Assembly: GCF_054482525.1 (NCBI RefSeq)
Contig: NZ_CM137006.1
Length of the DNA: 64,000 nucleotides
Strand: one strand, 5' to 3'
Shown: positions 1 to 64,000 of the stretch, piece after piece
Layout: each line of letters starts with the position of its first letter
Position numbering within the stretch: the stretch's first letter is position 1
Notes under the pieces: model-generated
What the model was told of the DNA's origin: nothing
The model's input: the letters and a program-made list of their open reading frames with translations, nothing else
Databases searched by the model: none
Position numbers and translations under genes: made by a program

Positions 1-780
1 GCTGAACGCATGCAGGATGAGATTCTTCAGGAGCAAATCCTGATTGAAACCGAAGGCGAACGCATCGGGCAAATTAACGCCCTATCGGTCATTGAATTTC
101 CGGGTCATCCACGCGCTTTTGGCGAACCTTCTCGCATTAGCTGCGTTGTGCATATTGGCGATGGTGAATTCACCGACATCGAACGCAAAGCGGAGCTTGG
201 CGGCAATATCCATGCGAAAGGGATGATGATCATGCAGGCGTTCCTGATGTCGGAACTACAGCTTGAGCAACAGATCCCCTTCTCAGCATCGCTGACATTT
301 GAGCAGTCATACAGTGAAGTGGATGGCGATAGTGCCTCGATGGCTGAACTCTGCGCCCTGATAAGCGCCCTCGCCGATGTGCCGGTGAATCAGAGTATCG
401 CTATCACAGGTTCAGTCGATCAGTTCGGTCGCGCCCAGCCGGTCGGTGGTTTAAATGAGAAAATCGAAGGCTTCTTTGCTATTTGCCAGCAACGTGAGTT
501 AACGGGGAAACAAGGTGTCATTATCCCCACAGCTAACGTTCGCCATTTAAGTCTTCACAGTGAGCTGGTGAAAGCGGTAGAAGAAGGTAAATTCACCATC
601 TGGGCAGTAGACGATGTGACTGACGCACTGCCGTTATTATTAAATCTGGTGTGGGATGGCGAAGGCCAAACGACGCTGATGCAAACCATCCAGGAACGTA
701 TCGCGCAAGCATCGCAACAGGAAGGACGTCACCGTTTTCCATGGCCATTACGTTGGCTGAACTGGTTTATTCCGAACTGA
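1..780 (+). CDS. ycbZ: Lon-like protease YcbZ, C-terminal part (5' end outside window)
   Basis: ORF 10..780 is in frame from position 1; Lon proteolytic-domain-like sequence ([10 protein letters not shown] region); sits immediately upstream of fabA as in E. coli. Confidence 0.85.
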
Positions 781-791
781 TCGGACTTGTT
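775..791 (+). promoter_or_regulatory. FadR operator of the fabA promoter (AACTGATCGGACTTGTT)
   Basis: Sequence matches the FadR box known for fabA (recalled); lies about 60 nt upstream of the fabA ATG and overlaps the ycbZ stop codon. Confidence 0.7.
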
Positions 792-792
792 C

Positions 793-810
793 AGCGTACA
801 CGTGTTAGCT
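793..810 (+). promoter_or_regulatory. FabR operator of the fabA promoter (AGCGTACACGTGTTAGCT)
   Basis: Palindromic element directly downstream of the FadR box, followed by TATCCT as a likely -10; matches the described fabA FabR site (recalled). Confidence 0.6.
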
Positions 811-848
811 ATCCTGCGTGCTTCAATAAAATAAGGCTTACAGAGAAC

Positions 849-1367
849 ATGGTAGATAAACGCGAATCCTATACAAAAGAAGACCTTCTTGCCTCTGGTC
901 GCGGTGAACTGTTTGGCGCTAAAGGCCCGCAATTGCCAGCACCGAACATGCTGATGATGGACCGTGTGGTCAAAATGACCGAAACGGGTGGTAACTTCGA
1001 CAAAGGGTATGTTGAAGCAGAACTGGATATCAATCCGGATCTGTGGTTCTTCGGATGCCACTTCATTGGCGATCCGGTTATGCCAGGATGCCTGGGCCTG
1101 GACGCAATGTGGCAGCTGGTAGGGTTCTACCTCGGCTGGCTGGGCGGCGAAGGTAAAGGCCGCGCGCTGGGCGTTGGCGAAGTGAAATTCACTGGTCAGG
1201 TACTGCCGACAGCGAAAAAAGTGACCTACCGTATTCACTTTAAACGCATTGTTAACCGTCGTCTGATTATGGGCCTGGCGGATGGCGAAGTGCTGGTTGA
1301 TGGTCGTTTGATCTATACCGCCAGCGACCTGAAAGTCGGTTTGTTCCAGGATACGTCTGCCTTCTGA
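849..1367 (+). CDS. fabA: 3-hydroxydecanoyl-ACP dehydratase/isomerase FabA (172 aa)
   Basis: ORF-track 651..1367 trimmed to the internal ATG at 849 ([13 protein letters not shown]); active-site region [14 protein letters not shown]; the 5' extension overlaps ycbZ and the fabA promoter. Confidence 0.95.
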
Positions 1368-1395
1368 TTATAATCAGACAGAGTATCAAAAGGCG

Positions 1396-1424
1396 AAACC
1401 TCCGCAATGCGGAGGTTTCTTTTT
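1396..1424. terminator. Bidirectional rho-independent terminator between convergent fabA and rmf
   Basis: Perfect 10-bp stem AAACCTCCGC / GCGGAGGTTT with 3-nt loop, flanked by T-run on + and A-run (T-run on the minus strand). Confidence 0.75.
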
Positions 1425-1436
1425 AAAGAGACAGAA

Positions 1437-1604
1437 TCAGGCCATTACTACCCTGTCCGCCATGGCTTCTCGCCAGCCTCCCAGCCATTGTGACCTTTGA
1501 TTCAGCGTCTGATAGGGACACATTTCTTTTGAGCGTCCGGCGATGCCGGCCTGATAACCACGTTGATGTGCCCGTTCCAGGCGATCTCGTTTTTGTCTCT
1601 TCAT
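1437..1604 (-). CDS. rmf: Ribosome modulation factor (55 aa)
   Basis: Hand-translated minus-strand ORF MKRQKRDRLERAHQRGYQAGIAGRSKEMCPYQTLNQRSQWLGGWREAMADRVVMA; below the ORF-track length cutoff; the listed 65-aa ORF 1423..1620 is an overlapping wrong frame. Confidence 0.9.
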   Translation of the reverse strand: MKRQKRDRLERAHQRGYQAGIAGRSKEMCPYQTLNQRSQWLGGWREAMADRVVMA

Positions 1605-1803
1605 GCCTCGTTTCCCTCATACTGGTTTCTGGTGGAAAAGAAAACAGTGATTACTAAATGTGCAATCACAGTTAAGCAATACCGCGAATCATAACTGCCG
1701 TCAATGCGCAAAATTCACGCCACTGTCATATTTGTGAGCTACACGGGCATGTCGGTTGTACAAAAAATGTGAAGAGGAACAACTTTTTCCGCACCTTAGA
1801 AAC

Positions 1804-1837
1804 AAAAAAACCGCCTCAGGCAACATACCGGAGACGG
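1804..1837 (-). terminator. Putative pqiC terminator hairpin
   Basis: Imperfect stem CCGCCTC..GAGACGG (one G-U pair in the minus-strand transcript) followed by a U-run on the minus strand just downstream of the pqiC stop. Confidence 0.4.
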
Positions 1838-1859
1838 TTATATTTACAAATCTTTATAA

Positions 1860-2423
1860 TTAAGGTAGACGCTTTATCTCTTGCGCAATAGAAGCGGCTT
1901 CCTGACTCCAGACACTGGCCAGTACTTTAACCATCTCATCGTAACCATCCTGAGTTTGCACCCCTTCCAGACGGAACGGACGTTTGATCAGTTGTCCCTG
2001 GTGGTTCAACAGCCATTCACCACTGACAATGACCTTGCCATCATAGCGACCGTTAAACTCCGTTACGGTAACATTGAGCGTGTCCTGGGCGCTTCCCAGA
2101 GGCTGGGAGGCAACCACCCAGCCGGGCAGTTGCGTACTCAGGTTGGCAACCAGAGTGTTGCGCAACTGTTGATCCAACGGGCTGGCCCACAAGTTGTTGT
2201 TGGCAATCACATACTTCACATCACTGGTTTGATAAACCACACCATTTCCGGCCAGATAGTCAGGAACAGCGAACTGCTCTACCCATAACAGGCGATTACC
2301 CTGGCTGGCGGTACTTTGTGTACCGCTCTGCACCACAGGTAACTGGTAATAGTTTTTATTAATTTCGCCGGAGCTGCATCCGGCCAGCCACAGTGCTGCA
2401 ATCGTCACTAGCCACTTTTTCAT
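1860..2423 (-). CDS. pqiC: Paraquat-inducible lipoprotein PqiC (YmbA)
   Basis: ORF track, 187 aa; signal peptide with lipobox LAGCSS; 4-nt overlap with pqiB stop. Confidence 0.9.
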   Translation of the reverse strand: MKKWLVTIAALWLAGCSSGEINKNYYQLPVVQSGTQSTASQGNRLLWVEQFAVPDYLAGNGVVYQTSDVKYVIANNNLWASPLDQQLRNTLVANLSTQLPGWVVASQPLGSAQDTLNVTVTEFNGRYDGKVIVSGEWLLNHQGQLIKRPFRLEGVQTQDGYDEMVKVLASVWSQEAASIAQEIKRLP

Positions 2424-4060
2424 TGTTTCGCCCTCTTCGGCTCTGGATCTTTTTTGTCCTTCGCTTCAAATACCAGCGCGTTACTCTTCTCATTGAGCGT
2501 TTTCAGCACCGGTTGCAGTTCTCGCAACACCTGATCAAGGCGCTGCATATCCGCCACCATCTTGTTGTAGGCTGCGGAGCCAGGCTGGAAGCCCTGCATA
2601 CTGCGATTCAATTCACGCAACGTTGACTGCATATCCGTCGGTAACTGCTGCATCGACTGGCTGGCGAGGATCTTGTTCATGCTATCCAGCGTCGTTTGCA
2701 GGTTTTTCATTGTGCGCTGACTTTCAGAAAGCGTACTGGTTGCCTGTTCAATCATCGGATTCAATGGCAGTTTGTTGATCTTATCCAACGCTTCCATCAG
2801 TCGTTGCTGGATTTGCGCCAGACCGCCGCTAACGGTCGGGATAATCTGATAACCATTAAATTCACGAATACCGGTTATTGCAGGCGTATTTGGATAGAAA
2901 TCGAGATCAACATACAGTGCGCCAGTGACCAGGTTTCCGGTTTTCAGCGATCCACGTAAACCACGTTTCAACAATTCGCCAAGGTGCTCAACAACATCCG
3001 CATTTTCGCCAAGCTGCATTTTCAGCCGCTCTGGCTCGATACGAATCAGTACCGGAATACGGTAATCATCGTTAAATGTCTGACGCATATTCGGCGCAAA
3101 GAATGGCACTTTGCTTACGGTACCCAGGCGAATACCCCGGAATTCTACCGGAGCTCCCGGTTGCAGACCGCGTACCGAATCTTTAAAGAACATCAGATAA
3201 TCAATGTGATCGGTGTACAACGAATCCTGAATGCTCTTCTGATCATCATACAAAACGAAAGCTGTTTTCGGTGCCACTGGCTGCCCTAAATCCAGACCTT
3301 CCGGCACATCAAAGCTGACACCGCCACTAAGCAGCGTTGTCAATGAGCCCATCTCCACACGCATTCCCGCTGACGTCAAATCAACCGCAATGCCACTATC
3401 TTTCCAGAAGCGAACATTGCTGGTCACCAGTCGGTCATAAGGTGCATTGATGAACAGTTGATAGCTGATATTGCGTTTTTGCGTATCGAAGGTGCTGGTT
3501 TCAACCGAACCTACCCGATAGCCACGGAACAGCACGGGATCTCCTGGCGAGAGCTGCCCGGCTTTTTTGCTATCGAGAATCACACGGATACCTTTCGCAT
3601 CAGGCGGGGCCAACGGTGGCGAGTCCAGCAAATCGTATTTATCCATTTTGCTGCCTTTCGCGCCTGGCTGCAGTTCGATATAAACCCCAGACAGCAGCGT
3701 TCCCAGGCCGCTAATCCCTTCTCGACCAATCTGCGGTTTCACCACCCAAAAGACGGTATCTTTATGCAGCAATTTTTCCATACCGGAATTCAGCCGCGCT
3801 TTGATTTCAACGTGCGTCAAATCATCAGCCAGTGTGGCGCTTTCAACCACGCCGACGTCAACGCTACGGCTTTTAATGGTGGTTTTACCACCTTCTATTC
3901 CTTCCGCATTCGCGGTGATCAGGGTCACTTCCGGCCCCTGATGGCTGTAATGATAAAAAAGAACCCAGGCCCCAATGAGCGCCGTGACGATAGGAAATAT
4001 CCACACGGGAGACCAGTTCTTCACTTTCTGGATTTTGGCTTCCCCATTATTAGATTCCAT
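2420..4060 (-). CDS. pqiB: MCE-domain intermembrane transport protein PqiB (546 aa)
   Basis: ORF-track 2420..4120 trimmed to the conserved start MESNNGEAKIQ; single N-terminal TM helix followed by repeated MCE-like domains. Confidence 0.9.
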   Translation of the reverse strand: MESNNGEAKIQKVKNWSPVWIFPIVTALIGAWVLFYHYSHQGPEVTLITANAEGIEGGKTTIKSRSVDVGVVESATLADDLTHVEIKARLNSGMEKLLHKDTVFWVVKPQIGREGISGLGTLLSGVYIELQPGAKGSKMDKYDLLDSPPLAPPDAKGIRVILDSKKAGQLSPGDPVLFRGYRVGSVETSTFDTQKRNISYQLFINAPYDRLVTSNVRFWKDSGIAVDLTSAGMRVEMGSLTTLLSGGVSFDVPEGLDLGQPVAPKTAFVLYDDQKSIQDSLYTDHIDYLMFFKDSVRGLQPGAPVEFRGIRLGTVSKVPFFAPNMRQTFNDDYRIPVLIRIEPERLKMQLGENADVVEHLGELLKRGLRGSLKTGNLVTGALYVDLDFYPNTPAITGIREFNGYQIIPTVSGGLAQIQQRLMEALDKINKLPLNPMIEQATSTLSESQRTMKNLQTTLDSMNKILASQSMQQLPTDMQSTLRELNRSMQGFQPGSAAYNKMVADMQRLDQVLRELQPVLKTLNEKSNALVFEAKDKKDPEPKRAKQ

Positions 4061-4064
4061 ACTG

Positions 4065-5318
4065 TCAGGACTCCTCATGCTCTGATTCAGGTTGACGATC
4101 CCACGACAAACGCGGGTCAAACGTCATAGCAGAAAACATTGTCATTATGACGACTAAAGCAAACATTAATGCACCCATTGCCGGATAAATACTCATTAAA
4201 CCTCCCATACGCACCAGCGCCGAGAGCACCGCGATAACGAAAACGTCAATCATCGACCAGCGGCCTACAAACTCAACAACTTCATAAATCAAATGCATTC
4301 TTTCACTGTCGCGCTTGCCATGCCCTTTGGCATCCCAACACAGCCACGCGATGGCGATCATCTTTAACGTTGGCACCATAATACTGGCCAGAAAGATCAC
4401 CGCAGCGACGGGATAAGAGCCTTCGCTCCATAATAGGATGACCCCAGCGAGAATCGTCGATGGCATCTTCGAGCCTAATAAATCCGTCACCATGATGGGC
4501 AAAATATTAGCCGGAAGATACAGCATGATGGACGTAACAAGCAGCGCGAGTGTCCATTGCAGGCTGTTTCTACGCCGAACGTACCCTTTGGTACTACAGC
4601 GCGGGCATACGGGTTCGTCAGCAGGAAGGATTGCCGTACAACAGGAGCATGAACGCAGCCCCTGACGTATCCCCGTGACGCCTAGTTTTAGCGGCTGGCG
4701 CAGTTCTGGCATCGGGGCGATATCGTCCCATAACCAGCGACGATCAACGCACTGAAAGGCGCGCAGTTGCAGGACACAAAATAAACACCAGGGGAGAAAG
4801 CTACTGCCGACACCAATGCTGCCGTAGGCCATCAGTTTAACGAAACTGACCAGCACTCCCGCGAGGAAAATCTCCGCCATTCCCCAGGTTTTGAGTTGAA
4901 AAAGCACCCGTGCCAGTTGCTCTTTTAAACGGACCGGTAATTCCGCGCGATTCACCAGTAACAGAATGGTTATCAGACAAAACGCGGGAACCAGTTGCAC
5001 AAACAACAGGAAAAAGGTGCCGAGGCTGGCGTAGTCCTCAGAAAAAAGCACGCCGGGAATTTCCAGTAATGTAATTTCACTGGTGACTCCCGCAACGTTC
5101 ATATTCACAAAAGGAAACAAGTTGGACAGCAACAGCATGAACAGTGCAGCCAACGCATAGGCGGTGGGACGCTGCCGAGGGGCATCCCACGCCACGGTTA
5201 ACGTTGTGCCACACCGGGGACATGCCGCTTTCTGACCATGCTCAAGGCGCGGTAACGCCACCAGCATGTCACACTGCGAGCACAGGATGTGCTTCGCGGC
5301 ATGATGATGTTCGCACAT
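4065..5318 (-). CDS. pqiA: Inner-membrane protein PqiA
   Basis: ORF track, 417 aa; two Cys-rich zinc-ribbon-like motifs (CSQCD...CPRCG, CSCC...CPRC) with multiple TM segments. Confidence 0.9.
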   Translation of the reverse strand: MCEHHHAAKHILCSQCDMLVALPRLEHGQKAACPRCGTTLTVAWDAPRQRPTAYALAALFMLLLSNLFPFVNMNVAGVTSEITLLEIPGVLFSEDYASLGTFFLLFVQLVPAFCLITILLLVNRAELPVRLKEQLARVLFQLKTWGMAEIFLAGVLVSFVKLMAYGSIGVGSSFLPWCLFCVLQLRAFQCVDRRWLWDDIAPMPELRQPLKLGVTGIRQGLRSCSCCTAILPADEPVCPRCSTKGYVRRRNSLQWTLALLVTSIMLYLPANILPIMVTDLLGSKMPSTILAGVILLWSEGSYPVAAVIFLASIMVPTLKMIAIAWLCWDAKGHGKRDSERMHLIYEVVEFVGRWSMIDVFVIAVLSALVRMGGLMSIYPAMGALMFALVVIMTMFSAMTFDPRLSWDRQPESEHEES

Positions 5319-5447
5319 TGGTACTCCTTAATGATGCGCTATTTTACAGATGACGAACAAAGTGTTGGTTTTCATGCCTGATAAACCCAGTTCATCAGGC
5401 AATTTTACCATTGTCAGCTGTCTCTGTTTAAATCGACTATTTTGCGA

Positions 5448-7355
5448 TCAGCCACCATTTTTTAACGCTTCAAGATACTCCCAGCGTTCAAAGGCTTGCT
5501 CCAGCTCCTGCTCTGCAGCAGCCATATCGGCGAGCACTTTTTGTGTCTGCTCATGGGGCTGACTGAAGAAGGAAGCATCCGCCACCTGCGTCTGTAGGGC
5601 TTCCAGCTTCGCCTCCAGATCTTCGAGCAATTGCGGTAGCTGCTCCAGTTCGCGCTGCAATTTATAGCTTAGTTTGCTACTGCTGCGTTTTACAGTTTCT
5701 GCTTTTGGCGCGGCGGCTTCTTCGATTTTTTTCACCGCAGGCTGTTTGAGCGCCACATACTGTTCTTGCTGACCACGGGCATCATGATAACCGCCGACAT
5801 AACGACCAATTTTACCGCCGCCTTCGAAGATCCAGCATTCTGTAACGGTGTTATCGACAAACTGACGATCGTGGCTCACCAGCAATACCGTGCCCTGGTA
5901 GCTGTCGATCAGTTCTTCCAGCAGTTCCAGCGTTTCAACATCAAGATCGTTGGTCGGTTCGTCAAGAATCAATAAGTTGCTTGGTTTGAGGAACAAACGC
6001 GCCAACAACAATCGGTTACGCTCACCGCCAGAAAGCGCACGTACCGGCGTCATCGCCCGTTTCGGATGGAACAGGAAGTCCTGCAAATAGCCCAAAACAT
6101 GGCGTGGCTTGCCGTTAACCATCACCTCTTGCTTACCTTCAGCAAGGTTATCCATCACCGTTTTATCGGGATCCAGTTCCGCACGGTGCTGATCGAAATA
6201 AGCCACTTCCAGTTTGGTGCCAACGTGAATACGCCCGCTGTCCGCCTGAAGCTGACCGAGCATCAGTTTCAGCAGCGTGGTTTTGCCGCATCCATTCGGA
6301 CCAATCAGGGCAATTTTGTCGCCACGTAGAACCTGGGCAGAAAAATCTTTCACCAGTTGCTTACCGTCGACCTGGTAGCAAACGTCTTCCATTTCGAAAA
6401 CGATCTTACCGGAGCGGCTGGCCTCTTCCACCTGCATCTTTGCGGTACCCATCACTTCGCGACGTTCGCCACGCTCGCGACGCATTGCTTTCAGGGCGCG
6501 TACGCGGCCTTCATTACGGGTACGGCGTGCTTTGATCCCCTGGCGGATCCACACCTCTTCCTGCGCCAGTTTGCGATCGAACTCGGCATTTTGTAGTTCT
6601 TCCACGCGCAGGGCTTCTTCTTTTTCCAGCAGGTACTGGTCGTAATTCCCTGGATAGGTCACAAGCTTGCCGCGATCGAGATCAACAATGCGCGTCGCCA
6701 TATTGCGGATAAACGAACGGTCGTGGGAGATGAAAATTATCGTCCCATTGAAGGTTTTAAGGAATCCTTCCAGCCAGTCGATGGTTTCGATATCCAGGTG
6801 GTTAGTCGGTTCGTCGAGCAGCAATACGCGCGGATTGCTCACCAGCGCGCGTCCTAATGCCGCTTTACGCAACCAGCCGCCAGAAAGCGACGACAGCGCA
6901 ACATTAGGATCTAACCCCAGTTGCGCCAGCACTTCGTTAATGCGGTTTTCCAGCTGCCACAGGTTGTGGTGATCCAGCTGTTCCTGAACCTTCGCCAGTT
7001 CGTTGAGATTTTTCTCGCTCGGGTCGTTCATCACCAGGCGCGAAATATCGTGATAGCGTTTCAGGTATTCCGCTTGTTCTTCAATGCCTTCGGCAACGAA
7101 ATCATAAACACTCCCCTCAACGTTACGCGGCGGATCCTGTTGCAGACGAGCGACAATCAAATCTTGCTCGTAAATAATGCGACCGTCATCCAGCCCTTGT
7201 TCACGGTTGAGGATTTTCATTAACGTCGATTTGCCTGCGCCGTTGCGGCCCACCAGACAAACACGTTCGTTATCTTCGATATGCAGTTCTGCGTTATCGA
7301 GAAGCGGCGCGTCGCTGAACGACAGCCATGCGCCATGCATACTGATTAATGACAT
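5448..7355 (-). CDS. uup: ABC-F family ATPase Uup
   Basis: ORF track, 635 aa; two Walker A motifs (GRNGAGKST, GPNGCGKTT) and a C-terminal coiled-coil tail. Confidence 0.95.
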   Translation of the reverse strand: MSLISMHGAWLSFSDAPLLDNAELHIEDNERVCLVGRNGAGKSTLMKILNREQGLDDGRIIYEQDLIVARLQQDPPRNVEGSVYDFVAEGIEEQAEYLKRYHDISRLVMNDPSEKNLNELAKVQEQLDHHNLWQLENRINEVLAQLGLDPNVALSSLSGGWLRKAALGRALVSNPRVLLLDEPTNHLDIETIDWLEGFLKTFNGTIIFISHDRSFIRNMATRIVDLDRGKLVTYPGNYDQYLLEKEEALRVEELQNAEFDRKLAQEEVWIRQGIKARRTRNEGRVRALKAMRRERGERREVMGTAKMQVEEASRSGKIVFEMEDVCYQVDGKQLVKDFSAQVLRGDKIALIGPNGCGKTTLLKLMLGQLQADSGRIHVGTKLEVAYFDQHRAELDPDKTVMDNLAEGKQEVMVNGKPRHVLGYLQDFLFHPKRAMTPVRALSGGERNRLLLARLFLKPSNLLILDEPTNDLDVETLELLEELIDSYQGTVLLVSHDRQFVDNTVTECWIFEGGGKIGRYVGGYHDARGQQEQYVALKQPAVKKIEEAAAPKAETVKRSSSKLSYKLQRELEQLPQLLEDLEAKLEALQTQVADASFFSQPHEQTQKVLADMAAAEQELEQAFERWEYLEALKNGG

Positions 7356-7366
7356 TACTATTCCTT

Positions 7367-9475
7367 TCAGGCTACGGTAATCAGCCAGCAGTTGTGGATC
7401 TGGCGGTTACGGGCGAAATCCTGGGAGAGCGTTTTTTGCGTAATTTCTTGTGCTTTCAGTCCCAGTTTTGCCAGGCCGTCGAGATCCATACGGAAGCCAC
7501 GTTTGTTGTTCGAGAACATGATCGTCCCACCTGCACGCAGCAGACGTTTCAGATCTTTCATCAGCGCCAGATGATCGCGCTGAACATCAAACGCATCTTC
7601 CATTCGTTTTGAGTTAGAGAAGGTTGGCGGATCGATAAAGATCAGATCGAACTGTTCATTTGCCTCACGCAGCCACGCCAGGCAATCGGCCTGAATCAGG
7701 CGATGCGCACGCCCGGTTAGGCCATTCAGACGCAGGTTGCGTTCTGCCCACTCCAGATAAGTACGCGACATATCCACGGTGGTGGTGCTGCGTGCACCGC
7801 CTAATCCCGCGTGCACGGTGGCGCTGCCGGTATAAGAGAACAGGTTGAGGAAATCTTTGCCTTTGCTCATCTGACCGAGCATACGACGGGCGATACGGTG
7901 ATCGAGGAACAGACCGGTATCGAGGTAATCCGTCAGGTTCACCCACAAGTGAGCGTTATATTCGGTAACTTCGAGAAACTCGCCCTTCTCGCCCAGTTTC
8001 TGGTACTGATTTTTGCCCTTCTGGCGTTCACGGGTTTTCAGCACCAGTTTGTTTGGCGCAATCCCCAATACCGAAATGGTTGCAGCGATAATATCGAACA
8101 GACGCTGACGCGCTTTGTGCGCATCAATAGTTTTTGGCGGCGCATACTCCTGCACCACCACCCAATCGGCGTAGCGGTCAACTGCAACGTTGTATTCCGG
8201 TAGATCGGCGTCGTACAGGCGGTAGCATTCAATGCCTTCCTGACGCGCCCACTTCTCGAATTTTTTGAGGTTCTTACGCAGACGGTTGGCGTAGTCTTCT
8301 GCCACCATTGCCGGTTTGCTGTCTGGTGTGCTTTCGGCAACGTGGTAATTTTTCTGCACGCAGTCTAATGGACCGTTTTTCGCTTTGTACTGTTTGTCTG
8401 CACGCAACTGCAGGCAACTTAACAGATCCGGCGAGGCACTGAATAAAGAGAGATTCCAGCCACCGAACTGGTTTTTCATGATTCGGCCCAGCAGACTATG
8501 CAGCGCAATCAGCGCCGGTTCGCTGTCCAGACGTTCACCGTATGGCGGGTTGCTCAACACTGTACCGTACGGCCCTTTCGGCAGCGGATTGGTCAGTTGC
8601 GCGACATCTTTCACCTCAAAGGTGATCAGTTCACCAATCCCCGCAAGACGGGCGTTAGTGCGCGCACGTTGAATCACCCGTGCGTCGCTGTCCGAACCGT
8701 AAAAATGAGAGCTATACTCAGCCAGGCCTTTACGGGCGCGAGTTTGCGCTTCCGCTTTCACTTCCTGCCAGATAGCTTCATCATGCTGCGCCCAGCCGCT
8801 AAAGCCCCAACGCCCACGGTGCAAGCCTGGTGCGCGATCGGTCGCCAGCATCGCCGCTTCAATCAGCAACGTACCGGAACCACACATCGGATCGAGCAGC
8901 GGTGTTCCTGGCTGCCAGCCGGATCGCATCACAATCGCGGCTGCCAGGGTTTCTTTGATCGGCGCAATACCAGCACGATCGCGATAGCCACGCAGATGTA
9001 AACCATCACCACTGAGATCAAGGGCGATACTGGCGGTTTCTTTATGCAGCCAGACGTTAACGCGGATATCCGGCGCATCGCGATCAACATTTGGACGCGG
9101 CAGATTTTTCCGCGTGAAAGCATCGACAATCGCGTCTTTCACTTTCATCGCACCGTACTGACTGTTGCGGATGGTGTCATTCAAACCACTGAAGTGGACA
9201 GCGAAGGTCGCGCCAGGATTAAACATCTCTGTCCAGTTGATCGCCTGAACACCGAGATAGAGGTCTAAATCGCTGTAAACCTTACACTCGCCCAGCGGCA
9301 ACATAATACGCGAGGCCAGGCGGCTCCACATCAGGCTCTGGTAAACAAGCCGTGTGTCGCCCTTGAAATGGACCCCACCCTGAACCACCTGGCATTCAAC
9401 GGCCCCCAGGTTTTCCAGTTCAGTTTTTAACAGCTCTTCCAGCCCACGGGCCGTACTGGCAAACAGAGAATTCAT
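7367..9475 (-). CDS. rlmL: Bifunctional 23S rRNA m2G2445/m7G2069 methyltransferase RlmKL
   Basis: ORF track, 702 aa; two SAM-methyltransferase regions; conserved position next to uup. Confidence 0.95.
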
Positions 9476-9718
9476 ATCGTCACTTTTACTCTAAGAGCCT
9501 ACCGCAGTAGGCGTAATTGTTGCAGTCAGTCTGGACATGGACAGCGCGGAGAAACCGGAGCGTACACAAGTACGTGAGGATTTCGAGCACTTCCCTGGGC
9601 CAAACTGACAAATAAAATAGCCTAATGGGACAGGCGCTAAGAAAATTGTTGCGCATTATAGCTAATAAGCGCGTCATGTCATAAAGTTGAGGGCTTATTT
9701 TCATTTGAGGACCGCACC

Positions 9719-10828
9719 GTGGCGACATTAACCCGGCTTTTTATTCATCCTGTTAAATCGATGCGCGGCATTGGTCTTACACATGCTCTGGCAGATGTCA
9801 GTGGTCTGGCCTTCGATCGCATCTTTATGATCACGGAACCTGACGGTACGTTTATTACCGCTCGCCAGTTTCCGCAAATGGTACGGTTTACTCCTTCACC
9901 TGTGCATGATGGCTTGCATCTCACCGCACCAGATGGCAGTAGCGCATATGTTCGTTTTGCTGATTTCGCCACACAAGACGCACCAACCGAAGTTTGGGGC
10001 ACACATTTTACCGCGCGAATTGCGCCAGACGCGATCAACAAATGGCTAAGTGGATATTTCTCCCGCGAAGTGCAGTTGCGCTGGGTGGGGCCACAAATGA
10101 CGCGGCGCGTGAAACGCCACAACACTGTACCCCTGTCATTTGCTGATGGCTATCCTTACCTTCTTGCTAACGAAGCCTCGTTACGTGATCTCCAACAACG
10201 TTGTCCGGCCAGTGTAAAAATGGAGCAATTCCGCCCTAATCTGGTGGTTTCCGGCGCGTCAGCCTGGGAAGAAGATAGCTGGAAAGTGATTCGTATTGGT
10301 GATGTGGTGTTTGATGTGGTTAAACCTTGTAGCCGCTGTATTTTCACCACCGTCAGCCCAGAAAAAGGGCAAAAACATCCGGCAGGCGAACCATTAAAAA
10401 CATTGCAATCTTTCCGCACTGCCCAGGATAACGGCGATGTCGATTTTGGCCAGAATTTAATTGCCCGTAATAGCGGCGTAATTCGCGTTGGCGATGAGGT
10501 GGAAATTCTGGCAACGGCTCCGGCTAAAATTTACGGCGCAGCCGCCGCTGATGATACCGTCAACATCACGCAACAACCGGACGCAAATGTAGATATTGAC
10601 TGGCAGGGACAGGCATTTCGTGGAAATAACCAGCAGGTGTTGCTGGAGCAATTAGAAAATCAGGGAATTCGTATCCCTTATTCTTGCCGCGCGGGCATTT
10701 GTGGAAGTTGCCGTGTTCAGCTTTTAGAAGGCGAAGTCACGCCGCTGAAAAAATCAGCAATGGGCGATGATGGCACCATTCTTTGCTGTAGCTGTGTACC
10801 GAAGACTGCGCTTAAGCTGACGCGTTAG
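9719..10828 (+). CDS. ycbX: MOSC-domain protein with C-terminal 2Fe-2S ferredoxin domain, YcbX
   Basis: ORF track, 369 aa, GTG start; C-terminal CRAGICGSC motif typical of plant-type ferredoxin. Confidence 0.9.
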
Positions 10829-11367
10829 ACTGCCTGTTCGAGGCTGAAGCTGTCAACATTAACCTGCGGTTTCAGCCTGTCGTTCATGATTTTGATGGCG
10901 TCGCCCAGCTGCATCGCGCGACCCGCAATAACAACGCAGGGTTGTGCCAGTAGGCATAGTGCGGCATTTTCGCCAGATTCAACGACCAGCAAATTGACTT
11001 GCTCGTGAGTGTCGCTCAACCAAACGCAGGCCGCATCGCCCGGCATGGGCACCCACATTTCACCATGGGAAACAAAATGCCAGCTTTTCGGCATTTGCGG
11101 TTTGAGATAACGAATTGCTACCAGCGCATTAAGCACCAGTTCGGCTTTTTGTTCTTTAGATAAATTAAAATCGCGGCATTTTTCTTCAAATGAGAAATAG
11201 AGCGCGGCGTCATCAACGCAAAAGCCTGCGGGAGAAAAGGCATCTGGAGTCAACATTTTGCGCGCAAAACGTGAGCGAAATAGCATACCATTGGCTAAAT
11301 CGAGCATCATTCGATCGTGCTCTTCATCGTAATACCAACGCCAGTTATCGTCTGGTTTAATTCGCAT
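10825..11367 (-). CDS. zapC: Cell-division protein ZapC (180 aa)
   Basis: ORF-track 10825..11403 trimmed to the conserved start [19 protein letters not shown]; 4-nt convergent overlap with ycbX. Confidence 0.85.
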
Positions 11368-11486
11368 TTGCCTCTCCCCTACCCTATAAAACCGCAGCAA
11401 CACAATCCATTGTCGCTTCGCTTAATAACCTCAACAATAAAAGTACAAAATGTCTAAATAAGCAACAGCGATGAATATAAAACAAC

Positions 11487-11512
11487 CAGGGCTGAAAATA
11501 AAGCCCTGATTA
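11487..11512 (-). terminator. Putative pyrD terminator hairpin
   Basis: 7-bp stem CAGGGCT/AGCCCTG with a following U-rich tract on the minus strand, about 30 nt past the pyrD stop. Confidence 0.45.
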
Positions 11513-11540
11513 TCTTATAAAGAGGAATTCGAAGAAATAA

Positions 11541-12551
11541 TTAGATATGGGTAACGATTTCTTTAATCAGCGGCGGACCTTTAAAAATAAAACCAGAATA
11601 AATTTGCACCAGTGAGGCCCCCGCAGCAATCTTTTCACGCGCAGCGATAACCGAGTCAATGCCGCCAACACCGATGATCGGTAAGCGACCGTTTAATTCC
11701 TGTGACAAGCGGCGAATAATTTCTGTGCTTTTTAACTGAAGCGGACGACCACTTAAGCCACCGGTTTGATCGCAATTTTTCATTCCCTGAACCAGAGAAC
11801 GATCGAGAGTGGTATTGGTTGCAATAACGCCATCAATATTATGGCGAACTAAACTATCGGCAACCTGGATCAATTCTTCTTCAGAAAGATCCGGCGCGAT
11901 CTTCACTGCGATCGGCACATATTTATGGTGCATCGCTTGCAAATCATTTTGCTTATTTTTAATCGCGGTTAAGAGATCATCCAGCGCTTCGCCATATTGC
12001 AGTGTGCGTAGTCCTGGGGTATTCGGCGATGAAATATTGATGGCGATATATCCCGCATAAGCATAGATTTTTTCCATACAAATCAGATAGTCATCTTTAC
12101 CCTGCTCCACCGGCGTATCTTTATTTTTGCCGATGTTAATACCCAGGACGCCATCATAATGGGCTTTTTTTACGTTCTCTACGAGGTTATCAACGCCAAG
12201 ATTATTAAAGCCCATACGGTTGATCAAACCTTCGGCATCTACCAGACGAAAGAGACGCGGCTTGTCATTACCTGGCTGTGGACGTGGCGTGACGGTACCG
12301 ATCTCGATCGATCCAAATCCCATCGCGCCTAACGCGTCAATGCACTCCCCGTCTTTATCAAGACCGGCTGCCAGACCAAGCGGATTTTTAAACGTCAGGC
12401 CCATGCAGTTAACAGGTTTCGCAGGCACTTTCTGCCGCACCAGTGCTTCAAACGGCGTTCCGGTAATGCGGCGTAATTGCTGAAAAGTAAACTCATGAGC
12501 GCGCTCTGGATCGAGCTGGAAAAGGGCTTTACGAACGAAGGGGTAGTACAT
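11541..12551 (-). CDS. pyrD: Dihydroorotate dehydrogenase (quinone) PyrD (336 aa)
   Basis: ORF-track 11541..12578 trimmed to the conserved start [11 protein letters not shown]; class 2 DHODH sequence. Confidence 0.95.
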
Positions 12552-12637
12552 GAACTCTCCTGGATTCCCGGTGTGCAAACCGGGGGCGTATTATGTGCGA
12601 GTTCGGACCAAAAGGGAATTGACCTGTGGCAAAAAAA

Positions 12638-12653
12638 GCGCAAACGTTTTCCG
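12638..12653. promoter_or_regulatory. PurR-box-like element upstream of pyrD (GCGCAAACGTTTTCCG)
   Basis: Good match to the PurR operator consensus ACGCAAACGTTTTCTT (recalled), about 90 nt upstream of the pyrD start. Confidence 0.45.
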
Positions 12654-12661
12654 AGCCTGTT

Positions 12662-13372
12662 TCAGAGCAGATTTTGCTCCTTCTTTGCACTCAACCCGCC
12701 GTAATCATTTATCGTCCGCCAGGAGACATGACACGGTGCTATTGCCTGACACCAGCTTGTCTGACGCTGGCTTTTAGGTGGCACAACTCCCGCATTACTT
12801 AACGCTTTACCATTTACGCTCACCTGAATCAGGTTAATGTAGTAAGGCGTTGGGTTAGTGAGTTGTACACCCTGCGAATTCCGTGTCCAGCGTAATTGTT
12901 GATAAGCTTCCAGCGGGTCGCCCGGCAAACCTTCGGGTCGCCAGAACAGTTTAAATACCGAGCGCATCGCCACTTTTACGCTCTGATTTTCAACTTTGCC
13001 GGATGGCACGCTGGCAATGCTTAACTCAAATAGCGTTTCGCGATCCACAGGCAAGATGTCGCTTTCCGTTCTCAGCAAGCGCAACGTGCCTGTAGTACCG
13101 GGCTTCAGGAGAACAAGTGGTGGAGCGACCAGTAGTGGTGCTGACCCTGTCGATGCTTCGCCCCCGGCCCAACGCGTTGGGCGATTGATTTTACTGTTAA
13201 TAAGCCAGGATTCCTGACTGGTATTAGTCAGTGAAATAGATATCGATTCTCTGTCTGCCGGGAAGATAAATCGCGTTCCGCCAACCACCACTCCTGCCTG
13301 CAATTCCCCCGCCACCAGCAGCGATAAAACGGCAAAAATCGCGAGCGTCAATCTGTTCCACGTATTAGTCAT
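12662..13372 (-). CDS. ycbF: Periplasmic fimbrial chaperone YcbF (PapD-like)
   Basis: ORF-track 12662..13399 trimmed to MTNTWNRLTL (236 aa); last gene of the elf chaperone-usher cluster. Confidence 0.8.
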   Translation of the reverse strand: MTNTWNRLTLAIFAVLSLLVAGELQAGVVVGGTRFIFPADRESISISLTNTSQESWLINSKINRPTRWAGGEASTGSAPLLVAPPLVLLKPGTTGTLRLLRTESDILPVDRETLFELSIASVPSGKVENQSVKVAMRSVFKLFWRPEGLPGDPLEAYQQLRWTRNSQGVQLTNPTPYYINLIQVSVNGKALSNAGVVPPKSQRQTSWCQAIAPCHVSWRTINDYGGLSAKKEQNLL

Positions 13373-13880
13373 AATGAAGTACAAATGTCGCGCTGGCATT
13401 CACTTTACCCGACTGCACATCGCTATTAACAGGTCGCAATTGCGCATAAAAAGTTAATGGCACCTTACCGCTATGTAGGCTGTAGTCTTTACTCGCCTGG
13501 TTAAGCGGAATCAATATTTTCGCATCATCCAGAATCGCAATTGCCAGCCCACTGGCTGCATCCGTACCACTTTCAATGGACAGCATTTCGCTCTGCATTC
13601 CGTCGGGTGTTCCTGAAAAGGTAACGTCAACCGTGCTGACATCTGTTCCGCAATCCTGCAAATTAATGATGAAAGATTTCTCCGGGCCATAGTTCCCATG
13701 AGAAAAACGTGTCAGCGAGACATCGCCTAACTGCACATTGATTTGCTTGCTATCCTGTGCCAGCACGCATGTATTACGGCGAAACGATCCGCTAATGTTG
13801 ACCGTGCCATCATGGGCAAATAGCTCACAACCCCCCGTTAATCCCAGTAAGAACAGAATCCAGATTATCCGTTTCAACAT
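13365..13880 (-). CDS. ycbV: Fimbrial-like subunit YcbV
   Basis: ORF-track 13365..13928 trimmed to MLKRIIWILFLLGL (171 aa); signal peptide; 8-nt overlap with ycbF start. Confidence 0.75.
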   Translation of the reverse strand: MLKRIIWILFLLGLTGGCELFAHDGTVNISGSFRRNTCVLAQDSKQINVQLGDVSLTRFSHGNYGPEKSFIINLQDCGTDVSTVDVTFSGTPDGMQSEMLSIESGTDAASGLAIAILDDAKILIPLNQASKDYSLHSGKVPLTFYAQLRPVNSDVQSGKVNASATFVLHYD

Positions 13881-13887
13881 CACTCCT

Positions 13888-14430
13888 TCACTGGTAAACC
13901 AGATCAAAATAGAGAACCGCCGTCGCATTACCGCCCGTTGCTCCCGCCTTTGTGGACTTATAACGAAGTTGATATTTGAGTGTGTTATCCCCGGCTTTTA
14001 AGGGCGTAAGAGGCTGGACCTGATTGAGCGGGATTTCTTGCTGACTTTGCGCATCAAGAATTTGCACGGCAATCCCCGTTGCCATACCACCGCTTCCGCC
14101 TGTGTCAGTTAGTTTGAGCAGTGTCGGCGCAAGGGTGTCAGCCTCGCCGCTAAAAAGGACGTCCGCGCCAGTAATACCAGCGGCACAACCGGTGATATCG
14201 ATATTCAAATCAGCAGCAGTGCTTACGGTATTCGCGGCCTGAAAATCACTGATATTAAAATCACCAATATGAATATTTTGTAATGCACTTTTGGTGGCGA
14301 CATCACAGCCCTGATCGACCACATTCCCATAAATATGCATACTAACTTGTTCAGGCCCAGCCATCCCGACATGGGTGTTAAGAAAGCTAAAGAACAAGAT
14401 AACGTACTGAAATATTGTTTTTTTCTTCAT
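13888..14430 (-). CDS. ycbU: Fimbrial-like subunit YcbU
   Basis: ORF track, 180 aa; signal peptide; C-terminal pilin-like tail (AVLYFDLVYQ). Confidence 0.8.
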   Translation of the reverse strand: MKKKTIFQYVILFFSFLNTHVGMAGPEQVSMHIYGNVVDQGCDVATKSALQNIHIGDFNISDFQAANTVSTAADLNIDITGCAAGITGADVLFSGEADTLAPTLLKLTDTGGSGGMATGIAVQILDAQSQQEIPLNQVQPLTPLKAGDNTLKYQLRYKSTKAGATGGNATAVLYFDLVYQ

Positions 14431-14441
14431 ACGTTCACGCG

Positions 14442-18103
<3,662 letters not shown>

Positions 18104-18127
18104 CTCGCTCTCTTAACTGAAGACGGC

Positions 18128-18829
18128 TTACGATTTGCAGTTGAGTTGCGGCGTTTCCGCCCCGTAGTCATTGATGGTTCGGTACGTTACGCTGTTATTT
18201 TTGGCACCCTTTGGCAGAGAGAATTGGTATTTATCAAAGGGGGAAATCATTTGATTTTTAACTACCTTTCCACCTATTTTCAGGTCTGTCAGGGTAATGA
18301 AATAAGGTGTTGGGTTACTGACCGTAACCATGTCAGCTGACGAAGTGCAACGCAGTTTCGCCGGAGCCTCGGCTAAGGGATACGCTAAACCTTTTGGTCG
18401 CCAGAAAAGTTTGATGACGCTTTGTGTGGCAATCTTCAGGGTATTGCCTTCTTCCCGCTTCGTTGTTGAAGGGACTGCCCGTACGCTGGTGAAGAAAAGA
18501 GTTTCTCTGTCTTTCGCCAACGGCGCGCCAATGTACATAATGCGTAGCAGGTTCTCGTTTGCCGGATTTAGCACAAATAGCGGTGGTGTAATAATAAAGT
18601 CCGCTGACTTTTTATTATCTGGTGTCATCACCCATGACTGAATCAGATAAGGAACATCCGGACTGGTGTTACGTACACCCAGTGAAATTTGCTCTTCACC
18701 TTCCGAATAAACAAGACGTGTTGCTGCAAGTCCGACCCCACCTTTACCTGCCGCCCATGTGAACGAACAGCTGAGTAATATTGCCGTTAAACTTACGGTC
18801 ACAATTCCCTTTGTTATGCAAGTTTTCAT
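18128..18829 (-). CDS. elfD: Periplasmic fimbrial chaperone ElfD
   Basis: ORF track, 233 aa; PapD-like chaperone with signal peptide. Confidence 0.9.
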   Translation of the reverse strand: MKTCITKGIVTVSLTAILLSCSFTWAAGKGGVGLAATRLVYSEGEEQISLGVRNTSPDVPYLIQSWVMTPDNKKSADFIITPPLFVLNPANENLLRIMYIGAPLAKDRETLFFTSVRAVPSTTKREEGNTLKIATQSVIKLFWRPKGLAYPLAEAPAKLRCTSSADMVTVSNPTPYFITLTDLKIGGKVVKNQMISPFDKYQFSLPKGAKNNSVTYRTINDYGAETPQLNCKS

Positions 18830-18911
18830 AAATAGTCACTCTTAAAAAATATGGATATCCCCTCCAGAACACTGGAGGGGGACTAATTAATAAAACAATT
18901 AATGTGTTCTA

Positions 18912-19454
18912 TTAATAATAGTTAATATGAAAATCCGTTACCGCATTAACATTACCTGAAGTCGCTTTACCCGTAGCGATATAATCAACTTTAAAAGTCA
19001 CTGTTTGCTCAGCGGAATCCGCTAACTGAATATTCGACGTTTCAATACCGGGAGTTACCGATGTAGAACCATCTGGCAGATACATTTGTAGAGCAACATT
19101 CGTCGCTGCATCGGTGGAAGCCTGGTTGGCAAATGCTGTAGGTTGCACTCCGTCAGCCGTACCACTGAAGGTAAAAGTCGCATTTTTAGTTACAGTAACA
19201 TCACAGCCTTCTAAGGCAATTGGTACATCAGTTTTAACGCCAGAGACTGCACCATTAGTTTGCAACTTGGTGGCGCTGACATTTGGCAATGTGACTACTG
19301 AATCTTTGTTCGCAGCTACCAGCGAACAAGCTGGAGCAATGACTTTACCATTAAATGTTACTGAGCCATCCGTGATAGCATTATCATCAGCTGCCATAAC
19401 ACTGGACGTTGCACATACCACAGTTATAAACGCCGTCAATACACTTTTTTTCAT
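18912..19454 (-). CDS. elfA: Major fimbrial subunit ElfA
   Basis: ORF-track 18912..19463 trimmed to MKKSVLTAFITVVCATSSVMA (signal peptide); pilin-like C-terminus. Confidence 0.85.
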   Translation of the reverse strand: MKKSVLTAFITVVCATSSVMAADDNAITDGSVTFNGKVIAPACSLVAANKDSVVTLPNVSATKLQTNGAVSGVKTDVPIALEGCDVTVTKNATFTFSGTADGVQPTAFANQASTDAATNVALQMYLPDGSTSVTPGIETSNIQLADSAEQTVTFKVDYIATGKATSGNVNAVTDFHINYY

Positions 19455-19809
19455 CGTTATCATCCTGATCTTTTCGTAAATATGATAATGCCTTTAAATG
19501 ACATTGGACTTAATAATAACAACAATTGTCCGCCATTTAAATCAAGCATCTTTAATCCATTAAGTGACAAATCTTTAATTTATAGATTTCATGAATATTT
19601 TCTTATTGCCTGAATGAGTAATTCATTGATTCAACATCTAATGACTATCCAATAAATAAATATGCGTGATATATAAAGCCCTTTCTTTAGTTTATTTTCA
19701 GAAAAAGATACACAAAATTTATATTTGGCATTTTCTTGTCTCTCCGACAGACTGACCGAATTGTTATCAATGTTAACAAAAAAAGAACAATTGGTTATAA
19801 GGAGAGAGT

Positions 19810-20385
19810 ATGCGTGTCATCACCCTGGCGGGTAGTCCTCGCTTTCCTTCTCGCTCCAGCTCCTTGCTGGAATATGCGCGGGAAAAACTGAATGGCCTGG
19901 ATGTAGAGGTTTATCACTGGAATCTGCAAAACTTTGCCCCGGAAGATCTGCTTTATGCTCGTTTCGATAGTCCGGCACTCAATACCTTCACCGAACAGTT
20001 GCAACAGGCTGACGGGCTGATTGTCGCCACGCCTGTGTATAAAGCCGCCTATTCCGGTGCGCTAAAAACCCTGCTCGACCTGCTGCCAGAACGTGCGTTG
20101 CAAGGCAAAGTGGTGCTACCGCTGGCGACGGGCGGTACGGTGGCCCATCTGCTGGCGGTCGATTATGCCCTTAAGCCAGTTTTAAGTGCGCTGAAAGCCC
20201 AGGAGATCCTGCACGGCGTGTTTGCCGATGACTCACAGGTGATTGATTACCACCACAAGCCGCAGTTCACGCCGAATTTACAAACCCGTCTTGATACCGC
20301 GCTAGAAACTTTCTGGCAGGCATTGCACCGTCGGGATGTTCAGGTTCCTGACCTTCTGTCTCTGCGAGGTAATGCCCATGCGTAA
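19810..20385 (+). CDS. ssuE: NADPH-dependent FMN reductase SsuE
   Basis: ORF track, 191 aa; first gene of ssuEADCB. Confidence 0.9.
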   Translation: MRVITLAGSPRFPSRSSSLLEYAREKLNGLDVEVYHWNLQNFAPEDLLYARFDSPALNTFTEQLQQADGLIVATPVYKAAYSGALKTLLDLLPERALQGKVVLPLATGGTVAHLLAVDYALKPVLSALKAQEILHGVFADDSQVIDYHHKPQFTPNLQTRLDTALETFWQALHRRDVQVPDLLSLRGNAHA

Positions 20386-21307
20386 GATCATTAAACTGGC
20401 GCTGGCGGGATTGCTTAGCGTCTCTACTTTTGCGGTTGCTGCAGAATCCTCGCCTGAAGCGTTACGTATAGGCTATCAGAAAGGCAGTATTGGTATGGTG
20501 CTGGCAAAAAGCCACCAGTTACTGGAAAAACGCTATCCGCAAACAAAAATCTCGTGGGTGGAGTTTCCCGCGGGACCGCAAATGTTGGAGGCGTTAAACG
20601 TTGGCAGTATTGATCTCGGCAGTACCGGAGATATTCCGCCAATCTTTGCCCAGGCTGCCGGTGCTGATTTGGTATATGTGGGCGTCGAGCCGCCGAAGCC
20701 CAAAGCCGAAGTGATTCTGGTGGCAGAAAATAGCCCGATCAAAACCGTAGCCGATCTTAAAGGTCACAAAGTTGCCTTTCAGAAAGGTTCCAGCTCTCAC
20801 AATCTTTTACTACGCGCACTACGCCAGGCCGGGCTTAAATTCACGGATATTCAGCCCACTTACCTGACGCCTGCCGATGCCCGCGCCGCGTTCCAGCAAG
20901 GTAACGTCGACGCATGGGCTATCTGGGATCCCTACTACTCCGCTGCATTATTACAGGGCGGCGTGCGGGTGTTGAAAGACGGCACCGATCTCAATCAAAC
21001 CGGATCGTTTTATCTGGCAGCTCGCCCCTATGCAGAAAAAAACGGCGCTTTTATTCAGGGCGTACTGGCAACCTTTAGTGAGGCCGATGCGTTAACCCGC
21101 TGCCAGCGCGAGCAAAGCATCGCCTTATTGGCAAAAACGATGGGCTTACCGGCCCCAGTGATTGCCTCGTATCTGGATCATCGCCCTCCCACCACCATCA
21201 AACCGGTTAACGCCGAAGTTGCCGCCTTACAGCAGCAAACGGCAGATCTGTTTTATGAAAACCGTCTGGTGCCGAAAAAAGTCGATATTCGCCAGCGTAT
21301 CTGGTAG
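20378..21307 (+). CDS. ssuA: Alkanesulfonate ABC transporter periplasmic binding protein SsuA
   Basis: ORF-track 20336..21307 trimmed to [13 protein letters not shown] (signal peptide); ATG overlaps the ssuE 3' end by 8 nt. Confidence 0.9.
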
Positions 21308-21333
21308 CTCACTCAACTGGAAGGAAAACAATT

Positions 21334-22479
21334 ATGAGTCTGAATATGTTCTGGTTTTTACCGACCCACGGTGACGGGCATTATCTGGGAACGGAAGAAG
21401 GTTCACGCCCGGTTGATCACGGTTATCTGCAACAAATTGCGCAAGCGGCGGATCGCCTGGGCTATACCGGTGTGCTGATCCCAACGGGGCGCTCCTGCGA
21501 AGATGCGTGGCTGGTTGCCGCGTCGATGATCCCGGTGACGCAACGGCTGAAGTTTCTTGTCGCCCTGCGTCCCAGCGTAACCTCACCTACCGTTGCCGCC
21601 CGCCAGGCCGCCACGCTTGACCGTCTCTCGAATGGTCGTGCGTTGTTTAATCTGGTCACAGGCAGCGATCCACAAGAGCTGGCAGGCGACGGCGTGTTCC
21701 TTGATCATAGCGAGCGCTACGAAGCCTCGGCGGAATTTACCCAGGTCTGGCGGCGCTTATTGCTGGGGGAAACCGTCAATTTCAACGGTAAACATATTCA
21801 TGTGCGCGGAGCCAAACTGCTCTTCCCGCCGATTCAACAGCCGTATCCTCCGCTTTACTTTGGCGGATCGTCAGATGTCGCCCAGGAGCTGGCGGCAGAA
21901 CAAGTTGATCTCTACCTCACCTGGGGCGAACCGCCGGAACTGGTTAAAGAGAAAATCGAACAAGTGCGGGCGAAAGCTGCCGCGCATGGACGCAAAATTC
22001 GTTTCGGTATTCGTCTGCATGTGATTGTTCGTGAAACCAACGACGAAGCGTGGCAGGCCGCCGAGCGGTTAATCTCGCATCTTGATGATGAGACTATCGC
22101 CAAAGCACAAGCCGCATTCGCCCGGACGGATTCCGTAGGACAACAGCGAATGGCGGCGCTACATAACGGCAAGCGCGACAATCTGGAGATCAGCCCCAAT
22201 TTATGGGCGGGTGTTGGCTTAGTGCGCGGCGGTGCCGGGACGGCACTGGTGGGCGATGGTCCGACGGTCGCTGCGCGAATCAACGAATACGCTGCACTTG
22301 GCATCGACAGTTTTGTGCTTTCGGGCTACCCGCATCTGGAAGAAGCGTATCGGGTTGGCGAATTGCTGTTCCCGCATCTGGATGTCGCCATCCCGGAAAT
22401 TCCGAAGCCGCAGCCGCTGAATCCGCAAGGCGAAGCGGTGGCAAATGATTTTATCCCCCGTAAAGCCGCGCAAAGCTAA
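21334..22479 (+). CDS. ssuD: FMNH2-dependent alkanesulfonate monooxygenase SsuD
   Basis: ORF track, 381 aa; luciferase-like monooxygenase. Confidence 0.95.
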
Positions 22480-22489
22480 GGAATAAATA

Positions 22490-23281
22490 ATGGCAACGCC
22501 AGTGAAGAAGTGGTTATTGCGCGTTGCCCCCTGGTTTTTACCGGTGGGCATCGTGGCGGTGTGGCAACTGGCCTCCTCAGTTGGCTGGCTGTCGACGCGT
22601 ATTTTGCCCTCTCCGGAAGGAGTGGTGACGGCGTTCTGGACGCTCTCCGCCAGCGGCGAATTGTGGCAGCATCTGGCGATCAGCTCCTGGCGGGCGTTGA
22701 TTGGCTTTTCAATTGGCGGATCGCTGGGGTTGATTTTGGGACTGATTAGCGGGCTATCTCGCTGGGGAGAACGGCTGCTGGATACCTCCATTCAGATGTT
22801 GCGTAACGTGCCGCATCTGGCGCTGATCCCGCTGGTGATTTTGTGGTTTGGCATTGATGAATCCGCAAAAATCTTTCTGGTGGCGCTCGGCACGCTATTC
22901 CCCATTTATATCAACACCTGGCACGGCATCCGTAATATCGATCGCGGTCTGGTGGAAATGGCGCGTAGCTATGGATTATCCGGCATCCCGCTGTTTATCC
23001 ATGTGATCCTGCCTGGTGCCCTGCCCTCCATTATGGTCGGCGTGCGTTTTGCGTTGGGCCTGATGTGGCTGACGCTGATTGTTGCCGAAACCATTTCTGC
23101 CAATTCCGGCATTGGTTATCTGGCGATGAATGCGCGGGAGTTTCTGCAAACGGACGTGGTGGTTGTCGCCATTATTCTTTACGCCCTGCTCGGCAAACTT
23201 GCTGACGTCAGCGCGCAGCTGTTAGAGCGCCTCTGGTTGCGCTGGAACCCGGCTTATCATTTGAAGGAGGCCACGGTATGA
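22490..23281 (+). CDS. ssuC: Alkanesulfonate ABC transporter permease SsuC
   Basis: ORF track, 263 aa; multi-TM permease. Confidence 0.95.
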
Positions 23282-24045
23282 ATACTGCTCGTCTGAACCA
23301 GGGCACACCATTGTTGCTCAATGCAGTAAGCAAACATTACGCGGAAAATATCGTCCTGAACCAACTGGATTTACATATTCCTGCAGGTCAGTTTGTGGCG
23401 GTGGTGGGCCGTAGCGGTGGTGGCAAAAGTACCTTGCTGCGCCTGCTGGCAGGTCTGGAAACGCCAACCGCAGGCGATGTGTTAGCGGGCACCACACCGC
23501 TGGCTGAAATTCAGGAAGACACGCGAATGATGTTTCAGGATGCGCGTCTGCTACCGTGGAAATCGGTGATTGATAACGTTGGGTTAGGCCTTCAAGGTCA
23601 GTGGCGCGATGCCGCGCGTCGGGCGCTGGCTGCGGTAGGACTGGAGAATCGCGCGGGGGAATGGCCTGCCGCACTTTCTGGCGGGCAGAAACAGCGTGTG
23701 GCGCTGGCAAGAGCGTTGATTCATCGACCGGGTTTATTATTGCTTGATGAACCGCTCGGGGCGCTGGACGCCCTGACTCGGCTCGAGATGCAGGATTTGA
23801 TTGTGTCACTTTGGCAGGAGCACGGCTTTACCGTACTGTTGGTGACGCATGATGTGAGCGAAGCGGTAGCAATGGCTGACCGGGTGTTATTAATTGAAGA
23901 GGGAAAAATTGGTCTGGATTTGACAGTGGATATCCCCCGTCCGCGTCGATTAGGGTCGGTGCGATTAGCGGAGCTGGAATCGGAAGTGTTGCAAAGGGTG
24001 ATGCAGCGTGGGCACTCTGAACAACCGATTCGGCGTCATGGGTAA
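23278..24045 (+). CDS. ssuB: Alkanesulfonate ABC transporter ATPase SsuB
   Basis: ORF track, 255 aa; Walker [10 protein letters not shown] and signature LSGGQKQR; ATGA overlap with ssuC. Confidence 0.95.
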
Positions 24046-24262
24046 TATGCCGGATGTGGCGCACAAAACCAGCATTTCCAACGGACTTGTGGGCCTGATA
24101 AGACGCGTCAAGCGTCGCATCAGGCAGTTGGACCCGGTTGCCGGATGCGCGTAAACGCCTTATCAGGAAGTTGGGCACGGCTGCCGGATGCGGCGTGAAC
24201 GCCTTATCCAGCCTACAAAACCAGCATTTTCAACGGACTTGTAGGCCTGATAAGACGCGTCA
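24046..24262. repeat. BIME: cluster of REP palindromic units between ssuB and pepN
   Basis: Several REP-like palindromes (GCCGGATGCGGCGTGAACGCCTTATCCAGCCTAC, GGCCTGATAAGACGCGTCAAGCGTCGCATCAGGC) separated by a repeated linker AAAACCAGCATTT(C/T)CAACGGACTTGT; the last unit is interrupted by the IS. Confidence 0.85.
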
Positions 24263-24313
24263 TGAACTGCACCCCAAATGTTGGACATAATCTGACATCT
24301 GAAGGTGCAGTTT

Positions 24314-24835
24314 ATGAAACATTCATTTGAAGTAAAACTTGCCGCTGTAAATCACTACCTGGCTGGTCATGCAGGCATCATTTCTACGGCAAAACTCTTT
24401 CAACTTTCTCACACCAGCCTCTCACACTGGATTAATCTTTTTCTTCTTCACGGTCCTCGGGCACTGGATTGCAGACACAAGCGTAGCTATTCTCCTGAAG
24501 ATAAACTTTGCGTGGTTCTTTATGCTCTCGGGCATTCTGAGTCTCTACCCCGGGTAGCTGCCCGGTTTAACATTCCCAGCCACAACACGGTTAAAAACTG
24601 GATAAAAGGCTACCGCAAATCTGGTAATGAGGCCTTTATCAGGCGCAGGAAGGAGAAAAGCATGACCCGTTCTGATGATACCCATGAAAACGAGGCAAAC
24701 ATGACGCCGGAAGAGATGAAGAATGAGCTGCGTTATCTTCGCGCAGAAAATGCATATCTGAAAGCCATGCAGGAGCATCTCCTGGAAAAAAAGCGCCAGG
24801 AGCTGGAGAAAAAACGAAAGTCATCCGGAGCCTGA
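24314..24835 (+). CDS. IS3-family transposase OrfA (helix-turn-helix and leucine-zipper part)
   Basis: ORF-track 24305..24835 (GTG) with likely ATG at 24314 (MKHSFEVKL) preceded by AGGTG; ends just after the slippery heptamer A-AAA-AAG at 24787-24793. Confidence 0.85.
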   Translation: MKHSFEVKLAAVNHYLAGHAGIISTAKLFQLSHTSLSHWINLFLLHGPRALDCRHKRSYSPEDKLCVVLYALGHSESLPRVAARFNIPSHNTVKNWIKGYRKSGNEAFIRRRKEKSMTRSDDTHENEANMTPEEMKNELRYLRAENAYLKAMQEHLLEKKRQELEKKRKSSGA

Positions 24836-24939
24836 GGTGCGGACACTGCCAGTCTGACCTGTTAAAGGCTGCAGGGCTGGCCAGAAGCACGCTGTACTAC
24901 CAGCTGTCACTGCAGAAGGCTAAGGACAAGTATGCTGAT

Positions 24940-25694
<755 letters not shown>

Positions 25695-25720
25695 GTCAAG
25701 CGTCGCATCCGGCATTTTGG
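25695..25720. repeat. Distal half of the REP unit split by the IS
   Basis: GTCAAGCGTCGCATCCGGCA directly after the right IS end completes the palindrome begun at 24242-24262. Confidence 0.8.
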
Positions 25721-25730
25721 CTCAAAAGTA

Positions 25731-28343
25731 TCAAGCCAGTGCTTTAGTTATCTTCTCGTACAGATCGCCAGAGAGATTTTCCAGCCCTTTCAACTGCTCC
25801 AGCGCCGCGCGCATTTTCTCCTGACGTTTGGCATCGTAACGCTTCAGGCGAATCAGCGGCTCAATCAGGCGCGAAGCCACCTGCGGGTTACGGCTGTTGA
25901 GGTCGGTAAGCATTTCCACCAGGAACTGGTAACCGCTGCCATCTTCGGCATGGAACGCTGCCGGGTTGCTGCCCGCAAACGCGCCAATCAACGAACGAAT
26001 GCGGTTCGGGTTGCTCATGGTAAATGAGCGATGCTGCAACAGACCACGCACCGTCTCCAGCACATTTGCCGCCGGGCTGGTGGCTTGCAGGATAAACCAT
26101 TTATCCATCACCAGACCGTCCTGATGCCACTTGTCGTCGTACTCCTGCATCAGCGCGTCACGGCATGGCAGCTGTGCAGCAACCGCCGCAGAAAGCGCGG
26201 CCAGCGCATCGGTCATATTGTTTGCTTCATGGAACTGCTTGCTCACCAGCACGTCAGCCAGATGCGTTTCACCAAAAGCGAGGAAACGCAGGCAGGCATT
26301 TCGCAGAGTGCGTTTTGCAATATCTTCATGCTCAACACGGTACTCGCTCTGGTAATTCGCGTTGTAAATAGCCAGTAGCTCATCCGCCAGTTCAGTCGCC
26401 AGAGTACGAGTGAGTGCTTCGCGTACTTCAGCAATAGCAATCGGGTCGATGATATCGAACAGTTCTGCCATTTCATTGACGGAAGGCAGCGTCAGGATTT
26501 CTGCCGCCAGTGCCGGATCAATCTTCTCATCAAGCAGTACCGCGCGGAAAGCATCAGCCACATGCACCGGCAGAGACAGCGGCTGCCCTTGCTGATGACG
26601 GGCGACGTTGAGCTTGATGTAGGTTGCCAGCAGGCTTTGCGCCGCATCCCAGCGGGAGAAATCATTACGCGCATGGCGCATCAGGAAGGTCAGTTGCTGA
26701 TCGCTCCACTTATATTCCAGTTTCACTGGCGCAGAGAATTCGCACAGCAGCGCAGGCACCGGCTGAAAGTAGACATTATCAAAGACAAAGGTCTGTTCCG
26801 CCTGGGTGACGTTCAGCACCGAATTCACCGGGTGACCGCCTTTCTGCAACGGGATCACTTTGCCTTCGTTGTCATACAGTTCGATGGCAAACGGAATATG
26901 CAGCGGCTGTTTTTCTGCCTGATCCGGCGTAGCAGGCGTGCGCTGGCTGATGGTCAGGGTGTACTGCTCGGTTTCCGGATTATAGTCGTCTTTGACGGTC
27001 ACAACCGGCGTACCGGACTGGCTGTACCAACGGCGGAAATGAGAGAGATCGACATTCGACGCATCTTCCATCGCCTGAACAAAGTCGTCGCAGGTTGCCG
27101 CGCTGCCATCATGGCGCTCGAAATAGAGCTGCATCCCTTTCTGGAAGTTTTCTTCGCCCAGCAGGGTGTGGATCATGCGAATCACTTCCGCGCCCTTCTC
27201 GTAAACGGTCAGGGTGTAGAAGTTGTTCATCTCAATGACCATATCCGGGCGGATCGGGTGCGCCATCGGGCTGGCGTCTTCCGCAAACTGCAATCCGCGC
27301 ATGGTGCGCACGTTGTTGATACGGTTTACCGCGCGGGAACCAAGGTCAGAGCTGAATTCCTGATCGCGGAAGACGGTTAAACCTTCTTTCAGGCTGAGCT
27401 GGAACCAGTCGCGGCAGGTCACACGGTTACCGGTCCAGTTATGGAAATATTCATGGCCGATAACACGCTCAATATCGAGGTAATCTTTATCGGTGGCGGT
27501 GTCGGTACGGGCCAGCACATATTTGGAGTTAAAGATATTCAGACCTTTATTCTCCATTGCGCCCATATTGAAGAAATCCACCGCGACGATCATATAGATG
27601 TCGAGGTCATACTCCAGGCCGAAGCGTTCTTCATCCCATTTCATGGAGTTTTTCAGCGAGGTCATCGCCCACGGCGCACGATCAAGGTTGCCGCGATCGA
27701 CGTACAGCTCCAGCGCAACTTCGCGACCAGAACGCGTGGTGAAGGTGTCGCGCAGCACGTCGAAGTCGCCTGTCACCAGCGCAAACAGGTAGCACGGTTT
27801 CGGGAACGGGTCCTGCCACTGTACCCAGTGACGTCCGTTTTCCAGTTCGCCTTGCGCAACGCGGTTACCGTTGGAAAGCAGGAAGGGATATTTGGTTTTA
27901 TCGGCAATAATTTTGGTGGTAAAACGCGCCAGCACGTCCGGGCGGTCAAGATAATACGTAATATGGCGGAAACCTTCGGCTTCACACTGAGTGCAAAGCG
28001 CATCGCCTGACTGATAAAGCCCTTCCAGCGCGGTATTCGTCGCCGGGCTAATTTCATTAACGATCTTAAGCGTAAAACGCTCCGGCAAATTACTGATGAC
28101 CAGTGCGCCCTCTTCTTCTTTCCAGGCGGTCCACGGCTCATCATTAATATGAACAGAAACCAGTTTAAGATCTTCGCCATCAAGACGAAGCGGAGCATCT
28201 GATGCACCATGACGGACAGCCTGGCTGACCGCGGTAACGACCGTCTTTTGCGCGTCCAGGTCAAAGGTCAAGTCAATATCAGTAATCTGGTAATCCGGCG
28301 CACGATAATCGTGACGGTATTTGGCTTGTGGCTGTTGAGTCAT
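25731..28343 (-). CDS. pepN: Aminopeptidase N
   Basis: ORF track, 870 aa; M1-family motifs GAMEN and HEYFHNWTGNRVTCRDWFQLSLKEG. Confidence 0.95.
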   Translation of the reverse strand: MTQQPQAKYRHDYRAPDYQITDIDLTFDLDAQKTVVTAVSQAVRHGASDAPLRLDGEDLKLVSVHINDEPWTAWKEEEGALVISNLPERFTLKIVNEISPATNTALEGLYQSGDALCTQCEAEGFRHITYYLDRPDVLARFTTKIIADKTKYPFLLSNGNRVAQGELENGRHWVQWQDPFPKPCYLFALVTGDFDVLRDTFTTRSGREVALELYVDRGNLDRAPWAMTSLKNSMKWDEERFGLEYDLDIYMIVAVDFFNMGAMENKGLNIFNSKYVLARTDTATDKDYLDIERVIGHEYFHNWTGNRVTCRDWFQLSLKEGLTVFRDQEFSSDLGSRAVNRINNVRTMRGLQFAEDASPMAHPIRPDMVIEMNNFYTLTVYEKGAEVIRMIHTLLGEENFQKGMQLYFERHDGSAATCDDFVQAMEDASNVDLSHFRRWYSQSGTPVVTVKDDYNPETEQYTLTISQRTPATPDQAEKQPLHIPFAIELYDNEGKVIPLQKGGHPVNSVLNVTQAEQTFVFDNVYFQPVPALLCEFSAPVKLEYKWSDQQLTFLMRHARNDFSRWDAAQSLLATYIKLNVARHQQGQPLSLPVHVADAFRAVLLDEKIDPALAAEILTLPSVNEMAELFDIIDPIAIAEVREALTRTLATELADELLAIYNANYQSEYRVEHEDIAKRTLRNACLRFLAFGETHLADVLVSKQFHEANNMTDALAALSAAVAAQLPCRDALMQEYDDKWHQDGLVMDKWFILQATSPAANVLETVRGLLQHRSFTMSNPNRIRSLIGAFAGSNPAAFHAEDGSGYQFLVEMLTDLNSRNPQVASRLIEPLIRLKRYDAKRQEKMRAALEQLKGLENLSGDLYEKITKALA

Positions 28344-28561
28344 AAATAACCTTTAGCATCTTTTATAGAGTCTGGTGTTCAGTCTATTCCTGTTGCGTAA
28401 ATCGCGCTATGCAGAATCTTCATCTTTTCAGGTACAAACGCCTTTATTGCTACATTTTTATAACATACACCGCGTAATGCCATCGACCAGAAAGGTGGCA
28501 TATGGTGTGATCGGGGTTCAATAAATTGCGAAACAAGGTATACTCCAGCAGTTCCTGAAGA

Positions 28562-28579
28562 TGTTTATTGTACTAAACG
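28562..28579. promoter_or_regulatory. NadR-box-like inverted repeat upstream of pncB (TGTTTA-N6-TAAACG)
   Basis: Inverted repeat about 30 nt upstream of the pncB start; matches the NAD-repressor operator pattern as recalled; the ORF-track ATG at 28561 lies inside it. Confidence 0.5.
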
Positions 28580-28608
28580 CTCCTGTACGAGGACGCTACT
28601 GCGCACCT

Positions 28609-29811
28609 ATGACACAATTCGCTTCTCCTGTTCTGCACTCGTTGCTGGATACAGATGCTTATAAGTTGCATATGCAGCAAGCCGTGTTTCATCACTATTA
28701 CGATGTGCATGTCGCGGCGGAGTTTCGTTGCCGAGGTGACGATCTGCTGGGTATTTATGCCGATGCTATTCGTGAACAGGTTCAGGCGATGCAGCACCTG
28801 CGCCTGCAGGATGATGAATATCAATGGCTCTCAGCCCTGCCTTTCTTTAAGGCCGACTATCTTAACTGGCTACGCGAGTTCCGCTTTAACCCGGAACAAG
28901 TCACCGTGTCCAACGATAATGGCAAGCTGGATATTCGTTTAAGCGGCCCGTGGCGTGAAGTCATCCTCTGGGAAGTTCCTTTGCTGGCGGTTATCAGTGA
29001 AATGGTACATCGCTATCGCTCACCGCAGGCCGACGTTGCGCAAGCCCTCGACACGCTGGAAAGCAAATTAGCCGACTTCTCGGCATTAACCGCCGGTCTT
29101 GATATGTCGCGCTTCCATCTGATGGATTTTGGCACCCGCCGACGTTTTTCTCGTGAAGTACAAGAAACCATCGTGAAACGTCTGCAACAGGAATCCTGGT
29201 TCGTGGGCACCAGCAACTACGATCTGGCGCGTCGGCTTTCCCTCACGCCAATGGGAACACAAGCACACGAATGGTTCCAGGCGCATCAGCAAATCAGTCC
29301 GGATCTTGCCAACAGCCAGCGAGCTGCACTTGCTGCCTGGCTGGAAGAATATCCCGACCAACTTGGCATTGCATTAACCGACTGCATCACTATGGATGCT
29401 TTCCTGCGTGATTTCGGTGTCGAGTTCGCCAGTCGCTATCAGGGCCTGCGTCATGACTCCGGCGACCCGGTTGAATGGGGTGAAAAAGCCATTGCACATT
29501 ATGAGAAGCTGGGAATTGATCCACAGAGTAAAACGCTGGTTTTCTCTGACAATCTGGATTTACGCAAAGCGGTTGAGCTATACCGCCACTTCTCTTCCCG
29601 CGTGCAATTAAGTTTTGGTATTGGGACTCGCCTGACCTGCGATATCCCCCAGGTAAAACCCCTGAATATTGTCATTAAGTTGGTTGAGTGTAACGGTAAA
29701 CCGGTGGCGAAACTTTCTGACAGCCCTGGCAAAACTATCTGCCACGATAAAGCGTTTGTTCGGGCGCTGCGCAAAGCGTTCGACCTTCCGCATATTAAAA
29801 AAGCCAGTTAA
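28609..29811 (+). CDS. pncB: Nicotinate phosphoribosyltransferase PncB (400 aa)
   Basis: ORF-track 28561..29811 trimmed to the conserved start [19 protein letters not shown]. Confidence 0.9.
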
Positions 29812-29818
29812 TATCATC

Positions 29819-29845
29819 AGGGAGCTAATCGGCTCCCTTTTTTTA
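29819..29845 (+). terminator. pncB rho-independent terminator
   Basis: Stem GGGAGC/GGCTCCC with 5-nt loop followed by a T-run immediately after the stop codon. Confidence 0.7.
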
Positions 29846-29979
29846 CCTTTAATTCCGAAATCTTTCGCTGCATTTGCGAATTCTGCTTGTCTGATTGCAG
29901 ATGCCAGGTAACATAGGTATCCCCCCATTTACGGGTGGACAAGTGTTTATTTTTTCCGACTATTAACAGAGAGAATATT

Positions 29980-31380
29980 ATGAGCGTTGTGCCTGTAGCC
30001 GACGTACTCCAGGGCCGCGTAGCCGTTGACAGCGAAGTCACCGTACGCGGATGGGTACGTACCCGCCGAGATTCAAAAGCTGGCATCTCCTTCCTCGCCG
30101 TTTATGACGGTTCCTGCTTTGATCCTGTACAGGCTGTCATCAATAATTCTCTGCCCAATTACAATGAAGACGTCCTGCGTCTGACCACCGGTTGCTCGGT
30201 CATTGTGACGGGTAAAGTCGTGGCATCGCCGGGCCAGGGGCAACAATTTGAAATTCAGGCCAGCAAGGTTGAAGTTGCTGGTTGGGTTGAAGATCCAGAC
30301 ACTTACCCGATGGCGGCAAAACGCCACAGCATTGAGTATCTGCGTGAAGTCGCTCACCTGCGTCCGCGCACAAACCTGATTGGTGCCGTCGCGCGCGTTC
30401 GCCATACGCTGGCGCAGGCGCTGCATCGCTTCTTTAACGAGCAGGGATTCTTCTGGGTTTCAACGCCACTGATTACTGCGTCTGATACCGAAGGGGCTGG
30501 CGAAATGTTCCGCGTTTCTACGCTGGATCTGGAAAACCTGCCGCGTAACGATCAGGGCAAAGTGGATTTCGACAAAGACTTCTTTGGTAAAGAGTCTTTC
30601 CTGACCGTATCTGGCCAGTTGAACGGCGAAACCTACGCTTGCGCATTGTCCAAAATTTATACCTTCGGCCCGACTTTCCGTGCTGAAAACTCCAACACCA
30701 GCCGTCACCTGGCGGAATTCTGGATGCTGGAGCCGGAAGTGGCGTTTGCTAACCTGAACGATATCGCGGGTCTGGCTGAAGCCATGCTGAAATATGTCTT
30801 CAAAGCGGTTCTCGAAGAACGCGCTGACGACATGAAATTCTTCGCTGAACGCGTAGATAAAGATGCCGTTTCACGTCTGGAACGCTTCATTGAAGCCGAT
30901 TTTGCGCAGGTGGATTACACCGACGCAGTGACCATTCTCGAAAACTGCGGCAGGAAGTTTGAAAACCCGGTTTACTGGGGCGTCGATCTCTCTTCTGAGC
31001 ATGAGCGTTATCTGGCGGAAGAACACTTTAAAGCACCGGTAGTGGTTAAAAACTATCCGAAAGATATTAAAGCGTTCTATATGCGCCTTAACGAAGACGG
31101 TAAAACCGTTGCGGCTATGGACGTTCTGGCTCCGGGCATCGGTGAGATCATTGGTGGCTCCCAGCGTGAAGAGCGTCTGGACGTGCTGGACGAGCGTATG
31201 CTGGAAATGGGCCTGAACAAAGAAGATTACTGGTGGTATCGCGATCTGCGTCGCTACGGTACTGTTCCGCATTCCGGTTTCGGTCTTGGTTTTGAACGCC
31301 TGATTGCTTACGTAACTGGCGTGCAAAACGTGCGTGATGTGATTCCGTTCCCACGTACTCCGCGTAACGCCAGCTTCTAA
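29980..31380 (+). CDS. asnS: Asparaginyl-tRNA synthetase AsnS (466 aa)
   Basis: ORF-track 29935..31380 trimmed to [13 protein letters not shown]; class II aminoacyl-tRNA synthetase sequence. Confidence 0.95.
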
Positions 31381-31393
31381 TTTAGCGTCTTCA

Positions 31394-31422
31394 AGAGCCA
31401 GCACCCGCTGGCTCTTTTTTTA
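31394..31422 (+). terminator. asnS rho-independent terminator
   Basis: Stem AGAGCCAGC/GCTGGCTCT with 4-nt loop followed by a T-run. Confidence 0.7.
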
Positions 31423-31769
31423 TCCTTTCTGTCAAGTTATCTGTTTGTTAAGTCAAGCAATCTATTTGCAACCCCACCATAACGATCATCCTGTTACGGA
31501 ATATTACACTGCAACATTTGCGCACAAAAAATAATCCGCATTCTTATTGCGGATTAGTTTTTTCTTAGCTGATAGCACAATTTTCATACTGTTTTTTGGC
31601 GTTCTGGATGTCTGAATGAGGATTTAGCGCCAGGTCGATAAAGTTTCCATCAGAAACAAAATTTCCGTTTAGTTAATTTAAATATAAGGAAATCATATAA
31701 ATAGATAAATATTGCTGTAAATATCATCACGCTTCTATGGAAATATGACGGTGTTCACAAAGTTCCTTA

Positions 31770-31840
31770 AATTTTACTTTTTGTTACATATTTTTTCTTT
31801 TTGAAACCAAATCTTTATCTTTGTAGCACTTTCACGGTAG
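31770..31840 (+). promoter_or_regulatory. ompF promoter-proximal OmpR binding region (F1-F3-like boxes)
   Basis: Tandem elements TTTACTTTTTGTTACATATTT / TTTCTTTTTGAAACCAAATCT / TTATCTTTGTAGCACTTTCAC about 150-210 nt upstream of the ompF ATG, matching the remembered K-12 ompF regulatory region. Confidence 0.65.
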
Positions 31841-31982
31841 CGAAACGTTAGTTTGAATGGAAAGATGCCTGCAGACACATAAAGACACCAAACTCTCATC
31901 AATAGTTCCGTAAATTTTTATTGACAGAACTTATTGACGGCAGTGGCAGGTGTCATAAAAAAAACCATGAGGGTAATAAATA

Positions 31983-33056
31983 ATGATGAAGCGCAATATT
32001 CTGGCAGTGATCGTCCCTGCTCTGTTAGTAGCAGGTACTGCAAACGCTGCAGAAATCTATAACAAAGATGGCAACAAAGTAGATCTGTACGGTAAAGCTG
32101 TCGGTCTGCATTATTTTTCTAAAGACAATGGTGTAAACAGTTACGGCGGAAACGGCGACAAAACTTATGCCCGTCTTGGTTTTAAAGGGGAAACACAAAT
32201 CAATTCCGATCTGACCGGCTACGGTCAGTGGGAATATAACTTCCAGGGTAACAACTCTGAAGGCGCTGATGCCCAGAAAGGTAACAAAACTCGTCTGGCA
32301 TTCGCAGGTCTGAAATTCGCTGATGCGGGTTCTATCGACTACGGTCGTAACTACGGTGTGGTTTACGACGCACTGGGTTACACCGATATGCTGCCTGAGT
32401 TTGGCGGTGACACGGCATACAGCGATGACTTCTTCGTTGGTCGTGTAGGCGGCGTTGCTACCTATCGTAACTCCAACTTCTTCGGTCTGGTTGACGGCCT
32501 GAACTTTGCCGTTCAGTACCTGGGCAAAAACGAACGTGCTGGTATTCCTGAGCGTTCCAACGGCGACGGCGTCGGTGGCTCTATCAGCTACGAATTCGAA
32601 GGCTTTGGTATCGTAGGTGCTTACGGTGCAGCAGACCGTACCGACGCCCAGGAAGCCGAATTCCGCGGTCAGGGTAAAAAAGCTGAACAGTGGGCAACTG
32701 GTCTGAAGTATGACGCGAACAACATCTACCTGGCAGCGAACTACGGTGAAACCCGTAACGCTACGCCAATTGAAGGCGGCTTCGCCAACAAAACGCAAGA
32801 CGTTCTGTTAGTTGCGCAATACCAGTTCGATTTCGGTCTGCGTCCGTCCATCGCTTACACCAAATCTAAAGCGAAAGACGTAGAAGGTATCGGTGATGTT
32901 GATCTGGTGAACTACTTTGAAGTGGGCGCAACCTACTACTTCAACAAAAACATGTCCACCTATGTTGACTACATCATCAACCAGATCGATTCTGACAACA
33001 AACTGGGCGTAGGTTCTGACGACACCGTTGCAGTGGGTATCGTTTACCAGTTCTAA
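31983..33056 (+). CDS. ompF: Outer-membrane porin OmpF (357 aa, loop-variant allele)
   Basis: ORF track; signal peptide [22 protein letters not shown], mature N-terminus [11 protein letters not shown]-terminal VYQF; differs from remembered K-12 OmpF (362 aa) mainly in predicted external loops. Confidence 0.95.
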
Positions 33057-33081
33057 TAGCACACCTCTTTGTTAAATGCCG

Positions 33082-33111
33082 AAAAAACAGGACTTTGGTC
33101 CTGTTTTTTTT
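33082..33111 (+). terminator. ompF rho-independent terminator
   Basis: Stem AACAGGAC/GTCCTGTT with 4-nt loop followed by an 8-T run. Confidence 0.75.
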
Positions 33112-33240
33112 ATGCCTTCCAGAGCAATCTCACGTCTTGCAAAAACAGCCTGCGTTTTCATCAGTAATAGTTGGAATTTTGTAAATCTCCCGTTACCCTG
33201 ATAGCGGACTTCCCTTCTGTAACCATAATGGAACCTCGTC

Positions 33241-34431
33241 ATGTTTGAGAACATTACCGCCGCTCCTGCCGACCCGATTCTGGGCCTGGCCGATCTGTTT
33301 CGTGCCGATGAACGTCCCGGCAAAATTAACCTCGGGATTGGTGTCTATAAAGATGAGACGGGCAAAACCCCGGTACTGACCAGCGTGAAAAAGGCTGAAC
33401 AGTATCTGCTCGAAAATGAAACCACCAAAAATTACCTCGGCATTGACGGCATCCCTGAATTTGGTCGCTGCACTCAGGAACTGCTGTTTGGTAAAGGTAG
33501 CACCCTGATCAATGACAAACGTGCTCGCACGGCACAGACTCCGGGTGGCACTGGCGCACTACGCGTGGCTGCCGATTTCCTGGCAAAAAATACCAGCGTT
33601 AAGCGTGTGTGGGTGAGCAACCCAAGCTGGCCGAACCATAAGAGCGTCTTTAACTCTGCAGGTCTGGAAGTTCGTGAATACGCTTATTATGATGCGGAAA
33701 ATCACACCCTTGACTTCGATGCACTGATTAACAGCCTGAACGAAGCTCAGGCTGGCGACGTAGTGCTGTTCCATGGCTGCTGCCATAACCCAACCGGTAT
33801 CGACCCTACGCTGGAACAATGGCAGACACTGGCACAACTTTCCGTTGAGAAAGGCTGGTTACCGCTGTTTGACTTCGCTTACCAGGGGTTTGCCCGTGGT
33901 CTGGAAGAAGATGCTGAAGGACTGCGCGCTTTCGCGGCTATGCATAAAGAGCTGATTGTTGCCAGTTCCTACTCTAAAAACTTTGGCCTGTACAACGAGC
34001 GTGTTGGCGCTTGTACTCTGGTTGCTGCTGACAGTGAGACCGTTGATCGCGCATTCAGCCAAATGAAAGCGGCGATTCGCGCTAACTACTCTAACCCACC
34101 AGCACACGGCGCTTCTGTTGTTGCCACCATCCTGAGCAACGATGCGTTACGTGCGATTTGGGAACAAGAGCTGACTGATATGCGCCAGCGTATTCAGCGT
34201 ATGCGTCAGTTGTTCGTCAATACGCTACAGGAAAAAGGCGCAAACCGCGACTTCAGCTTTATCATCAAACAGAACGGCATGTTCTCCTTCAGTGGCCTGA
34301 CAAAAGAGCAAGTGCTGCGTCTGCGCGAAGAGTTTGGCGTGTATGCTGTTGCTTCTGGTCGCGTAAACGTGGCCGGGATGACACCAGATAATATGGCTCC
34401 GCTGTGCGAAGCGATTGTGGCAGTGCTGTAA
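33241..34431 (+). CDS. aspC: Aspartate aminotransferase AspC
   Basis: ORF track, 396 aa; PLP fold-type I aminotransferase; starts [16 protein letters not shown]. Confidence 0.95.
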
Positions 34432-34446
34432 GCGTTAAAAACAATG

Positions 34447-34472
34447 AAGCCCGCTGAAAAGCGGGCTTTTTT
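34447..34472. terminator. Bidirectional terminator between convergent aspC and gloC
   Basis: Stem GAAGCCCGCT/AGCGGGCTT with GAAA loop, T-run on + and A-run (T-run on minus strand) flanks. Confidence 0.7.
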
Positions 34473-34480
34473 ATGCGCCT

Positions 34481-35128
34481 TTACCAGACGGGCATTTCGT
34501 CTTGCAGGAAGGGATTATGCAGGCGCTCATAACCAAGTGTGGATAATGGTCCGTGACCCGGAATAAATGTCACGTCATCCCCCAGTGGCAGCAACTTATC
34601 TTTGATTGAAGAAATCAGTTGATTATGATCGCCACGCGGGAAGTCACTGCGCCCTACTCCGCCTTTGAAAATAACGTCGCCAGAAATCAGCAGCTTTGCC
34701 CGATCATCAAAAAACACGACATGACCCGGCGTATGCCCAGGGCAATGTAACACCTGTAAAGCCACATTCCCTATGCTGATGGTATCGCCTTCGTTCAGCC
34801 AACGATCTGGCGTCAGCGGCTGGCACTCTTCCAGACCAAACATACGACTTTGCGCAGGCAAGCCTTGCAGCCAGAACTCATCTTCTTTTTCCGGGCCAAA
34901 AACCGGCACGCCGTAATGTTGCGCCAGTTCCGCCGCTGCGCCAACGTGGTCCAGATGACCATGCGTCAGCAGGATCTGCATCAGTGTCAGGCCGCTGGCG
35001 TCAACTTCCTGTTTGATTTTTTCCGCATCGCCGCCAGGATCGACCAGTGCGGCCAGACGGGTTTGTTCACACCAGATCAATGAACAGTTCTGGGAGAATG
35101 CGGTGACCGGAATAATACGATAGTTCAT
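34481..35128 (-). CDS. gloC: Metallo-beta-lactamase-fold hydroxyacylglutathione hydrolase GloC (YcbL)
   Basis: ORF track, 215 aa; HGHLDHVG metal-binding motif. Confidence 0.9.
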
Positions 35129-35154
35129 ACTGCCCCTGTTTCGTTAAGCGATTG

Positions 35155-35703
35155 CTACCAGTGCCGTGCTGGCCCGGTATCAATATGCACAAAGTTACTA
35201 CGTGGGTAATATCCTACACCACCTGCGCGCATAGATAACGCGGCTTTGCGAATATTGCTTAACGCGATACCTTCAATATGGAAATCCATCGCCTGCCCTT
35301 TCGTGTGATAGCTTTTCTTCGCTACTCCACGGCTGCGGGCGCGTAGTTCATTGTTGGTATCAATGGAACGATAACCGGAAATGAGTTGCACCGGTTTGCG
35401 GGTACCTAATAACCCTTGCAGGCGATACAACTGATCGAACAATCCTGGGTCGATGGACTTTATTTTGTTCGCGCGGTAATCGCGGAAAAAATGGTTAAGT
35501 TTTGCCAATTCTTCCTGAATATAGCCTCTGCCATCGAAAAACTCCGCTTTGATTGACTCTCCGGTATGAAGATTATTGAGTGTCAAAATGCGCGGGCGTG
35601 GGGTAGAGAGTGTTGCAAACGCAGGGGTCGGCAGGATGGCGGCACCGAGTGCAACGCCACCAAGCGCCAGCAGTTTGCGGCGATTAGCGTCGAATTTGTC
35701 CAT
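35155..35703 (-). CDS. mepK: Peptidoglycan L,D-endopeptidase MepK (YcbK), Tat-exported M15-family peptidase
   Basis: ORF-track 35155..35712 trimmed to MDKFDANRRKLLALGG (twin-arginine signal). Confidence 0.85.
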   Translation of the reverse strand: MDKFDANRRKLLALGGVALGAAILPTPAFATLSTPRPRILTLNNLHTGESIKAEFFDGRGYIQEELAKLNHFFRDYRANKIKSIDPGLFDQLYRLQGLLGTRKPVQLISGYRSIDTNNELRARSRGVAKKSYHTKGQAMDFHIEGIALSNIRKAALSMRAGGVGYYPRSNFVHIDTGPARHW

Positions 35704-35883
35704 GATAATCAAGTCTACAGGTCAATGTTATCGTTTATATGCACTTCTGGCGCACAAGAGGCACCTTAACCGTCAGTAAAGCTGACGTCAAGATGACTCA
35801 ACCCCAGCAGTGACGGGGGCTGCAGAGAATCGCCCCCGATCATGCTAATTATTACGACAACTGATTTCCCCGAACTGCTTCAT

Positions 35884-37731
35884 TTACCTGATTAATTGTT
35901 CCGCTTTCGATACGATTTGCGAGCTGGATCGCGCAGGCAGATCATAATTGTAAATATCTGTACGATACTGGGTACGACCATCTGCACCAACAAAGGCAGT
36001 CAGGTAGTAGAGATTCACCGGAATCGACTGCCGAATATTGACGTAACGCGTATCGCCCTGCTTCAGCGCATCAGAAATACGTTTGTCATTCCATCCTGCA
36101 TCCTGCAACAGCATATTCGCCAGATCGGAAGCTTTATTCACTCGTACACAGCCTGAGCTCAATGCGCGTGTATCACGCTTGAACAGATTGTGGTTCGGCG
36201 TGTCATGCAAATAAATGGCCTCTGAACTCGGCATATTGAATTTATAGCGCCCCAGCGAGTTCCGTGGGCCTGGAGCCTGCTGGAAGCGAAACGGTAAATT
36301 CGAGGCCGTGATTGTAGACCAGTCAACCTGCCATGGGTCAATCGCTTCTCTGCTGTTCCAGCCGCGCATCACCGTATAGCCATGGCTTTCGAGATATCCC
36401 GGATCGTTGCGCACTTTCGGCAGAATATCTTTACGTGCCAGAGTTGGTGGTACGTTCCACGGCGGGTTTACCACTACGTTGTTAAGTGCACTGCTCATCA
36501 TCGGCGTTTTGCGATCGGGGCGACCGACAATGACTCGCGAATCCAGCACCTGATTGCCGTTCTGATAGTAGACCAGCGAATAGGCCGGAATGTTAACCAT
36601 GATCCCGGTAGAAAGCTCTGTTGGCAGCAAGCGCAATCGCTGGATGTTGAGTGCCAACACGCCAGCACGCTGGGCGGGCGTTACGTTTAACCAGTCACGC
36701 GTTGCCGGGCCAATAGCGCCATCTGCTCCCAATCCTTGCCATGCCTGAAAACGTTTAACGGCTTCCACCAGTTCATTATCGTAGGCGGCACGAACGGCAG
36801 GCGCAGGTTTACTACGAGACGTCGTTTGCTTGTCCATCGGCTTAGTTTCTGCTGTTTCAACAGTAACAGCGGATGGGCTGACTACCGTGTCAGTTGGCGT
36901 GTCATCGCCAGGTAGAGTAATTTTCGGCCCCCCGTCCAACATGCCTGTGCGTTGCAATATTTCGCGCAACGCCGGTACGTCGTTACTCCACTGCCCTGGG
37001 CGCAACGTTGCTTTACCGGTCAGTTGAGGCCACGGTTTGGTGTCACTGAGTAAGGCCAGTAACGATTCATGCATCGCCGCATATTGCGGATGCTGCGGTG
37101 CCAGTCCTGCAACAAACGTCGGCAATTGACCTTTATCCAGCGCCAGCTGCCATTGGTTAATCACCGAAAGCGGCGGCGTTGCAAGCGCATAAGGTTTACT
37201 GCTATATAGCCAGCGAGTGCCTTTGACCGGAATATTTGCAATGAAATGGAGATAGCCCATCATCGCATCAGAGAGCACGACGTCGCGTGCCATCCCGTTA
37301 ACACCAGGATCGGTCAGTAACTCTACCCATTTATTAAACTGCGGCTGGAAACCGGCAATCGCCACCTCGGCCAGCTGTTGCTGGAAGGCTTTAACAGCAT
37401 CACGGTTTTCCCACATGGGTTGCATATCGCGTGCGGCATACAACAGTTGAAGCTGGTTAAGATAAACCGGCTTGTAACCTGCGGGTAATTGAGATTCGAT
37501 TTGCGTGCGGGCTTTTTCTGCCGCACCTTCAGGCAATGGCTGGATCCCCGCCATTATTGCCGTGGCTTGCGCCTGCGGCAGTGCCTCGCCCTGTTCACTG
37601 ACAGCCACCGGGCTGTCGCCAGGGATTACTTCAGGCTCATCGGCCTGCGCATTGAACAGTGGAGCGAATGTTACGGCCAGGCACAAACTGATTGCCGACA
37701 GCCGACGACCACACATCATATTAAGCAACAT
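35884..37731 (-). CDS. ldtD: L,D-transpeptidase LdtD (YcbB)
   Basis: ORF track, 615 aa; YkuD-type catalytic motif [23 protein letters not shown]. Confidence 0.9.
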
Positions 37732-37991
37732 CCCTTGCCCCCTGTTTTTATCATACTCTGAATAGCCAGGCTGTTATTTTACGACTTGCCTGTACAACGC
37801 CAATACTCACGAAAGTATGACGAGCAAGCCTGTTACTCATCAGGCTTATCTTCAGTATATAAACGCCGATACGTTTTTACATAACCTAATGTAAAGAAGT
37901 TTAAAGAAAAGCGCGCCGTAATGTGCCACTTTTTTAGTGCAGAAACGGAGTTTTCGGAAAAAGAAAAGGCGGCATTGCTGCCGCCTTCATT

Positions 37992-40900
37992 TTAACTCGC
38001 CTGGGAAGGCGCTTCGTCACTTCCTGGAAGCGTTTCAGGGAGTTGCGGCGCAAATCCTCGCAGGCCGACGACGTGAACGTGTTCGGTATTCTGGAAGACT
38101 TTACGTACCAGTTTATAGGTGGTGCCTTTTTCCGGACTGATATTTTCCGGCGCTGCGATGATGAGCTGCATTTGCAAACGTTCACACAATTCAAACAGCG
38201 TGGCGATAGAACGGGCGTCCAGTCGCGCGGCTTCATCGAGGAACAGCAGGCGGCAAGGAGAGATATCTTTACCGCGCAGGCGGCGAGATTCATCTTCCCA
38301 GCTTTGTACCACCATCACCAGAATCGACATACCGGTACCAATCGCCTCACCGGTCGACAGAGCGCCAGATTCTGCGCGCAGCCAGCCATCGGAACCACGG
38401 TTAACCTCAACTTCCATTTCCAGATAGTTGCGGTAATCCAGCAGTTCTTCGCCAATGGTCTGCGGCGTGCGCTGCCCCATATCAATCTGCGGATTAAGAC
38501 GCTGATACAATTTCGCCAGTGCTTCTGAGAAGGTCAGACGGTTGCTGTTAAACAGATCCTGATGCTGCTCGTGCTGTTCAGAGAGCACATCCAGCAGCAT
38601 GGCGTGCGTTTCACGCACGTTCACGTTGAGGCGCACGCTGTTCACCTGACCAAACGATACGTTCTGCAACCCCTGGTTGAGCATACGGATACGGTTCTGC
38701 TCGCGCTGAATGGTTTTGCGAATGATGTTCGCCACGCTGCGGGAACTGATCGCCAGTTTCTGTTCACGGGAGGTTAATTCTTCGGTCAGACGGCTAAGTT
38801 CGATCTCCATCTGTTCGATAGCTTCCACCGGATCATCGGTACGAATAATATCCTGACGAATACGTTCACGCAGATGCTGATAAACCGCCACGAAGAACTG
38901 AATTTTACGTTCCGGACGTTTTGGATCTTCCGACATCCGCAGCACGTCGCGCAGATGTTCGTTATCCGCCACCGCCAGACGCAGCGCACCTAACGCCTTA
39001 TCCGACATGGAACGCAAATCATCAGCGGAGAGATAAGCCAGCTCACGACGGTGTAAGCGGCGTTCAACGCCGTTATCTTTCACCATGCGCATGACTGCAC
39101 ACCAGCCCGCTTTCGCGGTCACTACCTGCTCGCGCATCTCAAAGTAATCACGCTCCAGCTTGCGCAGTTTGCGGGTCAGGTTGTCCATCTCCGCTTCGCA
39201 GAATGTAAGCGCTTTTTCCAGTTGATTGCGTCGTGAACGGTTATTGCTCAGTTGCGCGTGCAGCTCGTCACGGCGAATACGTGCCCGCTCTTCTGCCCCG
39301 CTATCAGCACGCACGCCGATATCCTGCAATTCACGTTGCAGATCGTTAAGTAGCTCTTTTTTGGTGTCATACGAACTTTTCAGCGAAGCCAGCACCTGGT
39401 TGTACTGACTCAACTGCGCTGCGTGTCCGCGCAACGCTTCACGCGCGCGGGTACGCTCCGCTTCCGCCTGTTCCAGACGTTCACGCAGTTTTTCGTTGAG
39501 ATCGCTGTTACCGCTAAGCATTTCTGCCGAGTCAGAGTAGCTAAAGTGCGCACGACGCTGCACCACTTCCGTCAGGGCAAACGCCTGCTGACGGGCATCG
39601 CGCTGCATCTGCTGAGAGTACGCGTACTCTTCTTTTAACTGTTCGAACTGTTCCGGGTCGCTCTGCAATACCGAAACGATCGGTTCCAGTTTCGCCAGTT
39701 GATTACCGAACTGCTGAACAAAACGCGCGGCTTCCTGGGCTTCATCCAGACGTTCGCGGATTTCATCGACGCGATCTGCCAGGCTGTCATCAGCCAACAG
39801 GTTGAGACGCGGCAGAATGCGGTTCAGCGCCGTAACGCCCTCTTTCGCCTGCTCAAATTGAATACGCTGCTGCTGGTTATCATTTTCATGATTACTCAGC
39901 GCCCGCTCCAGTTCGACGCGACGGCTGTTCAGTTGACGGATTTCTGCTTCCGGGTCAGACTCAAACGCCACCGCCAGATGACTACCGATAAAGCGGCTGA
40001 ACGCCTGATGCAGACGCTGGGTTTTCTGTACATCAAAGGAGAGCGTGGCGAAGCGTTCGGAAAGCACTTCACGCTCGGCATGGAGGCTTTCAATACGGCT
40101 TTCACGCGCAGCACGACCAAACAGCGGCACTTCCGGGAAACGTGAATAACGCCACTGACGATCGGCGATTTTCACCACCACCGCTTTTTCCAGCTCATCA
40201 ACGCTGAACACGCTGTCATCGAATGACTGCGGATCCCCTTCGATCAGATAGAGATCTTCCGGGCAATCGGTCAAGCCTTCCAGGTGTTCGGTTACCTGTG
40301 ACAGATCTGGCACCACGATGGCGTGGCGGGACGGGCCATACAGCGCCGAGAAGTACGGCGCATCTTCCAGGCTAACGTCGTCATAAATTTCGGACAGCAG
40401 CACGCCGCCAAAACGCTCCGCCAGCGCATTCAAACGCTGGTCTTCAGAACCACCTGGCTGGCTTAAACGTTCGATCTCTTCATCGACGGCGTTTTTGCGC
40501 GCGCCTACTTCATCGCGTTCAACAATGGCTTCGCGCTCACGCTCCAGCAACTGTTGCAGATATTCGGTGACATCCTGGCTAGAGGAGAACTCTTCGCCGC
40601 ACTGTTCGCTCAACTGGTTGAGGCTGTTTTGCGCAGCCAGCCAAACCGGCGCACGCTGCATCAAACTCTGAATGCGAGACTGCAGCTGTTCCTGCTCCTG
40701 ACGCAGTGCCATACGCTCTTCGCGGGCGTTAGACACGCTATCGGAAAGAGAGGCAATGCGCGCTTCCAGCTCCTGATGCAGAGCTTCCAGTTCATCAATA
40801 TCAAAATTCTTGCCCTGACGTTTGCAGAAATCTGCCAGCAGGCGTTCGGCTTCTTGCTGCTCGCGCAGACGCTGTTCCAGTTCGCTTAAGCGCATCCGCA

Positions 40901-42452
40901 ACGGTTGAACCTGCTCTGCCAGGTGACGCTGATCGACCCCTTCGCGCAGCAGTTCGCGAGCGACATCCCACGCCTCGTTACGCGCCAGCGGGCCGTTGAT
41001 TGCCACCACCAGCTGATAAGCCTGCTCAAACTGGCTGTGCGCGGTTTGCGCCATGCTCATTTTCTGCTCAAGAGAGAGCATTTTTTCAGTCGCTTCCAGC
41101 TCTTTCGCCTGGAAGGTTTCCAGCCATTCGGCGGCGCTGTCGGCGGTTAAGTCCGGCAGATGGCACAGTTCTTTGGCACGATTAAGCGCAGCAATCGCCT
41201 GGTTATACTGGATCGCGCGCGTTTGCTGGACGTCCAGCGCCTGCTGATAGTCAGCAAGCTGGCTTTTCAGCTCGTCCACTTCCAGTTCGGCAGCTTCCGC
41301 ACGAGCCTCGTTCTCTTCCTGGCGTTCGATGGCTTCTGCCACCACTTCGTTTTGCTCTTCCAGACGGATCTGCAGCTCATCGAGATCCGCTTCGTAACGT
41401 TCGATCTTCTCCTGCTGACGCAGTGCGGTTTGCACCAGGTTCAGGTGATCGCTGGCTGCCTGATAATCCGCTTCCAGATCGCCTTCGGCACCGTTGTGCT
41501 CTGCCAGCTCACGCGCCATATCGACGTGTTTGTACTGCTCAGCCGCCAGTTGCTGACGCGAAGTATGTAGCTCGCGACGAAACTCCAGGGCTTTGTCGAG
41601 ATGGACACGGCGCTCGTTGGCGTGACGCATGTAGTCCGCCGCCACGTAGTTGGTAGCTTCGCTGATCAGATGCTTAAACAGGTCACGGTCCGACTGGGTG
41701 ACACGAATCGCTTCCAGCGTCATGCGGTTTTCACGCAGCGCCGCTTCCATGTCCTGGAACGCTTTACGCACGCCGCTGTTTTCCGGCAACAGGTAGTCGC
41801 GCAGAGAACGGGTAATGGCACTGGAGATCCCGCCATACAGCGAAGCTTCGATCAGACGATAGAATTTGCTACGGTCAGATGCGGAGCGCAGACGACGCGC
41901 GATGATGCCCAGATCGAACATCAGCGAGTGGTAATCGGTAATGGAGTTGAACTGTTTAAACTGCACGCCTTCCATCGCCTCGAGCTTGTCTTTCAGCTCG
42001 TTAAGCGGCAGCACGCGCGCCTGGCGTTCGTTCAGAGTTTCGGTCACCAGCTGTGTCGGCTGCACCGACATCGGCAGTCCCTGAATGGCAAATGGTTTGA
42101 TATCCACTTTACGATCGCGTCCGGCAACCTGTTGCAGACGCACACCGACCACCACGCGCTGGTGGCGCGAGTTAATGGTGTCGAGCATCGAATAACAGAC
42201 ACCCGCTTTCAGCTTACCGTGCAGACCTTTATCACGCGAACCGCTGGTGGCCCCGGCTTCCGTAGTGTTACGGAAATGCAGCAGGGTCAGGTCGGGGATC
42301 AGCGCCGTAACGAACGCCGCCATGGTGGTGGATTTACCCGCCCCGTTACCGCCAGAAAGCGTCGTGACCAGCTCGTCAAGGTCAAAAGTTCGGGCAAAAA
42401 AGCCGTTCCAGTTAATCAGCGTCAGTGAGCGAAATTTACCGCGTTCAATCAT
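37992..42452 (-). CDS. mukB: Chromosome partition condensin MukB
   Basis: ORF track, 1486 aa; N-terminal Walker [10 protein letters not shown], long coiled coils, C-terminal head. Confidence 0.95.
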
Positions 42453-43156
42453 TATTCTTCCTCTCCGCTATCTGGCTGACTCTCTTCGGTTTCATCGTTG
42501 AGTTGCAGATGATTTTCAATCGGCATTGCTTCGCCATCACGAATCAGGCGACGCTGTGCTTCACGGGGATCGTCGCCAGCACGCACATCGGCTCCGAAGC
42601 GGAACACCGATTCGGTAATGCGGAACTTGCTGCTGTCGTGGCCCATAAACCACACCATGCCCAAACGACGCAGACGGTTGAGCGAAGAACGTACTTTCTC
42701 CTGCAACTTCTGCCGGTCAACGTCTGAACCGGTTGAACGGTTGTTCACCAGTTTCAGCAGTTTCGCTTCATCGGCCAGGGTGAGCAGTTCGTCGTACAGT
42801 TCCTGTTGAGTAAAAATCCCCTCATTCGCCAGCCGTTCCGGGCTGAGATAGAGATAACAGAGGATTTTCCCGACCATCATATCCAGTTCCGACAAGACGG
42901 AACGAGGGATCAGCGTGGTGGAACGTGGGCGTAAATAGAAGAACCCTTCCGGTGCACGAATAAGCTCAACGTTATAACGCGCGTAAAACTCTTCCAGATA
43001 TTCCTGAAAATCCATCAGGAATGCATGATTATCCAGTTCGTCGAGGCCAATATGGCGGCCTGAACGTAAGGCGCTATCCAGCGCCGGAAATAACGGATTC
43101 GCCAGCGCCTGCGCCAGCTTAACCGGCATCACTTGTTCAATATTTGTCGATGACAT
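42452..43156 (-). CDS. mukE: Condensin subunit MukE
   Basis: ORF-track 42452..43183 trimmed to [16 protein letters not shown] (234 aa); a later ATG (MPVKLAQ) is also possible; TAATG overlap with mukB start. Confidence 0.85.
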
Positions 43157-44459
43157 GCGCCTGTACCTTGGCTCCGTAATCATTAATCGGCTGCCATTTC
43201 GCTGGCAGTCCGGTGAAATCTGCTTGCGCTACGCCAAGACGTACCGCCTGATCAATAACAATGCGCGCAACGTCAAAGTGACGTGCACGCGGATACTGTG
43301 ACAGATATTCGCGTACCACCAGACCAAGATCCAGCGGCACTTGTCTGGTTTTGTACACGGCAAGTTGTTCTTCGATGATCGCCGCCAGCTGTTCGCGGAT
43401 CTCGTTAAACTCTTCGTATTCCAGATCCTCAGGAAGTTCCCCAGTCACTTCTTCATCGCGCAGTGCCATCTCTTCGTCACGCATATCCAGCAGACGATCG
43501 GCATTGGCATAAGTTAGCGCCCACGGCTCATCAAAATAGGTTTGTACCGACTGACGTAACCGCTGAGCAAAGACACGGTTTTTATCCATATCGATAGCGG
43601 TACGGATAAATTTATGTACGTGGCGGTCGTAGCCAATCCACAAATCGATGGATTGCTGGCCCCAGCTGATAATACGGTCAAGTTTGCTCTGCAGATCGAA
43701 TACCAGACGATCGACAAAATGCAGATCGTCATGGGTCATCGTCGCATCCTGAATGCGCAACAGATTAGCCTGCAATTTGTCGCCTGCCGCTTCCAGCGTA
43801 TCCTGCAATTCACGCAGCGTTCCGGAAGTTTCCGAAAGCAACAATTCACAGCTGGAGATCGCCGCCCGCCAGTCTTTGTTCAGCAACTGGGCGATATCGT
43901 CCTTCACCTGCTGCTGCTGTTCGTCCATCAGACGTTGCGTCAGGTCGATACTGTCGAAAATTTCTGCTACCGAATATTTCAGTGGCGCATAAACATTACG
44001 GTGCCAGTGAAATTCATCACCGCCCTCTTCGGCGGCATCTGCCGCGCGTTTGAGCTCACCCGCCACAATCGACAACTGCATAGAAAGGCGCAGCGTAGAA
44101 AACTCGCGCTGACGGATGTAATAGTCAGTAATGCCGATGCCGAGCGGCGTCAGACGGTAAATTGCGTTCCCTTCCGCCTGCTCGCTGGTAAAGCGGTTCA
44201 GCAGACGTTGACGCACCATGTCGTTGATCGCGTTGTTGGCGCGCACGCCGATGGTTTCGCTGGTTTGCTCAAACGCATCACTCACATGGCGGAATGCATC
44301 CACCAGCTCGCCTTCACTCATCTCACCATCCAGACGCTCGCCGTTCAGCGTGGCAACCGCCAGCAGAAAAGAGAGTCGGTCTACCGGCAGCGAGATGGAG
44401 AAGTCATTTTTTCTGGCCCAGGCAACCAGTTCGGGGACTGTCTGGGAAAATTCACTCAT
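43137..44459 (-). CDS. mukF: Condensin kleisin subunit MukF
   Basis: ORF track, 440 aa; overlaps mukE start by about 20 nt. Confidence 0.95.
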
Positions 44460-45241
44460 ACTTTATCCTTGCTCTGCGGTTTGCGCGCGGTGACATGAAT
44501 ATAACGCCCCAGGGTAATATACGGTTCCTGACGGCAATAACGCGTTTCTAATTCAAGTAATGCTTCATAGCAGTCGCGCTGCTGGTGCTTCTCGCGCAGA
44601 TAATCATGAAACACGCGAACGCCTGTCTTACCCATAATTTGCCAACCAGCTTCTTCCAGCCACAGATAAACCTGCGCCGGGTCGCGTGGATAATCTGGCG
44701 AAAGCGTCCGTTTTTTCTTTTTCGGCATTCCCGCCTGCACGTAATCAAAATTCCCGGCGACCATGTTATGCATCAGCAAGCCGTGCGCATTGTAGAACAT
44801 TAACGACAACACACCGCCTGGACGCAACACTGACCACAGGGTCTGTAATACGCTGCGGGGATCGGCCACCCACTCGAGCACCGCATGGAACAATATCAGA
44901 TCAACGGGCGTTTCCAAATGCGAAGCAACATCCTGAGCGGCGCAATGTATAAATTGCATGTTGTCGCTCACACCTTTTGCTTCTGCCGCCTGTTTTGCGC
45001 GGTCGATCATCTGCGCAGAAAGATCGCATAAAATGACCTGATGCCCGCGCTCAGCCATTTTGATTGCGGTCTGCCCTTCTCCACCGCCAGCATCCAGCAC
45101 ACGCAGTTTTTGCGGGCCCATTTCCGCCAGCACACGATCGAGATCCTGCCACAGAATAGCCTGTCGAAGCTGCCCTTTGGTGGTGCCGTAAATGTTACGG
45201 GAAAACTTTTCCGCAATATCATCAAAATTGCGATCCTGCAT
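44456..45241 (-). CDS. cmoM: SAM-dependent methyltransferase CmoM (SmtA)
   Basis: ORF-track 44456..45253 (GTG) trimmed to [13 protein letters not shown]; SAM-binding motif VLDAGGGEG; ATGA overlap with mukF start. Confidence 0.9.
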
Positions 45242-45376
45242 TGCTTTCTCCACCGGTTGGCTAAGACGTTTTCTGATAAAGACGCTATTTTGTCACAGCC
45301 ACGGCGAGAATGAACCCGTCTGGTGTAATATCGCTGGCGATCCCTTGCTATATGGTTAAAAAAGGAACCAGAAAGG

Positions 45377-46156
45377 ATGCTTTTTACACTGAAAAAAGTG
45401 ATTGGCAATATGTTGCTGCCACTTCCGCTGATGTTGTTGATTATTGGCGCTGGCCTGGCGCTGCTGTGGTTTAGCCGTTTTCAAAAAACCGGGAAGATTT
45501 TTATTAGCATTGGGTGGCTGGCGCTCTTGTTATTGAGTTTGCAACCGGTAGCCGACCGCCTGCTGCGTCCCATCGAAAGCACCTATCCGACATGGAATAA
45601 TTCGCAAAAAGTGGACTATATCGTGGTGCTCGGAGGTGGTTATACCTGGAACCCGCAGTGGGCACCAAGCTCGAATTTAATCAATAACAGTCTGCCCCGC
45701 CTGAATGAAGGTATTCGCTTATGGCGCGAAAATCCGGGATCAAAACTGATCTTCACGGGAGGCGTAGCAAAAACCAATACGGTGAGTACAGCGGAAGTAG
45801 GTGCCAGAGTTGCGCAATCGCTGGGCGTGCCGCGCGAGCAAATTATCACCCTGGATTTGCCAAAAGATACCGAAGAAGAAGCTGCGGCAGTGAAACAGGC
45901 GATTGGTGACGCCCCTTTCCTGCTGGTGACCTCCGCATCACATCTGCCGCGGGCGATGATCTTTTTTCAGCAGGAAGGGCTAAATCCGCTGCCAGCCCCG
46001 GCGAATCAGTTGGCCATCGACTCGCCGCTTAATCCGTGGGAACGGGCAATCCCTTCTCCGGTTTGGTTGATGCATAGCGATCGTGTTGGCTATGAAACGC
46101 TTGGCCGCATCTGGCAGTGGCTAAAAGGTTCGTCAGGCGAGCCACGGCAAGAGTGA
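45377..46156 (+). CDS. elyC: Envelope biogenesis factor ElyC (YcbC), DUF218 family
   Basis: ORF track, 259 aa; N-terminal TM segments; conserved position. Confidence 0.85.
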   Translation: MLFTLKKVIGNMLLPLPLMLLIIGAGLALLWFSRFQKTGKIFISIGWLALLLLSLQPVADRLLRPIESTYPTWNNSQKVDYIVVLGGGYTWNPQWAPSSNLINNSLPRLNEGIRLWRENPGSKLIFTGGVAKTNTVSTAEVGARVAQSLGVPREQIITLDLPKDTEEEAAAVKQAIGDAPFLLVTSASHLPRAMIFFQQEGLNPLPAPANQLAIDSPLNPWERAIPSPVWLMHSDRVGYETLGRIWQWLKGSSGEPRQE

Positions 46157-47026
46157 TTTTGATGCCAGATCGAAGTTGCGCCGACTAAATCGTCCGGTAT
46201 TAACCAGTTGCGCAACTTCATCCCATAACACATACAACCAACGCCGCCAGATGAATGACTCCGCCACTGGCGCGCGTTGCAGGTAACTCCAGAGCAAATC
46301 TTCCGCCAGAGAATTATCCATTAGTCGGAACAGTTCGTATTCTCGCGGTGCCCAAAGCATTAGTCCCGGCCCGACCATCGCCAGTAACTGATCGCTGCGC
46401 GAATCTTTCAGCATGCTGCGTAAACAGAAGTTACCGTGAATCAGCACACAATTGTCGTTAAAGCCTTCAAATAATGCCGGGAGACATTCGCGAGTACGAA
46501 ACAGGATCCGCTTATCCTGCATCGTTAGACCGGTGTTATTGAACTGATTGAGCGTGGTCCATAGCACTTCAACATGTTGCCGGTACCATGAGGGCCAGAA
46601 ATTTTCCTGAGTATTGTCGACCGCGCCGACGCAACCGCGACTGTCCTGACGGTGCCAGGCCAGTAAGGCTTCAACGATTTGATCTTTGAGTTGTTCCCAA
46701 CGTTCTGGTGTTCGGGCTGGTGCCTCCACCGAAACACCACGCATCCGCTCCAGTAGCAGGACATCGGGGCCGGGGTGTTCTTCATGCGTCATCACACCAT
46801 AAATAGTCGGCATACGGACAGTCCCACTTCTTGCCAGCATGGTGGTTTTCCATGCCAGTTGTCGGGCTTTTCCGGGCGTACTAAAGCTTCTTGCCATTAA
46901 CGGCATTGGGTTTCCCTGGCTGTCATACAAAGCCCACAACGCCGTATCCGCTTTTTCATTGACGCACTCAATACGACTGAGTTTTTCGCCCAGTAAATGG
47001 CTTAATTCGGCACGCAGCTGTTCCAT
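46133..47026 (-). CDS. ycbJ: Kinase-like fold protein YcbJ (aminoglycoside-phosphotransferase-like)
   Basis: ORF track, 297 aa; 24-nt convergent overlap with elyC 3' end. Confidence 0.85.
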   Translation of the reverse strand: MEQLRAELSHLLGEKLSRIECVNEKADTALWALYDSQGNPMPLMARSFSTPGKARQLAWKTTMLARSGTVRMPTIYGVMTHEEHPGPDVLLLERMRGVSVEAPARTPERWEQLKDQIVEALLAWHRQDSRGCVGAVDNTQENFWPSWYRQHVEVLWTTLNQFNNTGLTMQDKRILFRTRECLPALFEGFNDNCVLIHGNFCLRSMLKDSRSDQLLAMVGPGLMLWAPREYELFRLMDNSLAEDLLWSYLQRAPVAESFIWRRWLYVLWDEVAQLVNTGRFSRRNFDLASKSLLPWLA

Positions 47027-47179
47027 TCAGATTACCCTCATAAAAGCTACTGCTTTCATAATGAGCGCCAATATAAAAGATGTCACCTGAATGAGATCAA
47101 TTGTTGAAAAGAAAAATTGAGGAAAATCGTAACGGTACGACACTCCTCCCAAAATTGGCTGGAGTGTCGTGAAGTGAAA

Positions 47180-48105
<926 letters not shown>

Positions 48106-48156
48106 AGTTCCTCCAGATGGATCGGGTTATGAATGCATAAATCTTATCATAATCAT

Positions 48157-49389
48157 TTATGCGACGGGGTCTATTTCCCAGCCGGTGCGGCAATCAGTAA
48201 AGAGGCCTTGCGGGCAGCGTCCTAATGTCACCCGCGTTGCCTGCTGCCAGTTAGCGAAATCAGTAATCGCCTGACGTAACCCTTTTTGCAGCGTTGTCGT
48301 TGGTTTAATGCCTTCCTGTAACCACAGAGAGATAACTTCAAGGATGCCTGTCTGGCGATGCATTTTGGCATCCATTCGCCCAACTAATTGCCCACGATGT
48401 AATAACGGCAGAACAAAATAGCCATACTGGCGTTTCGGCGCTGGGGTATAGCACTCCAGCCGGTAGCTAAAATCAAAAAGCTGCTCTGCGCGTTTACGAT
48501 CCCAGACAACAGGATCAAAAGGCGAAAGTACCGCGCTGTGCGTTGCAGTGAGCTTTCCGGCCAGCGCACGCTCGAGTAGCGGCAGCAAATCAGCATGCAG
48601 CCAAAGATTGCCCAATTTTTCAACATGCACAGCAATGATTTGCCGCTGTTCAGCCCTCGCTTCGCGCCACGCTGCCAGTGCCGGACGTTTCAGCCGATAG
48701 TAATCTGCCAGCCACTGTTCGCGGAATATTCCCAGGCTACGCGCACTGTTATCCAGCATGATGATTTCTGCTTCTGTTTGCGAAACGAGATCGCGCTCAT
48801 CATCCCAGTCAGGCATGACACGGTAGGTTAAATCATAAACGCGCTGGAAGTTGCGCCGTTCAATCACCATCACTTTCCCGGCTGTAAATAAACCTTCCAG
48901 ATGCCGTTTATGCGGCTTCCACTCCCACCAGCCGCTTGCACCTTTACGAGGATGCTCAAAATCGGCTGAACGTACCGGCCCCTTATCATGAATATGCTGA
49001 ATTAACTGTGCAATTTCCGCCGCATGTTCCTGCATCCAGGCGTTTTTGTATTTCCAGCCCATTTTTTCAGGTGCCAGCATGCGGTGGCGAATAAGACGAA
49101 AGTCGCTACGCGGCATAAAGCAGGCTTCATGCGCCCAGTATTCCATTAATTCACCACGCGCCAGAGACTCATCCAGCCATTGCGCAGGATAATTTCCCAG
49201 ACGACTGAAAAGCACCAGATATGGGCTACGGGCAACAATATTGATGGTATCGATTTGCAGCAAGGACATGCGGGAGATCGTTGCCGGAATATCCTCCAAC
49301 GATGCTCGACGGCGGGGTTTGTTTAACAGGCCTTGCGCGGCAAGGTGAAGATTACGCGCATCAGCAAGAGAGAGGTGCGGCAGCGACAT
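48157..49389 (-). CDS. ycaQ: Winged-helix DNA glycosylase-like protein YcaQ
   Basis: ORF track, 410 aa; conserved position upstream of ycaR-kdsB. Confidence 0.85.
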   Translation of the reverse strand: MSLPHLSLADARNLHLAAQGLLNKPRRRASLEDIPATISRMSLLQIDTINIVARSPYLVLFSRLGNYPAQWLDESLARGELMEYWAHEACFMPRSDFRLIRHRMLAPEKMGWKYKNAWMQEHAAEIAQLIQHIHDKGPVRSADFEHPRKGASGWWEWKPHKRHLEGLFTAGKVMVIERRNFQRVYDLTYRVMPDWDDERDLVSQTEAEIIMLDNSARSLGIFREQWLADYYRLKRPALAAWREARAEQRQIIAVHVEKLGNLWLHADLLPLLERALAGKLTATHSAVLSPFDPVVWDRKRAEQLFDFSYRLECYTPAPKRQYGYFVLPLLHRGQLVGRMDAKMHRQTGILEVISLWLQEGIKPTTTLQKGLRQAITDFANWQQATRVTLGRCPQGLFTDCRTGWEIDPVA

Positions 49390-49425
49390 TCATGACTCCA
49401 TCAATCGAACGCTGCCGCGGCGTAA

Positions 49426-50412
49426 CTAGTTGCCAGAAGCCAGCGAGGTTAGTTGCGCAAGCAGTTTCGCTGGTTCATCACCTGAAAGCTGTGCGTCTAC
49501 AGGCAAATACCACCAATTTTCTTCTGCAAAGGCCCGGCATTTAACCGCATCTTTTTCAGTCATTACCAGCGTTTGCCCGTCGTTTACCAACGCGCTGACA
49601 TCCGCATGGTTCAAAGACTGATGATCGGCCAGCGGTACACATTTTTCCGGTTGTACGCCGCACATCTTCAGCGTGGCAAAAAAGCGCGGCGGATGTCCAA
49701 TCCCCGCCATCGCCACTACATGTTCAAGCTGAGCAACGTCACAACGCGTACCGGTACGTAAATTCACCGCCTGACCCGGCAGCAGATGCATGGGGATTTC
49801 ACCGCTGCGGGGGACACCGCCGTTGACGATTACCGCATCAACCGACTTTAAGCGCCCCGCTCGCTCACGCATTGGCCCCGCCGGCAACCACCAACCATTG
49901 CCAAAGCGACGCACACCATCAATAACGACAATTTCCACATCACGCGCCAGACGGTAATGCTGTAAACCGTCGTCGGTTACGATGATCTGCACATCAGGGT
50001 GTTGCGCCAGAATGGCTTTTACCGCATCAGAACGCACGGGAGAAACCGCAACGGGCGCGCCAGTGCGTTGATAAATCAACACTGGTTCATCACCCGCCTG
50101 TGCTGTGGTGGTATCTGCCGACAATAACAGCGGATAAGATTCAGCCTTACCACCATATCCCCGCGATACGACCCCCACGCGAATACCGCGCTGTTGCAAC
50201 TGTTCCACCAGCCAGACAACGACCGGGGTTTTTCCGTTGCCGCCTGCGGTGAGATTACCAACCACGACAACCGGTACGGGGGCAAGCCAGGCGCGCTTCA
50301 GTTTTAGTTTATAGCAAAGACGGATCGCGCCACTCACCAGGCCATACAACCAGGAGAGTGGCAGCAATAGCCGCCACAAAGGGGATTCACCAGACCAGAT
50401 TTTTTCGATCAT
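49426..50412 (-). CDS. lpxK: Tetraacyldisaccharide 4'-kinase LpxK
   Basis: ORF track, 328 aa; P-loop [12 protein letters not shown]; ATGA overlap with msbA stop. Confidence 0.9.
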
Positions 50413-52157
50413 TGGCCAAACTGCATTTTGTGAAGTTGCGCGTAAACGCCACGGTGCTCAAGCAAATCGTTATGCGTACCGCGTTCCACAATGACACCAT
50501 CCTCGACGACCACGATTTCGTCTGCCTTTTCAATGGTAGACAAGCGGTGGGCAATCACCAGAGAGGTACGGTTTTTCTGCAACTCATCCAGTGCCGCCTG
50601 AATCGCACGTTCGGATTCGGTATCCAACGCCGAGGTAGCTTCGTCCAGAATCAGAATCGGGCTATCACGCAACAAGGCTCGAGCGATAGCAATACGCTGA
50701 CGCTGACCGCCAGAGAGCAGCACGCCGTTTTCACCAATCACTGTATCGAGACCGTTATCCATCTTATTGATGAAGTCCATGGCGTAGGCCATACGCGCCG
50801 CTTCTTCAATTTGCTCACGGCTGTACTGTTCAGTCCGTGCGTAAGCAATGTTGTTAGCAACCGTATCGTTAAACAGATGGACATTCTGCGACACCAGAGC
50901 AACCTGGTTACGTAACGACGCCAGGGTATACTCGCGCAGATCGTGACCATCCATCAGGATTTCGCCTTCATCAATATCGTAAAAACGCGTGATCAGGCTG
51001 GCGATGGTTGATTTACCTGAACCAGAGCGTCCAACCAGAGCAACCGTCTTCCCTGCCGGAATTTTCAGGTTGATGTTACGCAATGCGGGTACGTCACGTC
51101 CCGGATAAGTAAAGGTGACGTTGCGGAATTCCACGTCACCAGTCGCACGCTCGATCACGCGCTTACCTTCGTCTTTCTCCTGCTCACTGTCCAGAATGGT
51201 AAACAGCGTCTGACAAGCCGCCATACCGCGCTGGAACTGGGCGTTAACGTTGGTCAGCGATTTCAGTGGACGCATCAGTGCAATCATTGAAGAGAAAACA
51301 ACGGTAATCGTACCGGCAGTCAGGTTATCCATAACACTTGGGAAGCTCGCCGCATACAGAACAAACGCCAGCGCCAAAGAGGCGATCAGCTGAATGATCG
51401 GATCAGAGATGGAAGAGGCTGAAACCATTTTCATCCCCTGAAGACGCATTCGGTTACTGACTTTATCGAAGCGTTTCGTTTCCACTTCCTGACCACCGAA
51501 AATCAATACTTCTTTGTGGCCCTTCAGCATTTGTTCTGCGCTGGTGGTCACCTGCCCCATGGTGTTCTGCATGTTTTTACTGATGTTGCGAAAACGCTTC
51601 GATACAACGCGAATCGCAATCGAAACAATCGGTGCCAGCACAATCAAAATGATCGACAGTTGCCAACTGTAATAAAACATCATGATGAACAGGCCGATGA
51701 TCGACGCACCTTCACGCACAACAGTAATCAGTGCGCCGGAAGAAGAAGAAGCAACCTGTTCGGAATCGTAAGTGATACGTGACAACAGCGTACCCGTTGA
51801 CTGTTTGTCAAAAAATGAAACAGGCATTCCCATCATGTGACCAAACAGGCGGCGACGCATAGTCATTACCACCTTTCCTGATACCCAGGAGATACAGTAG
51901 CTGGAGACATAGCTGGTGATACCACGTAAAATCATCAGCCCGATCACCACCAGCGGCATCCACACCAGCACGGAGCGATCTGTTTTACCAAAGCCATCAT
52001 CAAGAAGTGGCTTAAGGAGCGATAACATGAAGGTATCGCTGGCTGCGTTGAGGATTAACGCTACGCCCGCCACGATCAGACCCGCTTTAAAAGGCGCAAT
52101 GGTTGGCCACAGTCGGCGGAACGTCTGCCACGTAGAGAGATCTTTGTCGTTATGCAT
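50409..52157 (-). CDS. msbA: Lipid A flippase ABC transporter MsbA
   Basis: ORF track, 582 aa; six-TM domain, Walker [10 protein letters not shown], signature LSGGQRQR. Confidence 0.95.
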
Positions 52158-52193
52158 TCAAAAAACCAGCATTTGTTGAAATAGCCGCATATT

Positions 52194-54458
52194 CTACCCG
52201 TTATCCACTGGCACGCCAAACCACTGATGATACCAACGAGGTAAAATTTGCTCCCTGAGGCTGCTAATCCGCCAGCCTTGCGCTGAAAAATTGACCGTTA
52301 TTTGACCCTGATGAGGAGTATCAAGCCACTTATAACCCTGTTGTTGATAGCGATGTTTAACTTTGCTTGAGGGCAGTCGCCATGCGTTGTAGCGCGATGC
52401 CGATGTGAGTGCCACTTTTCCATTCACTCGCTGAATTAATGGCAACGATGATGAGGTATTACTGCCATGGTGAGGTATCTGAAGTAATGTTGCCTGCATT
52501 TGCTGCCAGTAACGGCTTAGCATCTTTTGTTCAGCGGGGGCTTCAATATCACCGGTTAGAAGAATGCTATTCGTCCCGTCATCAACCTTAACCACACAGG
52601 AATGGTTATTTCCTTTATCGTTGCTACCTTGTAAAGGCCAGTGCGCGCTGAAACGCAATCCTTGCCATTGCCACGCTTCGCCACGCACACAGGGCTGATG
52701 ATGTTCCCAGTTTAACGGACTTCTGATCCATAACATCGGCCATGTATGCAATATTGAGTCCAGCCCTCCCCGGTGATCCAGATGTTCATGACTCAGAATA
52801 ACGCCTTCCGGTTCAAGATTATGCCAGTGGAGCCAGGGGATAATCAGTTGTTGCCCACTATCTCCTTCAGGCCAGGCCAGTCCCGTGTCATAGAGAATCG
52901 CTTTGCCGTTTCTGGCTATCACCATTGCCAGCCCTTGCCCGACATCAAGCATGTACACTTGCCACTCGTCAGGTCGAGGTTTTTGCCACAGCGGCCAGCA
53001 CATCAGCAAGCCTCCAGCCACACACATTGCTGGCAACGTTCGCCAGGCGTTTAATCGCCATACCACCAGTAAGAACCATGGGGAAAATGATAGCCATTGC
53101 CAACGTTCAGCAATGTTGATCCACCCTTCCGGCAAACTCTTTAACCCCCAGAAAAGTAAAGCCAAAGACCGGTCGGCAAGAAAGCATAACCCCTGTTCCA
53201 GGATTAACGGCCCGCTTAAATGCACAACCATCGCGGCGAGGATTAATGGAACCGTGATAAATGTCACCAGGGGAATTGCAAAAAGATTTGCAATAAACGA
53301 GGTCAGACTAATGCCATGAAATATGACGATTTGCACGGGCATAAGCAGGAGTGTGATTCCCAGTTGCAGATGGATGAGGGAAACAACCGCACGCAATACC
53401 GGCGGCAGCTGCCACTCAGGACAGGGAAACCACTGATACCAAAAAATCAGTGCCGCGACCGCAGCGGCAGAGAGCCATAAACTTTGCGAGAGAATGGCAA
53501 CAGGATCCATCAGCAAAATTGCCGCCAGACAACATATCCACACATCCCAGCCACTCCATTGTCGCCCACTTAACTTAAGCATTCCCCACATGGCAAGCGC
53601 CACCACGGTACGCAATGCAGGAGGTTGCATCCCAGTCAGCCAGGCATAAAAAGCAGCACAGCAGATTCCGCCAATTAATGGCATTTGCCAGTGGATCCAG
53701 CGCCCAGGCAGAAAAACTTGCCCACCGCGAATGAGTCCGGCAGCCAGCAACGCCGCAAAAGCGATATGCAATCCCGATATCGCCATTAAATGCGCCGTTC
53801 CAGTATCGCGCATGATATTTTTGATTTCTTTAGGGACGGATAACCGTTCCCCCATACCTAAACCAAGAATAACCGCATTCCACATATAGGGTTGCAGCGT
53901 TGTTTGTAGTGACGCCAGATACTGTGCACGCAGGCTACAATTCGGTTCAATGACACTTGCCTGCAGAAGACGGCCGGTGAGCGGCTGATGCTGGGCAATG
54001 GCATAACGCTGGCTATCAAAGCCGCCATCATTAAGTTGGCCATGAACTGCACGAACTTTGAGTTTCATTGACCATTGTTGTCCAGCACAAACCGCTTGCG
54101 GAAGATATTCGCCATACAGCACGAGGCCTGGCGCAGGGAATAAACGTCGACCTTGTAGATGAGTAATTTGACCGTAATGAGTGGTCATACCGTCAGTAGC
54201 AGTGATCTCAACAATTGCATCCTGCGTCGCGCCAGTTAAGGTTTCTCCTGCCCACAAAATTTGCTTTGCTGCTAATATGCCCCAAACGAAAAACAGCAAC
54301 GTCAGCGCGATATAACGGACAGTTTTAAAAGGGATAAATACCAGTACGCAGGCGAAGACAGTCAGAAACGCAAGGGTTAATGTCCCAGGCAATTGGGGCA
54401 AAACCAGCAACGGAAAAATTCCGCAAATTATGCATACGCCGACTGTCGTTATTTTCAT
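52194..54458 (-). CDS. ycaI: ComEC/Rec2-family inner-membrane protein YcaI (754 aa)
   Basis: ORF-track 52194..54536 trimmed to MKITTVGVCIICG, preceded by GGGAGGGG ribosome-binding site; polytopic membrane domain plus C-terminal metallo-beta-lactamase motif HEHLDHRGG. Confidence 0.85.
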   Translation of the reverse strand: MKITTVGVCIICGIFPLLVLPQLPGTLTLAFLTVFACVLVFIPFKTVRYIALTLLFFVWGILAAKQILWAGETLTGATQDAIVEITATDGMTTHYGQITHLQGRRLFPAPGLVLYGEYLPQAVCAGQQWSMKLKVRAVHGQLNDGGFDSQRYAIAQHQPLTGRLLQASVIEPNCSLRAQYLASLQTTLQPYMWNAVILGLGMGERLSVPKEIKNIMRDTGTAHLMAISGLHIAFAALLAAGLIRGGQVFLPGRWIHWQMPLIGGICCAAFYAWLTGMQPPALRTVVALAMWGMLKLSGRQWSGWDVWICCLAAILLMDPVAILSQSLWLSAAAVAALIFWYQWFPCPEWQLPPVLRAVVSLIHLQLGITLLLMPVQIVIFHGISLTSFIANLFAIPLVTFITVPLILAAMVVHLSGPLILEQGLCFLADRSLALLFWGLKSLPEGWINIAERWQWLSFSPWFLLVVWRLNAWRTLPAMCVAGGLLMCWPLWQKPRPDEWQVYMLDVGQGLAMVIARNGKAILYDTGLAWPEGDSGQQLIIPWLHWHNLEPEGVILSHEHLDHRGGLDSILHTWPMLWIRSPLNWEHHQPCVRGEAWQWQGLRFSAHWPLQGSNDKGNNHSCVVKVDDGTNSILLTGDIEAPAEQKMLSRYWQQMQATLLQIPHHGSNTSSSLPLIQRVNGKVALTSASRYNAWRLPSSKVKHRYQQQGYKWLDTPHQGQITVNFSAQGWRISSLREQILPRWYHQWFGVPVDNG

Positions 54459-54613
54459 GCACCCCTCCCTGTTTATGGAAAGTGTGCAACTTTGTTGAGC
54501 GGTTGTCTGGTGGGAATTTTGCGTTCCCCGAGGCACGTTCAGAAGAATTTAACGAGAGGGTGAAAACTGCTCAAAACTCTGCGAGGCAGCCTCCAGTTCC
54601 AGATTAGAGAAAT

Positions 54614-54639
54614 GAAAAAAGCACCCGACAGGTGCTTTT
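54614..54639 (-). terminator. ihfB rho-independent terminator
   Basis: Minus-strand hairpin GCACC-TGTCG-GGTGC followed by a U6 run about 25 nt after the ihfB stop. Confidence 0.65.
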
Positions 54640-54664
54640 CTCGCGTTCAAGTTTGAGTAAAAAC

Positions 54665-54949
54665 TTAACCGTAAATATTGGCGCGATCGCGCAGTTCTTT
54701 ACCTGGTTTAAAGTGAGGAACGTATTTTCCTTCCAGTTCTACTTTATCGCCAGTCTTCGGATTACGTCCGGTACGTGGTGCGCGGTAGTGCAAAGAGAAA
54801 CTGCCGAAACCGCGGATTTCAATACGCTCGCCCTGCGCAAGAGTCGAGGCCATATGCTCCAGCATCTCTTTTACTGCATCTTCAACCGTCTTGGCGGGAA
54901 TGTGCGATTGCTGGGTGGCAAGTCTTTCTATCAATTCTGACTTGGTCAT
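54665..54949 (-). CDS. ihfB: Integration host factor beta subunit
   Basis: ORF track, 94 aa; HU/IHF-family sequence [11 protein letters not shown]. Confidence 0.95.
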
Positions 54950-55002
54950 GATTCCTCCGGTTCCTTAAAGGCAAATTTAGCGGCTGCTGTTGCTGCATTG
55001 AT

Positions 55003-55026
55003 TAAGGGCGGCCGTAGCCGCCCTTA
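55003..55026 (-). terminator. Hairpin between rpsA and ihfB (possible partial terminator)
   Basis: Strong GC stem AAGGGCGGC/GCCGCCCTT with 4-nt loop; no clear U-run, so termination may be inefficient. Confidence 0.4.
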
Positions 55027-55108
55027 GTGCTTGATTACAGGACGAAACCTGCAATCTGTCAAGTAAACTCAACAAACTTCGGAATAAAAATCCCGAAGAG
55101 TCAGAGAA

Positions 55109-56782
55109 TTACTCGCCTTTAGCTGCTTTGAAAGCTTCAGCCATTGCGTTGTTGGAGAAGTTTGCATCTTCCTGTTTGTTAACAGTTGCGATTGCATCTT
55201 TCTCGTCAGCTTCGTCTTTCGCACGAACAGACAGGCTGATTGCGCGGTTTTTACGATCAACGCCGGTGAATTTAGCTTCAACTTCGTCGCCAACGCTCAG
55301 AACCAGGGTAGCGTCTTCAACGCGGTCACGGGATGCTTCAGAAGCACGCAGGTAACCTTCAACGCCGTCAGCCAGTTCTACGGTTGCGCCTTTAGCGTCA
55401 ACTGCAGTTACTTTACCGGTTACGATAGCGCCTTTCTTGTTCAGAGCAACCCAGTTGTTGAACGGATCTTCTGCGAGCTGTTTAACGCCCAGGGAGATAC
55501 GTTCACGTTCTGCGTCAACCTGCAGAACAACTGCAGCGATTTCGTCGCCTTTTTTGTATTCACGAACTGCTTCTTCGCCTGCAACGTTCCAGGAGATGTC
55601 AGACAGGTGAACCAGGCCGTCGATGCCGCCGTCCAGGCCGATGAAGATACCGAAGTCAGTGATAGACTTGATTTTACCTTCAACACGGTCACCCTTGTTG
55701 TGGGTTTCCGCGAACTGCTGCCACGGGTTAGCTTTGCACTGTTTCAGACCCAGGGAGATACGACGACGTTCTTCGTCGATATCCAGAACCATAACTTCCA
55801 CTACATCGCCAACGTTAACAACTTTGGACGGGTGGATGTTTTTGTTGGTCCAATCCATTTCGGAAACGTGTACCAGGCCTTCAACGCCTTCTTCGATTTC
55901 AACGAAGCAGCCGTAGTCGGTCAGGTTGGTCACGCGACCAGTCAGTTTGGTACCTTCCGGATAACGTTTAGCGATAGCTACCCACGGATCTTCGCCCAGC
56001 TGTTTCAGGCCCAGGGATACACGGGTACGTTCGCGGTCGAACTTCAGCACTTTAACAGTGATTTCGTCGCCCACGTTGACGATTTCGCTCGGATGCTTAA
56101 CGCGTTTCCAGGCCATGTCAGTGATGTGCAGCAGGCCGTCAACGCCGCCCAGATCAACGAATGCACCGTAGTCAGTGAGGTTCTTAACGATACCTTTAAC
56201 TTCCATGCCTTCCTGCAGGTTTTCCAGCAGCTGATCGCGCTCTGCGCTGTTTTCGGATTCGATAACGGCACGACGAGAAACAACAACGTTGTTGCGCTTC
56301 TGATCCAGCTTGATTACTTTGAATTCAAGCTCTTTGCCTTCCAGGTGCAGAGTGTCACGCACCGGACGAACGTCTACCAGAGAACCTGGCAGGAACGCAC
56401 GAATACCGTTCAGCTCAACAGTGAAGCCGCCCTTAACTTTGCCGTTGATAACACCGGTAACAGTTTCAGCATCTTCGTAAGCTTTTTCCAGCGTGATCCA
56501 GGCTTCGTGACGTTTAGCTTTCTCACGGGACAGCAGAGTTTCACCGAAGCCGTCTTCTACTGCGTCCAGAGCAACGTCAACTTCGTCACCTACCTGGATT
56601 TCCAGCTCGCCCTGGGCGTTTTTGAACTGCTCAGCCGGGATGGCGGACTCAGATTTCAGACCAGCGTCAACCAGTACTACGTCTTTGTCGATAGCAACAA
56701 CAACGCCACGAACGATAGAACCCGGGCGGGTTTCGATTTCTTTTAAGGACTCTTCAAAGAGTTGAGCAAAAGATTCAGTCAT
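55109..56782 (-). CDS. rpsA: 30S ribosomal protein S1
   Basis: ORF track, 557 aa; six S1 repeats; starts [15 protein letters not shown]. Confidence 0.95.
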
Positions 56783-56892
56783 GTTTAATCTTCAGGTTTA
56801 TATTTAACGTCCACCTGGCTCCATGCCGGATGGGGTTGTTTAACATACCCGCTGTCATTCCATTGCAACGGGGGTACTGCAAATTCGGTCGC

Positions 56893-57576
56893 TTATGCGA
56901 GAGCCAATTTCTGGCGCGCGTATTGTAGCGCTTTTTCAATCACTTGCTCAATGCTTAAGGTGGTGGAATCCAACACTAAAGCATCGGCTGCCGGAACCAG
57001 TGGCGCTACCGCTCGGTTACGATCGCGGTCGTCGCGTTCTTTGATCTCGGCCAAAAGGCGCTCAAAGTTAACACTAAAGCCCTTCTCCTGCAACTGTAGC
57101 ATGCGGCGATGCGCACGTTCTTCCGAGGAGGCGTCAAGGAAAATTTTCACTGGCGCATCAGGGAATACCACCGTTCCCATGTCGCGGCCATCGGCAATCA
57201 GGCCTGGTAATTCGCGAAACGCGCGTTGGCGACGCAATAATGCTTCACGAACGCGTGGGAATGCCGCGACTTGTGAAGCAGCATTCGCCACTTCCTGAGT
57301 ACGAATTTCGCCGCTGACATCTTCCCCTTCGAGGATCACTTCCAGATTGCCATTGGTCGACACAAAACGTACATCCAGATGGGATGCCAGCGGCACCAGC
57401 GCATCTTCCGAAGCAACATCAACATGGTGATGTAATGCCGCCAGTGCCAGTACGCGATAAATTGCACCCGAATCCAGCAGATGCCATTGCAACGCTTCCG
57501 CCATAGCCTTACACAAGGTGCCTTTCCCTGCACCGCTTGGGCCATCAATGGTAATAACCGGGGCAATTGCCGTCAT
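56893..57576 (-). CDS. cmk: Cytidylate kinase
   Basis: ORF track, 227 aa; P-loop GPSGAGKGT. Confidence 0.95.
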
Positions 57577-57748
57577 CTTTATCTCCTTAAAACAGGCGTA
57601 CCGTTAACATAACCGCGCGCATTATACGCGCCGACGCCACAAATCGTTAACGTTGTGTGCAAAAACCAGTTTTGTCTGTATTCAGATGGGGATTTATTGC
57701 GCAATTATAGCGGGCTGGCAGAAGACCAGCCCGAAAGATGACAATGAT

Positions 57749-58513
57749 TTACTTACCAGAGGCGATACGATCACGTATGTGTTGCGCACGCTCTGTTGAT
57801 GGTGGGTGAGAGTCAAACATGGACTGGGTACGACCGCCATCCAGGCTGGCCAATTTTTCAAAGCTGCCAACCAGCCCCTGGGTGCTGATGCCACGTTTCT
57901 TCAACAGATCAAAGGAGAAATCATCTGCTTCGGACTCTTTATCGCGGGAGTATTTAGCATTGATCGCGCCTTCTGCGATATCACCTAATTGTGAGCGAGA
58001 AAGCTGGGAAGCCACACCGCTGGTAGCGGAAATCGCATCACGTGCGGCAACGATCGCATAAGAAGCTTTCATTTCAGCCAGCGAGTGACCCAACGCGACG
58101 TGGCCCAGTTCATGACCCAGAACGCCTTCAATTTCGTTGTCGTTCATCATGTCCATCAGGCCACTGTAGACACGAACACAGCCGTTCGCCATCGCCCATG
58201 CGTTGACGTCGCTGGTCATATAAACCTTATAGTTGACCGGCGTGCCATTAATATTGTTACCCAATGCTTTGGCGATTTTTGCCAGACGTTTACCGTACTT
58301 GCTGGATTTACTTGCGACTTGATTGCCGCTGTCCATTTCGGCACAGCCCTGATTGGCAATCGCTTTTGCATCAGCATCGCTTAACGTTGCTGCTTTATAG
58401 GCATTTAAACCTGAGCTGATAGCCATATTGGTATCAATACCGTGGGTATTTTGACACCCTGTCAGTAATGCTGCAGAGGCCGCAATCGCCAGCAGTAATT
58501 TAGTATTCTTCAT
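57749..58513 (-). CDS. ycaL: M48-family zinc metallopeptidase lipoprotein YcaL
   Basis: ORF-track 57749..58537 trimmed to MKNTKLLLAIAASAALLTGC (lipobox); HELGH zinc motif. Confidence 0.85.
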   Translation of the reverse strand: MKNTKLLLAIAASAALLTGCQNTHGIDTNMAISSGLNAYKAATLSDADAKAIANQGCAEMDSGNQVASKSSKYGKRLAKIAKALGNNINGTPVNYKVYMTSDVNAWAMANGCVRVYSGLMDMMNDNEIEGVLGHELGHVALGHSLAEMKASYAIVAARDAISATSGVASQLSRSQLGDIAEGAINAKYSRDKESEADDFSFDLLKKRGISTQGLVGSFEKLASLDGGRTQSMFDSHPPSTERAQHIRDRIASGK

Positions 58514-58681
58514 GTGAATCATCCGTTGATTAATCATATATAAATATTATGTATCAATAGCTTACATTGACAAACGACGCTACCATTAATCAAAATGACT
58601 CACAAGGTCCGAAAAAAAACGCCGGCAATGTACCGACGTTTTGATAAAGAAAGATTTGGCTATTTATTGCACGTTGTTCAT

Positions 58682-59965
58682 TCAGGCTGCCTGGCTAATC
58701 CGCGCCAGCTGCTCAAAATAATCCGGAAATGTTTTGGCCGTGCATTTGGGATCAAGAATCGTCACTGGTGTATCTGACAACGCCACCAGCGAGAAACACA
58801 TCGCCATCCGGTGATCATTGTATGTCGCGATCTCGGCAAAGTTCAGTTTTTCCGGTGGAGTGATACGAATGTAATCGTGCCCCTCTTCTACTTCCGCACC
58901 AACTTTACGCAGTTCTGTTGCCATCGCAAACAGGCGATCGGTCTCTTTAACACGCCAGTTATAGATATTGCGCAGCGTGGTGGTGCCTTTTGCAAATAAC
59001 GCCGCCGTGGCAATGGTCATCGCCGCATCGGGAATATGGTTCATATCCATATCAATAGCGTTCAGTTCACCACGCGTGCAGGAAATATAATCGTCGCCCC
59101 AGCAAATGGTCGCGCCCATTTTTTCCAGCACATCAGCAAAGCGAATATCACCCTGCATACTGTTACGTCCAATACCGGTCACTTTTACAGTGCCGCCTTT
59201 GATTGCTGCTGCTGCCAGAAAGTAAGAAGCGGAAGATGCATCGCCTTCGACCAAATAAGTACCCGGAGACTGATAAGACTGCCCGCCTTTAACGACAAAT
59301 TGTTGATAGTGCTGATTTTCAATTTCAACACCAAACGTCTTCATCAGATTGAGTGTGATGTCGATGTAAGGTTTAGAAACCAGATCGCCTTTAATACGAA
59401 TCACCGTATCTTCCGGCGCAAGAGGCGCAGTCATTAACAGTGCGGTGAGGAACTGGCTGGAAACGGAGCCATCAACTTCAACGTTGCCGCCAGTAAAGCC
59501 GCCCTGTAAACGCAATGGTGGATAATTTTCTTGTTCCAGGTAAGTGATCTTCGCCCCGCCCAGGCGCAGCGCATCCACCAGATGACCAATGGGGCGTTCT
59601 TTCATACGCGGTTCACCGGTCAGCACAATATCATTGCTACCCAGACAAAGAGCTGCCGCCAGCGGACGCATTGCCGTTCCGGCGTTACCGAGGAACAACT
59701 CCAGGGCACCTTCTGCGTGTAATGGACCGCCGTTACCGATGATTTCGCAACGCGTACGATCAGCTGAAAGCGTATAGCTTACCCCTAACGCTGCTAATGC
59801 ATTCAGCATATGGCGCACGTCATCGCTATCCAGCAGATTGGTTAATACTGTTTTGCCGTGTGCTAATGCCGCCAGCAATAAAGCGCGGTTAGAAACGCTC
59901 TTGGAACCGGGCAGATTAATAGTGCCATCGACACGAGCGATGGGTTGTAACGTCAGGGATTCCAT
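58682..59965 (-). CDS. aroA: 3-phosphoshikimate 1-carboxyvinyltransferase (EPSP synthase) AroA
   Basis: ORF track, 427 aa; starts [23 protein letters not shown]. Confidence 0.95.
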
Positions 59966-59988
59966 GAACTCAACTCTCTACAACAGAA

Positions 59989-60016
59989 ATAAAAACCCCA
60001 CAGGCTGGCTGTGGGG
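59989..60016 (-). terminator. serC-aroA intercistronic hairpin (partial terminator)
   Basis: Minus-strand stem CCCCACAG/CTGTGGGG followed by a U5 run, between the serC stop and the aroA start. Confidence 0.5.
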
Positions 60017-60035
60017 ATTAAGCAAAATTTCGGCA

Positions 60036-61124
60036 TTAGCCGTGACGGCGTTCGAACTCAACCATGAAGTCTGTCAGCGCTTTAACGCCTTCCAGCGGCA
60101 TGGCGTTATAAATAGACGCGCGCATTCCGCCGACCACACGGTGACCTTTCAGCGCATGAAGGCCAGCAGCAAAAGACTCTTCAAGGAACAATTTGTCAAG
60201 CGCACTGTCCGCCAACTGGAACGGCACGTTCATCCGCGAACGGTTAGCTTTCGCCACGTCATTGCGGTAGAAATCGCTGTTATCAATCACCCCATACAGC
60301 AGTTCTGCTTTTTGCTGATTGATTTTATCCATTGCAGCTACACCGCCGTTCGCTTTCAGCCATTTAAAGACCAGACCAGACAGATACCAGGCAAATGTCG
60401 GCGGCGTGTTAAACATGGAGTCGTTATCGTTGAGAATGGAATAATCCAGAATCGACGGACACGCGATATTCGCTTTGCCCAGCAAATCTTCACGAACGAT
60501 GACGATTGTCAGGCCAGCCGGGCCGATATTTTTCTGCGCGCCAGCGTAAATTACACCATAACGGCTGACGTCAATCGGACGGGAAAGAATGGTTGAAGAG
60601 AAGTCGGCGGCGACCACCACATCTTTGCCGAAGTCTGGCGTTTCGTCGATAGCGATACCGTCGATGGTTTCATTCGGGCAGTAATGCATATAAGCAGCAT
60701 TATCAGAGAGTTGCCATTCGCGCATTGGCTTAACCGCGCGCAGACCATCAACAGTCACTTTGGCGTCGAAGACATTAGGCGTGCAGTATTTTTTCGCTTC
60801 TTTAATGGCACTTGCCGCCCAGTAACCGGCATCAACATAATCTGCGGTGGTTTTATCACCGAGAATATTCAGCGGAACAGCAGCAAACTGACCGCGACCG
60901 CCGCCATGGCAGAACAATACTTTGTAGTTGGAGGGGATGTTAAGAAGATCGCGAAAATCCTTCTCGGCTTCCTCTGCAACCTGAATGAACTCTTTGCCAC
61001 GGTGACTCACTTCCATCACCGACGTACCAAGACCGTTCCAGTCGCGCAGTTCCTGTTGAGCCTGTTTAAGCACCTCTGCCGGTAGCATTGCCGGACCAGA
61101 ACTAAAATTGAAGATTTGAGCCAT
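60036..61124 (-). CDS. serC: Phosphoserine aminotransferase SerC
   Basis: ORF track, 362 aa; starts [15 protein letters not shown]. Confidence 0.95.
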
Positions 61125-61322
61125 TTCCCCTCACCACGTTGCGTTGCTATTAACCCGCGGTCAATCGATTGCGACCACAGGTAATACATTATTCCTGTGG
61201 CTATCGGTTTTATCATTCAGTGACACACATCGCAATGAGTAAAACCGTTGAGGGCAAAAATGTGGCTTGCATCACACAAAAGAATCTCTCGGATTATTAG
61301 CAAAAAGCCGATGTTTTTACTG

Positions 61323-62015
61323 TCAGGTCACCCGTTTTGCCCGACTTGCCTTCGTCCATTCTGGATTTGCACAGCGCGGACATAATTGTTTTTCCCCCGC
61401 TTTCATATGAATGATTTCACTACAACGAATACAGGCATAGTCCGCCGACTCGGGTACCACTTTGTAACGCTGCGTACAATCACTGGGTAAAATAAGTAAA
61501 CCCGGTTTCACCTTGTCATCTTCAAAGAAATAGACACTGATTTGCCCGTTGGTTTCGAGAATCGCCAGACGTACCTGCCCCAGCTGCTCCACGCCACGCA
61601 ATCGTAGCTCCATAAAGAACTCAAATTCCGTCATGTTGGAGTTATTGAGTTTCGACCAGGCCAGCTCGCCATCTTCAATAATGACAACTGGCTTGCCTTC
61701 CAGAAGATCTTCCAGTTTTTCACTGTGCGCCATCAACCACATTACCAGGCGGTATAACAACGCCAGAGTAATAAAGACGATAAGTACCGGGACCATCGGC
61801 ACATCATCATAAAACGCCACATCTCCCGCCGCTGATCCCAGCGTCAGAATGATTAAAACTTCAAACAGCGACATCTGCCGCACACCGCGTCTTCCGGTCA
61901 TTTTGAGGAACAAAAAGACCAGTACAAAGGTATAAAGACTACGTAGTGCAACTTCGCCAAGGAAATCAAAAGGCACTTTATCAAATGCCATACGGTGGAG
62001 ATCGAACGCCTTCAT
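61323..62015 (-). CDS. ycaP: DUF421-family inner-membrane protein YcaP
   Basis: ORF track, 230 aa; N-terminal TM helices; C-terminal CxxC...CxxC pairs. Confidence 0.8.
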   Translation of the reverse strand: MKAFDLHRMAFDKVPFDFLGEVALRSLYTFVLVFLFLKMTGRRGVRQMSLFEVLIILTLGSAAGDVAFYDDVPMVPVLIVFITLALLYRLVMWLMAHSEKLEDLLEGKPVVIIEDGELAWSKLNNSNMTEFEFFMELRLRGVEQLGQVRLAILETNGQISVYFFEDDKVKPGLLILPSDCTQRYKVVPESADYACIRCSEIIHMKAGEKQLCPRCANPEWTKASRAKRVT

Positions 62016-62144
62016 TTTTATGCTCTTAACGTGGTTTATCCGCTAAAAGCATAGTCAACAGTTCATCGGCATGGCGGCGGTGATAGCGCCTTTGAGATAA
62101 AACCCGTATTATTGCGCGCTTTCCGTACGACTAAAGTGATTTTC

Positions 62145-63905
62145 ATGACGCAAACATTTATCCCCGGCAAAGATGCCGCTCTGGAAGATTCCATCGCTCG
62201 CTTCCAGCAAAAACTTTCAGACCTCGGCTTTCAGATTGAAGAGGCCTCCTGGCTGAATCCCGTGCCTAACGTCTGGTCTGTACATATTCGCGACAAAGAG
62301 TGCGCACTGTGTTTTACCAACGGTAAAGGCGCAACCAAAAAAGCGGCGCTGGCTTCTGCACTCGGTGAATATTTCGAGCGTCTGTCTACCAACTACTTTT
62401 TTGCTGACTTCTGGCTGGGCGAAACCATCGCCAACAGTCCATTCGTGCATTATCCCAACGAAAAATGGTTCCCACTGACCGAAAACGACGATGTACCAGA
62501 AGGGCTGCTCGATGACCGTCTGCGCGCATTTTACGATCCGGAGAATGAACTGACCGGCAGCATGCTGATTGACCTGCAATCCGGTAACGAAGATCGTGGT
62601 ATTTGCGGTCTGCCGTTTACGCGTCAGTCCGACAATCAGATCGTTTATATTCCGATGAATATCATTGGTAACCTGTACGTTTCTAACGGTATGTCCGCTG
62701 GCAATACCCGAAACGAAGCACGCGTTCAGGGGTTGTCCGAAGTTTTCGAACGCTACGTGAAAAACCGCATTATTGCTGAAAGCATCAGCTTGCCGGAAAT
62801 CCCGGCAGACGTGCTGGCGCGTTACCCAGCGGTGGTTGAAGCCATCGAAACGCTGGAAGCAGAAGGTTTCCCAATCTTTGCTTATGATGGTTCGCTTGGC
62901 GGCCAGTATCCGGTGATTTGCGTGGTACTGTTCAATCCTGCTAACGGTACCTGCTTTGCCTCTTTCGGTGCGCATCCTGATTTTGGCGTAGCACTGGAAC
63001 GTACCGTGACCGAGCTGCTGCAAGGTCGTGGCCTGAAAGATTTGGATGTGTTTACTCCGCCAACCTTCGATGATGAAGAAGTTGCTGAACATACCAACCT
63101 CGAAACGCACTTTATCGATTCCAGCGGTTTAATCTCCTGGGACCTGTTCAAGCAGGATGCCGATTATCCGTTTGTGGACTGGAATTTCTCCGGCACTACG
63201 GAAGAAGAGTTTGCTACGCTGATGGCTATCTTCAACAAAGAAGATAAAGAAGTTTATATTGCCGATTACGAGCATCTGGGCGTTTATGCTTGCCGAATTA
63301 TCGTGCCTGGCATGTCCGATATTTATCCGGCTGAAGATCTGTGGCTGGCGAATAACAGTATGGGCAGCCATTTACGTGAAACGATTCTTTCGTTACCAGG
63401 CAGCGAGTGGGAAAAAGAAGATTACCTGAACCTCATCGAGCAACTGGATGAAGAAGGTTTTGATGACTTTACCCGCGTGCGTGAGCTGTTGGGTCTGGCG
63501 ACCGGGTCGGATAACGGTTGGTACACCCTGCGTATCGGTGAATTAAAAGCCATGCTGGCGCTGGCTGGTGGCGATCTGGAACAGGCTCTGGTCTGGACCG
63601 AATGGACGATGGAGTTTAACTCATCAGTATTTAGTCCGGAACGCGCCAACTATTATCGCTGCCTGCAAACGTTGTTATTACTGGCGCAGGAAGAAGATCG
63701 CCAGCCGCTGCAATATTTGAATGCGTTTGTTCGCATGTACGGCGCAGATGCCGTGGAAGCCGCCAGTGCGGCAATGAGCGGCGAAGCGGCGTTTTATGGC
63801 TTGCAACCAGTAGATAGCGATCTGCACGCGTTTGCTGCACATCAGTCGTTGTTGAAGGCCTACGAAAAGCTGCAGCGCGCCAAAGCAGCATTCTGGGCAA
63901 AATAA
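62145..63905 (+). CDS. ycaO: YcaO-domain protein (586 aa)
   Basis: ORF-track 62112..63905 trimmed to MTQTFIPGKDAALEDSIARF; divergent from ycaP. Confidence 0.9.
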   Translation: MTQTFIPGKDAALEDSIARFQQKLSDLGFQIEEASWLNPVPNVWSVHIRDKECALCFTNGKGATKKAALASALGEYFERLSTNYFFADFWLGETIANSPFVHYPNEKWFPLTENDDVPEGLLDDRLRAFYDPENELTGSMLIDLQSGNEDRGICGLPFTRQSDNQIVYIPMNIIGNLYVSNGMSAGNTRNEARVQGLSEVFERYVKNRIIAESISLPEIPADVLARYPAVVEAIETLEAEGFPIFAYDGSLGGQYPVICVVLFNPANGTCFASFGAHPDFGVALERTVTELLQGRGLKDLDVFTPPTFDDEEVAEHTNLETHFIDSSGLISWDLFKQDADYPFVDWNFSGTTEEEFATLMAIFNKEDKEVYIADYEHLGVYACRIIVPGMSDIYPAEDLWLANNSMGSHLRETILSLPGSEWEKEDYLNLIEQLDEEGFDDFTRVRELLGLATGSDNGWYTLRIGELKAMLALAGGDLEQALVWTEWTMEFNSSVFSPERANYYRCLQTLLLLAQEEDRQPLQYLNAFVRMYGADAVEAASAAMSGEAAFYGLQPVDSDLHAFAAHQSLLKAYEKLQRAKAAFWAK

Positions 63906-63912
63906 AATCAAA

Positions 63913-63982
63913 TAGCCTACGCAATGTAGGCTTAATGATTCGTCTGAGTTATATTACGGGGCGTTTTTTTAATGCCCCGCTT
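63913..63982 (+). terminator. Hairpin structures downstream of ycaO (putative terminator)
   Basis: Stem AGCCTAC/GTAGGCT at 63913-63934 and GC stem CGGGGC/GCCCCG around a T-rich tract at 63957-63982; geometry not classical. Confidence 0.35.
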
Positions 63983-64000
63983 TACATATATTTGCATTAA

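Follow-up and report, generated by a model that had tools for sequence, protein, structure and literature searches.

A probable NadR operator in the pncB leader of Escherichia coli overlaps an upstream ATG that is unlikely to start PncB

Where the coding sequence of pncB begins in Escherichia coli, and what the imperfect inverted repeat in front of it does, are two questions that overlap in a few nucleotides of the leader. A mechanically generated list of open reading frames opens the gene at an ATG at 28561 (28561..29811, 416 aa), which places a 16-residue extension ahead of the sequence MTQFASP, while RefSeq sets the start at 28609 (400 aa), both in K-12 and in a strain that is identical to the stretch of DNA analysed here. 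This stretch, referred to as the window, spans 64,000 nucleotides of the E. coli chromosome and includes pepN, pncB and asnS (Table 1), the identity of pncB being backed by the RefSeq annotation and by the TIGR01514 profile. The region around the repeat is identical to that of K-12 MG1655, and a 401-nt stretch surrounding it is found at an identity of at least 99% in 5408 of the 5425 matching complete E. coli genomes and at 95-99% in the remaining 17. Around the repeat, the sequence reads ...cctgaagATGTTTATTGTACTAAACGctcctgtacGAGGAcgctactgcgcacctATGacacaa... Elsewhere in the window, two matches reached the Rfam gathering threshold, namely a PyrD leader (12546-12619, minus strand, 97.9 bits) and naRNA4/CssrE (24092-24169, minus strand, 62.6 bits). 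The reading favoured here, to which we assign a probability of about 0.9 on the basis of sequence comparisons, is that NadR acts on pncB through the 18-bp imperfect palindrome at 28562-28579, which serves as its operator, and that PncB does not start at the ATG at 28561. An operator for NadR at pncB is already established, as is the 400-aa start, and nothing in this reading is new in kind.

Table 1. Features of the pepN-pncB-asnS region, in window coordinates, with the basis for each assignment.
Feature	Position	Strand	Basis
pepN (aminopeptidase N), divergent neighbour	25731..28343	-	ORF list and RefSeq
Weak -35-like hexamer TTCAAT (3/6 matches, 16-nt spacer)	28517..28522	+	Inferred from TSS position
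Extra NadR-type half-site GAAACA in the promoter spacer (-21..-16)	28530..28535	+	Co-occurrence with the box; function inferred
pncB -10 hexamer TATACT (-12..-7)	28539..28544	+	7 nt upstream of the mapped TSS
pncB TSS (G)	28551..28551	+	51-nt sequence listed for this TSS by Kim et al. 2012, mapped to window 28501-28551
Probably spurious in-frame ATG (mRNA +11), start of the mechanical 416-aa ORF	28561..28563	+	ORF list; no Shine-Dalgarno sequence
Probable NadR operator (NAD box) TGTTTA-TTGTAC-TAAACG	28562..28579	.	Consensus match and conservation; NadR binding predicted
Shine-Dalgarno GAGGA of the real start (15-nt spacing)	28589..28593	+	Anti-SD duplex of -5.9 kcal/mol
pncB CDS, nicotinate phosphoribosyltransferase (400 aa plus stop)	28609..29811	+	RefSeq, TIGR01514, NF003704, PDB 3os4
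asnS	29935-31380	+	ORF list and RefSeq

The box, TGTTTATTGTACTAAACG, is composed of TGTTTA (28562-28567), the spacer TTGTAC (28568-28573) and TAAACG (28574-28579), and is separated from the pncB ATG at 28609 by 29 nt. The initial annotation, which had reported a TGTTTA-N6-TAAACG repeat about 30 nt upstream of the conserved PncB start, located the repeat correctly; of the span that it gave, 28562-28609, the part that covers the box stands, but the end coordinate does not, 28609 being the true start codon and outside the repeat. The published consensus of the NadR box is TGTTTA-N6-TAAACA, bound by the helix-turn-helix (HTH) domain of NadR with NAD as a co-repressor (PMC2330246, PMC2330245), and the pncB box matches 11 of its 12 positions, with a single mismatch. 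Repression of pncB by NadR is stated in PMC12421817, and a description of the NadR regulon presents nadA-pnuC as its conserved core and pncB as regulated "in several enterobacterial genomes" (PMC5343134). As for the host, the definition applied here calls for a NadR with an N-terminal HTH DNA-binding domain, which is confined to Enterobacterales; the product of nadR in K-12 (b4390) carries an HTH_3 domain at residues 7-59, at its N-terminus, in addition to enzyme domains. An 18-bp palindrome, a location in the leader of an NAD gene, an HTH-bearing NadR in the host and a phylogenetic footprint are thus all found together at this locus. The NadR-type identity that had been proposed from the sequence alone agrees with the published consensus, the likeness to the nadA and nadB boxes, the position in the promoter and leader, and the footprint.

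The sequence match is by itself weak evidence and is not significant. The pncB box is the sole match to TGTTTA-N6-TAAACA with at most one mismatch on either strand of the 64 kb, where 0.18 such matches are expected by chance. Because strict complementarity extends over just 5 nt in each arm (GTTTA/TAAAC), the pncB box escaped a generic search for inverted repeats with a seed of 6 nt. A palindrome that is a functionless chance match would be compatible with the 17 out of 100 shuffles of the window in which at least one such match was obtained. What takes the box beyond chance is its position within the 58-nt 5' UTR of a gene that is reportedly repressed by NadR, together with the lack of any change in its half-sites across 54 species, in contrast to a variable neighbouring leader. 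This conservation pattern effectively refutes a chance origin, which retains next to no probability.

The pattern was obtained from a census of pncB loci in 80 species-representative genomes of Enterobacteriaceae. Of the 80 species, 54 have the box, at a distance of 28 or 29 nt upstream of the pncB ATG, and in these 54 neither TGTTTA nor TAAACG shows any change, so that the half-sites, with the non-consensus G at the end, are 100% invariant. Conservation in the same species is 97% for the N6 spacer and only 70% for the 20 nt directly upstream of the box, between the -10 hexamer and the box. The proximal box is absent in the other 26 species, whose genera include Klebsiella, Raoultella, Trabulsiella, Atlantibacter, Franconibacter, Siccibacter, Mangrovibacter and Superficieibacter. 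Since the box is missing in these species, control of pncB by NadR would not be universal, and its absence appears to fit reports in which the membership of pncB in the NadR regulon varies. The census thereby offers a compact picture of pncB joining and leaving this regulon across the Enterobacteriaceae.

Certain loci of the census depart from the common arrangement. In four of them the distance from the -10 hexamer to the box is 7 nt instead of 17 nt, which brings the operator one helical turn nearer the promoter; in one of the four, that of Enterobacter sichuanensis, 10 bp are deleted between TATACT and the box. Enterobacter sp. Ag1 has no proximal box, and a perfect NadR box, TGTTTAGTACTCTAAACA, is present 179 nt upstream of its pncB ATG (locus coordinates 1305-1322), upstream of the conserved core promoter. 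The upstream neighbour of pncB in that genome is a co-directional ORF of 406 aa and not pepN.

The position of the box relative to the promoter can be derived from a published transcription start site. The pncB entry in the supplementary TSS table of Kim et al. 2012 (PMC3415461) gives 180 reads and a 58-nt 5' UTR, and its sequence places the start at 28551. With the TSS at this nucleotide, TATACT is therefore the -10 hexamer, the box extends from +12 to +29 (centre at +20.5), and the upstream ATG falls at +11. TATACT is present at all 80 species loci and the TTCAAT hexamer is kept in most of the aligned species; a consensus sigma-70 scan of 28300-28700 called no promoter. Just upstream of the -35 and overlapping it, GTGTGATCGGGGTTCAAT (28506-28522) shows strong conservation across most genera, many box-less ones among them; Klebsiella and Raoultella do not share it. 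A CRP site at 28506-28510 (the TGTGA half) was considered and dropped, as its right half had no match.

The spacer between the -35 and -10 hexamers carries an additional NadR-type half-site, which in Escherichia has the sequence GAAACA; most other genera have TAAACA instead. Of the 54 species with the box, 53 have AAACA in the spacer, whereas AAACA is lacking there in all 26 species that have no box, a co-occurrence that may stem from only a few independent evolutionary events. Taken together, the spacer half-site and the left half of the box form the inverted repeat TAAACAA...TTGTTTA. This same repeat is said to have been pointed out by Vinitsky et al. in 1991 in the pncB promoter of Salmonella.

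These positions suggest how repression might work. When NAD is plentiful, NadR with NAD as its co-repressor would bind the box through its N-terminal HTH domain; a protein seated at +12..+29 would overlap the downstream footprint of RNA polymerase and could block either open-complex formation or promoter escape, the outcome being that less of the niacin-salvage enzyme PncB would be made. The GAAACA half-site would probably aid binding, with a NadR multimer flanking the -10 hexamer and the TSS.

The high conservation of the N6 spacer, above what would be expected of an unconstrained N6, raises the possibility of a bidirectional operator, in which the box would also act on a minor divergent promoter directed towards pepN, with its -10 element inside the spacer of the box. 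In the entries of the Kim et al. 2012 table for this region, a TSS on the minus strand at window position 28559 is assigned to pepN with a 216-nt UTR, and the corresponding -10 would be TACAAT, the complement of 28567-28572. In those entries this TSS has only 5 reads, whereas the pepN TSS at 28450 has 12 and the pncB TSS 180, and the -35 region of the TSS at 28559 (GTCCTC) is poor. Moreover, pepN is not named as NadR-regulated in PMC12421817, PMC2330246, PMC5343134 or PMC2330245, and contacts with NadR could simply account for the conservation of the spacer, all of which makes a second, divergent target of the operator distinctly unlikely.

Given that the repeat is transcribed in full (+12..+29), it might alternatively work as RNA, as a 5'-UTR hairpin that affects stability, translation or attenuation, rather than as a DNA operator. 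A GUUUA/UAAAC hairpin is indeed part of the centroid fold of the leader, but it amounts to only -1.7 kcal/mol, and the leader as a whole folds worse than shuffled controls (z = +1.18). No U-tract follows the repeat and no terminator was called there; the leader has no Rfam match even at E <= 10, and compensatory changes are lacking in half-sites that never vary. As the sequence is also that of the NadR DNA consensus, a role as an RNA hairpin is highly improbable. A UCCU/AGGA mini-hairpin in the leader was rejected as well, its changes across species being uncompensated.

If the box is the probable NadR operator of pncB, the ATG at 28561 is left to be accounted for. The initial annotation had described this start codon as embedded in the operator, which holds in part: two of its bases belong to the 18-bp box and the A lies one base outside it. 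An ATG is found at this position in 5 of the 54 box-bearing species, E. coli, E. albertii, E. whittamii, Intestinirhabdus and one Enterobacter sp. (kpr-6), and is in frame in 4 of the 54, being out of frame in kpr-6. The species that do not carry it have TTG at that codon, commonly with a TAG stop directly before it, and the ATG is, by this comparison, a lineage-specific T-to-A change in front of TGTTTA. A similar arrangement is seen at the perfect NadR box of nadB in E. coli K-12 (locus coordinates 396-414), which is also preceded by an A (ATGTTTA), the resulting ATG being out of frame with nadB.

Several observations could be taken to indicate that 28561 is a genuine, perhaps minor, start from which Escherichia makes a 416-aa isoform of PncB. 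The AUG is on the transcript, it is in frame with no stop before 28609, it is kept in the three Escherichia species named above, the long form is annotated in some GenBank records, and the Shine-Dalgarno (SD) sequence of the accepted start is oddly distant from its AUG. Nevertheless, the comparison with orthologues shows that the extension is not kept as protein. Homology starts at residue 17-18 of the long ORF: residue 1 of the solved PncB structure (PDB 3os4, MTQDASPIL) aligns to residue 17, and the profile alignments begin at residues 18 (NF003704), 24 (TIGR01514) and 29 (Pfam NAPRTase_N), so that no family profile or solved structure covers the extension. In addition to the ATG being missing outside Escherichia, Intestinirhabdus and the single Enterobacter sp., 20 of the 54 species differ by an indel of 1 nt immediately ahead of the real start (CACCTATG versus CACCATG), by which the box and pncB come to lie in different frames, and in Pseudenterobacter the extension contains an in-frame TGA.

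The pattern of substitutions likewise argues against coding. Among 34 sequences that share the frame, the variable sites of the extension are distributed over codon positions 1, 2 and 3 as 6/4/6, as compared with 35/21/82 over the first 300 nt of the coding sequence; this flat distribution, set against one rich in third positions, implies that the extension is conserved as DNA and not as protein. The 16 codons also include CTA, CGA and GGA, which are rare codons in E. coli. For the Salmonella protein, N-terminal sequencing by Vinitsky et al. in 1991 reportedly gave Thr2 of the 400-aa form as the first residue.

With regard to ribosome binding, no anti-SD pairing was found 3-11 nt before 28561, the best pairing anywhere being one of -3.3 kcal/mol at 20 nt, whereas 28609 is preceded by GAGGA (-5.9 kcal/mol), which is conserved in all aligned species, including the box-less ones. 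The contrast between the two starts thus goes in the expected direction, with no site at a functional spacing for the upstream one, but it is not a clean one because the SD of the accepted start is itself unusually far from its AUG (15 nt, or 14 nt in other genera). A search for start-site evidence in material from the Ribo-RET, TetRP and TRAINSPOTTER N-terminomics studies turned up no mention of pncB. The tests of annotation, homology, frame, periodicity and SD all speak against coding, in agreement with the earlier suggestion that the 16 residues are probably not translated. It appears very unlikely that the ATG at 28561 is a real start, even a minor one, and translation of PncB is, as judged from these comparisons, initiated at 28609 to give a 400-aa protein.

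The distant SD is part of a block between the box and the start, AAACGCTCCTGTxxGAGGAxGCTACTGCGCACC (about 28575-28608), which is approximately 93% conserved and also retained where the NadR box itself has disappeared. The SD lies unusually far, 14-15 nt, from the AUG within this block, for which no Rfam match and no stable or covarying structure were found. It is conceivable, if unlikely, that the block is an undescribed element for the post-transcriptional control of pncB, such as a binding site for a protein or an sRNA or a standby site, and that the Escherichia-specific AUG at +11 might add a low level of upstream initiation.

The 416-aa form does occur in GenBank records, for instance in CFT073 (AAN79541.1), which bears out the earlier view of this site as a point of over-annotation. 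The exact 416-aa sequence falls within a 124-member cluster of entries of 416 or 417 aa, of which the named members listed are all Escherichia, E. albertii having a 417-aa form; the 400-aa form belongs to a cluster of 5048 members and is found on at least 1000 contigs. As the extension is highly conserved DNA, it could mislead start predictors that are based on conservation. With regard to Klebsiella, the ortholog table of Kim et al. 2012 gives K. pneumoniae pncB (KPN_00967) a length of 1239 nt, compared with 1203 nt in E. coli; here the N-terminus has probably been over-extended in another way, to an in-frame ATG that lies 12 codons farther upstream. The main worth of the present analysis therefore lies in annotation quality, in that a longest-ORF track and a minority of E. 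coli submissions push pncB into its own operator, and its biological import is small, the operator and the start being established and the RefSeq pncB already correct.

When compared with known cases, the locus resembles a generic over-extension to the longest ORF in having an in-frame upstream ATG with no intervening stop, which adds 16 codons with neither homology nor a ribosome-binding site; the extension is likewise not conserved as coding sequence and is present in some submitted genomes. It differs from such cases in that the ATG is made by the base that lies just before a regulatory half-site. As an operator, the box shares with the known NadR operators of nadA-pnuC, nadB and pncB the 18-bp architecture, a regulon gene downstream and a host that has an HTH-bearing NadR. 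It resembles the nadA box of E. coli K-12, TGTTTAGCATATAAAACA, and the two nadB boxes, TGTTTAGTAAATTAAACA and TGTTTAGCAACTGTAACA; the K-12 boxes upstream of nadA and nadB have 1, 2 and 0 mismatches to the consensus. The nadA entry of the Kim et al. table (5 reads) places a TSS downstream of the nadA box and is of no use for comparing operator positions. Unlike the consensus, the pncB box ends in G and not in A, a G that does not vary in any of the 54 species. Furthermore, in contrast to the known NadR operators considered here, the pncB box lies wholly downstream of the TSS (+12..+29), and its promoter has an extra lone half-site in the spacer between the -35 and -10 hexamers.

Follow-up and report, generated by a model that had tools for sequence, protein, structure and literature searches.

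An OmpF porin allele with altered surface loops, encoded on a divergent and recombined block of the Escherichia coli ompF gene

Results

The ompF Locus and Its Surroundings

The window, by which we mean the whole stretch of 64,000 nucleotides that was analyzed, carries ompF in the gene order asnS-ompF-aspC, which arrangement is the same as in E. coli MG1655 (Table 1). The encoded protein scored 751.9 bits against the NCBIfam OmpF equivalog profile NF007446, above the cut-off of 583, and remained below the respective cut-offs of the PhoE profile (486 bits, cut-off 599) and the OmpC profile (465 bits, cut-off 484); a match to the Pfam family PF00267 (Porin_1) was obtained with an E-value of 6e-137. 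Profile, synteny, the predicted 16-strand fold with its inward-folded L3, and the pore residues considered below all conform to what is expected of an OmpF general porin.

The roughly 160 bases directly 5' of the start codon, which stretch we presume to represent the promoter-proximal region plus the 5' UTR, are identical in K-12 and the window and exhibit only 0–2 differences per 60 nt among the E. coli sampled. A consensus promoter scan of the ompF strand returned no promoter, though such a scan is uninformative for an OmpR-dependent one; nor was the terminator-like hairpin 3' of the stop codon listed by that simple scan, the element having been read off the sequence itself. From 31821 to 32099, before and into the gene, the 0–2 differences per 60 nt in the sampled E. 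coli compare with 0–7 in E. albertii and in a second Escherichia species representative (L074). The A-run ending at 31957 is one A longer in the window and in K-12 than in five strains having the same allele (IAI39, SMS-3-5, MRY15-117, WB61, and 2016C-3878), and the distal asnS-ompF intergenic DNA (31410–31810) contains about 18 mismatches to K-12 per 400 bp.

Two further peculiarities of the surroundings were recorded. An IS3-like transposase of the IS1397 family, with a programmed frameshift, is located between pepN and ssuB at about 24314–25662, a position transferred to the window from the SCU-102 record, to which it is identical there. In the aspC-gloC spacer (about 34392–34620) the window is without some 170 bp that are present in K-12, and strains sharing the window ompF allele differ there from one another by 10–14 mismatches per 200 bp; this spacer is probably a variable repeat-element site.

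Table 1. Features of the ompF locus in window coordinates; residues in precursor numbering unless indicated, loop limits from the DSSP strands of the model.
Feature	Coordinates	Strand	Remarks
asnS	end at 31380		gene 5' of ompF
Stretch directly 5' of start codon	31821..31982	+	zero differences from K-12
ompF CDS	31983..33056	+	357 codons plus TAA, ATG start; from the open-reading-frame list and the sequence
Signal peptide	31983..32048	+	22 codons; protein and DNA as in K-12
Divergent haplotype block	32100..32777	+	678 bp; 85 of the 87 nucleotide differences from K-12, both indels
L1, codons 47-61	32121..32165	+	G48D, E51V, M60K
L2, codons 89-101	32247..32285	+	T99K; latching-loop E71 (mature) kept
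Periplasmic rim, turn T2, codons 112-118	32316..32336	+	Y112F, V115A, F118I; conservative, not surface-exposed
L3, constriction loop, codons 125-153	32355..32441	+	protein as in K-12; 7 synonymous, 0 non-synonymous differences
L4, codons 181-195	32523..32567	+	1-aa insertion plus D>G, T>I, A>P, R>E (mature R167E)
Codon 205	32595..32597	+	Y>F (mature Y182F); last strand residue, adjoins periplasmic turn T4
L5, codons 219-232	32637..32678	+	six substitutions
L6, codons 259-269	32757..32789	+	short form; K-12 with 6 extra residues (TNKFTN)
L8, codons 334-347			unchanged from K-12
Terminator-like hairpin, then T run	33082..33112	+	AAAAAACAGGAC-TTTG-GTCCTGTTTTTTTT; 3' of the stop codon
aspC	33241..34431		gene 3' of ompF

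Differences from K-12 OmpF and Their Location in the Protein

An earlier note on this DNA, which was made from the sequence alone and had quoted parts of the K-12 protein, described an OmpF allele deviating from that of K-12 in four segments, all of them assigned to surface loops. By direct alignment with the K-12 OmpF of the PDB entries and of MG1655 (b0929), we found every one of the quoted K-12 strings to be exact and recovered the four differing segments as given, so that neither a misquotation nor identity with K-12 accounts for the reading: the two proteins are distinguished by 20 substitutions, a 1-aa insertion in L4, and a 6-aa length difference in L6. Their identity is about 92–94%, varying with the method, and the mature net charge is –14 in the window protein as opposed to –12 in K-12. 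The signal peptide and the C-terminus with VYQF are, as had been noted, the same in both, the last 92 residues being identical. The alignment added five substitutions that the note had not listed (in mature K-12 numbering, T77K, Y90F, V93A, F96I, and Y182F), the first within L2, the next three around the periplasmic turn T2, and the last adjoining turn T4.

For the placement of these changes we used an AlphaFold2 model of the window OmpF, computed from a 50-sequence alignment and having a mean pLDDT of 82, which prediction superimposed in Foldseek on the K-12 OmpF structure 2ZFG with TM scores of 0.92/0.97 and an rmsd of 1.1 A. The localization of the differences to the surface then held in the main but not throughout: L1, L2, L4, L5, and L6 together account for 16 of the 20 substitutions and for the two indels, whereas the other four substitutions (Y112F, V115A, F118I, and Y205F in precursor numbering) are conservative changes at strand ends around T2 and T4, on the periplasmic rim. 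The enrichment in extracellular loops was significant both over the mature protein (Fisher p = 1.9e-5) and within the divergent block alone (p = 4.9e-4); under the loop limits of the model, then, the clustering is far above chance, yet not confined to the loops.

L3, L7, and L8 are unchanged. The constriction zone of OmpF is lined by K16, R42, R82, and R132 together with D113 and E117; all of these, as well as E71, R100, G119, and G120 (mature numbering), are as in K-12, and the PEFGG motif and the C-terminal Phe are likewise kept. K-12 OmpF (b0929; PDB 2OMF, 2ZFG, and 1OPF, among others) is an orthologue at the same locus, alike in signal peptide, barrel, L3, L7, L8, and C-terminus. Since R167 of L4 is located at the pore mouth, its replacement by glutamate may have a modest effect on permeability.

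A Contiguous Divergent Block

At the DNA level the differences from K-12 are gathered into one stretch, whose first differing base is 32102 and whose last is 32775, with zero differences on either side in 31801–32100 and in 32783–32982. Within this block 85 of 675 sites differ, against 2 of 396 in the remainder of the gene (Fisher p = 1e-15). A two-breakpoint maximum chi-square procedure selected the L4-L5 core (gene positions 549–689) rather than the block as a whole, for which reason the limits were derived from the outermost bases that differ, and were then subjected to the Fisher test. Divergence from K-12 amounts to 12.6% inside 32100–32777 and to only about 1% over the 7 kb around ompF, the 5' and 3' parts of the gene itself being 100% and 99.3% identical to K-12.

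Pairwise Nei–Gojobori estimates between the window and K-12 gave a dS of 0.51 and a dN of 0.054 for the block, as compared with 0.023 and 0 for ompF outside it (where no dN/dS is therefore given), which represents an approximately 20-fold higher synonymous divergence in the block than in the remaining gene. In the variable loops (L1, L2, L4, L5, and L6 together) dS was 1.15 and dN 0.18; in L3 the corresponding values were 0.47 and 0, for a dN/dS of 0. The block holds about 58 synonymous and about 27 non-synonymous differences in all.

Allele Class, Carriers, and Recombinants

The window ompF is 100% identical in DNA to that of E. coli SCU-102, annotated as WP_000977905.1, which protein is also annotated in IAI39, SMS-3-5, CE10, MRY15-117, WB61, and 2016C-3878. 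Typing against the known ompF allele groups, a check that the earlier note had suggested, accordingly places the allele in the CE10/IAI39 type; it is common and already described, and hence not new. Over 24 kb around ompF the sequence is identical in SCU-102, 19KM1776, and PCN033, the last of which belongs to group D by the old three-marker PCR. IAI39, SMS-3-5, and CE10 are phylogroup F references from early-branching lineages.

Among 5,426 complete E. coli genomes, 486 matched the block at 99% identity or more and 4,924 at 80–90%, just 12 genomes being intermediate; in each of the best 60 matching complete genomes, which come from varied laboratories and hosts, the block was 100% identical. 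Six carriers compared in detail had zero differences in the coding region from 32010 to 32991, despite a divergence of about 1% in the flanks; the window and IAI39, for instance, show 0 differences in 982 bp where about 10 would be expected from the flanks. A uropathogenic isolate in the sample, U12A, has the K-12-type block.

The suggestion that the variation is mosaic was borne out in two ways. A hybrid protein, WP_000977907.1 (strains 67-1 and MLI023K2), is encoded by a gene that is of the window type at all 14 variant positions between 32102 and 32195 and of the K-12 type from 32219 onward, which locates the crossover between 32196 and 32218; this hybrid has the left block edge and the L1 module in common with the window, but differs from it in having K-12-type L2, L4, and L5, a long L6, and in addition V115I. 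Furthermore, 765 genomes matched the L1 segment at 95% identity or above and 488 the L4-L6 segment, indicating that about 5% of genomes possess the L1 module alone.

Several sequences encountered along the way are recorded here in their own right. In strain ETEC4085, whose allele is otherwise of the K-12 type, the L3-coding stretch 32360–32419 has 2 mismatches to the window type versus 5 to K-12, which patch looks, from its sequence, like a small conversion tract. The blood isolate E. coli elppa9 carries the window allele (at 701–1778 of its record) with a 4-base length change and is annotated there as having a frameshifted pseudogene; porin loss among clinical isolates is exemplified by this strain. 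Two database proteins from short ENA contigs, P0009, in which the N-terminal third of OmpC is joined to a window-type OmpF, and P0008, in which the N-terminal half of K-12 OmpF is followed by a Citrobacter-like C-terminal half, may be assembly chimeras rather than true recombinants.

Placement of the Block Relative to Other Species

The orthologues compared, taken from among the matches listed, came from E. albertii, from L074, and from several Citrobacter plus Superficieibacter; the trees were built by neighbor-joining with bootstrap on these few outgroups, to which neither E. fergusonii nor any of the cryptic Escherichia clades belonged. Identity of K-12 across the block amounts to 89.5% with E. 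albertii, 92.3% with L074, and only 87.4% with the window, which outside the block is 99–100% identical to K-12. In the block tree the window falls outside a group formed by the other E. coli, L074, and E. albertii (92% bootstrap) while remaining inside Escherichia relative to Citrobacter (100%) and among the ompF orthologues, whereas the tree built from the remaining ompF sequence has it nested within E. coli (98%). The two trees, together with the contrast in dS, attribute different histories to the parts of the gene.

The form of the loops bears on the polarity of the changes. The earlier note had L6 six residues shorter than in K-12, which length is correct; but the window has the short form in common with Citrobacter, E. 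albertii, and L074 as well as with PhoE, which makes the TNKFTN of K-12 a derived insertion; the window allele carries no deletion. The TDAQ motif of L5 is similarly ancestral-like, being shared with Citrobacter, OmpC, or PhoE. The window L4 sequence AGIPE, for its part, was absent from all 12 outgroup orthologues aligned.

A donor lineage was sought among the matches listed from species-representative genomes and in a search of 5.8 billion proteins, and none was found there; the 90% protein cluster of the allele consists of E. coli only among the members listed, and the next clusters are from Citrobacter, at 87%. An import and a long-maintained polymorphism are both compatible with this result. 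A separate observation concerns E. albertii NBRC 107761, whose L1 segment (aligned to 32120–32239) is only 2 nt per 120 away from K-12 while the neighboring segments are 5–15% away, which closeness hints, as far as the alignment goes, at an exchange of modules between species.

Discussion

Recombination versus Diversification in Place

With considerable confidence, we identify the feature as the chromosomal ompF of a phylogroup D/F-type E. coli, of the CE10/IAI39/SMS-3-5 allele class, most probably encoding a normal porin with a recombined old segment and an altered outer face. The window allele is the outcome of a recombination of old haplotypes and not of a recent point-mutational diversification: the gap in dS between the block and the rest of the gene, along with the sharp edges, points to a homologous recombination that involved an ompF haplotype of old or foreign origin.

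The earlier note had instead favored diversifying selection, in which scenario point mutations and small indels would have accumulated in place under pressure from phages and colicins. That proposal does account for the concentration of 16 of the 20 changes in extracellular loops (p = 1.9e-5) and for a dN of 0.16–0.35 in L4-L6 that is more than 10-fold above that of strands and turns (0.013), and ompF has been listed as positively selected by earlier genome scans (Chen 2006; Petersen 2007; both as cited in Chen et al., 2021, 10.1101/2021.09.21.461324). What the proposal does not accommodate is the DNA in which those changes are embedded. Recent selection on scattered loop mutations would hardly leave one contiguous block of 678 bp in which some 58 synonymous differences accompany the 27 or so non-synonymous ones, with zero differences on either side; nor does dN/dS exceed 1 in the variable loops, the pairwise value being 0.11 for the block, 0.15 for the variable loops together, and at most 0.38 for any single loop (L6), while L3 has accumulated 7 synonymous changes and not one non-synonymous. 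The position of the block outside E. coli plus E. albertii in the tree, and the ancestral-like character of the short L6 and of the TDAQ of L5, argue in the same direction. As the sole process, diversification in place is thus largely refuted, and we consider it improbable. That the core is conserved and the loops are variable is, as judged from these rates, the signature of purifying selection on an old divergent haplotype.

Other explanations of the block fare worse still. A porin paralogue in the same genome, such as ompC or phoE, might be entertained as the source of the block by gene conversion, in view of the conserved stretches that the porin paralogues have in common, and the database protein P0009 does resemble an OmpC/OmpF fusion; yet at the 87 differing sites ompC agrees with the window at 36 and with K-12 at 31, and phoE at 32 and 29, respectively, a site-by-site comparison that showed no bias toward either allele and upon which conversion from ompC or phoE was rejected. 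Since, moreover, both ompF alleles are equally far from ompC (70%) and from phoE (63%), and the block groups with ompF orthologues, we regard such an origin as very improbable. Still closer to negligible is an ordinary vertical divergence, by which the whole genome would be as distant from K-12 as the block is: the closest genomes do include the group D strain PCN033, and IAI39, SMS-3-5, and CE10 are early-branching members of phylogroup F, but the comparison of the flanks, which deviate from K-12 by only about 1% around a gene whose ends are nearly or fully identical to it, led us to reject this possibility, and the K-12-type block of the uropathogenic U12A speaks against it as well. A sequencing or assembly artefact, or a chimera, we hold to be just as improbable; the protein database does include short metagenome contigs of chimeric appearance, though nothing of that kind is specific to the window, and the block recurs unaltered in the best 60 complete genomes and at 99% identity or above in 486, six of which were inspected in detail.

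Regarding the age and route of the recombined haplotype, we advance only tentatively, and with more doubt than conviction, that the block is older than the split between E. coli and E. albertii, that it reached its present position through either a trans-species polymorphism or an import, and that it then spread without variation among D/F-type lineages. By the first of these routes, the polymorphism would have been maintained within E. coli through frequency-dependent selection exerted by phages or CDI systems; by the second, the block would have been imported from an unsampled Escherichia-like lineage. Whatever the route, the divergence of the segment equals or exceeds that split in depth, and we infer that homologous recombination placed or kept the segment there; parts of it, the L1 module for example, have subsequently recombined again into K-12-type alleles.

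Consequences for the Porin and Its Ligands

The sequence predicts that the window ompF would yield a normal trimeric 16-strand general-diffusion porin, which expectation follows from the identity with K-12 of the signal peptide, the C-terminal Phe, L3, the pore residues checked, and the 160 bases upstream; normal regulation may be supposed along with normal function. The outer face would be altered in L1, L2, L4, L5, and L6 by way of a single internal segment instead of recent point mutation. In view of the literature on OmpF loops, an altered recognition by those ligands that dock onto the loops is plausible, as with OmpF-dependent phage adhesins, CdiA-type domains, antibodies, and perhaps colicin N, whereas little change would be expected in the permeation of solutes and in the uptake of colicins that thread through the lumen. 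A PDB search and limited literature searches returned neither a solved structure nor a phenotype for this allele, the literature having yielded nothing beyond general remarks.

About 9% of the sequenced E. coli display an OmpF surface (L1, L4, L5, and L6) unlike that of K-12, and about 5% more are altered in L1 only, in which strains host-range predictions made from K-12 OmpF may therefore fail. This consideration is relevant to users of phage therapy or bacteriocins, though its practical value is limited. The allele opens no new question; the block serves rather as a textbook case of how protein differences clustered in loops may be mistaken for the work of recent positive selection, where at the DNA level a recombined old haplotype is revealed.

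Comparison with Known Systems

Chen et al. (bioRxiv 10.1101/2021.09.21.461324) have already recognized the mosaic nature of ompF. They distinguish five hypervariable regions (HVRs), of which HVR2 is located at the periplasmic face and the other four in extracellular loops, and from whose combinations five major groups result; the CE10 OmpF is modeled as the exemplar of one group. That CE10 protein is identical to the one encoded in the window, so that nothing differs in the molecule, and the five HVRs as set out there, including the periplasmic HVR2 and the correspondence of L5 and L6 to HVR4 and HVR5, coincide with the five clusters into which the differences described above fall. In the passages of that main text considered here there is no dating at the nucleotide level by the limits of the block, its dS, or its placement relative to E. 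albertii, which elements the present analysis supplies.

As to the ligands, OmpF is a receptor for Tevenvirinae and Gp38 phages, and mutations in its L5, L6, and L7 are described as blocking phage K20. In the OmpF of Citrobacter rodentium, an insertion in L4 blocks the StbD receptor-binding domain but not the import of colicin E5. A loop polymorphism of OmpC gates CdiA-EC536, for which toxin the OmpF of K-12, 536, Salmonella, and Enterobacter cloacae all supported adhesion. These receptors resemble the window OmpF in combining variable surface loops with a preserved pore, and there the loops gate the recognition involved in toxin delivery; the CdiA-EC536 polymorphism, however, resides in OmpC, and the window allele lies outside that set of four OmpF alleles. 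Parallels in organization are found in genes such as fhuA of E. coli, porB of Neisseria, and ompF of Yersinia, in all of which, as here, a conserved framework is combined with recombining hypervariable loop modules. The window type departs from those three in consisting of one long block with all the modules together in most carriers, the L1 module being the only one that was seen on its own in the E. coli ompF genes considered here.

Follow-up and report, generated by a model that had tools for sequence, protein, structure and literature searches.

Our comparative analysis of the ldtD–mepK–gloC locus indicates that its three genes are probably expressed as two transcription units, ldtD alone and mepK–gloC, with a leaky boundary between them. 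This reading draws on the conserved elements of the ldtD–mepK spacer, on the spacing of the genes across genera and on the separate stress regulons to which the two units have been assigned in published work.

Genes and boundaries of the locus

In what follows, the window is the whole 64,000-nucleotide stretch of DNA that was analysed. On its minus strand ldtD is followed by a 180-nt gap, mepK, a further 26 nt and gloC, and the three genes are flanked by two terminator-like hairpins:

37965..37988, minus strand: strong terminator-like hairpin with a T-run at the mukB end; 10-bp stem, 6 GC pairs, tail TCTTTTTCCG (terminator scan)
35884..37731, minus strand: ldtD (ycbB), L,D-transpeptidase of 615 aa (ORF 37731..35884)
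35704..35883, minus strand: ldtD–mepK spacer, 180 nt (sequence)
35155..35703, minus strand: mepK (ycbK), M15/DUF882 peptidoglycan L,D-endopeptidase of 182 aa (annotated ATG start, 35703..35155)
34481..35128, minus strand: gloC (ycbL), metallo-beta-lactamase-fold glyoxalase II (Lactamase_B match, RefSeq annotation)
34447..34468, minus strand: terminator-like hairpin 3' of gloC, common to the convergent aspC (terminator scan)

This is the standard E. coli ldtD–mepK–gloC locus, whose genes, functions and adjacency are already documented. The DNA at 34400–38100 is 100% identical to that of E. coli PCN033, where the three genes are annotated as ldtD, mepK and gloC, and the locus is present in 5,421 of 5,426 complete E. 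coli genomes. Order, strand and the 180-nt gap are the same in K-12 (ldtD, ycbB, b0925; mepK, ycbK, b0926; gloC, ycbL, b0927), and the differences from that strain are at strain level only: the MepK sequence is 100% identical, LdtD differs at 3 of 615 residues, GloC at 3 of 215 and the spacer at 5 of 211 aligned positions. The sequence-only reading of this DNA had described ldtD and mepK as adjacent tandem genes on one strand about 180 bp apart, and both the open reading frames and the RefSeq annotation agree, the separation being exactly 180 nt (35704–35883). That reading did not give the strand of the two genes, which is minus, and it overlooked gloC, which lies 26 nt downstream and is the tight partner of mepK, rather than ldtD. 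Across 76 Enterobacteriaceae loci the mepK–gloC gap has a median of 27 nt, compared with a median of 180 nt (range 167–259 nt) for ldtD–mepK, and gloC is probably co-transcribed with mepK. The hairpin at the mukB end sets mukFEB transcription apart from ldtD. The hairpin at the gloC end is the end of the mepK–gloC unit, and the Term-seq 3' end of the convergent aspC adjoins it at K-12 position 984479 (Adams et al. 2021 supplements, PMC7815308).

The LdtD product matches YkuD (PF03734; 92.6 bits against a cut-off of 23.4), Scaffold (PF20142) and PG_binding_1 (PF01471), and it scores 1201 bits against the NCBIfam equivalog NF007891 (cut-off 425). The YkuD catalytic cysteine motif SSGCVRV that the earlier reading had pointed out is indeed retained within the YkuD domain, at residues 525–531 with Cys528, and fits the active-site SxGCxR motif. 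The YcbB structure 6NTW matches residues 31–615. Together with the homologues 7KGN, 7KGM and 7AJ9, the YcbB/LdtD crystal structures give a full-length match with the same scaffold, PG-binding and YkuD architecture and no difference of note from the LdtD of the window. Formation of mDAP3–mDAP3 (3-3) cross-links by LdtD is described by Voedts et al. and in a review (PMC12729407), and the protein would act here as a Sec-exported YkuD transpeptidase that makes these links.

MepK matches Peptidase_M15_2/DUF882 (PF05951) at 206 bits and scores 274.9 bits with NF053624, the NCBIfam equivalog model for this protein (cut-off 185). It carries an H-x6-D...H motif (H133-TKGQAM-D140, with H173 in FVHID), and we take H133, D140 and H173 to be the predicted zinc-binding residues of an M15/LAS-type fold; a solved structure of a close MepK relative was looked for and not found. 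The twin-arginine signal RRKLLALGG noted previously begins at residue 8 within MDKFDANRRKLLALGGVALGAAILPTPAFA, its RR being residues 8–9, and MepK is among the predicted Tat substrates of strain PCN033 (PMC7549933). Published work describes MepK as an LD-specific endopeptidase that is needed when LdtD carries cross-linking (Voedts et al.; PMC12729407), in agreement with the earlier reading that LdtD makes and MepK cleaves 3-3 cross-links. In this scheme MepK would be a Tat-exported zinc M15 endopeptidase that cuts the links made by LdtD. Fusion of the two activities in one protein was considered and rejected, a YkuD domain being found in none of 10 long MepK homologues (412–730 aa).

Conserved elements of the ldtD–mepK spacer

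Four elements follow one another between the ldtD stop codon and the mepK start:

35845..35883, minus strand: conserved block directly 3' of the ldtD stop (ATGAAGnAGTTC ... TTGTCGTAA), identified by conservation in the alignment
35805..35847, minus strand: GC-rich stem-loop 3' of ldtD, with core arms 35838–35832 and 35820–35814 and flanks that lengthen the stem
35763..35791, minus strand: conserved sigma-70-like promoter candidate for mepK–gloC, with -35 TTGACG (35791–35786), a 17-nt spacer and -10 TAAGGT (35768–35763)
35701..35719, minus strand: leader and initiation region of mepK, almost invariant, TGTAGAC(T/C)TGATTATCATG (alignments)

The RNA of the spacer is more structured than shuffled sequence (35690–35900 folds at -73.4 kcal/mol, z = -4.06), and the stem-loop core is formed by the inverted repeat CGGGGGC-11 nt-GCCCCCG at 35814–35838. 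A hairpin of -12 to -27 kcal/mol lies at the equivalent place in all 76 loci. RNAalifold on a MAFFT alignment of the hairpins returned no structure, the stems lying in shifted registers, and the stated structure was counted instead: 71% of cells are paired compared with 33–47% in slid controls, and there are 93 double-change cells against 43 ± 7 in shuffles, with none of 500 shuffles as high. Compensatory changes preserve the stem across roughly 25 enterobacterial genera.

The element resembles Rho-independent terminators in being a GC-rich stem-loop that immediately follows a stop codon, and its flanks are A-rich on the 5' side and T-rich on the 3' side in many genera; a T-run of at least 3 follows the stem in 47 of 75 species, the E. 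coli value being 1. It differs from such terminators in E. coli, Salmonella and some Citrobacter, where a degenerate tail (TCACTGCTG or TCGTTGCTG) stands in place of the T-run and the two flanks are base-paired. The tail in the window is TCACTGCTG, without a T-run, and the U-tract that directly follows the stem of an intrinsic terminator is absent. The E. coli stem-loop has lost the T-run seen in many other genera, and its likely role is weak termination or no more than stabilisation of the 3' end. Rfam gave no match to the gap at E <= 1, its weak sub-threshold hits being confined to the flanking terminators. The Term-seq tables contain no 3' end at the gap hairpin, but none at the strong mukB terminator either, so this silence says little.

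Downstream of the stem-loop, TTGACN-N16-18-TANNNT occurs in 76 of 76 Enterobacteriaceae loci, with the -10 at a median of 59 nt from the mepK ATG. The CTTGAC of the candidate -35 is invariant in a 26-genus alignment, and Yersinia and Erwinia have a promoter-like block of the form TTGAC(G/T)-17-TATGGT. A generic promoter scan of the gap did not call TTGACG-17-TAAGGT because the -10 matches at 3 of 6 positions only. From this placement a mepK–gloC transcript would start near 35755, equivalent to about 983023 in K-12, with a leader of about 52 nt. Pairing of SdsR with the mepK leader, suggested by PMC10954441, was rejected: its duplex energy is matched by 40% of shuffles, and the longest Watson–Crick match, 6 nt, is at chance level.

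For 35704–35883, where the sequence-only reading had proposed promoter and terminator prediction as a check, the gap holds a conserved promoter-like element and a stem-loop, but the terminator scan found no terminator-like site in it, while calling the hairpins at the mukB and gloC ends. A complete terminator in the gap had been named as an observation that would speak against linking the two genes. The scan does not predict termination at the E. coli hairpin, which has no U-tract, and read-through could therefore be substantial.

In the window the block after the ldtD stop can be read as a mini-ORF of 12 codons, MKQFGEISCRNN, with its ATG directly adjoining the ldtD TAA; a C at 35877, where K-12 has T, converts the two-codon ATG-AAG-TAG of K-12 into this longer frame. 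Its length ranges from 2 to 45 codons across species, with MK-stop or MQ-stop in 29 of 76, K-12 included, and no ATG in 10. A conserved peptide was rejected in view of this variable length and the K-12 stop at codon 3, which place the conservation at the nucleotide level. A long-range pairing of TAATCAGGT at the ldtD stop with AC(C/T)TGATTA before the mepK ATG is 84% paired, compared with 19–44% in slid controls. It shows weak covariation, with 7 double-change cells, a number that 32 of 500 shuffles attain, and the Buttiauxella/Cedecea group has free variation on the ldtD side.

Two transcription units or one

Three further features bear on how the genes are transcribed:

37891..37905, plus strand: CpxR-box-like direct repeat GTAAAGAAGTTTAAA, a single mismatch away from GTAAA-N5-GTAAA and some 160 nt upstream of the start codon of ldtD
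37750..37803, minus strand: two overlapping sigma-70-like matches upstream of ldtD (TTGGCG-16-TAAAAT and ATAACA-16-TATGAT, each 9/12; consensus matches only)
35653..35657, minus strand: counterpart of K-12 983121–983125, where published Term-seq 3' ends fall within mepK at +46 to +50 relative to its start codon

A review lists ldtD as a member of the Cpx regulon (PMC12729407), and the candidate CpxR box upstream of the gene fits this membership, as one of 10 sites with at most one mismatch on both strands of the 64-kb window. Genes ycbK and ycbL, by contrast, are given as one sigma-E-induced unit without ldtD, at 9.7-fold and 6.6-fold (PMC2731931, Bury-Moné et al. 2009), in a table that also credits Rhodius et al. 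and Kabir et al. with reporting them, and in Salmonella ycbK has been assigned a sigma-E ChIP-seq peak (PMC4577112). Co-regulation of ldtD and mepK was thus not found in these published data. The same two closely spaced genes are present here, bounded downstream by the aspC-shared terminator. A canonical sigma-E promoter was not found, and the clearly conserved promoter-like element is of sigma-70 type. A scan for the consensus GGAACTT-16-TCAAA (GGAACTT, 15–19 nt, TCAAA/TCTAA/TCTGA) up to 450 nt upstream of mepK gave no convincing or strong conserved site in the window and 13 other loci, the best match in the window being 8/12. By position, the block at 35845..35883 offers the best candidate for a sigma-E-type promoter, albeit a weak one, and weak matches recur there.

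DirectRNA-seq counts rise from 118 reads over the 800 nt before mepK +48 to 218 over the 800 nt after it (PMC7815308 supplement), and we count this approximately twofold higher downstream coverage against a promoter-free gap. Nor does the gap look promoter-free by its sequence, as a single operon would have it, the TTGACG-17-TAAGGT element being present in 76 of 76 loci. Term-seq positions were moved onto the window by their offset from the mepK ATG, and a Rho termination region lies at K-12 983123 (Rho score 2.01, p = 6.3e-5; Adams et al. 2021 supplements, PMC7815308).

Whether ldtD and mepK are co-transcribed had been left open by the sequence-only reading, and the stem-loop, the promoter-like element and the separate published regulons now lean towards mostly not. 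We favour a model in which ldtD would form a unit of its own, transcribed under the Cpx control described in the literature from a separate promoter that lies beyond the mukB terminator, and ending at, or stabilised by, the conserved GC-rich stem-loop 40–80 nt past its stop codon. The second unit, mepK–gloC, would start at the conserved TTGACG-17-TAAGGT about 60 nt upstream of the mepK ATG, be additionally sigma-E-induced according to the literature, and end at the aspC-shared terminator. A portion of the ldtD transcripts probably continues into mepK, so that the units would be leaky rather than fully insulated. Gene identities, the layout and conservation of the gap and the covariation of the stem are results of this analysis; the enzyme activities, the Cpx and sigma-E regulation and the RNA coverage are taken from published work; promoter activity, start site and the extent of termination in the gap are what we infer from these elements.

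Much of the same evidence can be arranged differently. One possibility, unlikely on balance, is a single ldtD–mepK–gloC operon with an internal promoter, in which the E. coli stem-loop would not be a terminator but an element for stabilising or processing the RNA, and Cpx-driven transcription would regularly enter mepK, coupling 3-3 synthesis and cleavage. The shared strand and the lack of a predicted terminator in the gap are consistent with this, as is the 35-nt gap of one mukB-linked lineage; loss of the T-run in E. coli, Salmonella and some Citrobacter, with the extended stem kept by compensatory changes, suggests selection for structure and not termination, and transcripts that cross the gap are implied by a Rho-dependent region of modest score (2.0) located at the junction and in early mepK. 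Set against a single operon are the sigma-E table that has ycbK–ycbL without ldtD (PMC2731931), the doubling of RNA coverage across the junction (PMC7815308), the conservation in 76 of 76 loci of a 180-nt gap with an invariant promoter block, and the T-run that follows the stem in most genera. It is also conceivable, though we consider it rather unlikely, that the block after the ldtD stop (35883–35851) is the sigma-E promoter of mepK–gloC, with TGTCGTAA as its -10-like element and the stem-loop serving as a 5' stabiliser of that transcript instead of as the ldtD 3' end. The block is conserved beyond coding needs, in certain genera (Atlantibacter, GTCAAAA; Yersinia, GGTCTGAA) its GTC-containing element looks like a good sigma-E -10, the equivalent position is among the top three weak sigma-E matches in 5 of 13 loci scanned, and both the ycbK–ycbL induction (PMC2731931) and the ChIP peak at ycbK (PMC4577112) would be accounted for. 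The -35, however, is without the AAC core (AGCAGTT in the window; AGTAGTT in K-12, 4/7), total scores are no better than background hits, and a transcript from the block would terminate within about 45 nt in those genera where a T-run follows the stem.

A further and more speculative reading, to which we give little credence, treats the spacer as a conserved module of regulation, one that fixes how much 3-3 cross-linking is made relative to how much is cleaved. What was ancestrally the ldtD terminator would then work as a leaky or translation-sensitive attenuator, its U-tract having disappeared from Escherichia, Salmonella and some Citrobacter and its stem having been preserved through compensatory change. 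An attenuator would fit the mini-ORF abutting the ldtD stop, the complementarity of a 9-nt ldtD-stop sequence to the sequence just before the mepK ATG, and the premature 3' end at mepK +46. If it were true, transcription and translation of ldtD under Cpx induction would adjust the output of MepK in addition to the promoter that mepK itself has.

Conservation of the gene pair and its significance

Conservation of the ldtD–mepK pairing across genera, which the earlier reading had suggested checking, holds in Enterobacteriaceae, in other Enterobacterales and in one Vibrionaceae genome. The mukB–ldtD–mepK–gloC–aspC block is whole in 76 of 76 informative Enterobacteriaceae loci and likewise in Yersinia and Erwinia. 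In Xenorhabdus an inserted phosphatase gene parts mukB from ldtD, not ldtD from mepK. In Veronia (Vibrionaceae) an LdtD-type gene (Scaffold, PG_binding, YkuD) lies directly upstream of mepK, mukB is not nearby and gloC is displaced by 3 kb. Distant MepK homologues without an ldtD neighbour occur in a Campylobacterales MAG, in an aceF–lpd-linked lineage and on other metagenome contigs. Two lineages speak to the number of transcription units in opposite senses: one mukB-linked lineage, with its ldtD–mepK gap of 35 nt and a mepK that overlaps gloC, looks like a three-gene operon, and in an uncultured lineage mepK–gloC stands without ldtD beside aceF–lpd.

The adjacency could also be inherited synteny of no selective meaning, ldtD having lain between mukB and the mepK–gloC operon in the Enterobacterales ancestor, an explanation that strikes us as improbable. 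The whole block is common to the 76 Enterobacteriaceae loci, Yersinia and Erwinia, and this uniformity within Enterobacterales means that conservation is not separable from common descent; the more distant MepK homologues are without an ldtD neighbour, and ldtD and mepK answer to different stress regulons (PMC12729407; PMC2731931). Shared descent alone, on the other hand, sits less easily with Veronia, which keeps an LdtD-type gene beside mepK despite changed surroundings, with the Xenorhabdus insertion that spares the adjacency, and with the direct biochemical link of LdtD and MepK (Voedts et al.; PMC12729407).

In summary, our work adds a comparative map of the ldtD–mepK spacer that suggests separate promoters and a leaky boundary, a detail of annotation and not a discovery. 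The 3-3 cross-links made by LdtD allow E. coli to bypass penicillin-binding proteins, conferring beta-lactam resistance, and help it to survive outer-membrane assembly defects, and MepK is the hydrolase that keeps a 3-3 cross-linked wall expandable. Whether ldtD and mepK are expressed jointly or separately therefore bears on the balance between making and cutting these links under envelope stress.

Identity and functions of the paired genes

RefSeq annotation places mukB, ldtD, mepK and gloC in that order on one strand, followed by the convergent aspC. The segment 34400-38100 is 100% identical to E. coli strain PCN033, and the ldtD-mepK-gloC locus occurs in 5,421 of 5,426 complete E. coli genomes. 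The two genes at issue are:

37731..35884, minus strand: ldtD, 615 aa, with Pfam YkuD, Scaffold and PG_binding_1 domains
35703..35155, minus strand: mepK, 182 aa, the same protein as K-12 MepK (100%)

The sequence-only reading had described tandem genes about 180 bp apart, one encoding a YkuD-type transpeptidase with an SSGCVRV cysteine motif and the other a protein with a twin-arginine signal; because the gene calls, motifs and spacing all match, every detail of that observation is confirmed. The ldtD product scores 1201 bits against the NCBIfam L,D-transpeptidase equivalog (cut-off 425), aligns with the YcbB crystal structure 6NTW across residues 31-615 and carries Cys528 within SSGCVRV. The mepK product scores 274.9 bits against the MepK equivalog (cut-off 185), with RR at residues 8-9 and both H133-x6-D140 and H173 found. 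The gap between the two genes is exactly 180 nt, and that between mepK and gloC is 26 nt.

The roles proposed earlier agree with Voedts et al. and the review PMC12729407, in which LdtD (YcbB) forms 3-3 cross-links, so that penicillin-binding proteins can be bypassed, and MepK, which cleaves these links, is an LD-specific endopeptidase required during that bypass. Predicted Tat substrate lists include MepK (YcbK), one of them for PCN033 itself (PMC7549933). Neither these functions nor the Tat prediction is new.

A separate observation concerns the ompF allele at 31983-33056 (plus strand), which encodes 357 aa with 92.6% identity to K-12 OmpF and 7 gap positions. PCN033 is otherwise the best match, but its ompF copy carries a pseudogene annotation and an internal stop, and the two translations differ.

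Anatomy of the ldtD-mepK spacer

Our comparison set comprised 80 Enterobacteriaceae loci, one per species from about 25 genera, 76 of them with enough flank. Across these 76 the ldtD-mepK gap spans 167-259 nt (median 180), and for mepK-gloC the median gap is 27 nt. Conservation is greater for MepK than for LdtD: median identity to the window protein is 92% and 75%, respectively. The gap RNA folds into more structure than shuffled sequence (z = -4.06), and an Rfam search of the gap matched no family. Alignment of the gaps revealed four conserved elements:

35883-35851, minus strand: block adjoining the ldtD stop, ATGAAGnAGTTC...TTGTCGTAA
35838-35832 and 35820-35814 (core arms; extended 35847-35805), minus strand: stem-loop, also supported by covariation
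35791-35763, minus strand: promoter-like element, invariant CTTGAC(G), 17 nt, then TAAGGT/TAATGT/TATGGT
TGTAGAC(C/T)TGATTATCATG, minus strand: nearly invariant mepK leader

The promoter-like element is present in 76/76 loci, its -10 lying a median of 59 nt from the mepK ATG, and Yersinia and Erwinia gaps also carry it. Two Salmonella loci (L019 and L028, S. enterica subsp. diarizonae and arizonae) have gaps of 258-259 nt versus about 180, the extra ~80 nt sitting between the promoter-like block and the conserved leader.

The stem-loop varies in sequence by genus while its pairing is kept: counted against a stated structure, 71% of cells are paired versus 33-47% in slid controls, and double-change cells number 93 versus 43 +/- 7 after shuffling, a value reached in 0/500 shuffles. 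A T-run of at least 3 directly follows the stem in 47/75 species, and in about a dozen a TTTTT or GTTTT tail, often with an A-rich 5' flank, has the look of an intrinsic terminator. The tail reads TCACTGCTG in E. coli and TCGTTGCTG in Salmonella and some Citrobacter, and in all of these the altered stem flanks still pair. Given this degenerate tail and retained pairing, the E. coli element is a conserved structure with a poor U-tract, which predicts that it terminates weakly at best or serves to stabilise the 3' end.

A longer-range pairing is also predicted: TAATCAGGT (35886-35894), overlapping the ldtD stop, complements ACTTGATTA (35704-35712) directly before the mepK ATG, where most genera read ACCTGATTA. 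The minimum-energy fold of the gap pairs these minus-strand segments, and 84% of cells are paired over 55 sequences, but covariation is weak, so that selection for the pairing is at most a possibility. A mini-ORF (35845-35883, minus strand) also begins in the post-ldtD block, its ATG adjoining the ldtD stop (TAA-ATG). It has 12 codons in the window (MKQFGEISCRNN) and only ATG-AAG-TAG in K-12, owing to one C/T SNP at window 35877; over 76 species its length ranges from 2 to 45 codons, with the ATG missing in 10. There are three mentions of ycbK in PMC8708949, which deals with regulatory 'minigenes'.

Probable transcription units across the spacer

Co-transcription had been left as a question for promoter and terminator prediction in the gap. 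Alignment showed the conserved promoter-like element there. A consensus scan for hairpins with T-runs called no terminator-like hairpin in the gap and did call such hairpins at the mukB end (37988..37965) and after gloC (34468..34447). We consider it probable that ldtD is transcribed by itself and that mepK-gloC forms a second unit with a conserved promoter of its own, the boundary between the two being leaky in E. coli. The main rival is a three-gene ldtD-mepK-gloC operon that combines an internal promoter with substantial read-through. It is unlikely but keeps some weight, given the missing U-tract of the E. coli hairpin and a mukB-linked lineage in which just 35 nt separate ldtD and mepK.

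Published data bear on both genes. In Bury-Moné et al. (PMC2731931), 'ycbK ycbL' (b0926-7) appears as a single unit induced by sigma-E (9.7-fold and 6.6-fold); the table credits Rhodius et al. and Kabir et al. with reporting it too and does not include ldtD. Salmonella sigma-E ChIP-seq lists a peak at ycbK (PMC4577112), and a PhoB study places mepK and gloC on a single transcription path. The published intragenic PhoB site in gloC (TGTCAGGCCGCTGTCATC, K-12 983795) has no exact match in the window. Cpx regulon membership is described for ldtD (PMC12729407), and a CpxR-box-like repeat, GTAAAGAAGTTTAAA at 37891-37905 (plus strand), is found some 160 nt ahead of the ldtD start with one mismatch to GTAAA-N5-GTAAA. 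A second GTAAA overlaps this candidate repeat, within a TTTAC-N10-GTAAA palindrome.

In K-12, Adams et al. 2021 (PMC7815308) called a modest Rho-dependent region at 983123 (score 2.01, p = 6.3e-5), with 118 DirectRNA-seq reads in the 800 nt upstream and 218 in the 800 nt downstream. Their Term-seq 3' ends fall at mepK +46 to +50 (window 35657-35653, minus strand) and may mark mepK transcripts that end early or are attenuated. The Term-seq lists include no 3' end at the gap hairpin; because they also lack one at the strong mukB terminator, this absence says little.

Within 450 nt upstream of mepK, no convincing match to the sigma-E consensus GGAACTT-16-TCAAA was found. The block after the ldtD stop is the best positional candidate for such a promoter, its GTC element being GTCAAAA in Atlantibacter and GGTCTGAA in Yersinia; against it stand a poor -35 and a position upstream of the stem-loop.

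Reach of the pairing

The order mukB-ldtD-mepK-gloC is kept in 76/76 Enterobacteriaceae loci, and ldtD lies immediately upstream of mepK in Yersinia ruckeri, Erwinia and Xenorhabdus, the last with an extra gene between mukB and ldtD and none between ldtD and mepK. The mukB-linked lineage with the 35-nt gap also has ldtD directly before mepK, and Veronia pacifica (Vibrionaceae) keeps the pair with mukB not nearby and gloC 3 kb off. Pairing despite such changed flanks indicates that the ldtD-mepK link reaches somewhat beyond simple block synteny. It was absent from a Campylobacterales MAG and several metagenome contigs.

Pyruvate dehydrogenase E2 and E3 are encoded by aceF-lpd. In two loci of an uncultured lineage (L091 and L097, Logan assemblies), mepK-gloC lies directly downstream of aceF-lpd with no ldtD, showing that mepK and gloC can relocate together without ldtD. 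Ten long MepK homologues were searched for a fused transpeptidase domain and none was fused. Many distant MepK homologues reach 576-730 aa (P0148, P0158, P0162, P0165, P0173, P0179, P0192, P0205 and P0226); their DUF882 domain is N-terminal, and a C-terminal extension of ~400-530 aa matches nothing in Pfam.

The ldtD-mepK finding holds and was known before; what our work contributes is the comparative annotation of the spacer between these genes. The tighter pair is mepK-gloC.

Follow-up and report, generated by a model that had tools for sequence, protein, structure and literature searches.

The stretch of DNA analysed here (the window, 64,000 nucleotides) carries on its minus strand a set of four genes which is very probably the known E. 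coli operon cmoM(smtA)-mukF-mukE-mukB, with reinitiation of translation inferred at its junctions. It encodes a tRNA methyltransferase together with all three proteins of MukBEF, the complex that condenses the chromosome. That is to say, the finding is already known: the earlier note, which described a four-gene unit joined by overlapping stop and start codons, read a textbook operon of ordinary bacterial arrangement correctly. The gene identities it gave are borne out by the ORFs, the RefSeq annotation and the Pfam domains, according to which the genes of CmoM, MukF, MukE and MukB follow one another in that order and in the same direction, as in an operon. The main features are as follows:

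45287–45314, minus strand: probable main operon promoter upstream of cmoM (heuristic PWM match and conservation)
44456–45241, minus strand: cmoM (formerly smtA), tRNA cmo5U34 methyltransferase, 261 aa (ORF, RefSeq, Pfam class I methyltransferase domains)
43137–44459, minus strand: mukF, kleisin subunit of MukBEF, 440 aa (ORF, RefSeq, Pfam KicB/MukF_M/MukF_C over residues 3–440)
42452–43156, minus strand: mukE, 234 aa from its first ATG (ATG1), the start annotated by RefSeq
37992–42452, minus strand: mukB, SMC ATPase subunit, 1486 aa (ORF, RefSeq, Pfam MukB N-terminal, hinge and Walker B domains)
37965–37988, minus strand: intrinsic-terminator-like hairpin of 10 pairs (6 G-C) followed by TCTTTTT, beginning 4 nt past the mukB stop

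The cmoM gene, whose enzyme function has been described (PMC4737166), begins with an ATG at 45241, preceded 6 nt on its 5′ side by the Shine–Dalgarno (SD) motif GGAG, and ends with TGA at 44458–44456. MukE matches the Pfam family PF04288 with E = 4.6e-127, residues 10–232 being aligned to profile positions 1–227. Positions 42300–45500 of the window are 100% identical to E. coli PCN033 and are found in 5425 of the 5426 complete genomes of E. coli, and RefSeq annotates the same four genes, with overlaps of 4, 20 and 1 nt, both in the strain identical over this interval and in K-12 MG1655. In K-12 (b0921–b0924) the gene set, order, strand relationship and annotation are the same as in the window and the junction sequences of MG1655 are identical; the 163 substitutions over 8.6 kb, with one different MukE residue (N226S), are of no substance.

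The smtA(cmoM)-mukF-mukE-mukB genes were described in 1995–96 (Yamanaka et al. 1995/1996, cited in PMC4255302 and PMC9239193), and for their operon status the review PMC4255302 cites Yamanaka 1996. According to the literature, a single long mRNA covers all four genes: smtA-mukFEB was handled as one long transcript in rifampicin kinetics (PMC4332155), exchange of the region upstream of smtA for Para raised MukB 6.3-fold (PMC7163298), and in Dickeya RNA-seq recovered smtA-mukFEB as a single transcription unit, with Nanopore long reads shown (PMC9239193). The sequence is consistent with co-transcription from upstream of cmoM to a point after mukB, and the literature supports one transcript. The promoter-like site upstream of cmoM consists of a −35 element TTCATT (45314–45309), a 16-nt spacer, a TG (45295–45294) and a −10 element CAAAAT (45292–45287); across 76 species the TGACAAAATA block never changes and TTCATT hardly does, in an intergenic region that is variable elsewhere, and the block at 45314–45287 is probably the main promoter of the operon. 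No Rfam family was matched anywhere in the operon.

The three junctions lie exactly where the earlier note had put them. On the minus strand, an ATGA at 44459–44456 joins cmoM to mukF (cmoM TGA 44458–44456, mukF ATG 44459–44457); the overlap of mukF and mukE, which had been estimated at about 20 nt, is 20 nt from ATG1 of mukE (43156–43154) to the mukF TGA (43139–43137); and mukE and mukB share a TAATG at 42454–42450 (mukE TAA 42454–42452, mukB ATG 42452–42450), an overlap of 1 nt. The mere presence of such overlaps is unremarkable, because they are frequent both in the window, where 10 of the 41 co-directional neighbour pairs overlap (five by 4 nt), and genome-wide in E. coli, where 24% of unidirectional pairs are spaced by −8 to +6 nt, with −4 and −1 as the most frequent values (PMC10666635). 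Since other co-directional pairs of the window overlap in the same manner, either by 4 nt (msbA/lpxK, ycaR/kdsB, ssuB/ssuC and pqiB/pqiC) or by more (ssuA/ssuE 8, elfC/elfG 10 and ycbV/ycbF 35 nt), the junction feature is routine.

Conservation of the overlaps holds only in part. The 20-nt overlap of mukF and mukE is invariant in all 80 Enterobacteriaceae species loci with a scorable junction, which indicates a constraint on this junction, but the other two vary within the family: mukE/mukB overlaps by +1 in most Enterobacteriaceae, by +4 in three and by +8 in two, and cmoM/mukF, the least fixed of the three, shows +4, +8 or a 3-nt gap. The genome scan with a 7-sequence MukE alignment returned Enterobacteriaceae only, and distant lineages were added singly; among them, the 20-nt overlap is also found in Yersinia, in Erwinia and in a lineage with only 54% MukE identity. 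The following elements were located at the junctions:

44466–44470, minus strand: mukF SD AAGGA, 6 nt 5′ of the ATG and inside the end of cmoM, −5.2 kcal/mol to the anti-SD
44403–44459, minus strand: mukF codons 1–19, strongly suppressed synonymous variation (permutation test)
43140–43199, minus strand: mukF codons 421–440, near-invariant synonymous sites, holding the mukE initiation region and the 20-nt overlap
42457–42466, minus strand: mukB SD GGAGAGGAAG, upstream of the mukB ATG and inside the end of mukE

An SD-like motif thus precedes each downstream start; it is conserved and well spaced for mukF, whose AAGGA is found in all the junction variants listed, and for mukB, and weaker for mukE, whose initiation region holds GGAG (43175–43172) and AAGG (43169–43166), 9 nt before ATG1. 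The junction regions are under constraint at the nucleotide level: the minimum 12-codon mean of third-position variability is 0.021 in mukF codons 1–19 and 0.023 in codons 421–440, against 0.275 gene-wide, and 0 of 2000 permutations reached either value. Codons 1–19 are probably a translation-initiation region that is kept unstructured, and the fold of the cmoM/mukF junction is weaker than that of its shuffled versions (z = +1.07). When the three junctions were compared with shuffles, no RNA structure masking an SD was found at any of them (z = +1.07, −0.62 and −0.34), and therefore coupling mediated by structure is unsupported.

The ambiguity of the mukE start is real, as the earlier note had stated: the protein can begin as MSSTNIEQ... 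at ATG1 (43156–43154) or as MPVKLAQ... at ATG2 (43129–43127), which lies 27 nt further on, 7 nt after the mukF stop codon, and would give 225 aa. This ambiguity is already recognised. PDB entries contain both 234-aa and 225-aa MukE, the latter (as in the constructs 7V8P and 3RPU) having been crystallised, and the MG1655 MukE record stands at version 2; that is, the start is annotated inconsistently, from Met10 in the Pfam model and some crystal constructs and from Met1 in RefSeq and other structures. Both ATGs are invariant in 80 of the 80 scorable species loci, and the comparison of sequences speaks for the annotated start, 43156, rather than ATG2. A third in-frame ATG at 43183, which would give a 243-aa ORF, was rejected, as it is ACG in 18 of the 81 related sequences and hence no conserved start.

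According to the contrary reading, MukE is mainly a 225-aa protein made from ATG2 by reinitiation after the mukF UGA, and ATG1 is a by-product of the His-Val codons of MukF. We consider this unlikely; the evidence on its side is as follows. Codons 2–9 lack a coding-type substitution pattern: codon 3 flips between Ser and Leu, tracking a synonymous site of mukF, every change at codons 8–9 alters the amino acid, and ordinary third-position variation sets in only right after ATG2. Met10 never changes in the 80 scorable Enterobacteriaceae loci, unlike the neighbouring Q8 and V9. The nine residues between the two ATGs fall outside the Pfam model (which starts at residue 10), and in the AlphaFold model residues 1–7 have pLDDT below 50 and the first helix starts from residue 12; the nine N-terminal residues resemble a disordered tail under loose constraint. 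Moreover, an ACA at 7 nt from the mukE start is listed as cleaved in a MazF study, and this distance, as we read it, fits the ACA at 43136–43134 relative to ATG2.

Recoding work bears on the same reading. A 2026 recoding paper reported that forbidden codons remain in Syn61, including in mukE, one of its essential genes, and traced such codons to unannotated genes and altered gene coordinates; the annotation of mukE is thereby of practical concern for recoding. We infer that those of mukE are codons 2–3 (TCA TCG) of the extension; if so, viable Syn61 derivatives without the matching tRNAs would suggest that MukE initiated at ATG1 is dispensable or bypassed. The tolerance of forbidden codons in the mukE of Syn61 speaks for ATG2. 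A link between CmoM-modified tRNA-Ser(UGA) and the codon-2 TCA was set aside as a probable coincidence, because the Val-Ile codons of MukF fix TCA and most species have TTG (Leu) as codon 3.

What argues against ATG2 as the main start is that it has no SD (−0.2 kcal/mol) and that reinitiation declines with distance, even at +2 to +14 nt. A block of conserved, frozen synonymous sites is situated 1–45 nt before ATG1, where the initiation region of ATG1 would sit, and the mukF His codon is CAT in all 81 sequences and CAC in none, which preserves ATG1. In addition, the distant L085 retains ATG1, an N-terminal MSS and the overlap of 20 nt, with no Met at the position of ATG2, and P0197 also lacks that Met. 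A homologue whose start does not overlap mukF has an N-terminus, MNENLQDLISTKLAAA, resembling the extension of the ATG1 form. Finally, 16–22 residues usually precede the conserved FP motif in the MukE family; the ATG1 form has 22, while the 13 of the ATG2 form would be at the short extreme.

The earlier note further suggested that the overlaps couple translation of the tRNA-modification methyltransferase to that of the condensin subunits. Coupling by termination–reinitiation is plausible at the ATGA and TAATG junctions, where stop and start lie close enough for it, but the coupling of CmoM to condensin was overstated, given the variable cmoM/mukF junction, the genes' own SDs and a promoter-like site inside cmoM. 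In the -4/-1 coupling systems (Huber et al. 2019, PMC6728339; 2023, PMC10666635), the geometry is that of cmoM/mukF and mukE/mukB, and likewise the SD lies in the upstream gene. Among native E. coli pairs with 4-nt overlaps tested by reporters, four of five were coupled, three strictly and one at about 60%, while bioBF was uncoupled (PMC6728339). Subunits of heteromeric complexes are enriched for short overlaps (PMC10666635); mukF, mukE and mukB belong to this class enriched for -4/-1 overlaps, whereas cmoM encodes no such subunit. The 20-nt mukF/mukE overlap from ATG1 is non-canonical and exceeds the common −8 to +6 range, and the muk pairs lie outside the set tested in PMC6728339 and PMC10666635. 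Our literature search found no publication on translational coupling or ribosome profiling of the muk pairs, nor one on cmoM and the muk genes jointly.

The mechanism that we propose is as follows. Ribosomes finishing cmoM or mukE would terminate atop the next start codon and could reinitiate there with the help of the local SD, which would tie the output of mukF to cmoM and that of mukB to mukE while fresh initiation would still be possible. MukE would be made mainly from the ATG at 43156, within the last 20 nt of mukF, served by the upstream GGAG/AAGG, and independent initiation there would allow more MukE than MukF. The complex, whose assembly has been given as B4E4F2, needs about two MukE per MukF (PMC8602292), a ratio that one-for-one reinitiation alone cannot yield. 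ATG2 (43129) may be a minor reinitiation start, giving a 225-aa protein that lacks only the disordered tail. The simplest explanation for a tRNA methyltransferase being paired with condensin is a shared transcription unit and not functional coupling.

A strict version, in which only ribosomes coming from cmoM translate mukF, mukE and mukB and condensin is tied to CmoM synthesis, seems very unlikely. The classic ATGA and TAATG geometry (PMC6728339) and the enrichment of short overlaps in heteromeric-complex subunits (PMC10666635) agree with it, as do the retention of the cmoM-mukFEB order across Enterobacterales and one more distant lineage and the predicted smtA-mukFEB operon of Vibrio fischeri. 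Yet the cmoM/mukF junction shifts among its three forms, the AT-rich lineage L082/L083 has a divergent gene directly upstream of mukF and no methyltransferase there, and spacers of 34 and 85 nt separate mukF from mukE in the L082/L083 lineage and L084. Against it stand also the conserved SDs of mukF and mukB, the SD-like motifs ahead of mukE, the fact that CmoM is no component of MukBEF, the 2:1 MukE:MukF ratio, which one-for-one reinitiation would not give, the one uncoupled pair among the five ATGA pairs tested, and the following conserved promoter-like site within cmoM:

44890–44917, minus strand: candidate internal sigma-70 promoter in cmoM (conserved motifs, suppressed synonymous variation)

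This site has an extended −10 form, with −35 TTGGAA (44917–44912), a 16-nt spacer that contains a GATC (44902–44899), i.e., a Dam site, a TG (44898–44897) and −10 TATTGT (44895–44890). If it were active, mukFEB would be transcribed partly independently of cmoM and mukF would then initiate on its own SD, uncoupled, a reading that we regard as rather unlikely. On its side, the hexamers lie in a stretch (cmoM codons 106–119) of suppressed synonymous variation (permutation P = 0.006); the key −10 adenine comes from the third position of a rare Ile codon, ATA-116, and is A in 76 of 76 species, whereas at ordinary Ile positions the codon is retained in about 60%; and of the 1134 codons examined, just two are ATA, both of them here. 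The TG, T−12, A−11 and T−7 are conserved in Yersinia and Erwinia, the site ranks second among promoter-like sites over the 7.6 kb scanned, and the mukF SD is invariant. On the other side, its score of 9.85 is no better than the best match in shuffled 2-kb sequences (mean 9.98), and a simple promoter scan of 37500–45800 gave no minus-strand match inside the operon. The encoded VDLILFH belongs to the methyltransferase fold, so the conservation is partly at the protein level; a single transcription unit was the interpretation given to the rifampicin kinetics and the long reads, and the distant L085 does not keep the site. The top PWM match, inside mukF (TTGGCT-16-TAAATT, 43636–43609), was rejected, because all third codon positions within its hexamers vary, as is usual in coding sequence.

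A combined reading, in which this internal extended −10 promoter gives cmoM-independent transcription of mukFEB and MukE exists as two isoforms (234 and 225 aa), has little likelihood. The longer isoform may arise by SD-directed initiation at ATG1 and the shorter by reinitiation after the mukF stop, and the two could help to set the 2:1 ratio of MukE to MukF. The region of the candidate promoter has been reported as a stable SeqA-binding target, and transcription of mukFEB from it would possibly be sensitive to the state of replication or methylation. If the internal promoter is real, strains in which only the promoter upstream of cmoM is replaced would lack full control of MukBEF expression.

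The four genes are the smtA-mukF-mukE-mukB operon of Yamanaka and colleagues (1995–96, as cited in PMC4255302 and PMC3871593), in which SmtA was renamed CmoM upon the demonstration of cmo5U34 methylation in tRNA (PMC4737166). The minus strand of 42300–45500 was read, its ORFs were listed and the junctions were pulled out by script, and every junction coordinate given in the earlier note proved correct. The layout is as follows:

45241–44456, minus strand: cmoM (ORF listing, sequence reading)
44459–43137, minus strand: mukF (ORF listing, sequence reading)
44459–44456, minus strand: ATGA common to cmoM and mukF (scripted junction extraction)
43156, minus strand: mukE ATG1 (MSSTNIEQ...), the annotated start
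43139–43137, minus strand: mukF stop TGA, with a 20-nt overlap between mukF and mukE
43129, minus strand: mukE ATG2 (MPVKLAQ...), in frame, 27 nt downstream of ATG1 and 7 nt beyond the stop of mukF
42454–42450, minus strand: TAATG, in which the mukE stop TAA and the mukB start ATG have one A in common
37992, minus strand: end of mukB
37988–37965, minus strand: terminator-like hairpin with a T-run

The segment 42300–45500 is 100% identical to that of the E. coli strain PCN033, from which the entire 64-kb window differs at 7 positions; of 5426 complete E. coli genomes, 5425 contain the segment. RefSeq annotates cmoM, mukF, mukE and mukB in PCN033 and K-12 MG1655; in both, the overlaps measure 4, 20 and 1 nt and mukE begins at ATG1, and the junction sequences of MG1655 are the same as those of the window. 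The gene identities read from the DNA are borne out by this annotation and by Pfam, in which CmoM is a class I methyltransferase, MukF has all three MukF domains, the MukE domain is present, and MukB has its N-terminal, hinge and Walker B domains. Support for a single transcription unit comes from the literature: MukB rose 6.3-fold when Para was put in place of the promoter upstream of smtA (PMC7163298), smtA-mukFEB was handled as a single long, co-transcriptionally degraded mRNA in rifampicin kinetics (PMC4332155), and it is a single transcription unit in the Dickeya dadantii transcriptome, for which Nanopore long reads are displayed (PMC9239193).

The overlapping junctions are already known and ordinary. 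Overlaps occur in 10 of the 41 co-directional neighbour pairs of the window, five of them of 4 nt (msbA/lpxK, ycaR/kdsB, cmoM/mukF, ssuB/ssuC and pqiB/pqiC), and in the E. coli genome 707 of 2987 unidirectional pairs fall in the range from −8 to +6 nt, with −4 the most frequent distance, followed by −1 and −8 (PMC10666635). The overlaps of this operon are thus not unusual; only the mukF/mukE overlap of 20 nt lies outside that common range. A MukE genome scan yielded 80 species of Enterobacteriaceae; this junction was scorable in 79, which with PCN033 gives 80 loci besides the window, and all 80 have the 20-nt overlap, ATG1 and ATG2. Conservation of the overlaps holds in this invariant form for mukF/mukE only, and the other two vary: cmoM/mukF overlaps by 4 or 8 nt or is separated by a 3-nt gap, and mukE/mukB mostly overlaps by 1 nt, by 4 nt in three loci and by 8 nt in two. 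The states of more distant loci, fetched individually, are listed below.

Junction states in more distant loci (overlap unless stated otherwise)
Yersinia (L090): cmoM/mukF 4 nt; mukF/mukE 20 nt; mukE/mukB 4 nt
Erwinia (L091): cmoM/mukF 8 nt; mukF/mukE 20 nt; mukE/mukB abutting (0)
L085 (MukE identity 54%, methyltransferase gene upstream): cmoM/mukF 8 nt; mukF/mukE 20 nt; mukE/mukB 7 nt
L087 (mukF cut at contig end): mukF/mukE 8 nt; mukE/mukB 4 nt
L088 (mukF cut at contig end): mukF/mukE 32 nt; mukE/mukB 11 nt
L089 (mukF cut at contig end): mukF/mukE 1-nt gap; mukE/mukB 8 nt
L082 (AT-rich; divergent gene, no methyltransferase, upstream of mukF): mukF/mukE 34-nt spacer; mukE/mukB 1 nt
L084 (AT-rich; mukF near contig end, upstream not visible): mukF/mukE 85-nt spacer; mukE/mukB 1 nt

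Across these loci, tight mukFEB junctions are the rule, and their exact geometry is not fixed. Judged by sequence comparison, the least fixed part of the operon is the link of cmoM to mukFEB.

A Shine-Dalgarno (SD)-like motif lies before every downstream start, within the preceding gene. For mukF it is AAGGA, 6 nt from the ATG and found in all junction variants; for mukB it is GGAGAGGAAG, whose AGGA lies 6 nt before the ATG and whose core is kept across junction variants. ATG1 of mukE is preceded by GGAG at 14 nt and AAGG at 9 nt, a weaker spacing, and ATG2 has no SD motif (−0.2 kcal/mol to the anti-SD). Third-codon-position variability was computed from an operon alignment of 76 species with 2000 permutations; its mean is about 0.28–0.32, and only 3–8% of third positions are invariant. 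In three stretches, namely mukE codons 1–14 and the two following, the minima were reached in 0 of 2000 permutations:

44459–44403, minus strand: mukF codons 1–19, suppressed synonymous variation
43199–43140, minus strand: mukF codons 421–440, suppressed synonymous variation

The 12-codon mean falls to 0.021 in mukF codons 1–19, compared with 0.275 gene-wide, and the near-frozen synonymous sites reach deeper into the gene here than at other starts. The simplest reading of the mukF start region (44403–44459), which is less structured than shuffled sequences, is that its weak folding is consistent with selection for an open initiation region; the frozen codons may alternatively be the target of an sRNA or protein. 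Folding at each of the three junctions is no stronger than in shuffled controls (z = +1.07, −0.62 and −0.34), which gives no hint of coupling via an SD-masking hairpin.

The start of mukE, which the earlier note had called ambiguous, is truly so: the forms in the PDB are split and the evidence points both ways. MukE may begin at ATG2, or its N-terminal extension may be dispensable. In this direction, codon 3 alternates between Ser and Leu, tracking a mukF synonymous site, every change in codons 8–9 is nonsynonymous, usual third-position variation appears only after ATG2, and Met10 is invariant in Enterobacteriaceae while adjacent residues vary. AlphaFold predicts pLDDT below 50 at residues 1–7 and a first helix from residue 12. 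Counted on the annotated protein of 234 aa, the Pfam model (PF04288) starts at residue 10, and the family profile was therefore built on the shorter form; E. coli MukE in the PDB is of 234 aa (3EUH, 9GMB, 9GMD) or 225 aa (7V8P, tagged 3RPU). A 2026 recoding paper (PMC13287592) reports that Syn61 retained forbidden codons because of genes missing from the annotation and changed gene coordinates, with mukE among the affected essential genes; this too counts towards the shorter form or a dispensable extension, and we infer that the codons in mukE are TCA TCG at codons 2–3. These codons (43148–43153, minus strand) are serine codons removed in recoded Syn61. TCA is decoded by tRNA-Ser(UGA), a CmoM substrate; the Val-Ile codons of the overlapping MukF frame dictate codon 2, most species have TTG as codon 3, and a regulatory link between CmoM and the TCA codon is probably coincidence.

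For ATG1, the overlapping MukF His codon is CAT in 81 of 81 sequences and never CAC, with nearby synonymous sites varying, which indicates that ATG1 is preserved. In L085, ATG1, the 20-nt overlap and the N-terminal MSS are all retained, and the ATG2 position holds Pro; a homologue whose mukE start does not overlap mukF has a similar N-terminus (MNENLQDLISTKLAAA versus a stretch of 17 residues). The distance from the N-terminus to the conserved FP motif is usually 16–22 residues in 219 family members, and it is 22 in the ATG1 form and 13 in the ATG2 form. Moreover, the frozen block at the mukF 3′ end begins about 45 nt upstream of ATG1, a placement that would be expected for the initiation region of ATG1, not of ATG2. 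We read ATG1 as the conserved main start and the nine extra residues as a flexible tail under weak constraint; some minor reinitiation may take place at ATG2. The ATG at 43183, also in frame (243-aa ORF), was dismissed as a start, since 18 of 81 related sequences have ACG there. Each start has an ACA triplet upstream, at 7 nt for ATG2 (43134–43136, minus strand) and at 8 nt for ATG1 (43162–43164, minus strand); in a MazF cleavage study (PMC5001579), mukE is listed as cut at an ACA whose distance from the start is 7 nt, probably counted from ATG2 as in the older annotation.

Junction geometry, SD motifs and nucleotide-level constraint are demonstrated, and on this basis translational coupling at the cmoM-mukFEB junctions is plausible. 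Ribosomes ending at the cmoM and mukE stops could reinitiate on the overlapping ATGs, and reinitiation efficiency drops with distance (PMC10666635). Reporters for five native 4-nt pairs from E. coli, muk pairs not being among them, showed strict coupling in three, coupling of about 60% in one and no coupling in another (PMC6728339); our literature search found no paper on coupling at muk gene pairs. Because the complex is B4E4F2 (PMC8602292; PMC6907758), MukE must exceed MukF, which would require independent mukE initiation on top of any reinitiation. The proposed coupling of CmoM with the condensin subunits is thus supported in part: coupling is plausible but not particular to CmoM and condensin, the cmoM/mukF junction being the least fixed; nothing suggests a functional reason for the pairing beyond the shared transcript.

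Synonymous variation is also lowered in cmoM codons 88–101 and 106–119 (P = 0.003 and 0.006), and the second stretch contains a promoter-like site:

44917–44890, minus strand: TTGGAA, 16-nt spacer, TG-preceded TATTGT

Its critical −10 adenine falls on the third position of ATA-116, a rare Ile codon; all 76 species have A at that position, compared with about 60% of species that leave an ordinary Ile codon unchanged. Only two ATA codons occur among 1134 codons examined, one per constrained cmoM stretch. The element is retained in Yersinia and Erwinia and absent from L085, it does not outscore the top match in shuffled sequences, and a simple promoter scan of the operon did not report it. An internal promoter here is a doubtful candidate. 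The best-scoring site inside mukF was ruled out, as it varies like ordinary coding sequence. In the other cmoM stretch (44939–44980, minus strand), codon 98 is ATA, and 68 of 76 species have ATA or GTA there; this stretch also holds TACATT, a weak −10-like hexamer.

A GATC (44902–44899) lies inside the spacer of the cmoM site. GATC reaches a density of 8.9/kb across cmoM and 8.3/kb across mukF (together 43137–45241) versus 4.7/kb in the window, whose densest 2-kb stretches lie at about 5000–9000 (uup/rlmKL). One paper (PMC2912659) reports the cmoM/mukF locus and the uup, rlmKL, pyrD locus (5448–12551) among the stable targets of SeqA binding away from oriC, and a single window thus holds two such targets; a further GATC-dense stretch lies at about 20000–23000 (ssu genes). 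Annotation transfer from PCN033 places a transposase gene of IS1397 (IS3 family), which has a programmed frameshift, at 24314–25662, between pepN and ssuB, adjoined by an Rfam naRNA4 (REP-derived) match at 24092–24169 (minus strand). One of the 7 differences from PCN033 is located in ompF (31983–33071, plus strand), an intact 362-codon ORF in the window and an annotated pseudogene with an internal stop in PCN033. Upstream of pyrD, Rfam matches the PyrD leader at 12546–12619 (minus strand, 97.9 bits), as expected in E. coli.

Follow-up and report, generated by a model that had tools for sequence, protein, structure and literature searches.

The ycaL reading frame of an Escherichia coli genome very probably encodes a 254-residue lipoprotein precursor

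The ycaL locus

The window analysed here is a stretch of 64,000 nucleotides from contig NZ_CM137006.1 (assembly GCF_054482525.1). Unless stated otherwise, all features described below lie on its minus strand. On this strand aroA (58682..59965) is followed by ycaL and then by cmk (56893..57576). The order aroA-ycaL-cmk-rpsA is also found in E. coli, Salmonella, Citrobacter, K. oxytoca, Cronobacter, Superficieibacter, Trabulsiella and Kluyvera. At an Enterobacter-type locus (L005, 1-1371) ycaL is preceded by a gene for a LysR-family regulator and, before that, by a sulfatase gene; aroA is not there, while the leader block at -18..-1 and the downstream cmk-rpsA are still present.

The ORF listing and a motif scan of the window give an open reading frame of 262 codons at 57749..58537, whose translation starts with MINQRMIHMKNTKLLLAIAASAALLTGCQ. 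It contains three in-frame ATG codons: at 58537 (codon 1), at 58522 (codon 6) and at 58513 (codon 9). The coding sequence that we support is 57749..58513, that is 254 amino acids and a stop codon, and the RefSeq coding sequence of genome NZ_CP023386.1, which is 100% identical, maps exactly to these positions.

This is not a chance reading frame, because its product matches the Pfam family Peptidase_M48 (PF01435) with 98.6 bits (cutoff 20.3, E=5e-28, profile positions 20-185 of 186) and is nearly identical to YcaL of strain K-12, and because the locus is present throughout the species: the 1.1-kb region is found at a coverage of at least 80% in 5,423 of the 5,426 complete E. coli genomes, many of them 100% identical. 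The RefSeq label at the matched E. coli loci is everywhere "ycaL: metallopeptidase YcaL". The K-12 gene (b0909, NP_415429.2, "periplasmic protease YcaL") is the same gene, with 252 of the 254 residues identical (99%), the same position between aroA and cmk, and the same 765-nt coding sequence and start codon as in the window. The two substitutions are T12A, in the h-region of the signal peptide, and T220K.

Antisense and overlapping reading frames within 57653..58419 were considered and rejected, since a real gene on the opposite strand accounts for them; YcaL aligns end to end with its orthologues. The original prediction had named the gene YcaL, an M48 lipoprotein metallopeptidase with a lipobox and a HELGH motif, and this identity holds: both motifs were found, and the Pfam match and the 99% identity to the K-12 protein bear it out.

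The peptidase domain and its relatives

The zinc-binding and catalytic motif HELGH is encoded at 58100..58114, with H134, E135 and H138 in the 254-residue numbering (142-146 for the motif in the 262-residue form). It is aligned with the HExxH motif of PDB entry 3C37 and is kept across YcaL orthologues, with the exception of a deletion allele in Salmonella that is described below. A candidate third zinc ligand is Glu193 (E201 in the long form; 57935..57937), which lies in an ESEADD motif, is invariant in the orthologues and aligns with the E..AD of 3C37; the BepA counterpart of this ligand is E201 (PMC7950410). Further, His236-Pro237 (57803..57808) corresponds to the M48 "HP" active-site plug, and it too aligns with 3C37. 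The His is invariant and the Pro nearly invariant among the orthologues. The plug was defined for BepA and is reported to be conserved in YcaL, LoiP, HtpX and BepA (PMC7950410).

The M48 peptidase 3C37 is the closest solved structure by sequence (residues 49-251, E=4e-19), as a distant homologue that is aligned with YcaL at the HExxH, E..AD and HP regions. The sequence search of the PDB found no entry for YcaL itself.

Two relatives in E. coli deserve a comparison. K-12 LoiP (YggG, b2936) is 57% identical to YcaL over the full length and shares its architecture: a short lipoprotein signal peptide of matching length, an LTGC lipobox (with the cysteine at position 19 in LoiP), an HExxH motif (HEMGH in LoiP) and the HP motif. 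The locus of LoiP is tktA-loiP-speB, unlike that of ycaL. The NCBIfam model NF052399, M48_lipo_LoiP, which is of the "exception" type, gives YcaL 414 bits, where its cutoff is 365. That the gene is LoiP, as this match could be read, is ruled out by the 57% identity and the different locus; it is the paralogue YcaL. A LoiP model that scores YcaL above its cutoff carries a risk that names propagate between paralogues, and in UniRef the name "metalloprotease LoiP" is attached to many orthologues of YcaL.

The second relative, BepA (YfgC), is a periplasmic M48 protease and chaperone of the BAM/LptD pathway, and it has the HExxH, the Glu ligand and the HP plug in common with YcaL. The sequence match between YcaL and the BepA structures has an E-value of about 3e-6. 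However, BepA is a soluble protein of about 487 residues with a C-terminal TPR domain, while YcaL is a 254-residue lipoprotein that lacks one, and YcaL scores 42.6 bits on the BepA model, where the cutoff is 570.

According to the literature, YcaL is an outer-membrane lipoprotein protease of the M48 family that acts on LptD stalled at BAM (PMC7950410, PMC13067283, PMC11481492). It degrades outer-membrane proteins such as LptD when they are docked on BAM and stalled early in folding (PMC7950410, PMC13067283). In this it differs from both DegP, which acts on misfolded LptD in the periplasm, and BepA, which acts on LptD stalled late (PMC7950410, PMC13067283). LptD stalled at BAM is a target of BepA as well as of YcaL (PMC7950410). 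YcaL is without the TPR domain of BepA (PMC7950410, PMC13067283). For ycaL no strong phenotype is known (PMC11481492). For the protein of the window, lipidation, localisation and substrate are taken from this literature, and so is zinc-dependent proteolysis, for which PMC7950410 cites earlier work on the degradation of LptD.

Signal peptide and lipoprotein processing

With translation from 58513, a rule-based check predicts a lipoprotein signal peptide from M1 to G19 (58457..58513), with the n-region MKNTK (net charge +2) and the h-region LLLAIAASAALL. The lipobox L17-T-G-C20 (58454..58465; residues 25-28 in the long form) was found by a regular expression, and its G and C are invariant in the orthologue alignment. 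The rule that we used is of the PROSITE PS51257 type: it asks for [LVI][ASTVI][GAS]C with the Cys at positions 15-35, an uncharged h-region, and a Lys or Arg within the first seven residues. The 254-residue form complies, with Cys20, K2 and K5.

The 262-residue form complies as well, with Cys28, Arg5 and an uncharged h-region, and in fact all three possible N-termini pass. The original prediction had held that the longer form would obscure the signal peptide, which is overstated. By this rule, the extra residues of the long form would be added to the n-region and would probably leave the lipoprotein signal recognisable.

From what is known of the family, the YcaL precursor would be exported by Sec, and its Cys20 would be diacylglycerylated by Lgt. 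LspA would then cut before Cys20, followed by N-acylation by Lnt. A residue other than Asp at position +2 is consistent with Lol-dependent sorting of lipoproteins to the outer membrane. In YcaL the residue at +2 after Cys20 is Gln, not Asp, and for this reason transport by the Lol system would be expected to end at the outer membrane, in its inner leaflet. After cleavage, the mature protein would be a 235-residue M48 zinc metalloprotease domain, with HELGH at 134-138, Glu193 and the His236-Pro237 plug. It would be the same whichever of the starts is used, because signal peptidase II would cut before the same Cys. YcaL has been described as an outer-membrane lipoprotein (PMC7950410, PMC13067283).

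Transcription context

Between aroA and ycaL lies an intrinsic terminator of the serC-aroA unit (58612..58642), a hairpin followed by eight U, with a folding energy of -15.5 kcal/mol and a z-score of -4.2. A comparable hairpin and T-run follows the upstream gene in Citrobacter, K. oxytoca, Kluyvera and Trabulsiella. The terminator isolates ycaL, and therefore ycaL needs a promoter of its own in the remaining ~95 nt.

A sigma-70 promoter is predicted there at 58546..58573 (TTGTCA, a spacer of 16 nt, CATAAT), with 10 of 12 positions matching the consensus; promoter-like matches as such are not enriched in the region, with four found and 2.3 +/- 1.7 expected. Five E. coli alleles were compared, and all have the same -10 hexamer, CATAAT. 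From this promoter the transcript is predicted to start at about 58541-58537, 0-4 nt from the codon-1 ATG. Such a start would leave no room for a ribosome binding site in front of codon 1, and it would give ATG 58513 a leader of about 25 nt. In the supplements of PMC4782308 (Cappable-seq), PMC4681348 and PMC10301672 there is no mention of a ycaL transcript start, either by gene name or by K-12 coordinates.

There is some variation around this region. The aroA-ycaL spacer (window 58490-58620) exists as two E. coli allele classes that are about 89% identical. In E. coli FDAARGOS_943 (L013, 263-2409) IS2-like and IS5-family transposase genes are found between aroA and ycaL; this insertion stops ~70 nt short of the start of ycaL and leaves the predicted -35 and -10 hexamers intact.

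At the other end of the gene, the spacer between ycaL and cmk (57615-57650) contains an inverted repeat, GCGCGTATAATGCGCGC, with no T-run after it. The repeat overlaps a promoter-like sequence upstream of cmk (TTAACG, 18 nt, TATAAT). Judged from these letters, it may be a candidate terminator of ycaL, part of a promoter of cmk, or both.

The start codon

We compared the N-termini of 23 homologues, which represent over a dozen genera. Leaving aside a few entries that are clearly mis-called or frameshifted, they are 249-256 residues long, and their first residue is the Met that corresponds to codon 9; this column of the alignment does not vary. Orthologues with a conserved longer N-terminus, which the original prediction had named as the observation that would count against it, were looked for, with a negative outcome.

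The upstream DNA was aligned for E. coli and eight further genera (Salmonella, Citrobacter, Enterobacter, K. oxytoca, Cronobacter, Superficieibacter, Trabulsiella and Kluyvera). Across all nine, ATG 58513 is invariant, as are the GGA at -11..-9 and the G at -7. The 24 nt upstream of 58513 show no codon periodicity: the conservation of the would-be codon positions 1, 2 and 3 is 0.74, 0.83 and 0.85. In the first 19 codons after 58513 the corresponding values are 0.74, 0.89 and 0.69, a coding-like pattern. Further, in-frame stop codons are found upstream of the ycaL start in two genera, seven codons before it in Cronobacter and nine codons before it in K. oxytoca.

Of the three ATG codons, the one at 58513 is also the only one with a Shine-Dalgarno-like element. 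This GGAUG (58520..58524) lies 6 nt before it, is conserved and can form a duplex with the anti-Shine-Dalgarno sequence at the 3' end of 16S rRNA. The energy of this duplex is -3.3 kcal/mol for 58513 and +0.6 kcal/mol for each of 58537 and 58522. The site is weak even so, consisting of GGA or GGAUG only.

We conclude with high confidence that this reading frame is ycaL of E. coli, translated from ATG 58513 as a 254-residue precursor. Equally, the alignment makes it very likely that the 24 nt by which the open reading frame extends upstream are 5'-UTR with the ribosome binding site, and non-coding. The shorter start was the one favoured in the original prediction, and it is backed by the RefSeq/PGAP annotation, the N-termini of the orthologues, the upstream DNA of nine genera and an E. 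coli allele with ATA at codon 1 (see below). The equally short signal peptide of the paralogue LoiP points the same way, and so do the aroA terminator and the predicted promoter, which together leave next to no leader in front of codon 1. The ambiguity between two starts that had been described there is real only in the sense that the 262-residue form has been deposited on 17 contigs; the number of in-frame ATG codons is three, the one at codon 6 having been missed.

Could the upstream ATG (58535..58537) still be used, alone or in addition to 58513? The resulting precursor of 262 residues would have the n-region MINQRMIHMKNTK and be processed at the same Cys, and it might be made from a leaderless or nearly leaderless mRNA. 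It corresponds to the longest open reading frame, it passes the lipoprotein rule as described above, and it is found in deposited annotation. The geometry would also allow it: with an alternative -10 hexamer TAATAT and a spacer of 18 nt, position +1 falls near the A of ATG 58537, as in a leaderless transcript. The codon itself is kept in Citrobacter sp. NCU1 and, within E. coli, in the window, in K-12 and in two further alleles of those sampled.

However, outside E. coli it is kept only in that Citrobacter strain and is missing in seven of the eight other genera, among them the two with in-frame stops. It has no Shine-Dalgarno sequence, the extension lacks coding-type conservation, and both RefSeq and the curated K-12 annotation use the short form. 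In the E. coli AVS0756 allele, an example of the second class of the aroA-ycaL spacer, codon 1 is ATA, and the -35-like TTGTCA is TTATCA. Records at least 99% identical to this allele number 1,380 of the about 5,400 complete-genome records, and therefore the long form cannot be made from an allele that is common among sequenced E. coli. We consider initiation at 58537 highly improbable and judge that this ATG is not the start.

A weaker version of the same idea is that, in strains that keep ATG 58537, the promoter may fire at or near it and give a (nearly) leaderless mRNA with a minority of initiation at that codon. We regard this as very unlikely for the sequences at hand. If true, a minority of long precursor would exist, with an n-region that is eight residues longer and possibly other export kinetics, and with an unchanged mature protein.

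The least probable start, and one that we consider extremely doubtful, is the middle ATG at 58522, which would give a 257-residue precursor beginning MIHMKNTK: it is in frame, it is present in 7 of the 10 compared sequences, and an Enterobacter-type gene call (P0024, 258 residues, MIYMKNTK...) uses its equivalent, but it has no Shine-Dalgarno sequence of its own, Salmonella, Superficieibacter and Cronobacter have AAG or ACG in its place while the ATG after it never varies, its partial conservation is explained by the position of its AUG inside the conserved, Shine-Dalgarno-like GGAUGA element, and the exact 257-residue sequence is absent from a collection of 15 billion proteins.

A conserved block in the leader

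In front of the start at 58513, the alignment contains a conserved block of 15 nt, AATCAAYGGANGATT, at -18..-4 (58517..58531), with high column conservation and without codon periodicity. It is nearly invariant across the nine genera, which exceeds what a weak Shine-Dalgarno sequence alone would need. It could be a putative binding site for a regulator or a small RNA, as far as sequence conservation can suggest.

The arms of the block, AATCA and TGATT, are palindromic in E. coli. A hairpin of AAUCA and UGAUU as a structural element was considered and rejected: there are no compensatory changes, and Salmonella breaks two of the five pairs. The predicted fold of the ycaL RNA from the predicted transcript start to +44 has a z-score of -0.08. 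A search of the ycaL leader against Rfam (E<=1) returned two chance-level matches to eukaryotic or archaeal families, far under their gathering scores. The block is absent 5' of the paralogue loiP.

Annotation in databases

The start from 58513 is very probably correct and already known, and the reference annotation already uses it. In an exact-sequence look-up in the collection of 15 billion proteins, the 254-residue form is found on at least 1000 contigs. On its 17 contigs the 262-residue form is labelled, for example, "putative heat shock protein" or "peptidase, M48 family". It is an annotation artefact, carried by few of the older or automated depositions.

The choice of the start is a matter of annotation hygiene, as the signal peptide, the 5'-UTR and the ribosome binding site all follow from it. 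In practice, expression constructs at this locus depend on it, as do signal-peptide prediction and the interpretation of ribosome-profiling or transposon data.

A Salmonella deletion allele and an insertion sequence

A common ycaL allele of Salmonella enterica, which lies outside the window (249 residues; L016/L017, gene 1001-1750), has an in-frame deletion of 12 nt near position 1390 when compared with L003:1860-1945. The loss removes one copy of a perfect direct repeat, ACTGGGCCATG x2. In the protein, GVLGHELGHVSLGH becomes GVLGHVSLGH, and the HExxH motif is gone. The exact 249-residue sequence (P0086) is found in 435 blocks of the collection, among them complete chromosomes of 4.7 Mb. Intact alleles of 253 residues coexist with it: one of them (P0135) is on 334 contigs, and they are found in serovars Typhi CT18, Newport and Give. 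In E. coli the counterpart of the repeat is imperfect, and the HExxH is intact.

The loss of the motif predicts that YcaL would be catalytically dead in much of Salmonella. The deletion is not mentioned in a paper on Salmonella ycaL (PMC11481492).

Elsewhere in the window, at 24305-25662 on the plus strand, we observed a two-ORF insertion sequence of the IS3 family, located between ssuB (which ends at 24045) and pepN (25731..28343, minus strand). Its first ORF encodes 176 residues with HTH_28/HTH_Tnp_1 domains, and the second encodes 240 residues with HTH_21 and rve integrase core domains.

Follow-up and report, generated by a model that had tools for sequence, protein, structure and literature searches.

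The window, which is the whole 64-kb stretch of DNA analysed here, is a piece of the E. coli chromosome; the 601 nt surrounding the hairpin described below are 100% identical to strain 1190, and are found in 5425 of 5426 complete E. coli genomes. The genes of the minus strand run in the order ycaP, serC, aroA, ycaL/loiP and cmk. For the two genes of interest, SerC scores 557 bits against the NCBIfam equivalog model NF003764 (cut-off 253), and AroA scores 467 bits against the NCBIfam equivalog model TIGR01356 (cut-off 287). The elements of the junction between them are as follows.

60036-61124, minus strand: serC, 3-phosphoserine/phosphohydroxythreonine transaminase, 362 aa, upstream gene of the operon (open reading frame and RefSeq annotation)
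59966-60035, minus strand: serC-aroA intercistronic gap, exactly 70 nt (K-12 equivalent 958742-958811)
59996-60016, minus strand: terminator-like hairpin, with 5' arm CCCCACAG (60009-60016), loop CCAGC (60004-60008) and 3' arm CUGUGGGG (59996-60003)
59987-59995, minus strand: U-tract UUUUUAUUU, 9 nt, beginning at the base next to the stem (K-12 about 958782-958790)
59974-59978, minus strand: GAGAG, likely Shine-Dalgarno sequence of aroA, 8 nt before the ATG
58682-59965, minus strand: aroA, 3-phosphoshikimate 1-carboxyvinyltransferase, 427 aa, downstream gene of the operon (open reading frame and RefSeq annotation)

Written as RNA, the gap is UGCCGAAAUUUUGCUUAAU-CCCCACAG-CCAGC-CUGUGGGG-UUUUUAUUU-CUGUUGUAGAGAGUUGAGUUC, followed immediately by the AUG of aroA. 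Over 90 nt spanning the gap the window has a single base difference from K-12 MG1655, and this lies outside the hairpin and its tail. We infer that GAGAG is the likely ribosome-binding site of aroA; in an alignment of 20 species of Enterobacteriaceae the GAGA before the ATG is invariant, and the G that follows it is nearly so. An antisense open reading frame of 252 aa with a TTG start (59838-60596, plus strand) spans the start of aroA, the gap and the 3' end of serC, and is probably a chance frame opposite coding sequence.

The stem of the hairpin consists of 8 perfect Watson-Crick pairs, 6 of which are G-C, closed by a loop of 5 nt; it begins 19 nt past the stop codon of serC and is separated by 30 nt from the ATG of aroA. 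An earlier note on this DNA had described two co-directional genes 70 nt apart with a hairpin and a U-run between them at 59989-60016: the arrangement is exactly as stated, and that interval takes in the whole hairpin and all but two of the 9 bases of the tail. Intrinsic terminators are recognized by a G-C-rich stem of ~5-14 bp with a loop of 3-8 nt, and by a U-rich run of ~7-9 nt directly 3' of the stem on the transcribed strand; the hairpin has the first of these features and UUUUUAUUU provides the second, while the opposite strand of the hairpin carries no U-rich tail. On this pattern the 3' end of the RNA would be expected to lie within the U-tract (59987-59995). The 38-nt core formed by hairpin and tail folds with an energy of −14.1 kcal/mol (z = −3.6; none of 200 shuffles was as stable), and the hairpin is retained in both the minimum-energy and the centroid folds of a 141-nt context.

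The level at which such structures are expected by chance was estimated with a strict pattern (perfect stem of 8 bp, of which 6 or more are G-C, closed by a loop of 3-8 nt, with T5 within 6 nt). Only 3 sites satisfy it on both strands of the window. Dinucleotide-shuffled windows average 0.01 such sites, and the pattern is present in only 2 of 200 shuffles. The two sites other than the serC-aroA hairpin, together with a further hairpin downstream of aroA, are listed here.

31395-31414, plus strand: strict-pattern site after asnS, one of only two others in the window
34448-34467, plus strand: strict-pattern site after aspC, the second of the two
58612-58642, minus strand: likely terminator at the end of the operon, formed by AAAACGUCGGUA-CAU-UGCCGGCG and a U8 tail, roughly 40 nt past the stop codon of aroA

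The asnS and aspC sites lie 15-17 nt past the stop codons of their genes, on either side of ompF, and are ordinary gene-end terminators. A score of the d'Aubenton-Carafa type is +32 for the serC-aroA site and +44 and +30 for the other two; since these two are gene-end terminators, the serC-aroA hairpin is, as far as its sequence features go, indistinguishable in form from accepted terminators. Terminator prediction, which had been suggested as a check, places the serC-aroA site first among the terminator-like sites between 56 and 64 kb. The hairpin at 58612-58642 is not listed by the simple terminator scan, despite a stem of 12 pairs that is present in both the minimum-energy and the centroid folds. 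A promoter-like site for ycaL (58573 to 58546) comes after it.

Within E. coli, conservation is concentrated in the structured core. The 38 nt of hairpin and tail are found at 99% identity or better in 5405 of 5426 E. coli records, and the whole 70-nt gap at the same level in 4056 of 5426; in the variants that were sampled, substitutions are confined to the stretch before the stem and to the vicinity of the ribosome-binding site of aroA. REP/BIME elements are defined by many copies sharing a consensus; the median number of places at which the core occurs in an E. coli genome is one (maximum two), and identification as such a repeat was rejected on this ground. Five matches to the gap fall on E. 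coli records labelled as plasmid, and some genomes have two copies. In E. coli P31_YH1_02.21 (NZ_CP085063.1) an IS200C element with tnpA is inserted in the gap (locus L085, 1501-2290), exactly past the UUUUUAUU of the terminator; the remaining part of the gap and aroA continue beyond the insertion sequence, whose left end bears a G-C-rich hairpin of its own, AAAACCCCCAGCUAGGCUGGGGGU.

We have also compared the junction across species, by means of a scan of 80 aroA loci with one genome per species. A serC gene lies upstream of aroA on the same strand in 53 of the 80 loci, which are essentially all those of Enterobacterales, and was not seen in this position in the loci of Vibrio, Pasteurellaceae and Orbaceae. 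In the 20 species of Enterobacteriaceae the gap measures 67-83 nt and the hairpin can be aligned: the CCCC/GGGG base of the stem is invariant, a conserved T-rich run directly abuts the stem, and 94% of the stem cells pair, against 38-66% in controls in which the partner was slid. One stem pair shows a G-C/A-U exchange in 5 of these species, as expected of a compensatory change. The distance from the stop codon of serC to the hairpin is conserved at 15-21 nt, and that from the end of the stem to the start of aroA is 29-36 nt. The flanks of the stem show no sequence conservation. Beyond Enterobacteriaceae, in more distant families, the gap contains hairpins of unrelated sequence; Pantoea stewartii, for instance, has GACUCCGCC...GGCGGAGUC, and Morganella has CGGACCCGGG...CCCGGGUCCG. 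Overall, a strong hairpin (−12 to −24 kcal/mol) is present in all 50 of the Enterobacterales gaps of 40-400 nt; the median z-score for the fold of the whole gap is −2.37, with 34 of the 50 values below −2 and none above 0. Because a near-invariant core is set between variable flanks, one pair shows compensatory change, and non-homologous hairpins occupy the same gap, the comparative evidence indicates that the hairpin is under selection.

The same data bear on the suggestion that the hairpin is a product of chance or a functionless relic. No support for this suggestion was found, and it is strongly disfavoured, to the point of being extremely improbable, by the 0.01 strict sites expected in a shuffled window, by the near-invariance of the core with respect to its flanks in 5,426 E. 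coli records, and by the covarying pair and the recurrence of hairpins in the gap despite the turnover of their sequences across Enterobacterales. They bear likewise on the idea that pairing in the hairpin region hides the ribosome-binding region of aroA and thereby controls its translation. Such pairing is in fact seen in the minimum-energy fold of the E. coli gap, in which GCUUAAU, upstream of the hairpin, is paired with AGUUGAGU just before the AUG; however, the upstream partner is not conserved even within Enterobacteriaceae, the helix is missing from the consensus fold, and the fold of the whole 70-nt gap is only marginally better than those of shuffled sequences (z = −2.0). The masking helix was thus rejected on the evidence of the alignment and consensus fold, and translational control of this kind is of very low probability.

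Some Enterobacterales with a direct serC-aroA junction depart from the general pattern in the tail. In 41 of the 50 gaps a U-rich tail comes after a hairpin whose energy is −8 kcal/mol or lower, compared with 15.5% of shuffled gaps. The 9 gaps whose hairpin has no U-rich tail belong to 4 Photorhabdus (loci L038, L041, L045 and L047), Xenorhabdus (L043), Rosenbergiella (L039), Acerihabitans (L063), 1 Pantoea (L026) and 1 Yersinia (L033); as an example, one of the Photorhabdus gaps reads CCGGGAAC...GUUCCCGG and then AAUAUUCAG. In these lineages either termination would not be intrinsic, or the stem would have another role.

This observation is the argument for a reading in which the hairpin is primarily an element of RNA stability, blocking 3'-to-5' exonucleases and protecting the serC segment after termination or endonucleolytic cleavage, so that differential decay, rather than termination, sets the serC:aroA ratio. 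The stem is indeed conserved more widely than the U-tract (hairpin in 50 of 50 gaps, U-rich tail missing in 9). On the other hand, a pure exonuclease block has no need of the conserved T-rich run that abuts the stem in E. coli and in the 20 Enterobacteriaceae; furthermore, a terminator hairpin also shields its own 3' end, which makes it difficult to tell the two roles apart. We consider this reading unlikely, and it is compatible with termination at the same site. A related and more doubtful proposition, raised because all 50 gaps keep a strong hairpin while 9 lineages lack the U-tract, is that the stem may be selected for a function that replaces termination or comes on top of it, such as protection of the 3' end of serC mRNA or a processing signal. 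Given the stems devoid of a U-tract in some lineages, there is a small chance that the stem has an additional role in RNA stability or processing.

Exceptions to the direct junction were recorded as well. In Budvicia aquatica a gene of the Asp/Glu racemase family lies between serC and aroA (locus L037, 1720-2415), and in Edwardsiella ictaluri (L076) the two genes are 1082 nt apart, with no long open reading frame in the gap. In a Psychromonas metagenome-assembled genome a class I/II aminotransferase gene occupies the space between them (L075, 1332-2435), and no hairpin was found after serC. It has been proposed that serC, hisHb, aroA, cmk and rpsA are what is left of an ancestral supraoperon, and that hisHb was lost in the E. 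coli lineage (PMC1173090). The Psychromonas arrangement fits the proposal, and its aminotransferase may be the ancestral hisHb. As judged from these loci, the hairpin appears to be tied to the direct serC/aroA junction of Enterobacterales.

The interpretation that we favour, with a probability of about 0.85, is that the hairpin and U-tract act as an intrinsic (Rho-independent) terminator within the serC-aroA operon, one that is constitutive and leaky. The flanking genes are, on published evidence, transcribed together from the upstream promoter: a serC-aroA bicistronic mRNA is known, in which aroA is co-transcribed with serC (PMC11878033), deletion of serC lowers the expression of aroA (PMC3010111) or may perturb it (PMC6883840), and strains with the deletion need aromatic supplements (PMC3010111; PMC6883840). 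As aroA is co-transcribed with serC and no promoter-like site was recognized in the 30 nt between the hairpin and its ATG, the terminator, if it works, must be leaky; by the same logic termination must be partial because aroA depends on the serC promoter, and leakiness is required because one of the co-transcribed genes is needed for growth without supplements. The earlier proposal that partial termination tunes the serC:aroA ratio is thus supported, as a prediction, by the terminator features, by their conservation and by the published co-transcription. One result points weakly in the opposite direction: the curated Term-seq list compiled by Adams et al. 2021 for three conditions, a thresholded list that retains only the strongest ends, contains no 3' end for serC, for aroA or at K-12 positions 95877x-95879x, and this absence is weak evidence against termination.

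In mechanistic terms, RNA polymerase would start at the serC promoter, transcribe serC and, past its stop codon, make the 8-bp G-C-rich hairpin and then UUUUUAUUU. The hairpin would fold in the RNA exit channel while a weak rU:dA hybrid occupies the active site, and most complexes would release a serC-only mRNA at the U-tract. The remaining polymerases would read through, ribosomes would load downstream at GAGAG to make AroA, and the long transcript would be ended by a second terminator after aroA. The net effect would be a fixed step-down, with less aroA mRNA than serC mRNA from a single promoter. We infer both that termination takes place at this hairpin and how efficient it may be, and also that the 19-nt spacing would keep the hairpin clear of a ribosome terminating at the serC stop codon.

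If the step were not leaky, the hairpin would be a complete terminator and aroA would be expressed from a promoter of its own. The hairpin and U-tract do match the asnS and aspC gene-end terminators in apparent strength; such a promoter, however, would have to be accommodated where 30 nt free of promoter-like sites separate the stem from the ATG, and it is at odds with the reported co-transcription and with the reduced aroA expression and aromatic requirement that follow deletion of serC (PMC11878033; PMC3010111; PMC6883840). This arrangement is, in our estimate, highly improbable.

A regulated attenuator, in which a leader peptide, a riboswitch or a protein or sRNA switch senses serine, aromatic or vitamin B6 status, has the attraction that the uncoupling of two genes could benefit a mixed-function operon, and the conserved spacing between the serC stop codon and the hairpin (19 nt here, 15-21 nt in Enterobacteriaceae) can be read in its favour. 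Attenuators and riboswitches are distinguished by a mutually exclusive antiterminator, a leader peptide or an aptamer, and none was recognized here. Searches for an antiterminator or alternative fold gave no competing pairing in the 141-nt context, and the 20-species consensus fold consists of the hairpin alone; the flanks of the stem, as noted, are not conserved. An Rfam scan of positions 58000-62500, with E up to 10, returned only chance-level matches and no family at threshold, the best match at the hairpin being ClpQY_promoter (16.7 bits, with the cut-off at 42; E = 2.8). An attenuator of this type is very unlikely, and conditionally regulated readthrough is a remoter possibility than selection of the stem for protection of the serC mRNA or as a processing signal.

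The consequence of a leaky terminator at this position would be that one promoter delivers unequal doses of two enzymes, that of serC, which serves the synthesis of serine and vitamin B6, and that of aroA, which serves the synthesis of aromatic amino acids. There is also a practical side to it, as deletion or replacement of serC, or the placing of cassettes at the serC-aroA junction, alters aroA expression in strain engineering. The element itself is an ordinary one and already known, an internal terminator between serC and aroA having reportedly been described in the 1980s-90s; what is new here, a modest addition, is the strict invariance within E. coli together with the turnover of the hairpin across Enterobacterales.

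With regard to the system in K-12, Duncan and Coggins in 1986 (Biochem J 234:49) reportedly defined serC-aroA as a mixed-function operon and noted, in the interval separating the genes, a structure resembling a terminator. Man, Pease and Winkler in 1997 (J Bacteriol 179:3458) are said to have used RNase T2 mapping to find that 80-90% of the mRNAs carrying serC contain that gene alone, to have ascribed these to likely Rho-independent termination in the gap before aroA, and to have placed the end of the co-transcripts at another terminator after aroA; their mapping would thus support an RNA 3' end at the hairpin described here. The hairpin at 58612-58642 agrees with the second terminator of that report. 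The K-12 terminator and the one in the window occupy the same locus and have the same sequence, with no difference in the element. A full-text literature search for a terminator or readthrough at serC/aroA returned nothing relevant.

Other known systems share some of these features. The REP hairpins between malE and malF are intercistronic repeated elements without a U-tract, which act through RNA decay. They resemble the serC-aroA hairpin in that a stable hairpin lies between cistrons and the upstream product exceeds the downstream one; they differ from it in that the serC-aroA hairpin is single-copy (a median of one place per genome) and has a canonical U-tract. The leaders of trp and his and riboswitch terminators likewise place a terminator hairpin and a U-run upstream of a biosynthetic gene, whereas the serC-aroA junction has no leader peptide, antiterminator fold or Rfam match. 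Leaky internal terminators are common in E. coli operons, and among 1,774 mapped terminators 264 are internal to operons, with partial readthrough (Conway et al. 2014, PMC4161252). One of the terminators in that study is located between sdhCDAB and sucABCD; it is accompanied by a secondary promoter and its use is condition-dependent. No promoter-like site lies between the serC-aroA hairpin and aroA. The likeness lies in the mode of action, as the sdh-suc terminator is intrinsic, stands between co-transcribed genes and lowers downstream coverage without abolishing it (PMC4161252), which is what the serC-aroA hairpin would be expected to do.

Follow-up and report, generated by a model that had tools for sequence, protein, structure and literature searches.

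The gene at 62145-63905 of the window (by which we mean the whole 64,000-nucleotide stretch of contig NZ_CM137006.1 analyzed here) is ycaO, an ordinary, well-studied and already known gene of the E. coli core genome, and its product is very probably a thioamidase of ribosomal protein uL16 whose substrate is encoded far away. The uL16-modifying YcaO is the second known protein-backbone thioamidating enzyme, after the methanogen MCR enzyme. The name "S12 methylthiotransferase accessory factor" found in databases is obsolete, and the gene matters mainly as a correction: when a YcaO gene has no nearby precursor, a protein substrate encoded elsewhere should be sought, and the missing precursor is not a sign of a non-catalytic role.

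An intact ycaO gene of the E. coli core genome

The open frame extends from a TTG codon at 62112 to 63905 on the plus strand, and from the in-frame ATG at 62145 (MTQTFIPGKD...) it encodes an intact YcaO protein of 586 amino acids followed by a stop codon (Table 1). The RefSeq ycaO of E. coli PCN033 (9146-10906 of that locus, L001) maps onto exactly these positions; window positions 61000-64000 are 100% identical to PCN033, and this 3-kb region was matched in 5425 of 5426 complete E. coli genomes. The NCBIfam equivalog NF040716 ("YcaO_for_S12") scores 915.5 bits against the window protein, above its cutoff of 700, and covers residues 4-577, while the crystal structures PDB 4Q84, 4Q85 and 4Q86 align with residues 1-586 at 1351 bits. 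These are structures of E. coli K-12 YcaO (b0905, UniProt P75838), with which the window protein shares 584 of 586 residues (99.7%); the genes differ at 43 of 1761 nucleotides. The only substitutions relative to K-12, G98S and T166I, look conservative, and neither falls among the residues that we checked.

Table 1. Features in and around ycaO, in window coordinates
Feature	Coordinates	Strand	Basis
ycaP, DUF421/YetF-family membrane protein	61323..62015	-	Pfam PF04239 and PF20730
ycaP-ycaO divergent intergenic spacer, 129 bp	62016..62144	.	Sequence; small ORFs without Shine-Dalgarno, not Cys/Ser/Thr-rich
ycaO CDS, very probably an ATP-dependent uL16 Met82 backbone thioamidase	62145..63905	+	ORF, RefSeq annotation of the identical PCN033 sequence, NF040716, full-length PDB 4Q84 match
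YcaO ATP/Mg-binding catalytic domain, aa 59-391	62319..63317	+	Pfam PF02624, E 1.2e-74
YcaO_C C-terminal helical (TPR-like) domain, aa 407-581	63363..63887	+	Pfam PF18381, E 2.5e-65
First stem-loop past the ycaO stop codon, 7-bp stem AGCCUAC/GUAGGCU	63914..63932	+	Fold
G+C-rich stem-loop, 9 bp, CGGGGCGUU/AAUGCCCCG, then U-rich tract	63957..63979	+	Fold, sequence

The residues K9, S71, E75, E78, N187, E199, E202, R203 and R286, which we take from the crystal-structure paper to form the ATP/Mg site of the E. coli enzyme (EcYcaO), are all the same in the window protein and in K-12. In an alignment of 16 YcaO orthologs reaching down to 39% identity, E202, R203 and R286 are invariant and the other six are at least 90% conserved. 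E202 was mutated by Rice et al. as a catalytic residue of EcYcaO (PMC13063428), and all 12 uL16-interface residues mutated by the same authors are unchanged in the window protein. Members of the EcYcaO group have a TPR-like YcaO_C domain spanning about 150-175 residues, as does the window protein. YcaO_C has been described as mediating dimerization and possibly contributing to uL16 binding (PMC13063428). The window protein is strongly acidic, with a calculated pI of 4.38 and 92 Asp and Glu residues against 42 Lys and Arg; the published pI of EcYcaO, 4.4, is unusually low and complementary to basic uL16 (PMC13063428). With its checked residues intact, its acidic pI and no partner genes beside it, the window protein is essentially the same enzyme as K-12 YcaO, whose gene has the same domains and the same neighbors (ycaP, serC and focA-pflB).

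Thioamidation of uL16 Met82

A thioamide at Met82 of uL16 was first observed in PMC7550191, and Rice et al. (2026) established that EcYcaO installs it in the protein backbone both in vivo and in vitro (PMC13063428). Deletion of ycaO yields ribosomes lacking the Met82 thioamide, and modification is complete when uL16 is co-expressed with YcaO (PMC13063428). The reaction in vitro requires ATP, MgCl2 and Na2S, the last a non-physiological source of sulfide, and the substrate is folded full-length uL16, bound via the acidic surface of the enzyme; peptides are not accepted (PMC13063428). A proteome-wide AlphaFold3 scan returned uL16, uL29 and YcaO itself as the only confident YcaO interactors (PMC13063428). 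The activity has been demonstrated for K-12/BW25113 and BL21, and the Klebsiella pneumoniae and Pseudomonas aeruginosa orthologs likewise thioamidate uL16 (PMC13063428). The Kd of EcYcaO for uL16 is about 10 nM. A ycaO deletion strain grows normally in LB and M9.

Because the window protein is 99.7% identical to K-12 YcaO, we expect the same activity in the window strain, in which uL16 Met82 would also be thioamidated. YcaO would work there as a homodimeric, strongly acidic, ATP-grasp-like enzyme on free folded uL16, the product of rplP. Basic uL16 would dock onto the acidic YcaO surface, and its loop of residues 70-93 would enter the active site; a sulfide equivalent would then attack the backbone carbonyl of Met82, ATP would phosphorylate the resulting oxyanion, and elimination of phosphate would leave a Met82-Gly83 thioamide, which would finally lie beside the peptidyl-transferase center. 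Modification would precede ribosome assembly, and the sulfur would come from a donor of primary metabolism. On the K-12 chromosome the two genes are far apart, rplP at 3.449 Mb and ycaO at 0.955 Mb, and we found no uL16 homolog or rplP gene in the window. Nor did we find any sequence evidence in the window that contradicts uL16 thioamidation as the function of this gene.

The link to ribosomal protein S12

A different role is still carried by the RefSeq, NCBIfam and PDB names, namely that the main function of YcaO is to aid RimO, as an accessory factor, in the beta-methylthiolation of uS12 Asp88. Its basis is that YcaO co-purified with tagged uS12 and that deleting ycaO lowered uS12 methylthiolation from 99% to 84% (both summarized in PMC13063428). 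Against this, RimO alone modifies a uS12 peptide analog in vitro, deletion of rimO abolishes the uS12 modification, and AlphaFold3 gives non-confident ipTM values of 0.31 for YcaO-uS12 and 0.16 for YcaO-RimO, compared with 0.8 for YcaO-uL16 (PMC13063428). Further, the annotation tables, which cover the window apart from roughly 50000-53000 (~3 kb), list neither rimO nor rpsL. We therefore consider a primary role in S12 modification very unlikely; the link is a weak inference of 2011 that lives on in database names.

A sequence-only reading of this DNA had tied the housekeeping role of the gene to a reported link with S12 modification, a link now superseded by the demonstrated thioamidation of uL16 Met82 (PMC13063428). 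It had also set the backbone modifications catalyzed by YcaO enzymes elsewhere against a housekeeping role here. The two are not opposed: the gene product performs the usual YcaO backbone chemistry on a folded ribosomal protein that is encoded far away. What stood of the reading was its picture of a standalone housekeeping gene outside any RiPP cluster, and the flanking DNA bears this out.

Flanking genes and small open reading frames

The ycaP and ycaO genes diverge across a spacer that presumably holds the promoters of both and contains no credible small gene; serC and aroA are also in the neighborhood, and focA-pflB-pflA lie on the plus strand just beyond the window end, so that ycaO is, as had been proposed, divergent from ycaP and upstream of the formate region. 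Genes for an E1-like/RRE protein or an FMN dehydrogenase were found neither in the ycaO flanks nor in the annotation of the window, and the flanks hold no tfuA either. We scanned the equivalent of window positions 61000-64400 in six frames for small open reading frames of 15-120 amino acids and obtained 59. None of the 13 that are mostly intergenic has a Shine-Dalgarno-like motif or at least 35% Cys+Ser+Thr. Four others that are Cys/Ser/Thr-rich or contain at least four Cys were set aside, being contained entirely, or nearly so, within ycaO or ycaP in alternative frames. A 398-codon frame that starts at 63972 and runs in phase into focA was rejected as a chance frame because it is poorly preserved, with 325 codons left in a second E. 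coli and 285 in the majority of genera. The 3.4 kb around ycaO gave no Rfam match at E values up to 1, and YcaO and YcaP match no defense system in PADLOC.

Two hairpins follow the ycaO stop codon. The segment 63903-63995 folds with -30.4 kcal/mol (z = -4.2 relative to shuffled sequences), and the second, G+C-rich stem-loop is the probable ycaO terminator, setting the gene apart from focA-pflB. A consensus promoter and terminator scan, whose counts were at or under shuffle expectation and which was uninformative overall, also flagged the first stem-loop as terminator-like on the minus strand.

Conservation of the neighborhood across relatives

Across 77 orthologous ycaO loci from 45 genus-level groups, no adjacent gene and no small open reading frame is conserved beyond one order, and neither a conserved precursor-like frame nor a partner gene stands beside ycaO. 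From the spacers that flank ycaO in the 77 loci we clustered 840 small ORFs, and the multi-genus clusters fall solely in the AT-rich focA promoter/leader DNA of Enterobacterales; these are not Cys/Ser/Thr-rich, a Shine-Dalgarno-like motif is present in few or none of their members, and we read them as conserved regulatory DNA and not as genes. When the 1113 ORFs surrounding ycaO in 80 loci were clustered de novo, no partner shared across orders emerged, and in none of 80 related loci does tfuA lie beside ycaO. We also rejected ycaP as a partner; it stands upstream of ycaO in only 20 of 43 Enterobacterales loci, and other orders lack it at that position. Elsewhere the adjoining genes encode an asparaginase, a methyltransferase, glyoxalase II, DUF3360, TPR, TetR, DUF4282 and DUF1508 proteins and a CysK-like enzyme.

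In 42 of 44 Enterobacterales loci, focA and pflB are found no more than 4 kb downstream of ycaO, and pflB is also downstream in two of three Aeromonadales loci, in Zophobihabitans and in both Vibrionaceae loci, in which focA is replaced by the gene of a DUF3360 protein, a synteny of ycaO, focA and pfl already remarked on by Watson et al. (PMC7550191). This adjacency might point to a second function or substrate linked to anaerobiosis, for example in formate/PFL metabolism or in the availability of sulfide under anoxic conditions. The linkage is missing, however, in Pasteurellales (0 of 9 loci), Gilliamella, Shewanella and Pseudoalteromonas, and strong hairpins separate ycaO from focA. In addition, focA-pfl is reportedly transcribed independently (cited in PMC7550191), the uL16 thioamide was found in aerobically grown cells (PMC7550191), and the confident AlphaFold3 interactors named above are confined to uL16, uL29 and YcaO itself (PMC13063428). 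A second, anaerobic role is accordingly a highly improbable reading of the synteny.

Comparison with RiPP cyclodehydratases and the methanogen enzyme

In azoline-forming YcaO cyclodehydratases of RiPP pathways (TOMM), the C-terminus is Pro-rich and carries a PxPxP motif, the adjacent precursor gene is a short ORF whose core is usually rich in Cys, Ser and Thr, and an E1-like/RRE docking protein and an FMN dehydrogenase are encoded next to the enzyme or fused to it. EcYcaO has in common with such enzymes (SagD/McbD/LynD, TIGR03604) the YcaO ATP-binding fold and the phosphorylation of a backbone oxygen followed by elimination; the nucleophile is external sulfide for EcYcaO and a Cys, Ser or Thr side chain for TOMM YcaOs. 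Unlike these, the window gene is accompanied by neither a precursor gene nor genes for an E1-like/RRE partner or an FMN dehydrogenase, and its product has no PxPxP (P.P.P) anywhere, the C-terminus reading ...KLQRAKAAFWAK. That the protein is a cryptic RiPP maturase, with precursor and partners unannotated nearby or encoded elsewhere, is extremely unlikely: membership in the YcaO superfamily and weak similarity to SagD- and McrA-type models would favor it, but the models score far below cutoff (43.8 bits against 219.25 for TIGR03604, SagD family; 38.7 against 365 for TIGR03266, methan_mark_1), the 13 mostly intergenic small ORFs lack precursor features, no small-ORF family is conserved outside Enterobacterales, the neighbors are all housekeeping genes, and EcYcaO rejects peptides and requires folded uL16 (PMC13063428).

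The nearest functional parallel to a uL16 thioamidase is the methanogen YcaO (TIGR03266; for example MJ1094, PDB 6PE3), which makes the thioglycine of McrA, shares ATP-dependent amide activation with EcYcaO, and is the only other characterized YcaO that thioamidates a protein backbone (PMC13063428). The two differ in substrate, in that the methanogen enzyme accepts short McrA peptides whereas EcYcaO requires folded uL16 (PMC13063428). They also differ in sequence: the 385-residue chain of 6PE3 matches the ATP-binding core of the window protein weakly (E 0.0011, query residues 180-306 only), and nothing in it aligned to YcaO_C.

Sulfur supply and OsmC-YcaO fusions

Away from high-sulfide environments, YcaOs that form thioamides tend to rely on TfuA and a ThiS-like carrier, and E. 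coli has no TfuA homolog (PMC13063428). One improbable route is that a thiol protein of the OsmC family, free-standing in E. coli and fused to YcaO in Bacteriovoracales, supplies YcaOs of the uL16 type with their sulfur or gives a sulfide or persulfide redox protection; the old linkage of ycaO to pflB could reflect coupling to an anaerobic, sulfide-rich physiology. We found no cysteine column at 90% conservation in the alignment of 16 YcaO orthologs. The closest relatives of the window protein outside the gammaproteobacteria are OsmC-YcaO fusions (TIGR03549), which are abundant in Bacteriovoracales/Halobacteriovorax. Their YcaO and YcaO_C part, which is likewise acidic (pI 4.72), shares about 54% identity with the window protein over its full length. 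They differ by an additional N-terminal OsmC domain of about 145 amino acids, absent from the window protein, which scores 682.6 bits against TIGR03549, under the cutoff of 900. The three cysteines of the fused OsmC domain are invariant in all 117 of 117 sequences.

Identity and conservation of YcaO

The ycaO gene lies at window positions 62145-63905, an assignment far beyond chance, as the six-frame ORF list, Pfam, the NCBIfam equivalog NF040716 (915.5 bits against a cutoff of 700), structures 4Q84, 4Q85 and 4Q86 (aligned across all 586 residues) and RefSeq annotation all agree. The annotation is that of E. coli PCN033, which is 100% identical over window 61000-64000 and whose ycaO falls exactly on these positions; the same interval matches 5425 of 5426 complete E. 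coli genomes. These results confirm the sequence-only reading as to the gene and its start, and the domain search it proposed recovers both YcaO domains. This is already a known gene with a solved structure and assigned biochemistry.

Features of the window and of related loci
Feature	Sequence	Coordinates	Strand	Remarks
Open frame containing ycaO	Window	62112 (TTG)-63905	+	Six-frame ORF list
ycaO	Window	62145-63905	+	In-frame ATG start; MTQTFIPGKD..., 586 residues
YcaO ATP/Mg-binding domain	YcaO	aa 59-391	+	Pfam, E 1.2e-74
YcaO_C domain	YcaO	aa 407-581	+	Pfam, E 2.5e-65
ycaP (DUF421/YetF)	Window	61323-62015	-	
G+C-rich 9-bp stem, then U-rich tract	Window	63957-63979		Fold
Open frame upstream of focA	Window; L001 (PCN033 ycaO locus)	63972-64000; onward at 10973-12169		
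ompF-like gene	Window	31983-33056	+	Uninterrupted, 357 codons
IS1397	Window	about 24314-25662		Mapped from PCN033 record 1088722-1090070
OsmC-YcaO-YcaO_C fusion P0123	L005 (homologue locus)	6001-8190		OsmC N-terminal
pflB-linked loci of Enterovibrio and Grimontia	L080, L081	about 9740-15000		DUF3360 protein in place of focA

Compared with K-12 YcaO (b0905), the window protein has two residue differences, G98S and T166I. At the nucleotide level 43 of 1761 positions differ, a sign of purifying selection. All nine ATP/Mg-site residues examined (K9, S71, E75, E78, N187, E199, E202, R203 and R286) are the same as in K-12; across 16 aligned sequences, with identities as low as 39%, each of these columns is either invariant or conserved to at least 90%. 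Rice et al. mutated 12 interface residues, and these are likewise unchanged. The computed pI of 4.38 matches the value of 4.4 by which these authors mark out the enzymes that modify uL16 (Rice et al., 2026; PMC13063428).

The ycaO locus lacks RiPP partner genes

As the sequence-only reading had it, ycaO is divergent from ycaP and stands upstream of formate-metabolism genes. The PCN033 annotation shows the latter to be focA, pflB and pflA, co-oriented with ycaO, and places serC, aroA and ycaL beyond ycaP; the window's remaining annotated genes are all named ones with housekeeping, fimbrial or transport functions. Neither these nor the ycaO neighbors include an E1-like/ThiF protein, an RRE, a nitroreductase-type dehydrogenase or TfuA. 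A scripted scan of every 15-120 aa ORF from position 61000 to about 64400 yielded 13 mostly intergenic small ORFs, none of them preceded by a Shine-Dalgarno-like motif or enriched in Cys/Ser/Thr. Four further ORFs flagged as Cys/Ser/Thr-rich or holding at least four Cys are alternative frames wholly or almost wholly within ycaO or ycaP. There is no Rfam match at the locus, YcaO scores well below cutoff with the RiPP-type models TIGR03604 (43.8 vs 219) and TIGR03266 (38.7 vs 365), and the PxPxP motif occurs nowhere in the protein. The claim that ycaO stands alone, with no precursor, docking or dehydrogenase partner, is thereby borne out.

In the 93 nt past the ycaO stop, three hairpins are predicted (-30.4 kcal/mol; z = -4.2 vs shuffles), one of them the 9-bp G+C-rich stem at 63957-63979 with its U-rich tract. 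This is in keeping with a report that focA-pflB is transcribed independently (Watson et al., 2020; PMC7550191); simple consensus scans for transcription signals were uninformative. In the strain of the window, the focA frame has no stop over the 113 codons preceding its annotated start, across the AT-rich promoter region. We rejected a real coding extension because frame length is not conserved between genomes (it is 325 codons in another E. coli and 285 in most genera); the open frame is probably due to chance. The C-terminus of the DUF421/YetF membrane protein YcaP carries a CxxC...CxxC arrangement (ACIRCSEIIHMKAGEKQLCPRCANPEW) resembling a zinc ribbon.

YcaO probably acts on uL16 rather than S12

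A thioamide at Met82-Gly83 of uL16 was seen in a 2.0 Å ribosome map, and YcaO was proposed as the candidate enzyme (Watson et al., 2020; PMC7550191). AlphaFold3 modeling of YcaO against all 4,403 E. coli proteins gave only uL16, uL29 and YcaO itself as confident partners, and uL16 alone placed a loop in the active site; the Met82 thioamide is missing from ribosomes when ycaO is deleted, and YcaO co-expression takes it to completion (Rice et al., 2026; PMC13063428). Purified MBP-YcaO thioamidated full-length uL16 only with Na2S, MgCl2 and ATP, did not accept 11-mer or 21-mer peptides or GluC-digested uL16, and the YcaO-uL16 Kd is 9.8 nM; K. pneumoniae and P. aeruginosa orthologues have the same activity (Rice et al., 2026; PMC13063428). 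The sequence-only reading had instead favored a housekeeping role linked to S12. That annotation goes back to a co-purification and a modification shift from 99% to 84%; RimO by itself suffices for uS12 modification in vitro, and YcaO models with uS12 and with RimO are not confident (Rice et al., 2026; PMC13063428). The housekeeping, non-RiPP part of the reading therefore stands, and the S12 role is superseded by uL16 Met82 thioamidation.

The uL16 gene was not found in the window by tblastn; its K-12 position is 3.449 Mb, against 0.955 Mb for ycaO. Together with the literature on uL16, this suggests that ycaO, judged from its 99.7% identity to the K-12 protein, carries out ordinary YcaO chemistry on a distantly encoded substrate. 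Sulfide would be the nucleophile attacking the backbone amide of uL16, ATP would then O-phosphorylate the attacked amide, and phosphate would be eliminated last; the substrate would be a ribosomal protein in its folded state, whose gene lies elsewhere in the genome and which is recognized by electrostatic complementarity.

Neighborhoods of related ycaO loci

We took one genome per species, giving 80 loci from Enterobacterales, Aeromonadales, Pasteurellales, Orbales, Vibrionales, Alteromonadales and a few metagenome-assembled genomes, called and clustered ORFs at each, and mapped the E. coli neighbors onto them. Among Enterobacterales, serC is upstream of ycaO at 42 of 43 loci, ycaP at only 20 of 43, and focA and pflB are downstream at 42 of 44. 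The ycaO-pflB-pflA adjacency is also found beyond this order, for instance in Aeromonas (L053-L056): pflB is downstream at two of three Aeromonadales loci and at both Vibrionaceae loci, where a 522-aa DUF3360 membrane protein replaces focA, and Zophobihabitans (Orbales; L063) has both focA and pflB. The linkage is absent from Pasteurellales (0/9), Gilliamella, Shewanella and Pseudoalteromonas; a functional link behind the adjacency is unlikely.

Outside Enterobacteriaceae, the immediate neighbors are an unrelated mix (asparaginase, class-I methyltransferase, glyoxalase II, a TPR protein, a TetR regulator, DUF4282, DUF1508, a shikimate-dehydrogenase-like protein and a CysK-like enzyme), and more distant homologues (50-54% identity) on three contigs have different contexts again. 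When 840 small ORFs from ycaO-flanking spacers at 77 loci were clustered, multi-genus clusters were confined to the AT-rich focA promoter/leader region of Enterobacterales; these are not Cys/Ser/Thr-rich, and few or no members have a Shine-Dalgarno-like motif. The search for a conserved small precursor-like ORF or adjacent partner enzyme, either of which would contradict a standalone gene, found none in the flanks or at the related loci. The distribution of ycaP is patchy among Enterobacterales: an asparaginase gene replaces it in Yersinia, Photorhabdus, Edwardsiella and Budvicia, and Serratia and Hafnia have both, with asparaginase adjoining ycaO.

OsmC-YcaO fusions and sulfur supply

E. coli lacks TfuA (Rice et al., 2026; PMC13063428). 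Since no cysteine column attains 90% conservation in the 16-sequence orthologue alignment, the sulfur probably comes from a donor other than YcaO. An exhaustive representative search with an E-value limit of 0.001 returned 2667 YcaO homologues; of the close full-length ones, most are acidic. So are OsmC-YcaO fusions, which share about 54% identity with E. coli YcaO (54% for P0123 against the window protein). This TIGR03549 architecture is abundant in Bacteriovoracales and Halobacteriovorax, outside Pseudomonadota (P0271-P0389), and Cys50, Cys59 and Cys112 of its OsmC part are invariant in 117/117 sequences. OsmC goes unmentioned in the main text of Rice et al. (2026; PMC13063428), and within the literature searched no paper naming both OsmC and YcaO appears to be devoted to the fusion. 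The fusion may offer a hint as to where uL16-type thioamidation gets its sulfur or redox supply, a lead and not a finding; that an OsmC-family protein actually supplies sulfur, or redox protection, to uL16-type YcaO we regard as very improbable.

Relationship of the window to PCN033

Over its first 50 kb the window is collinear with PCN033, with 6 mismatches, which makes the source of the window a very close relative; across about 61 kb there are 7 SNPs. At position 32244 the window has C, whereas PCN033, a strain otherwise near-identical, has T; this creates an internal stop at codon 88 of the ompF-like gene, which is annotated as a pseudogene in PCN033. The window thus derives from a close PCN033 relative and not from PCN033 itself. 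IS1397, an IS3-family element whose transposase has a programmed frameshift, sits between pepN and ssuB.
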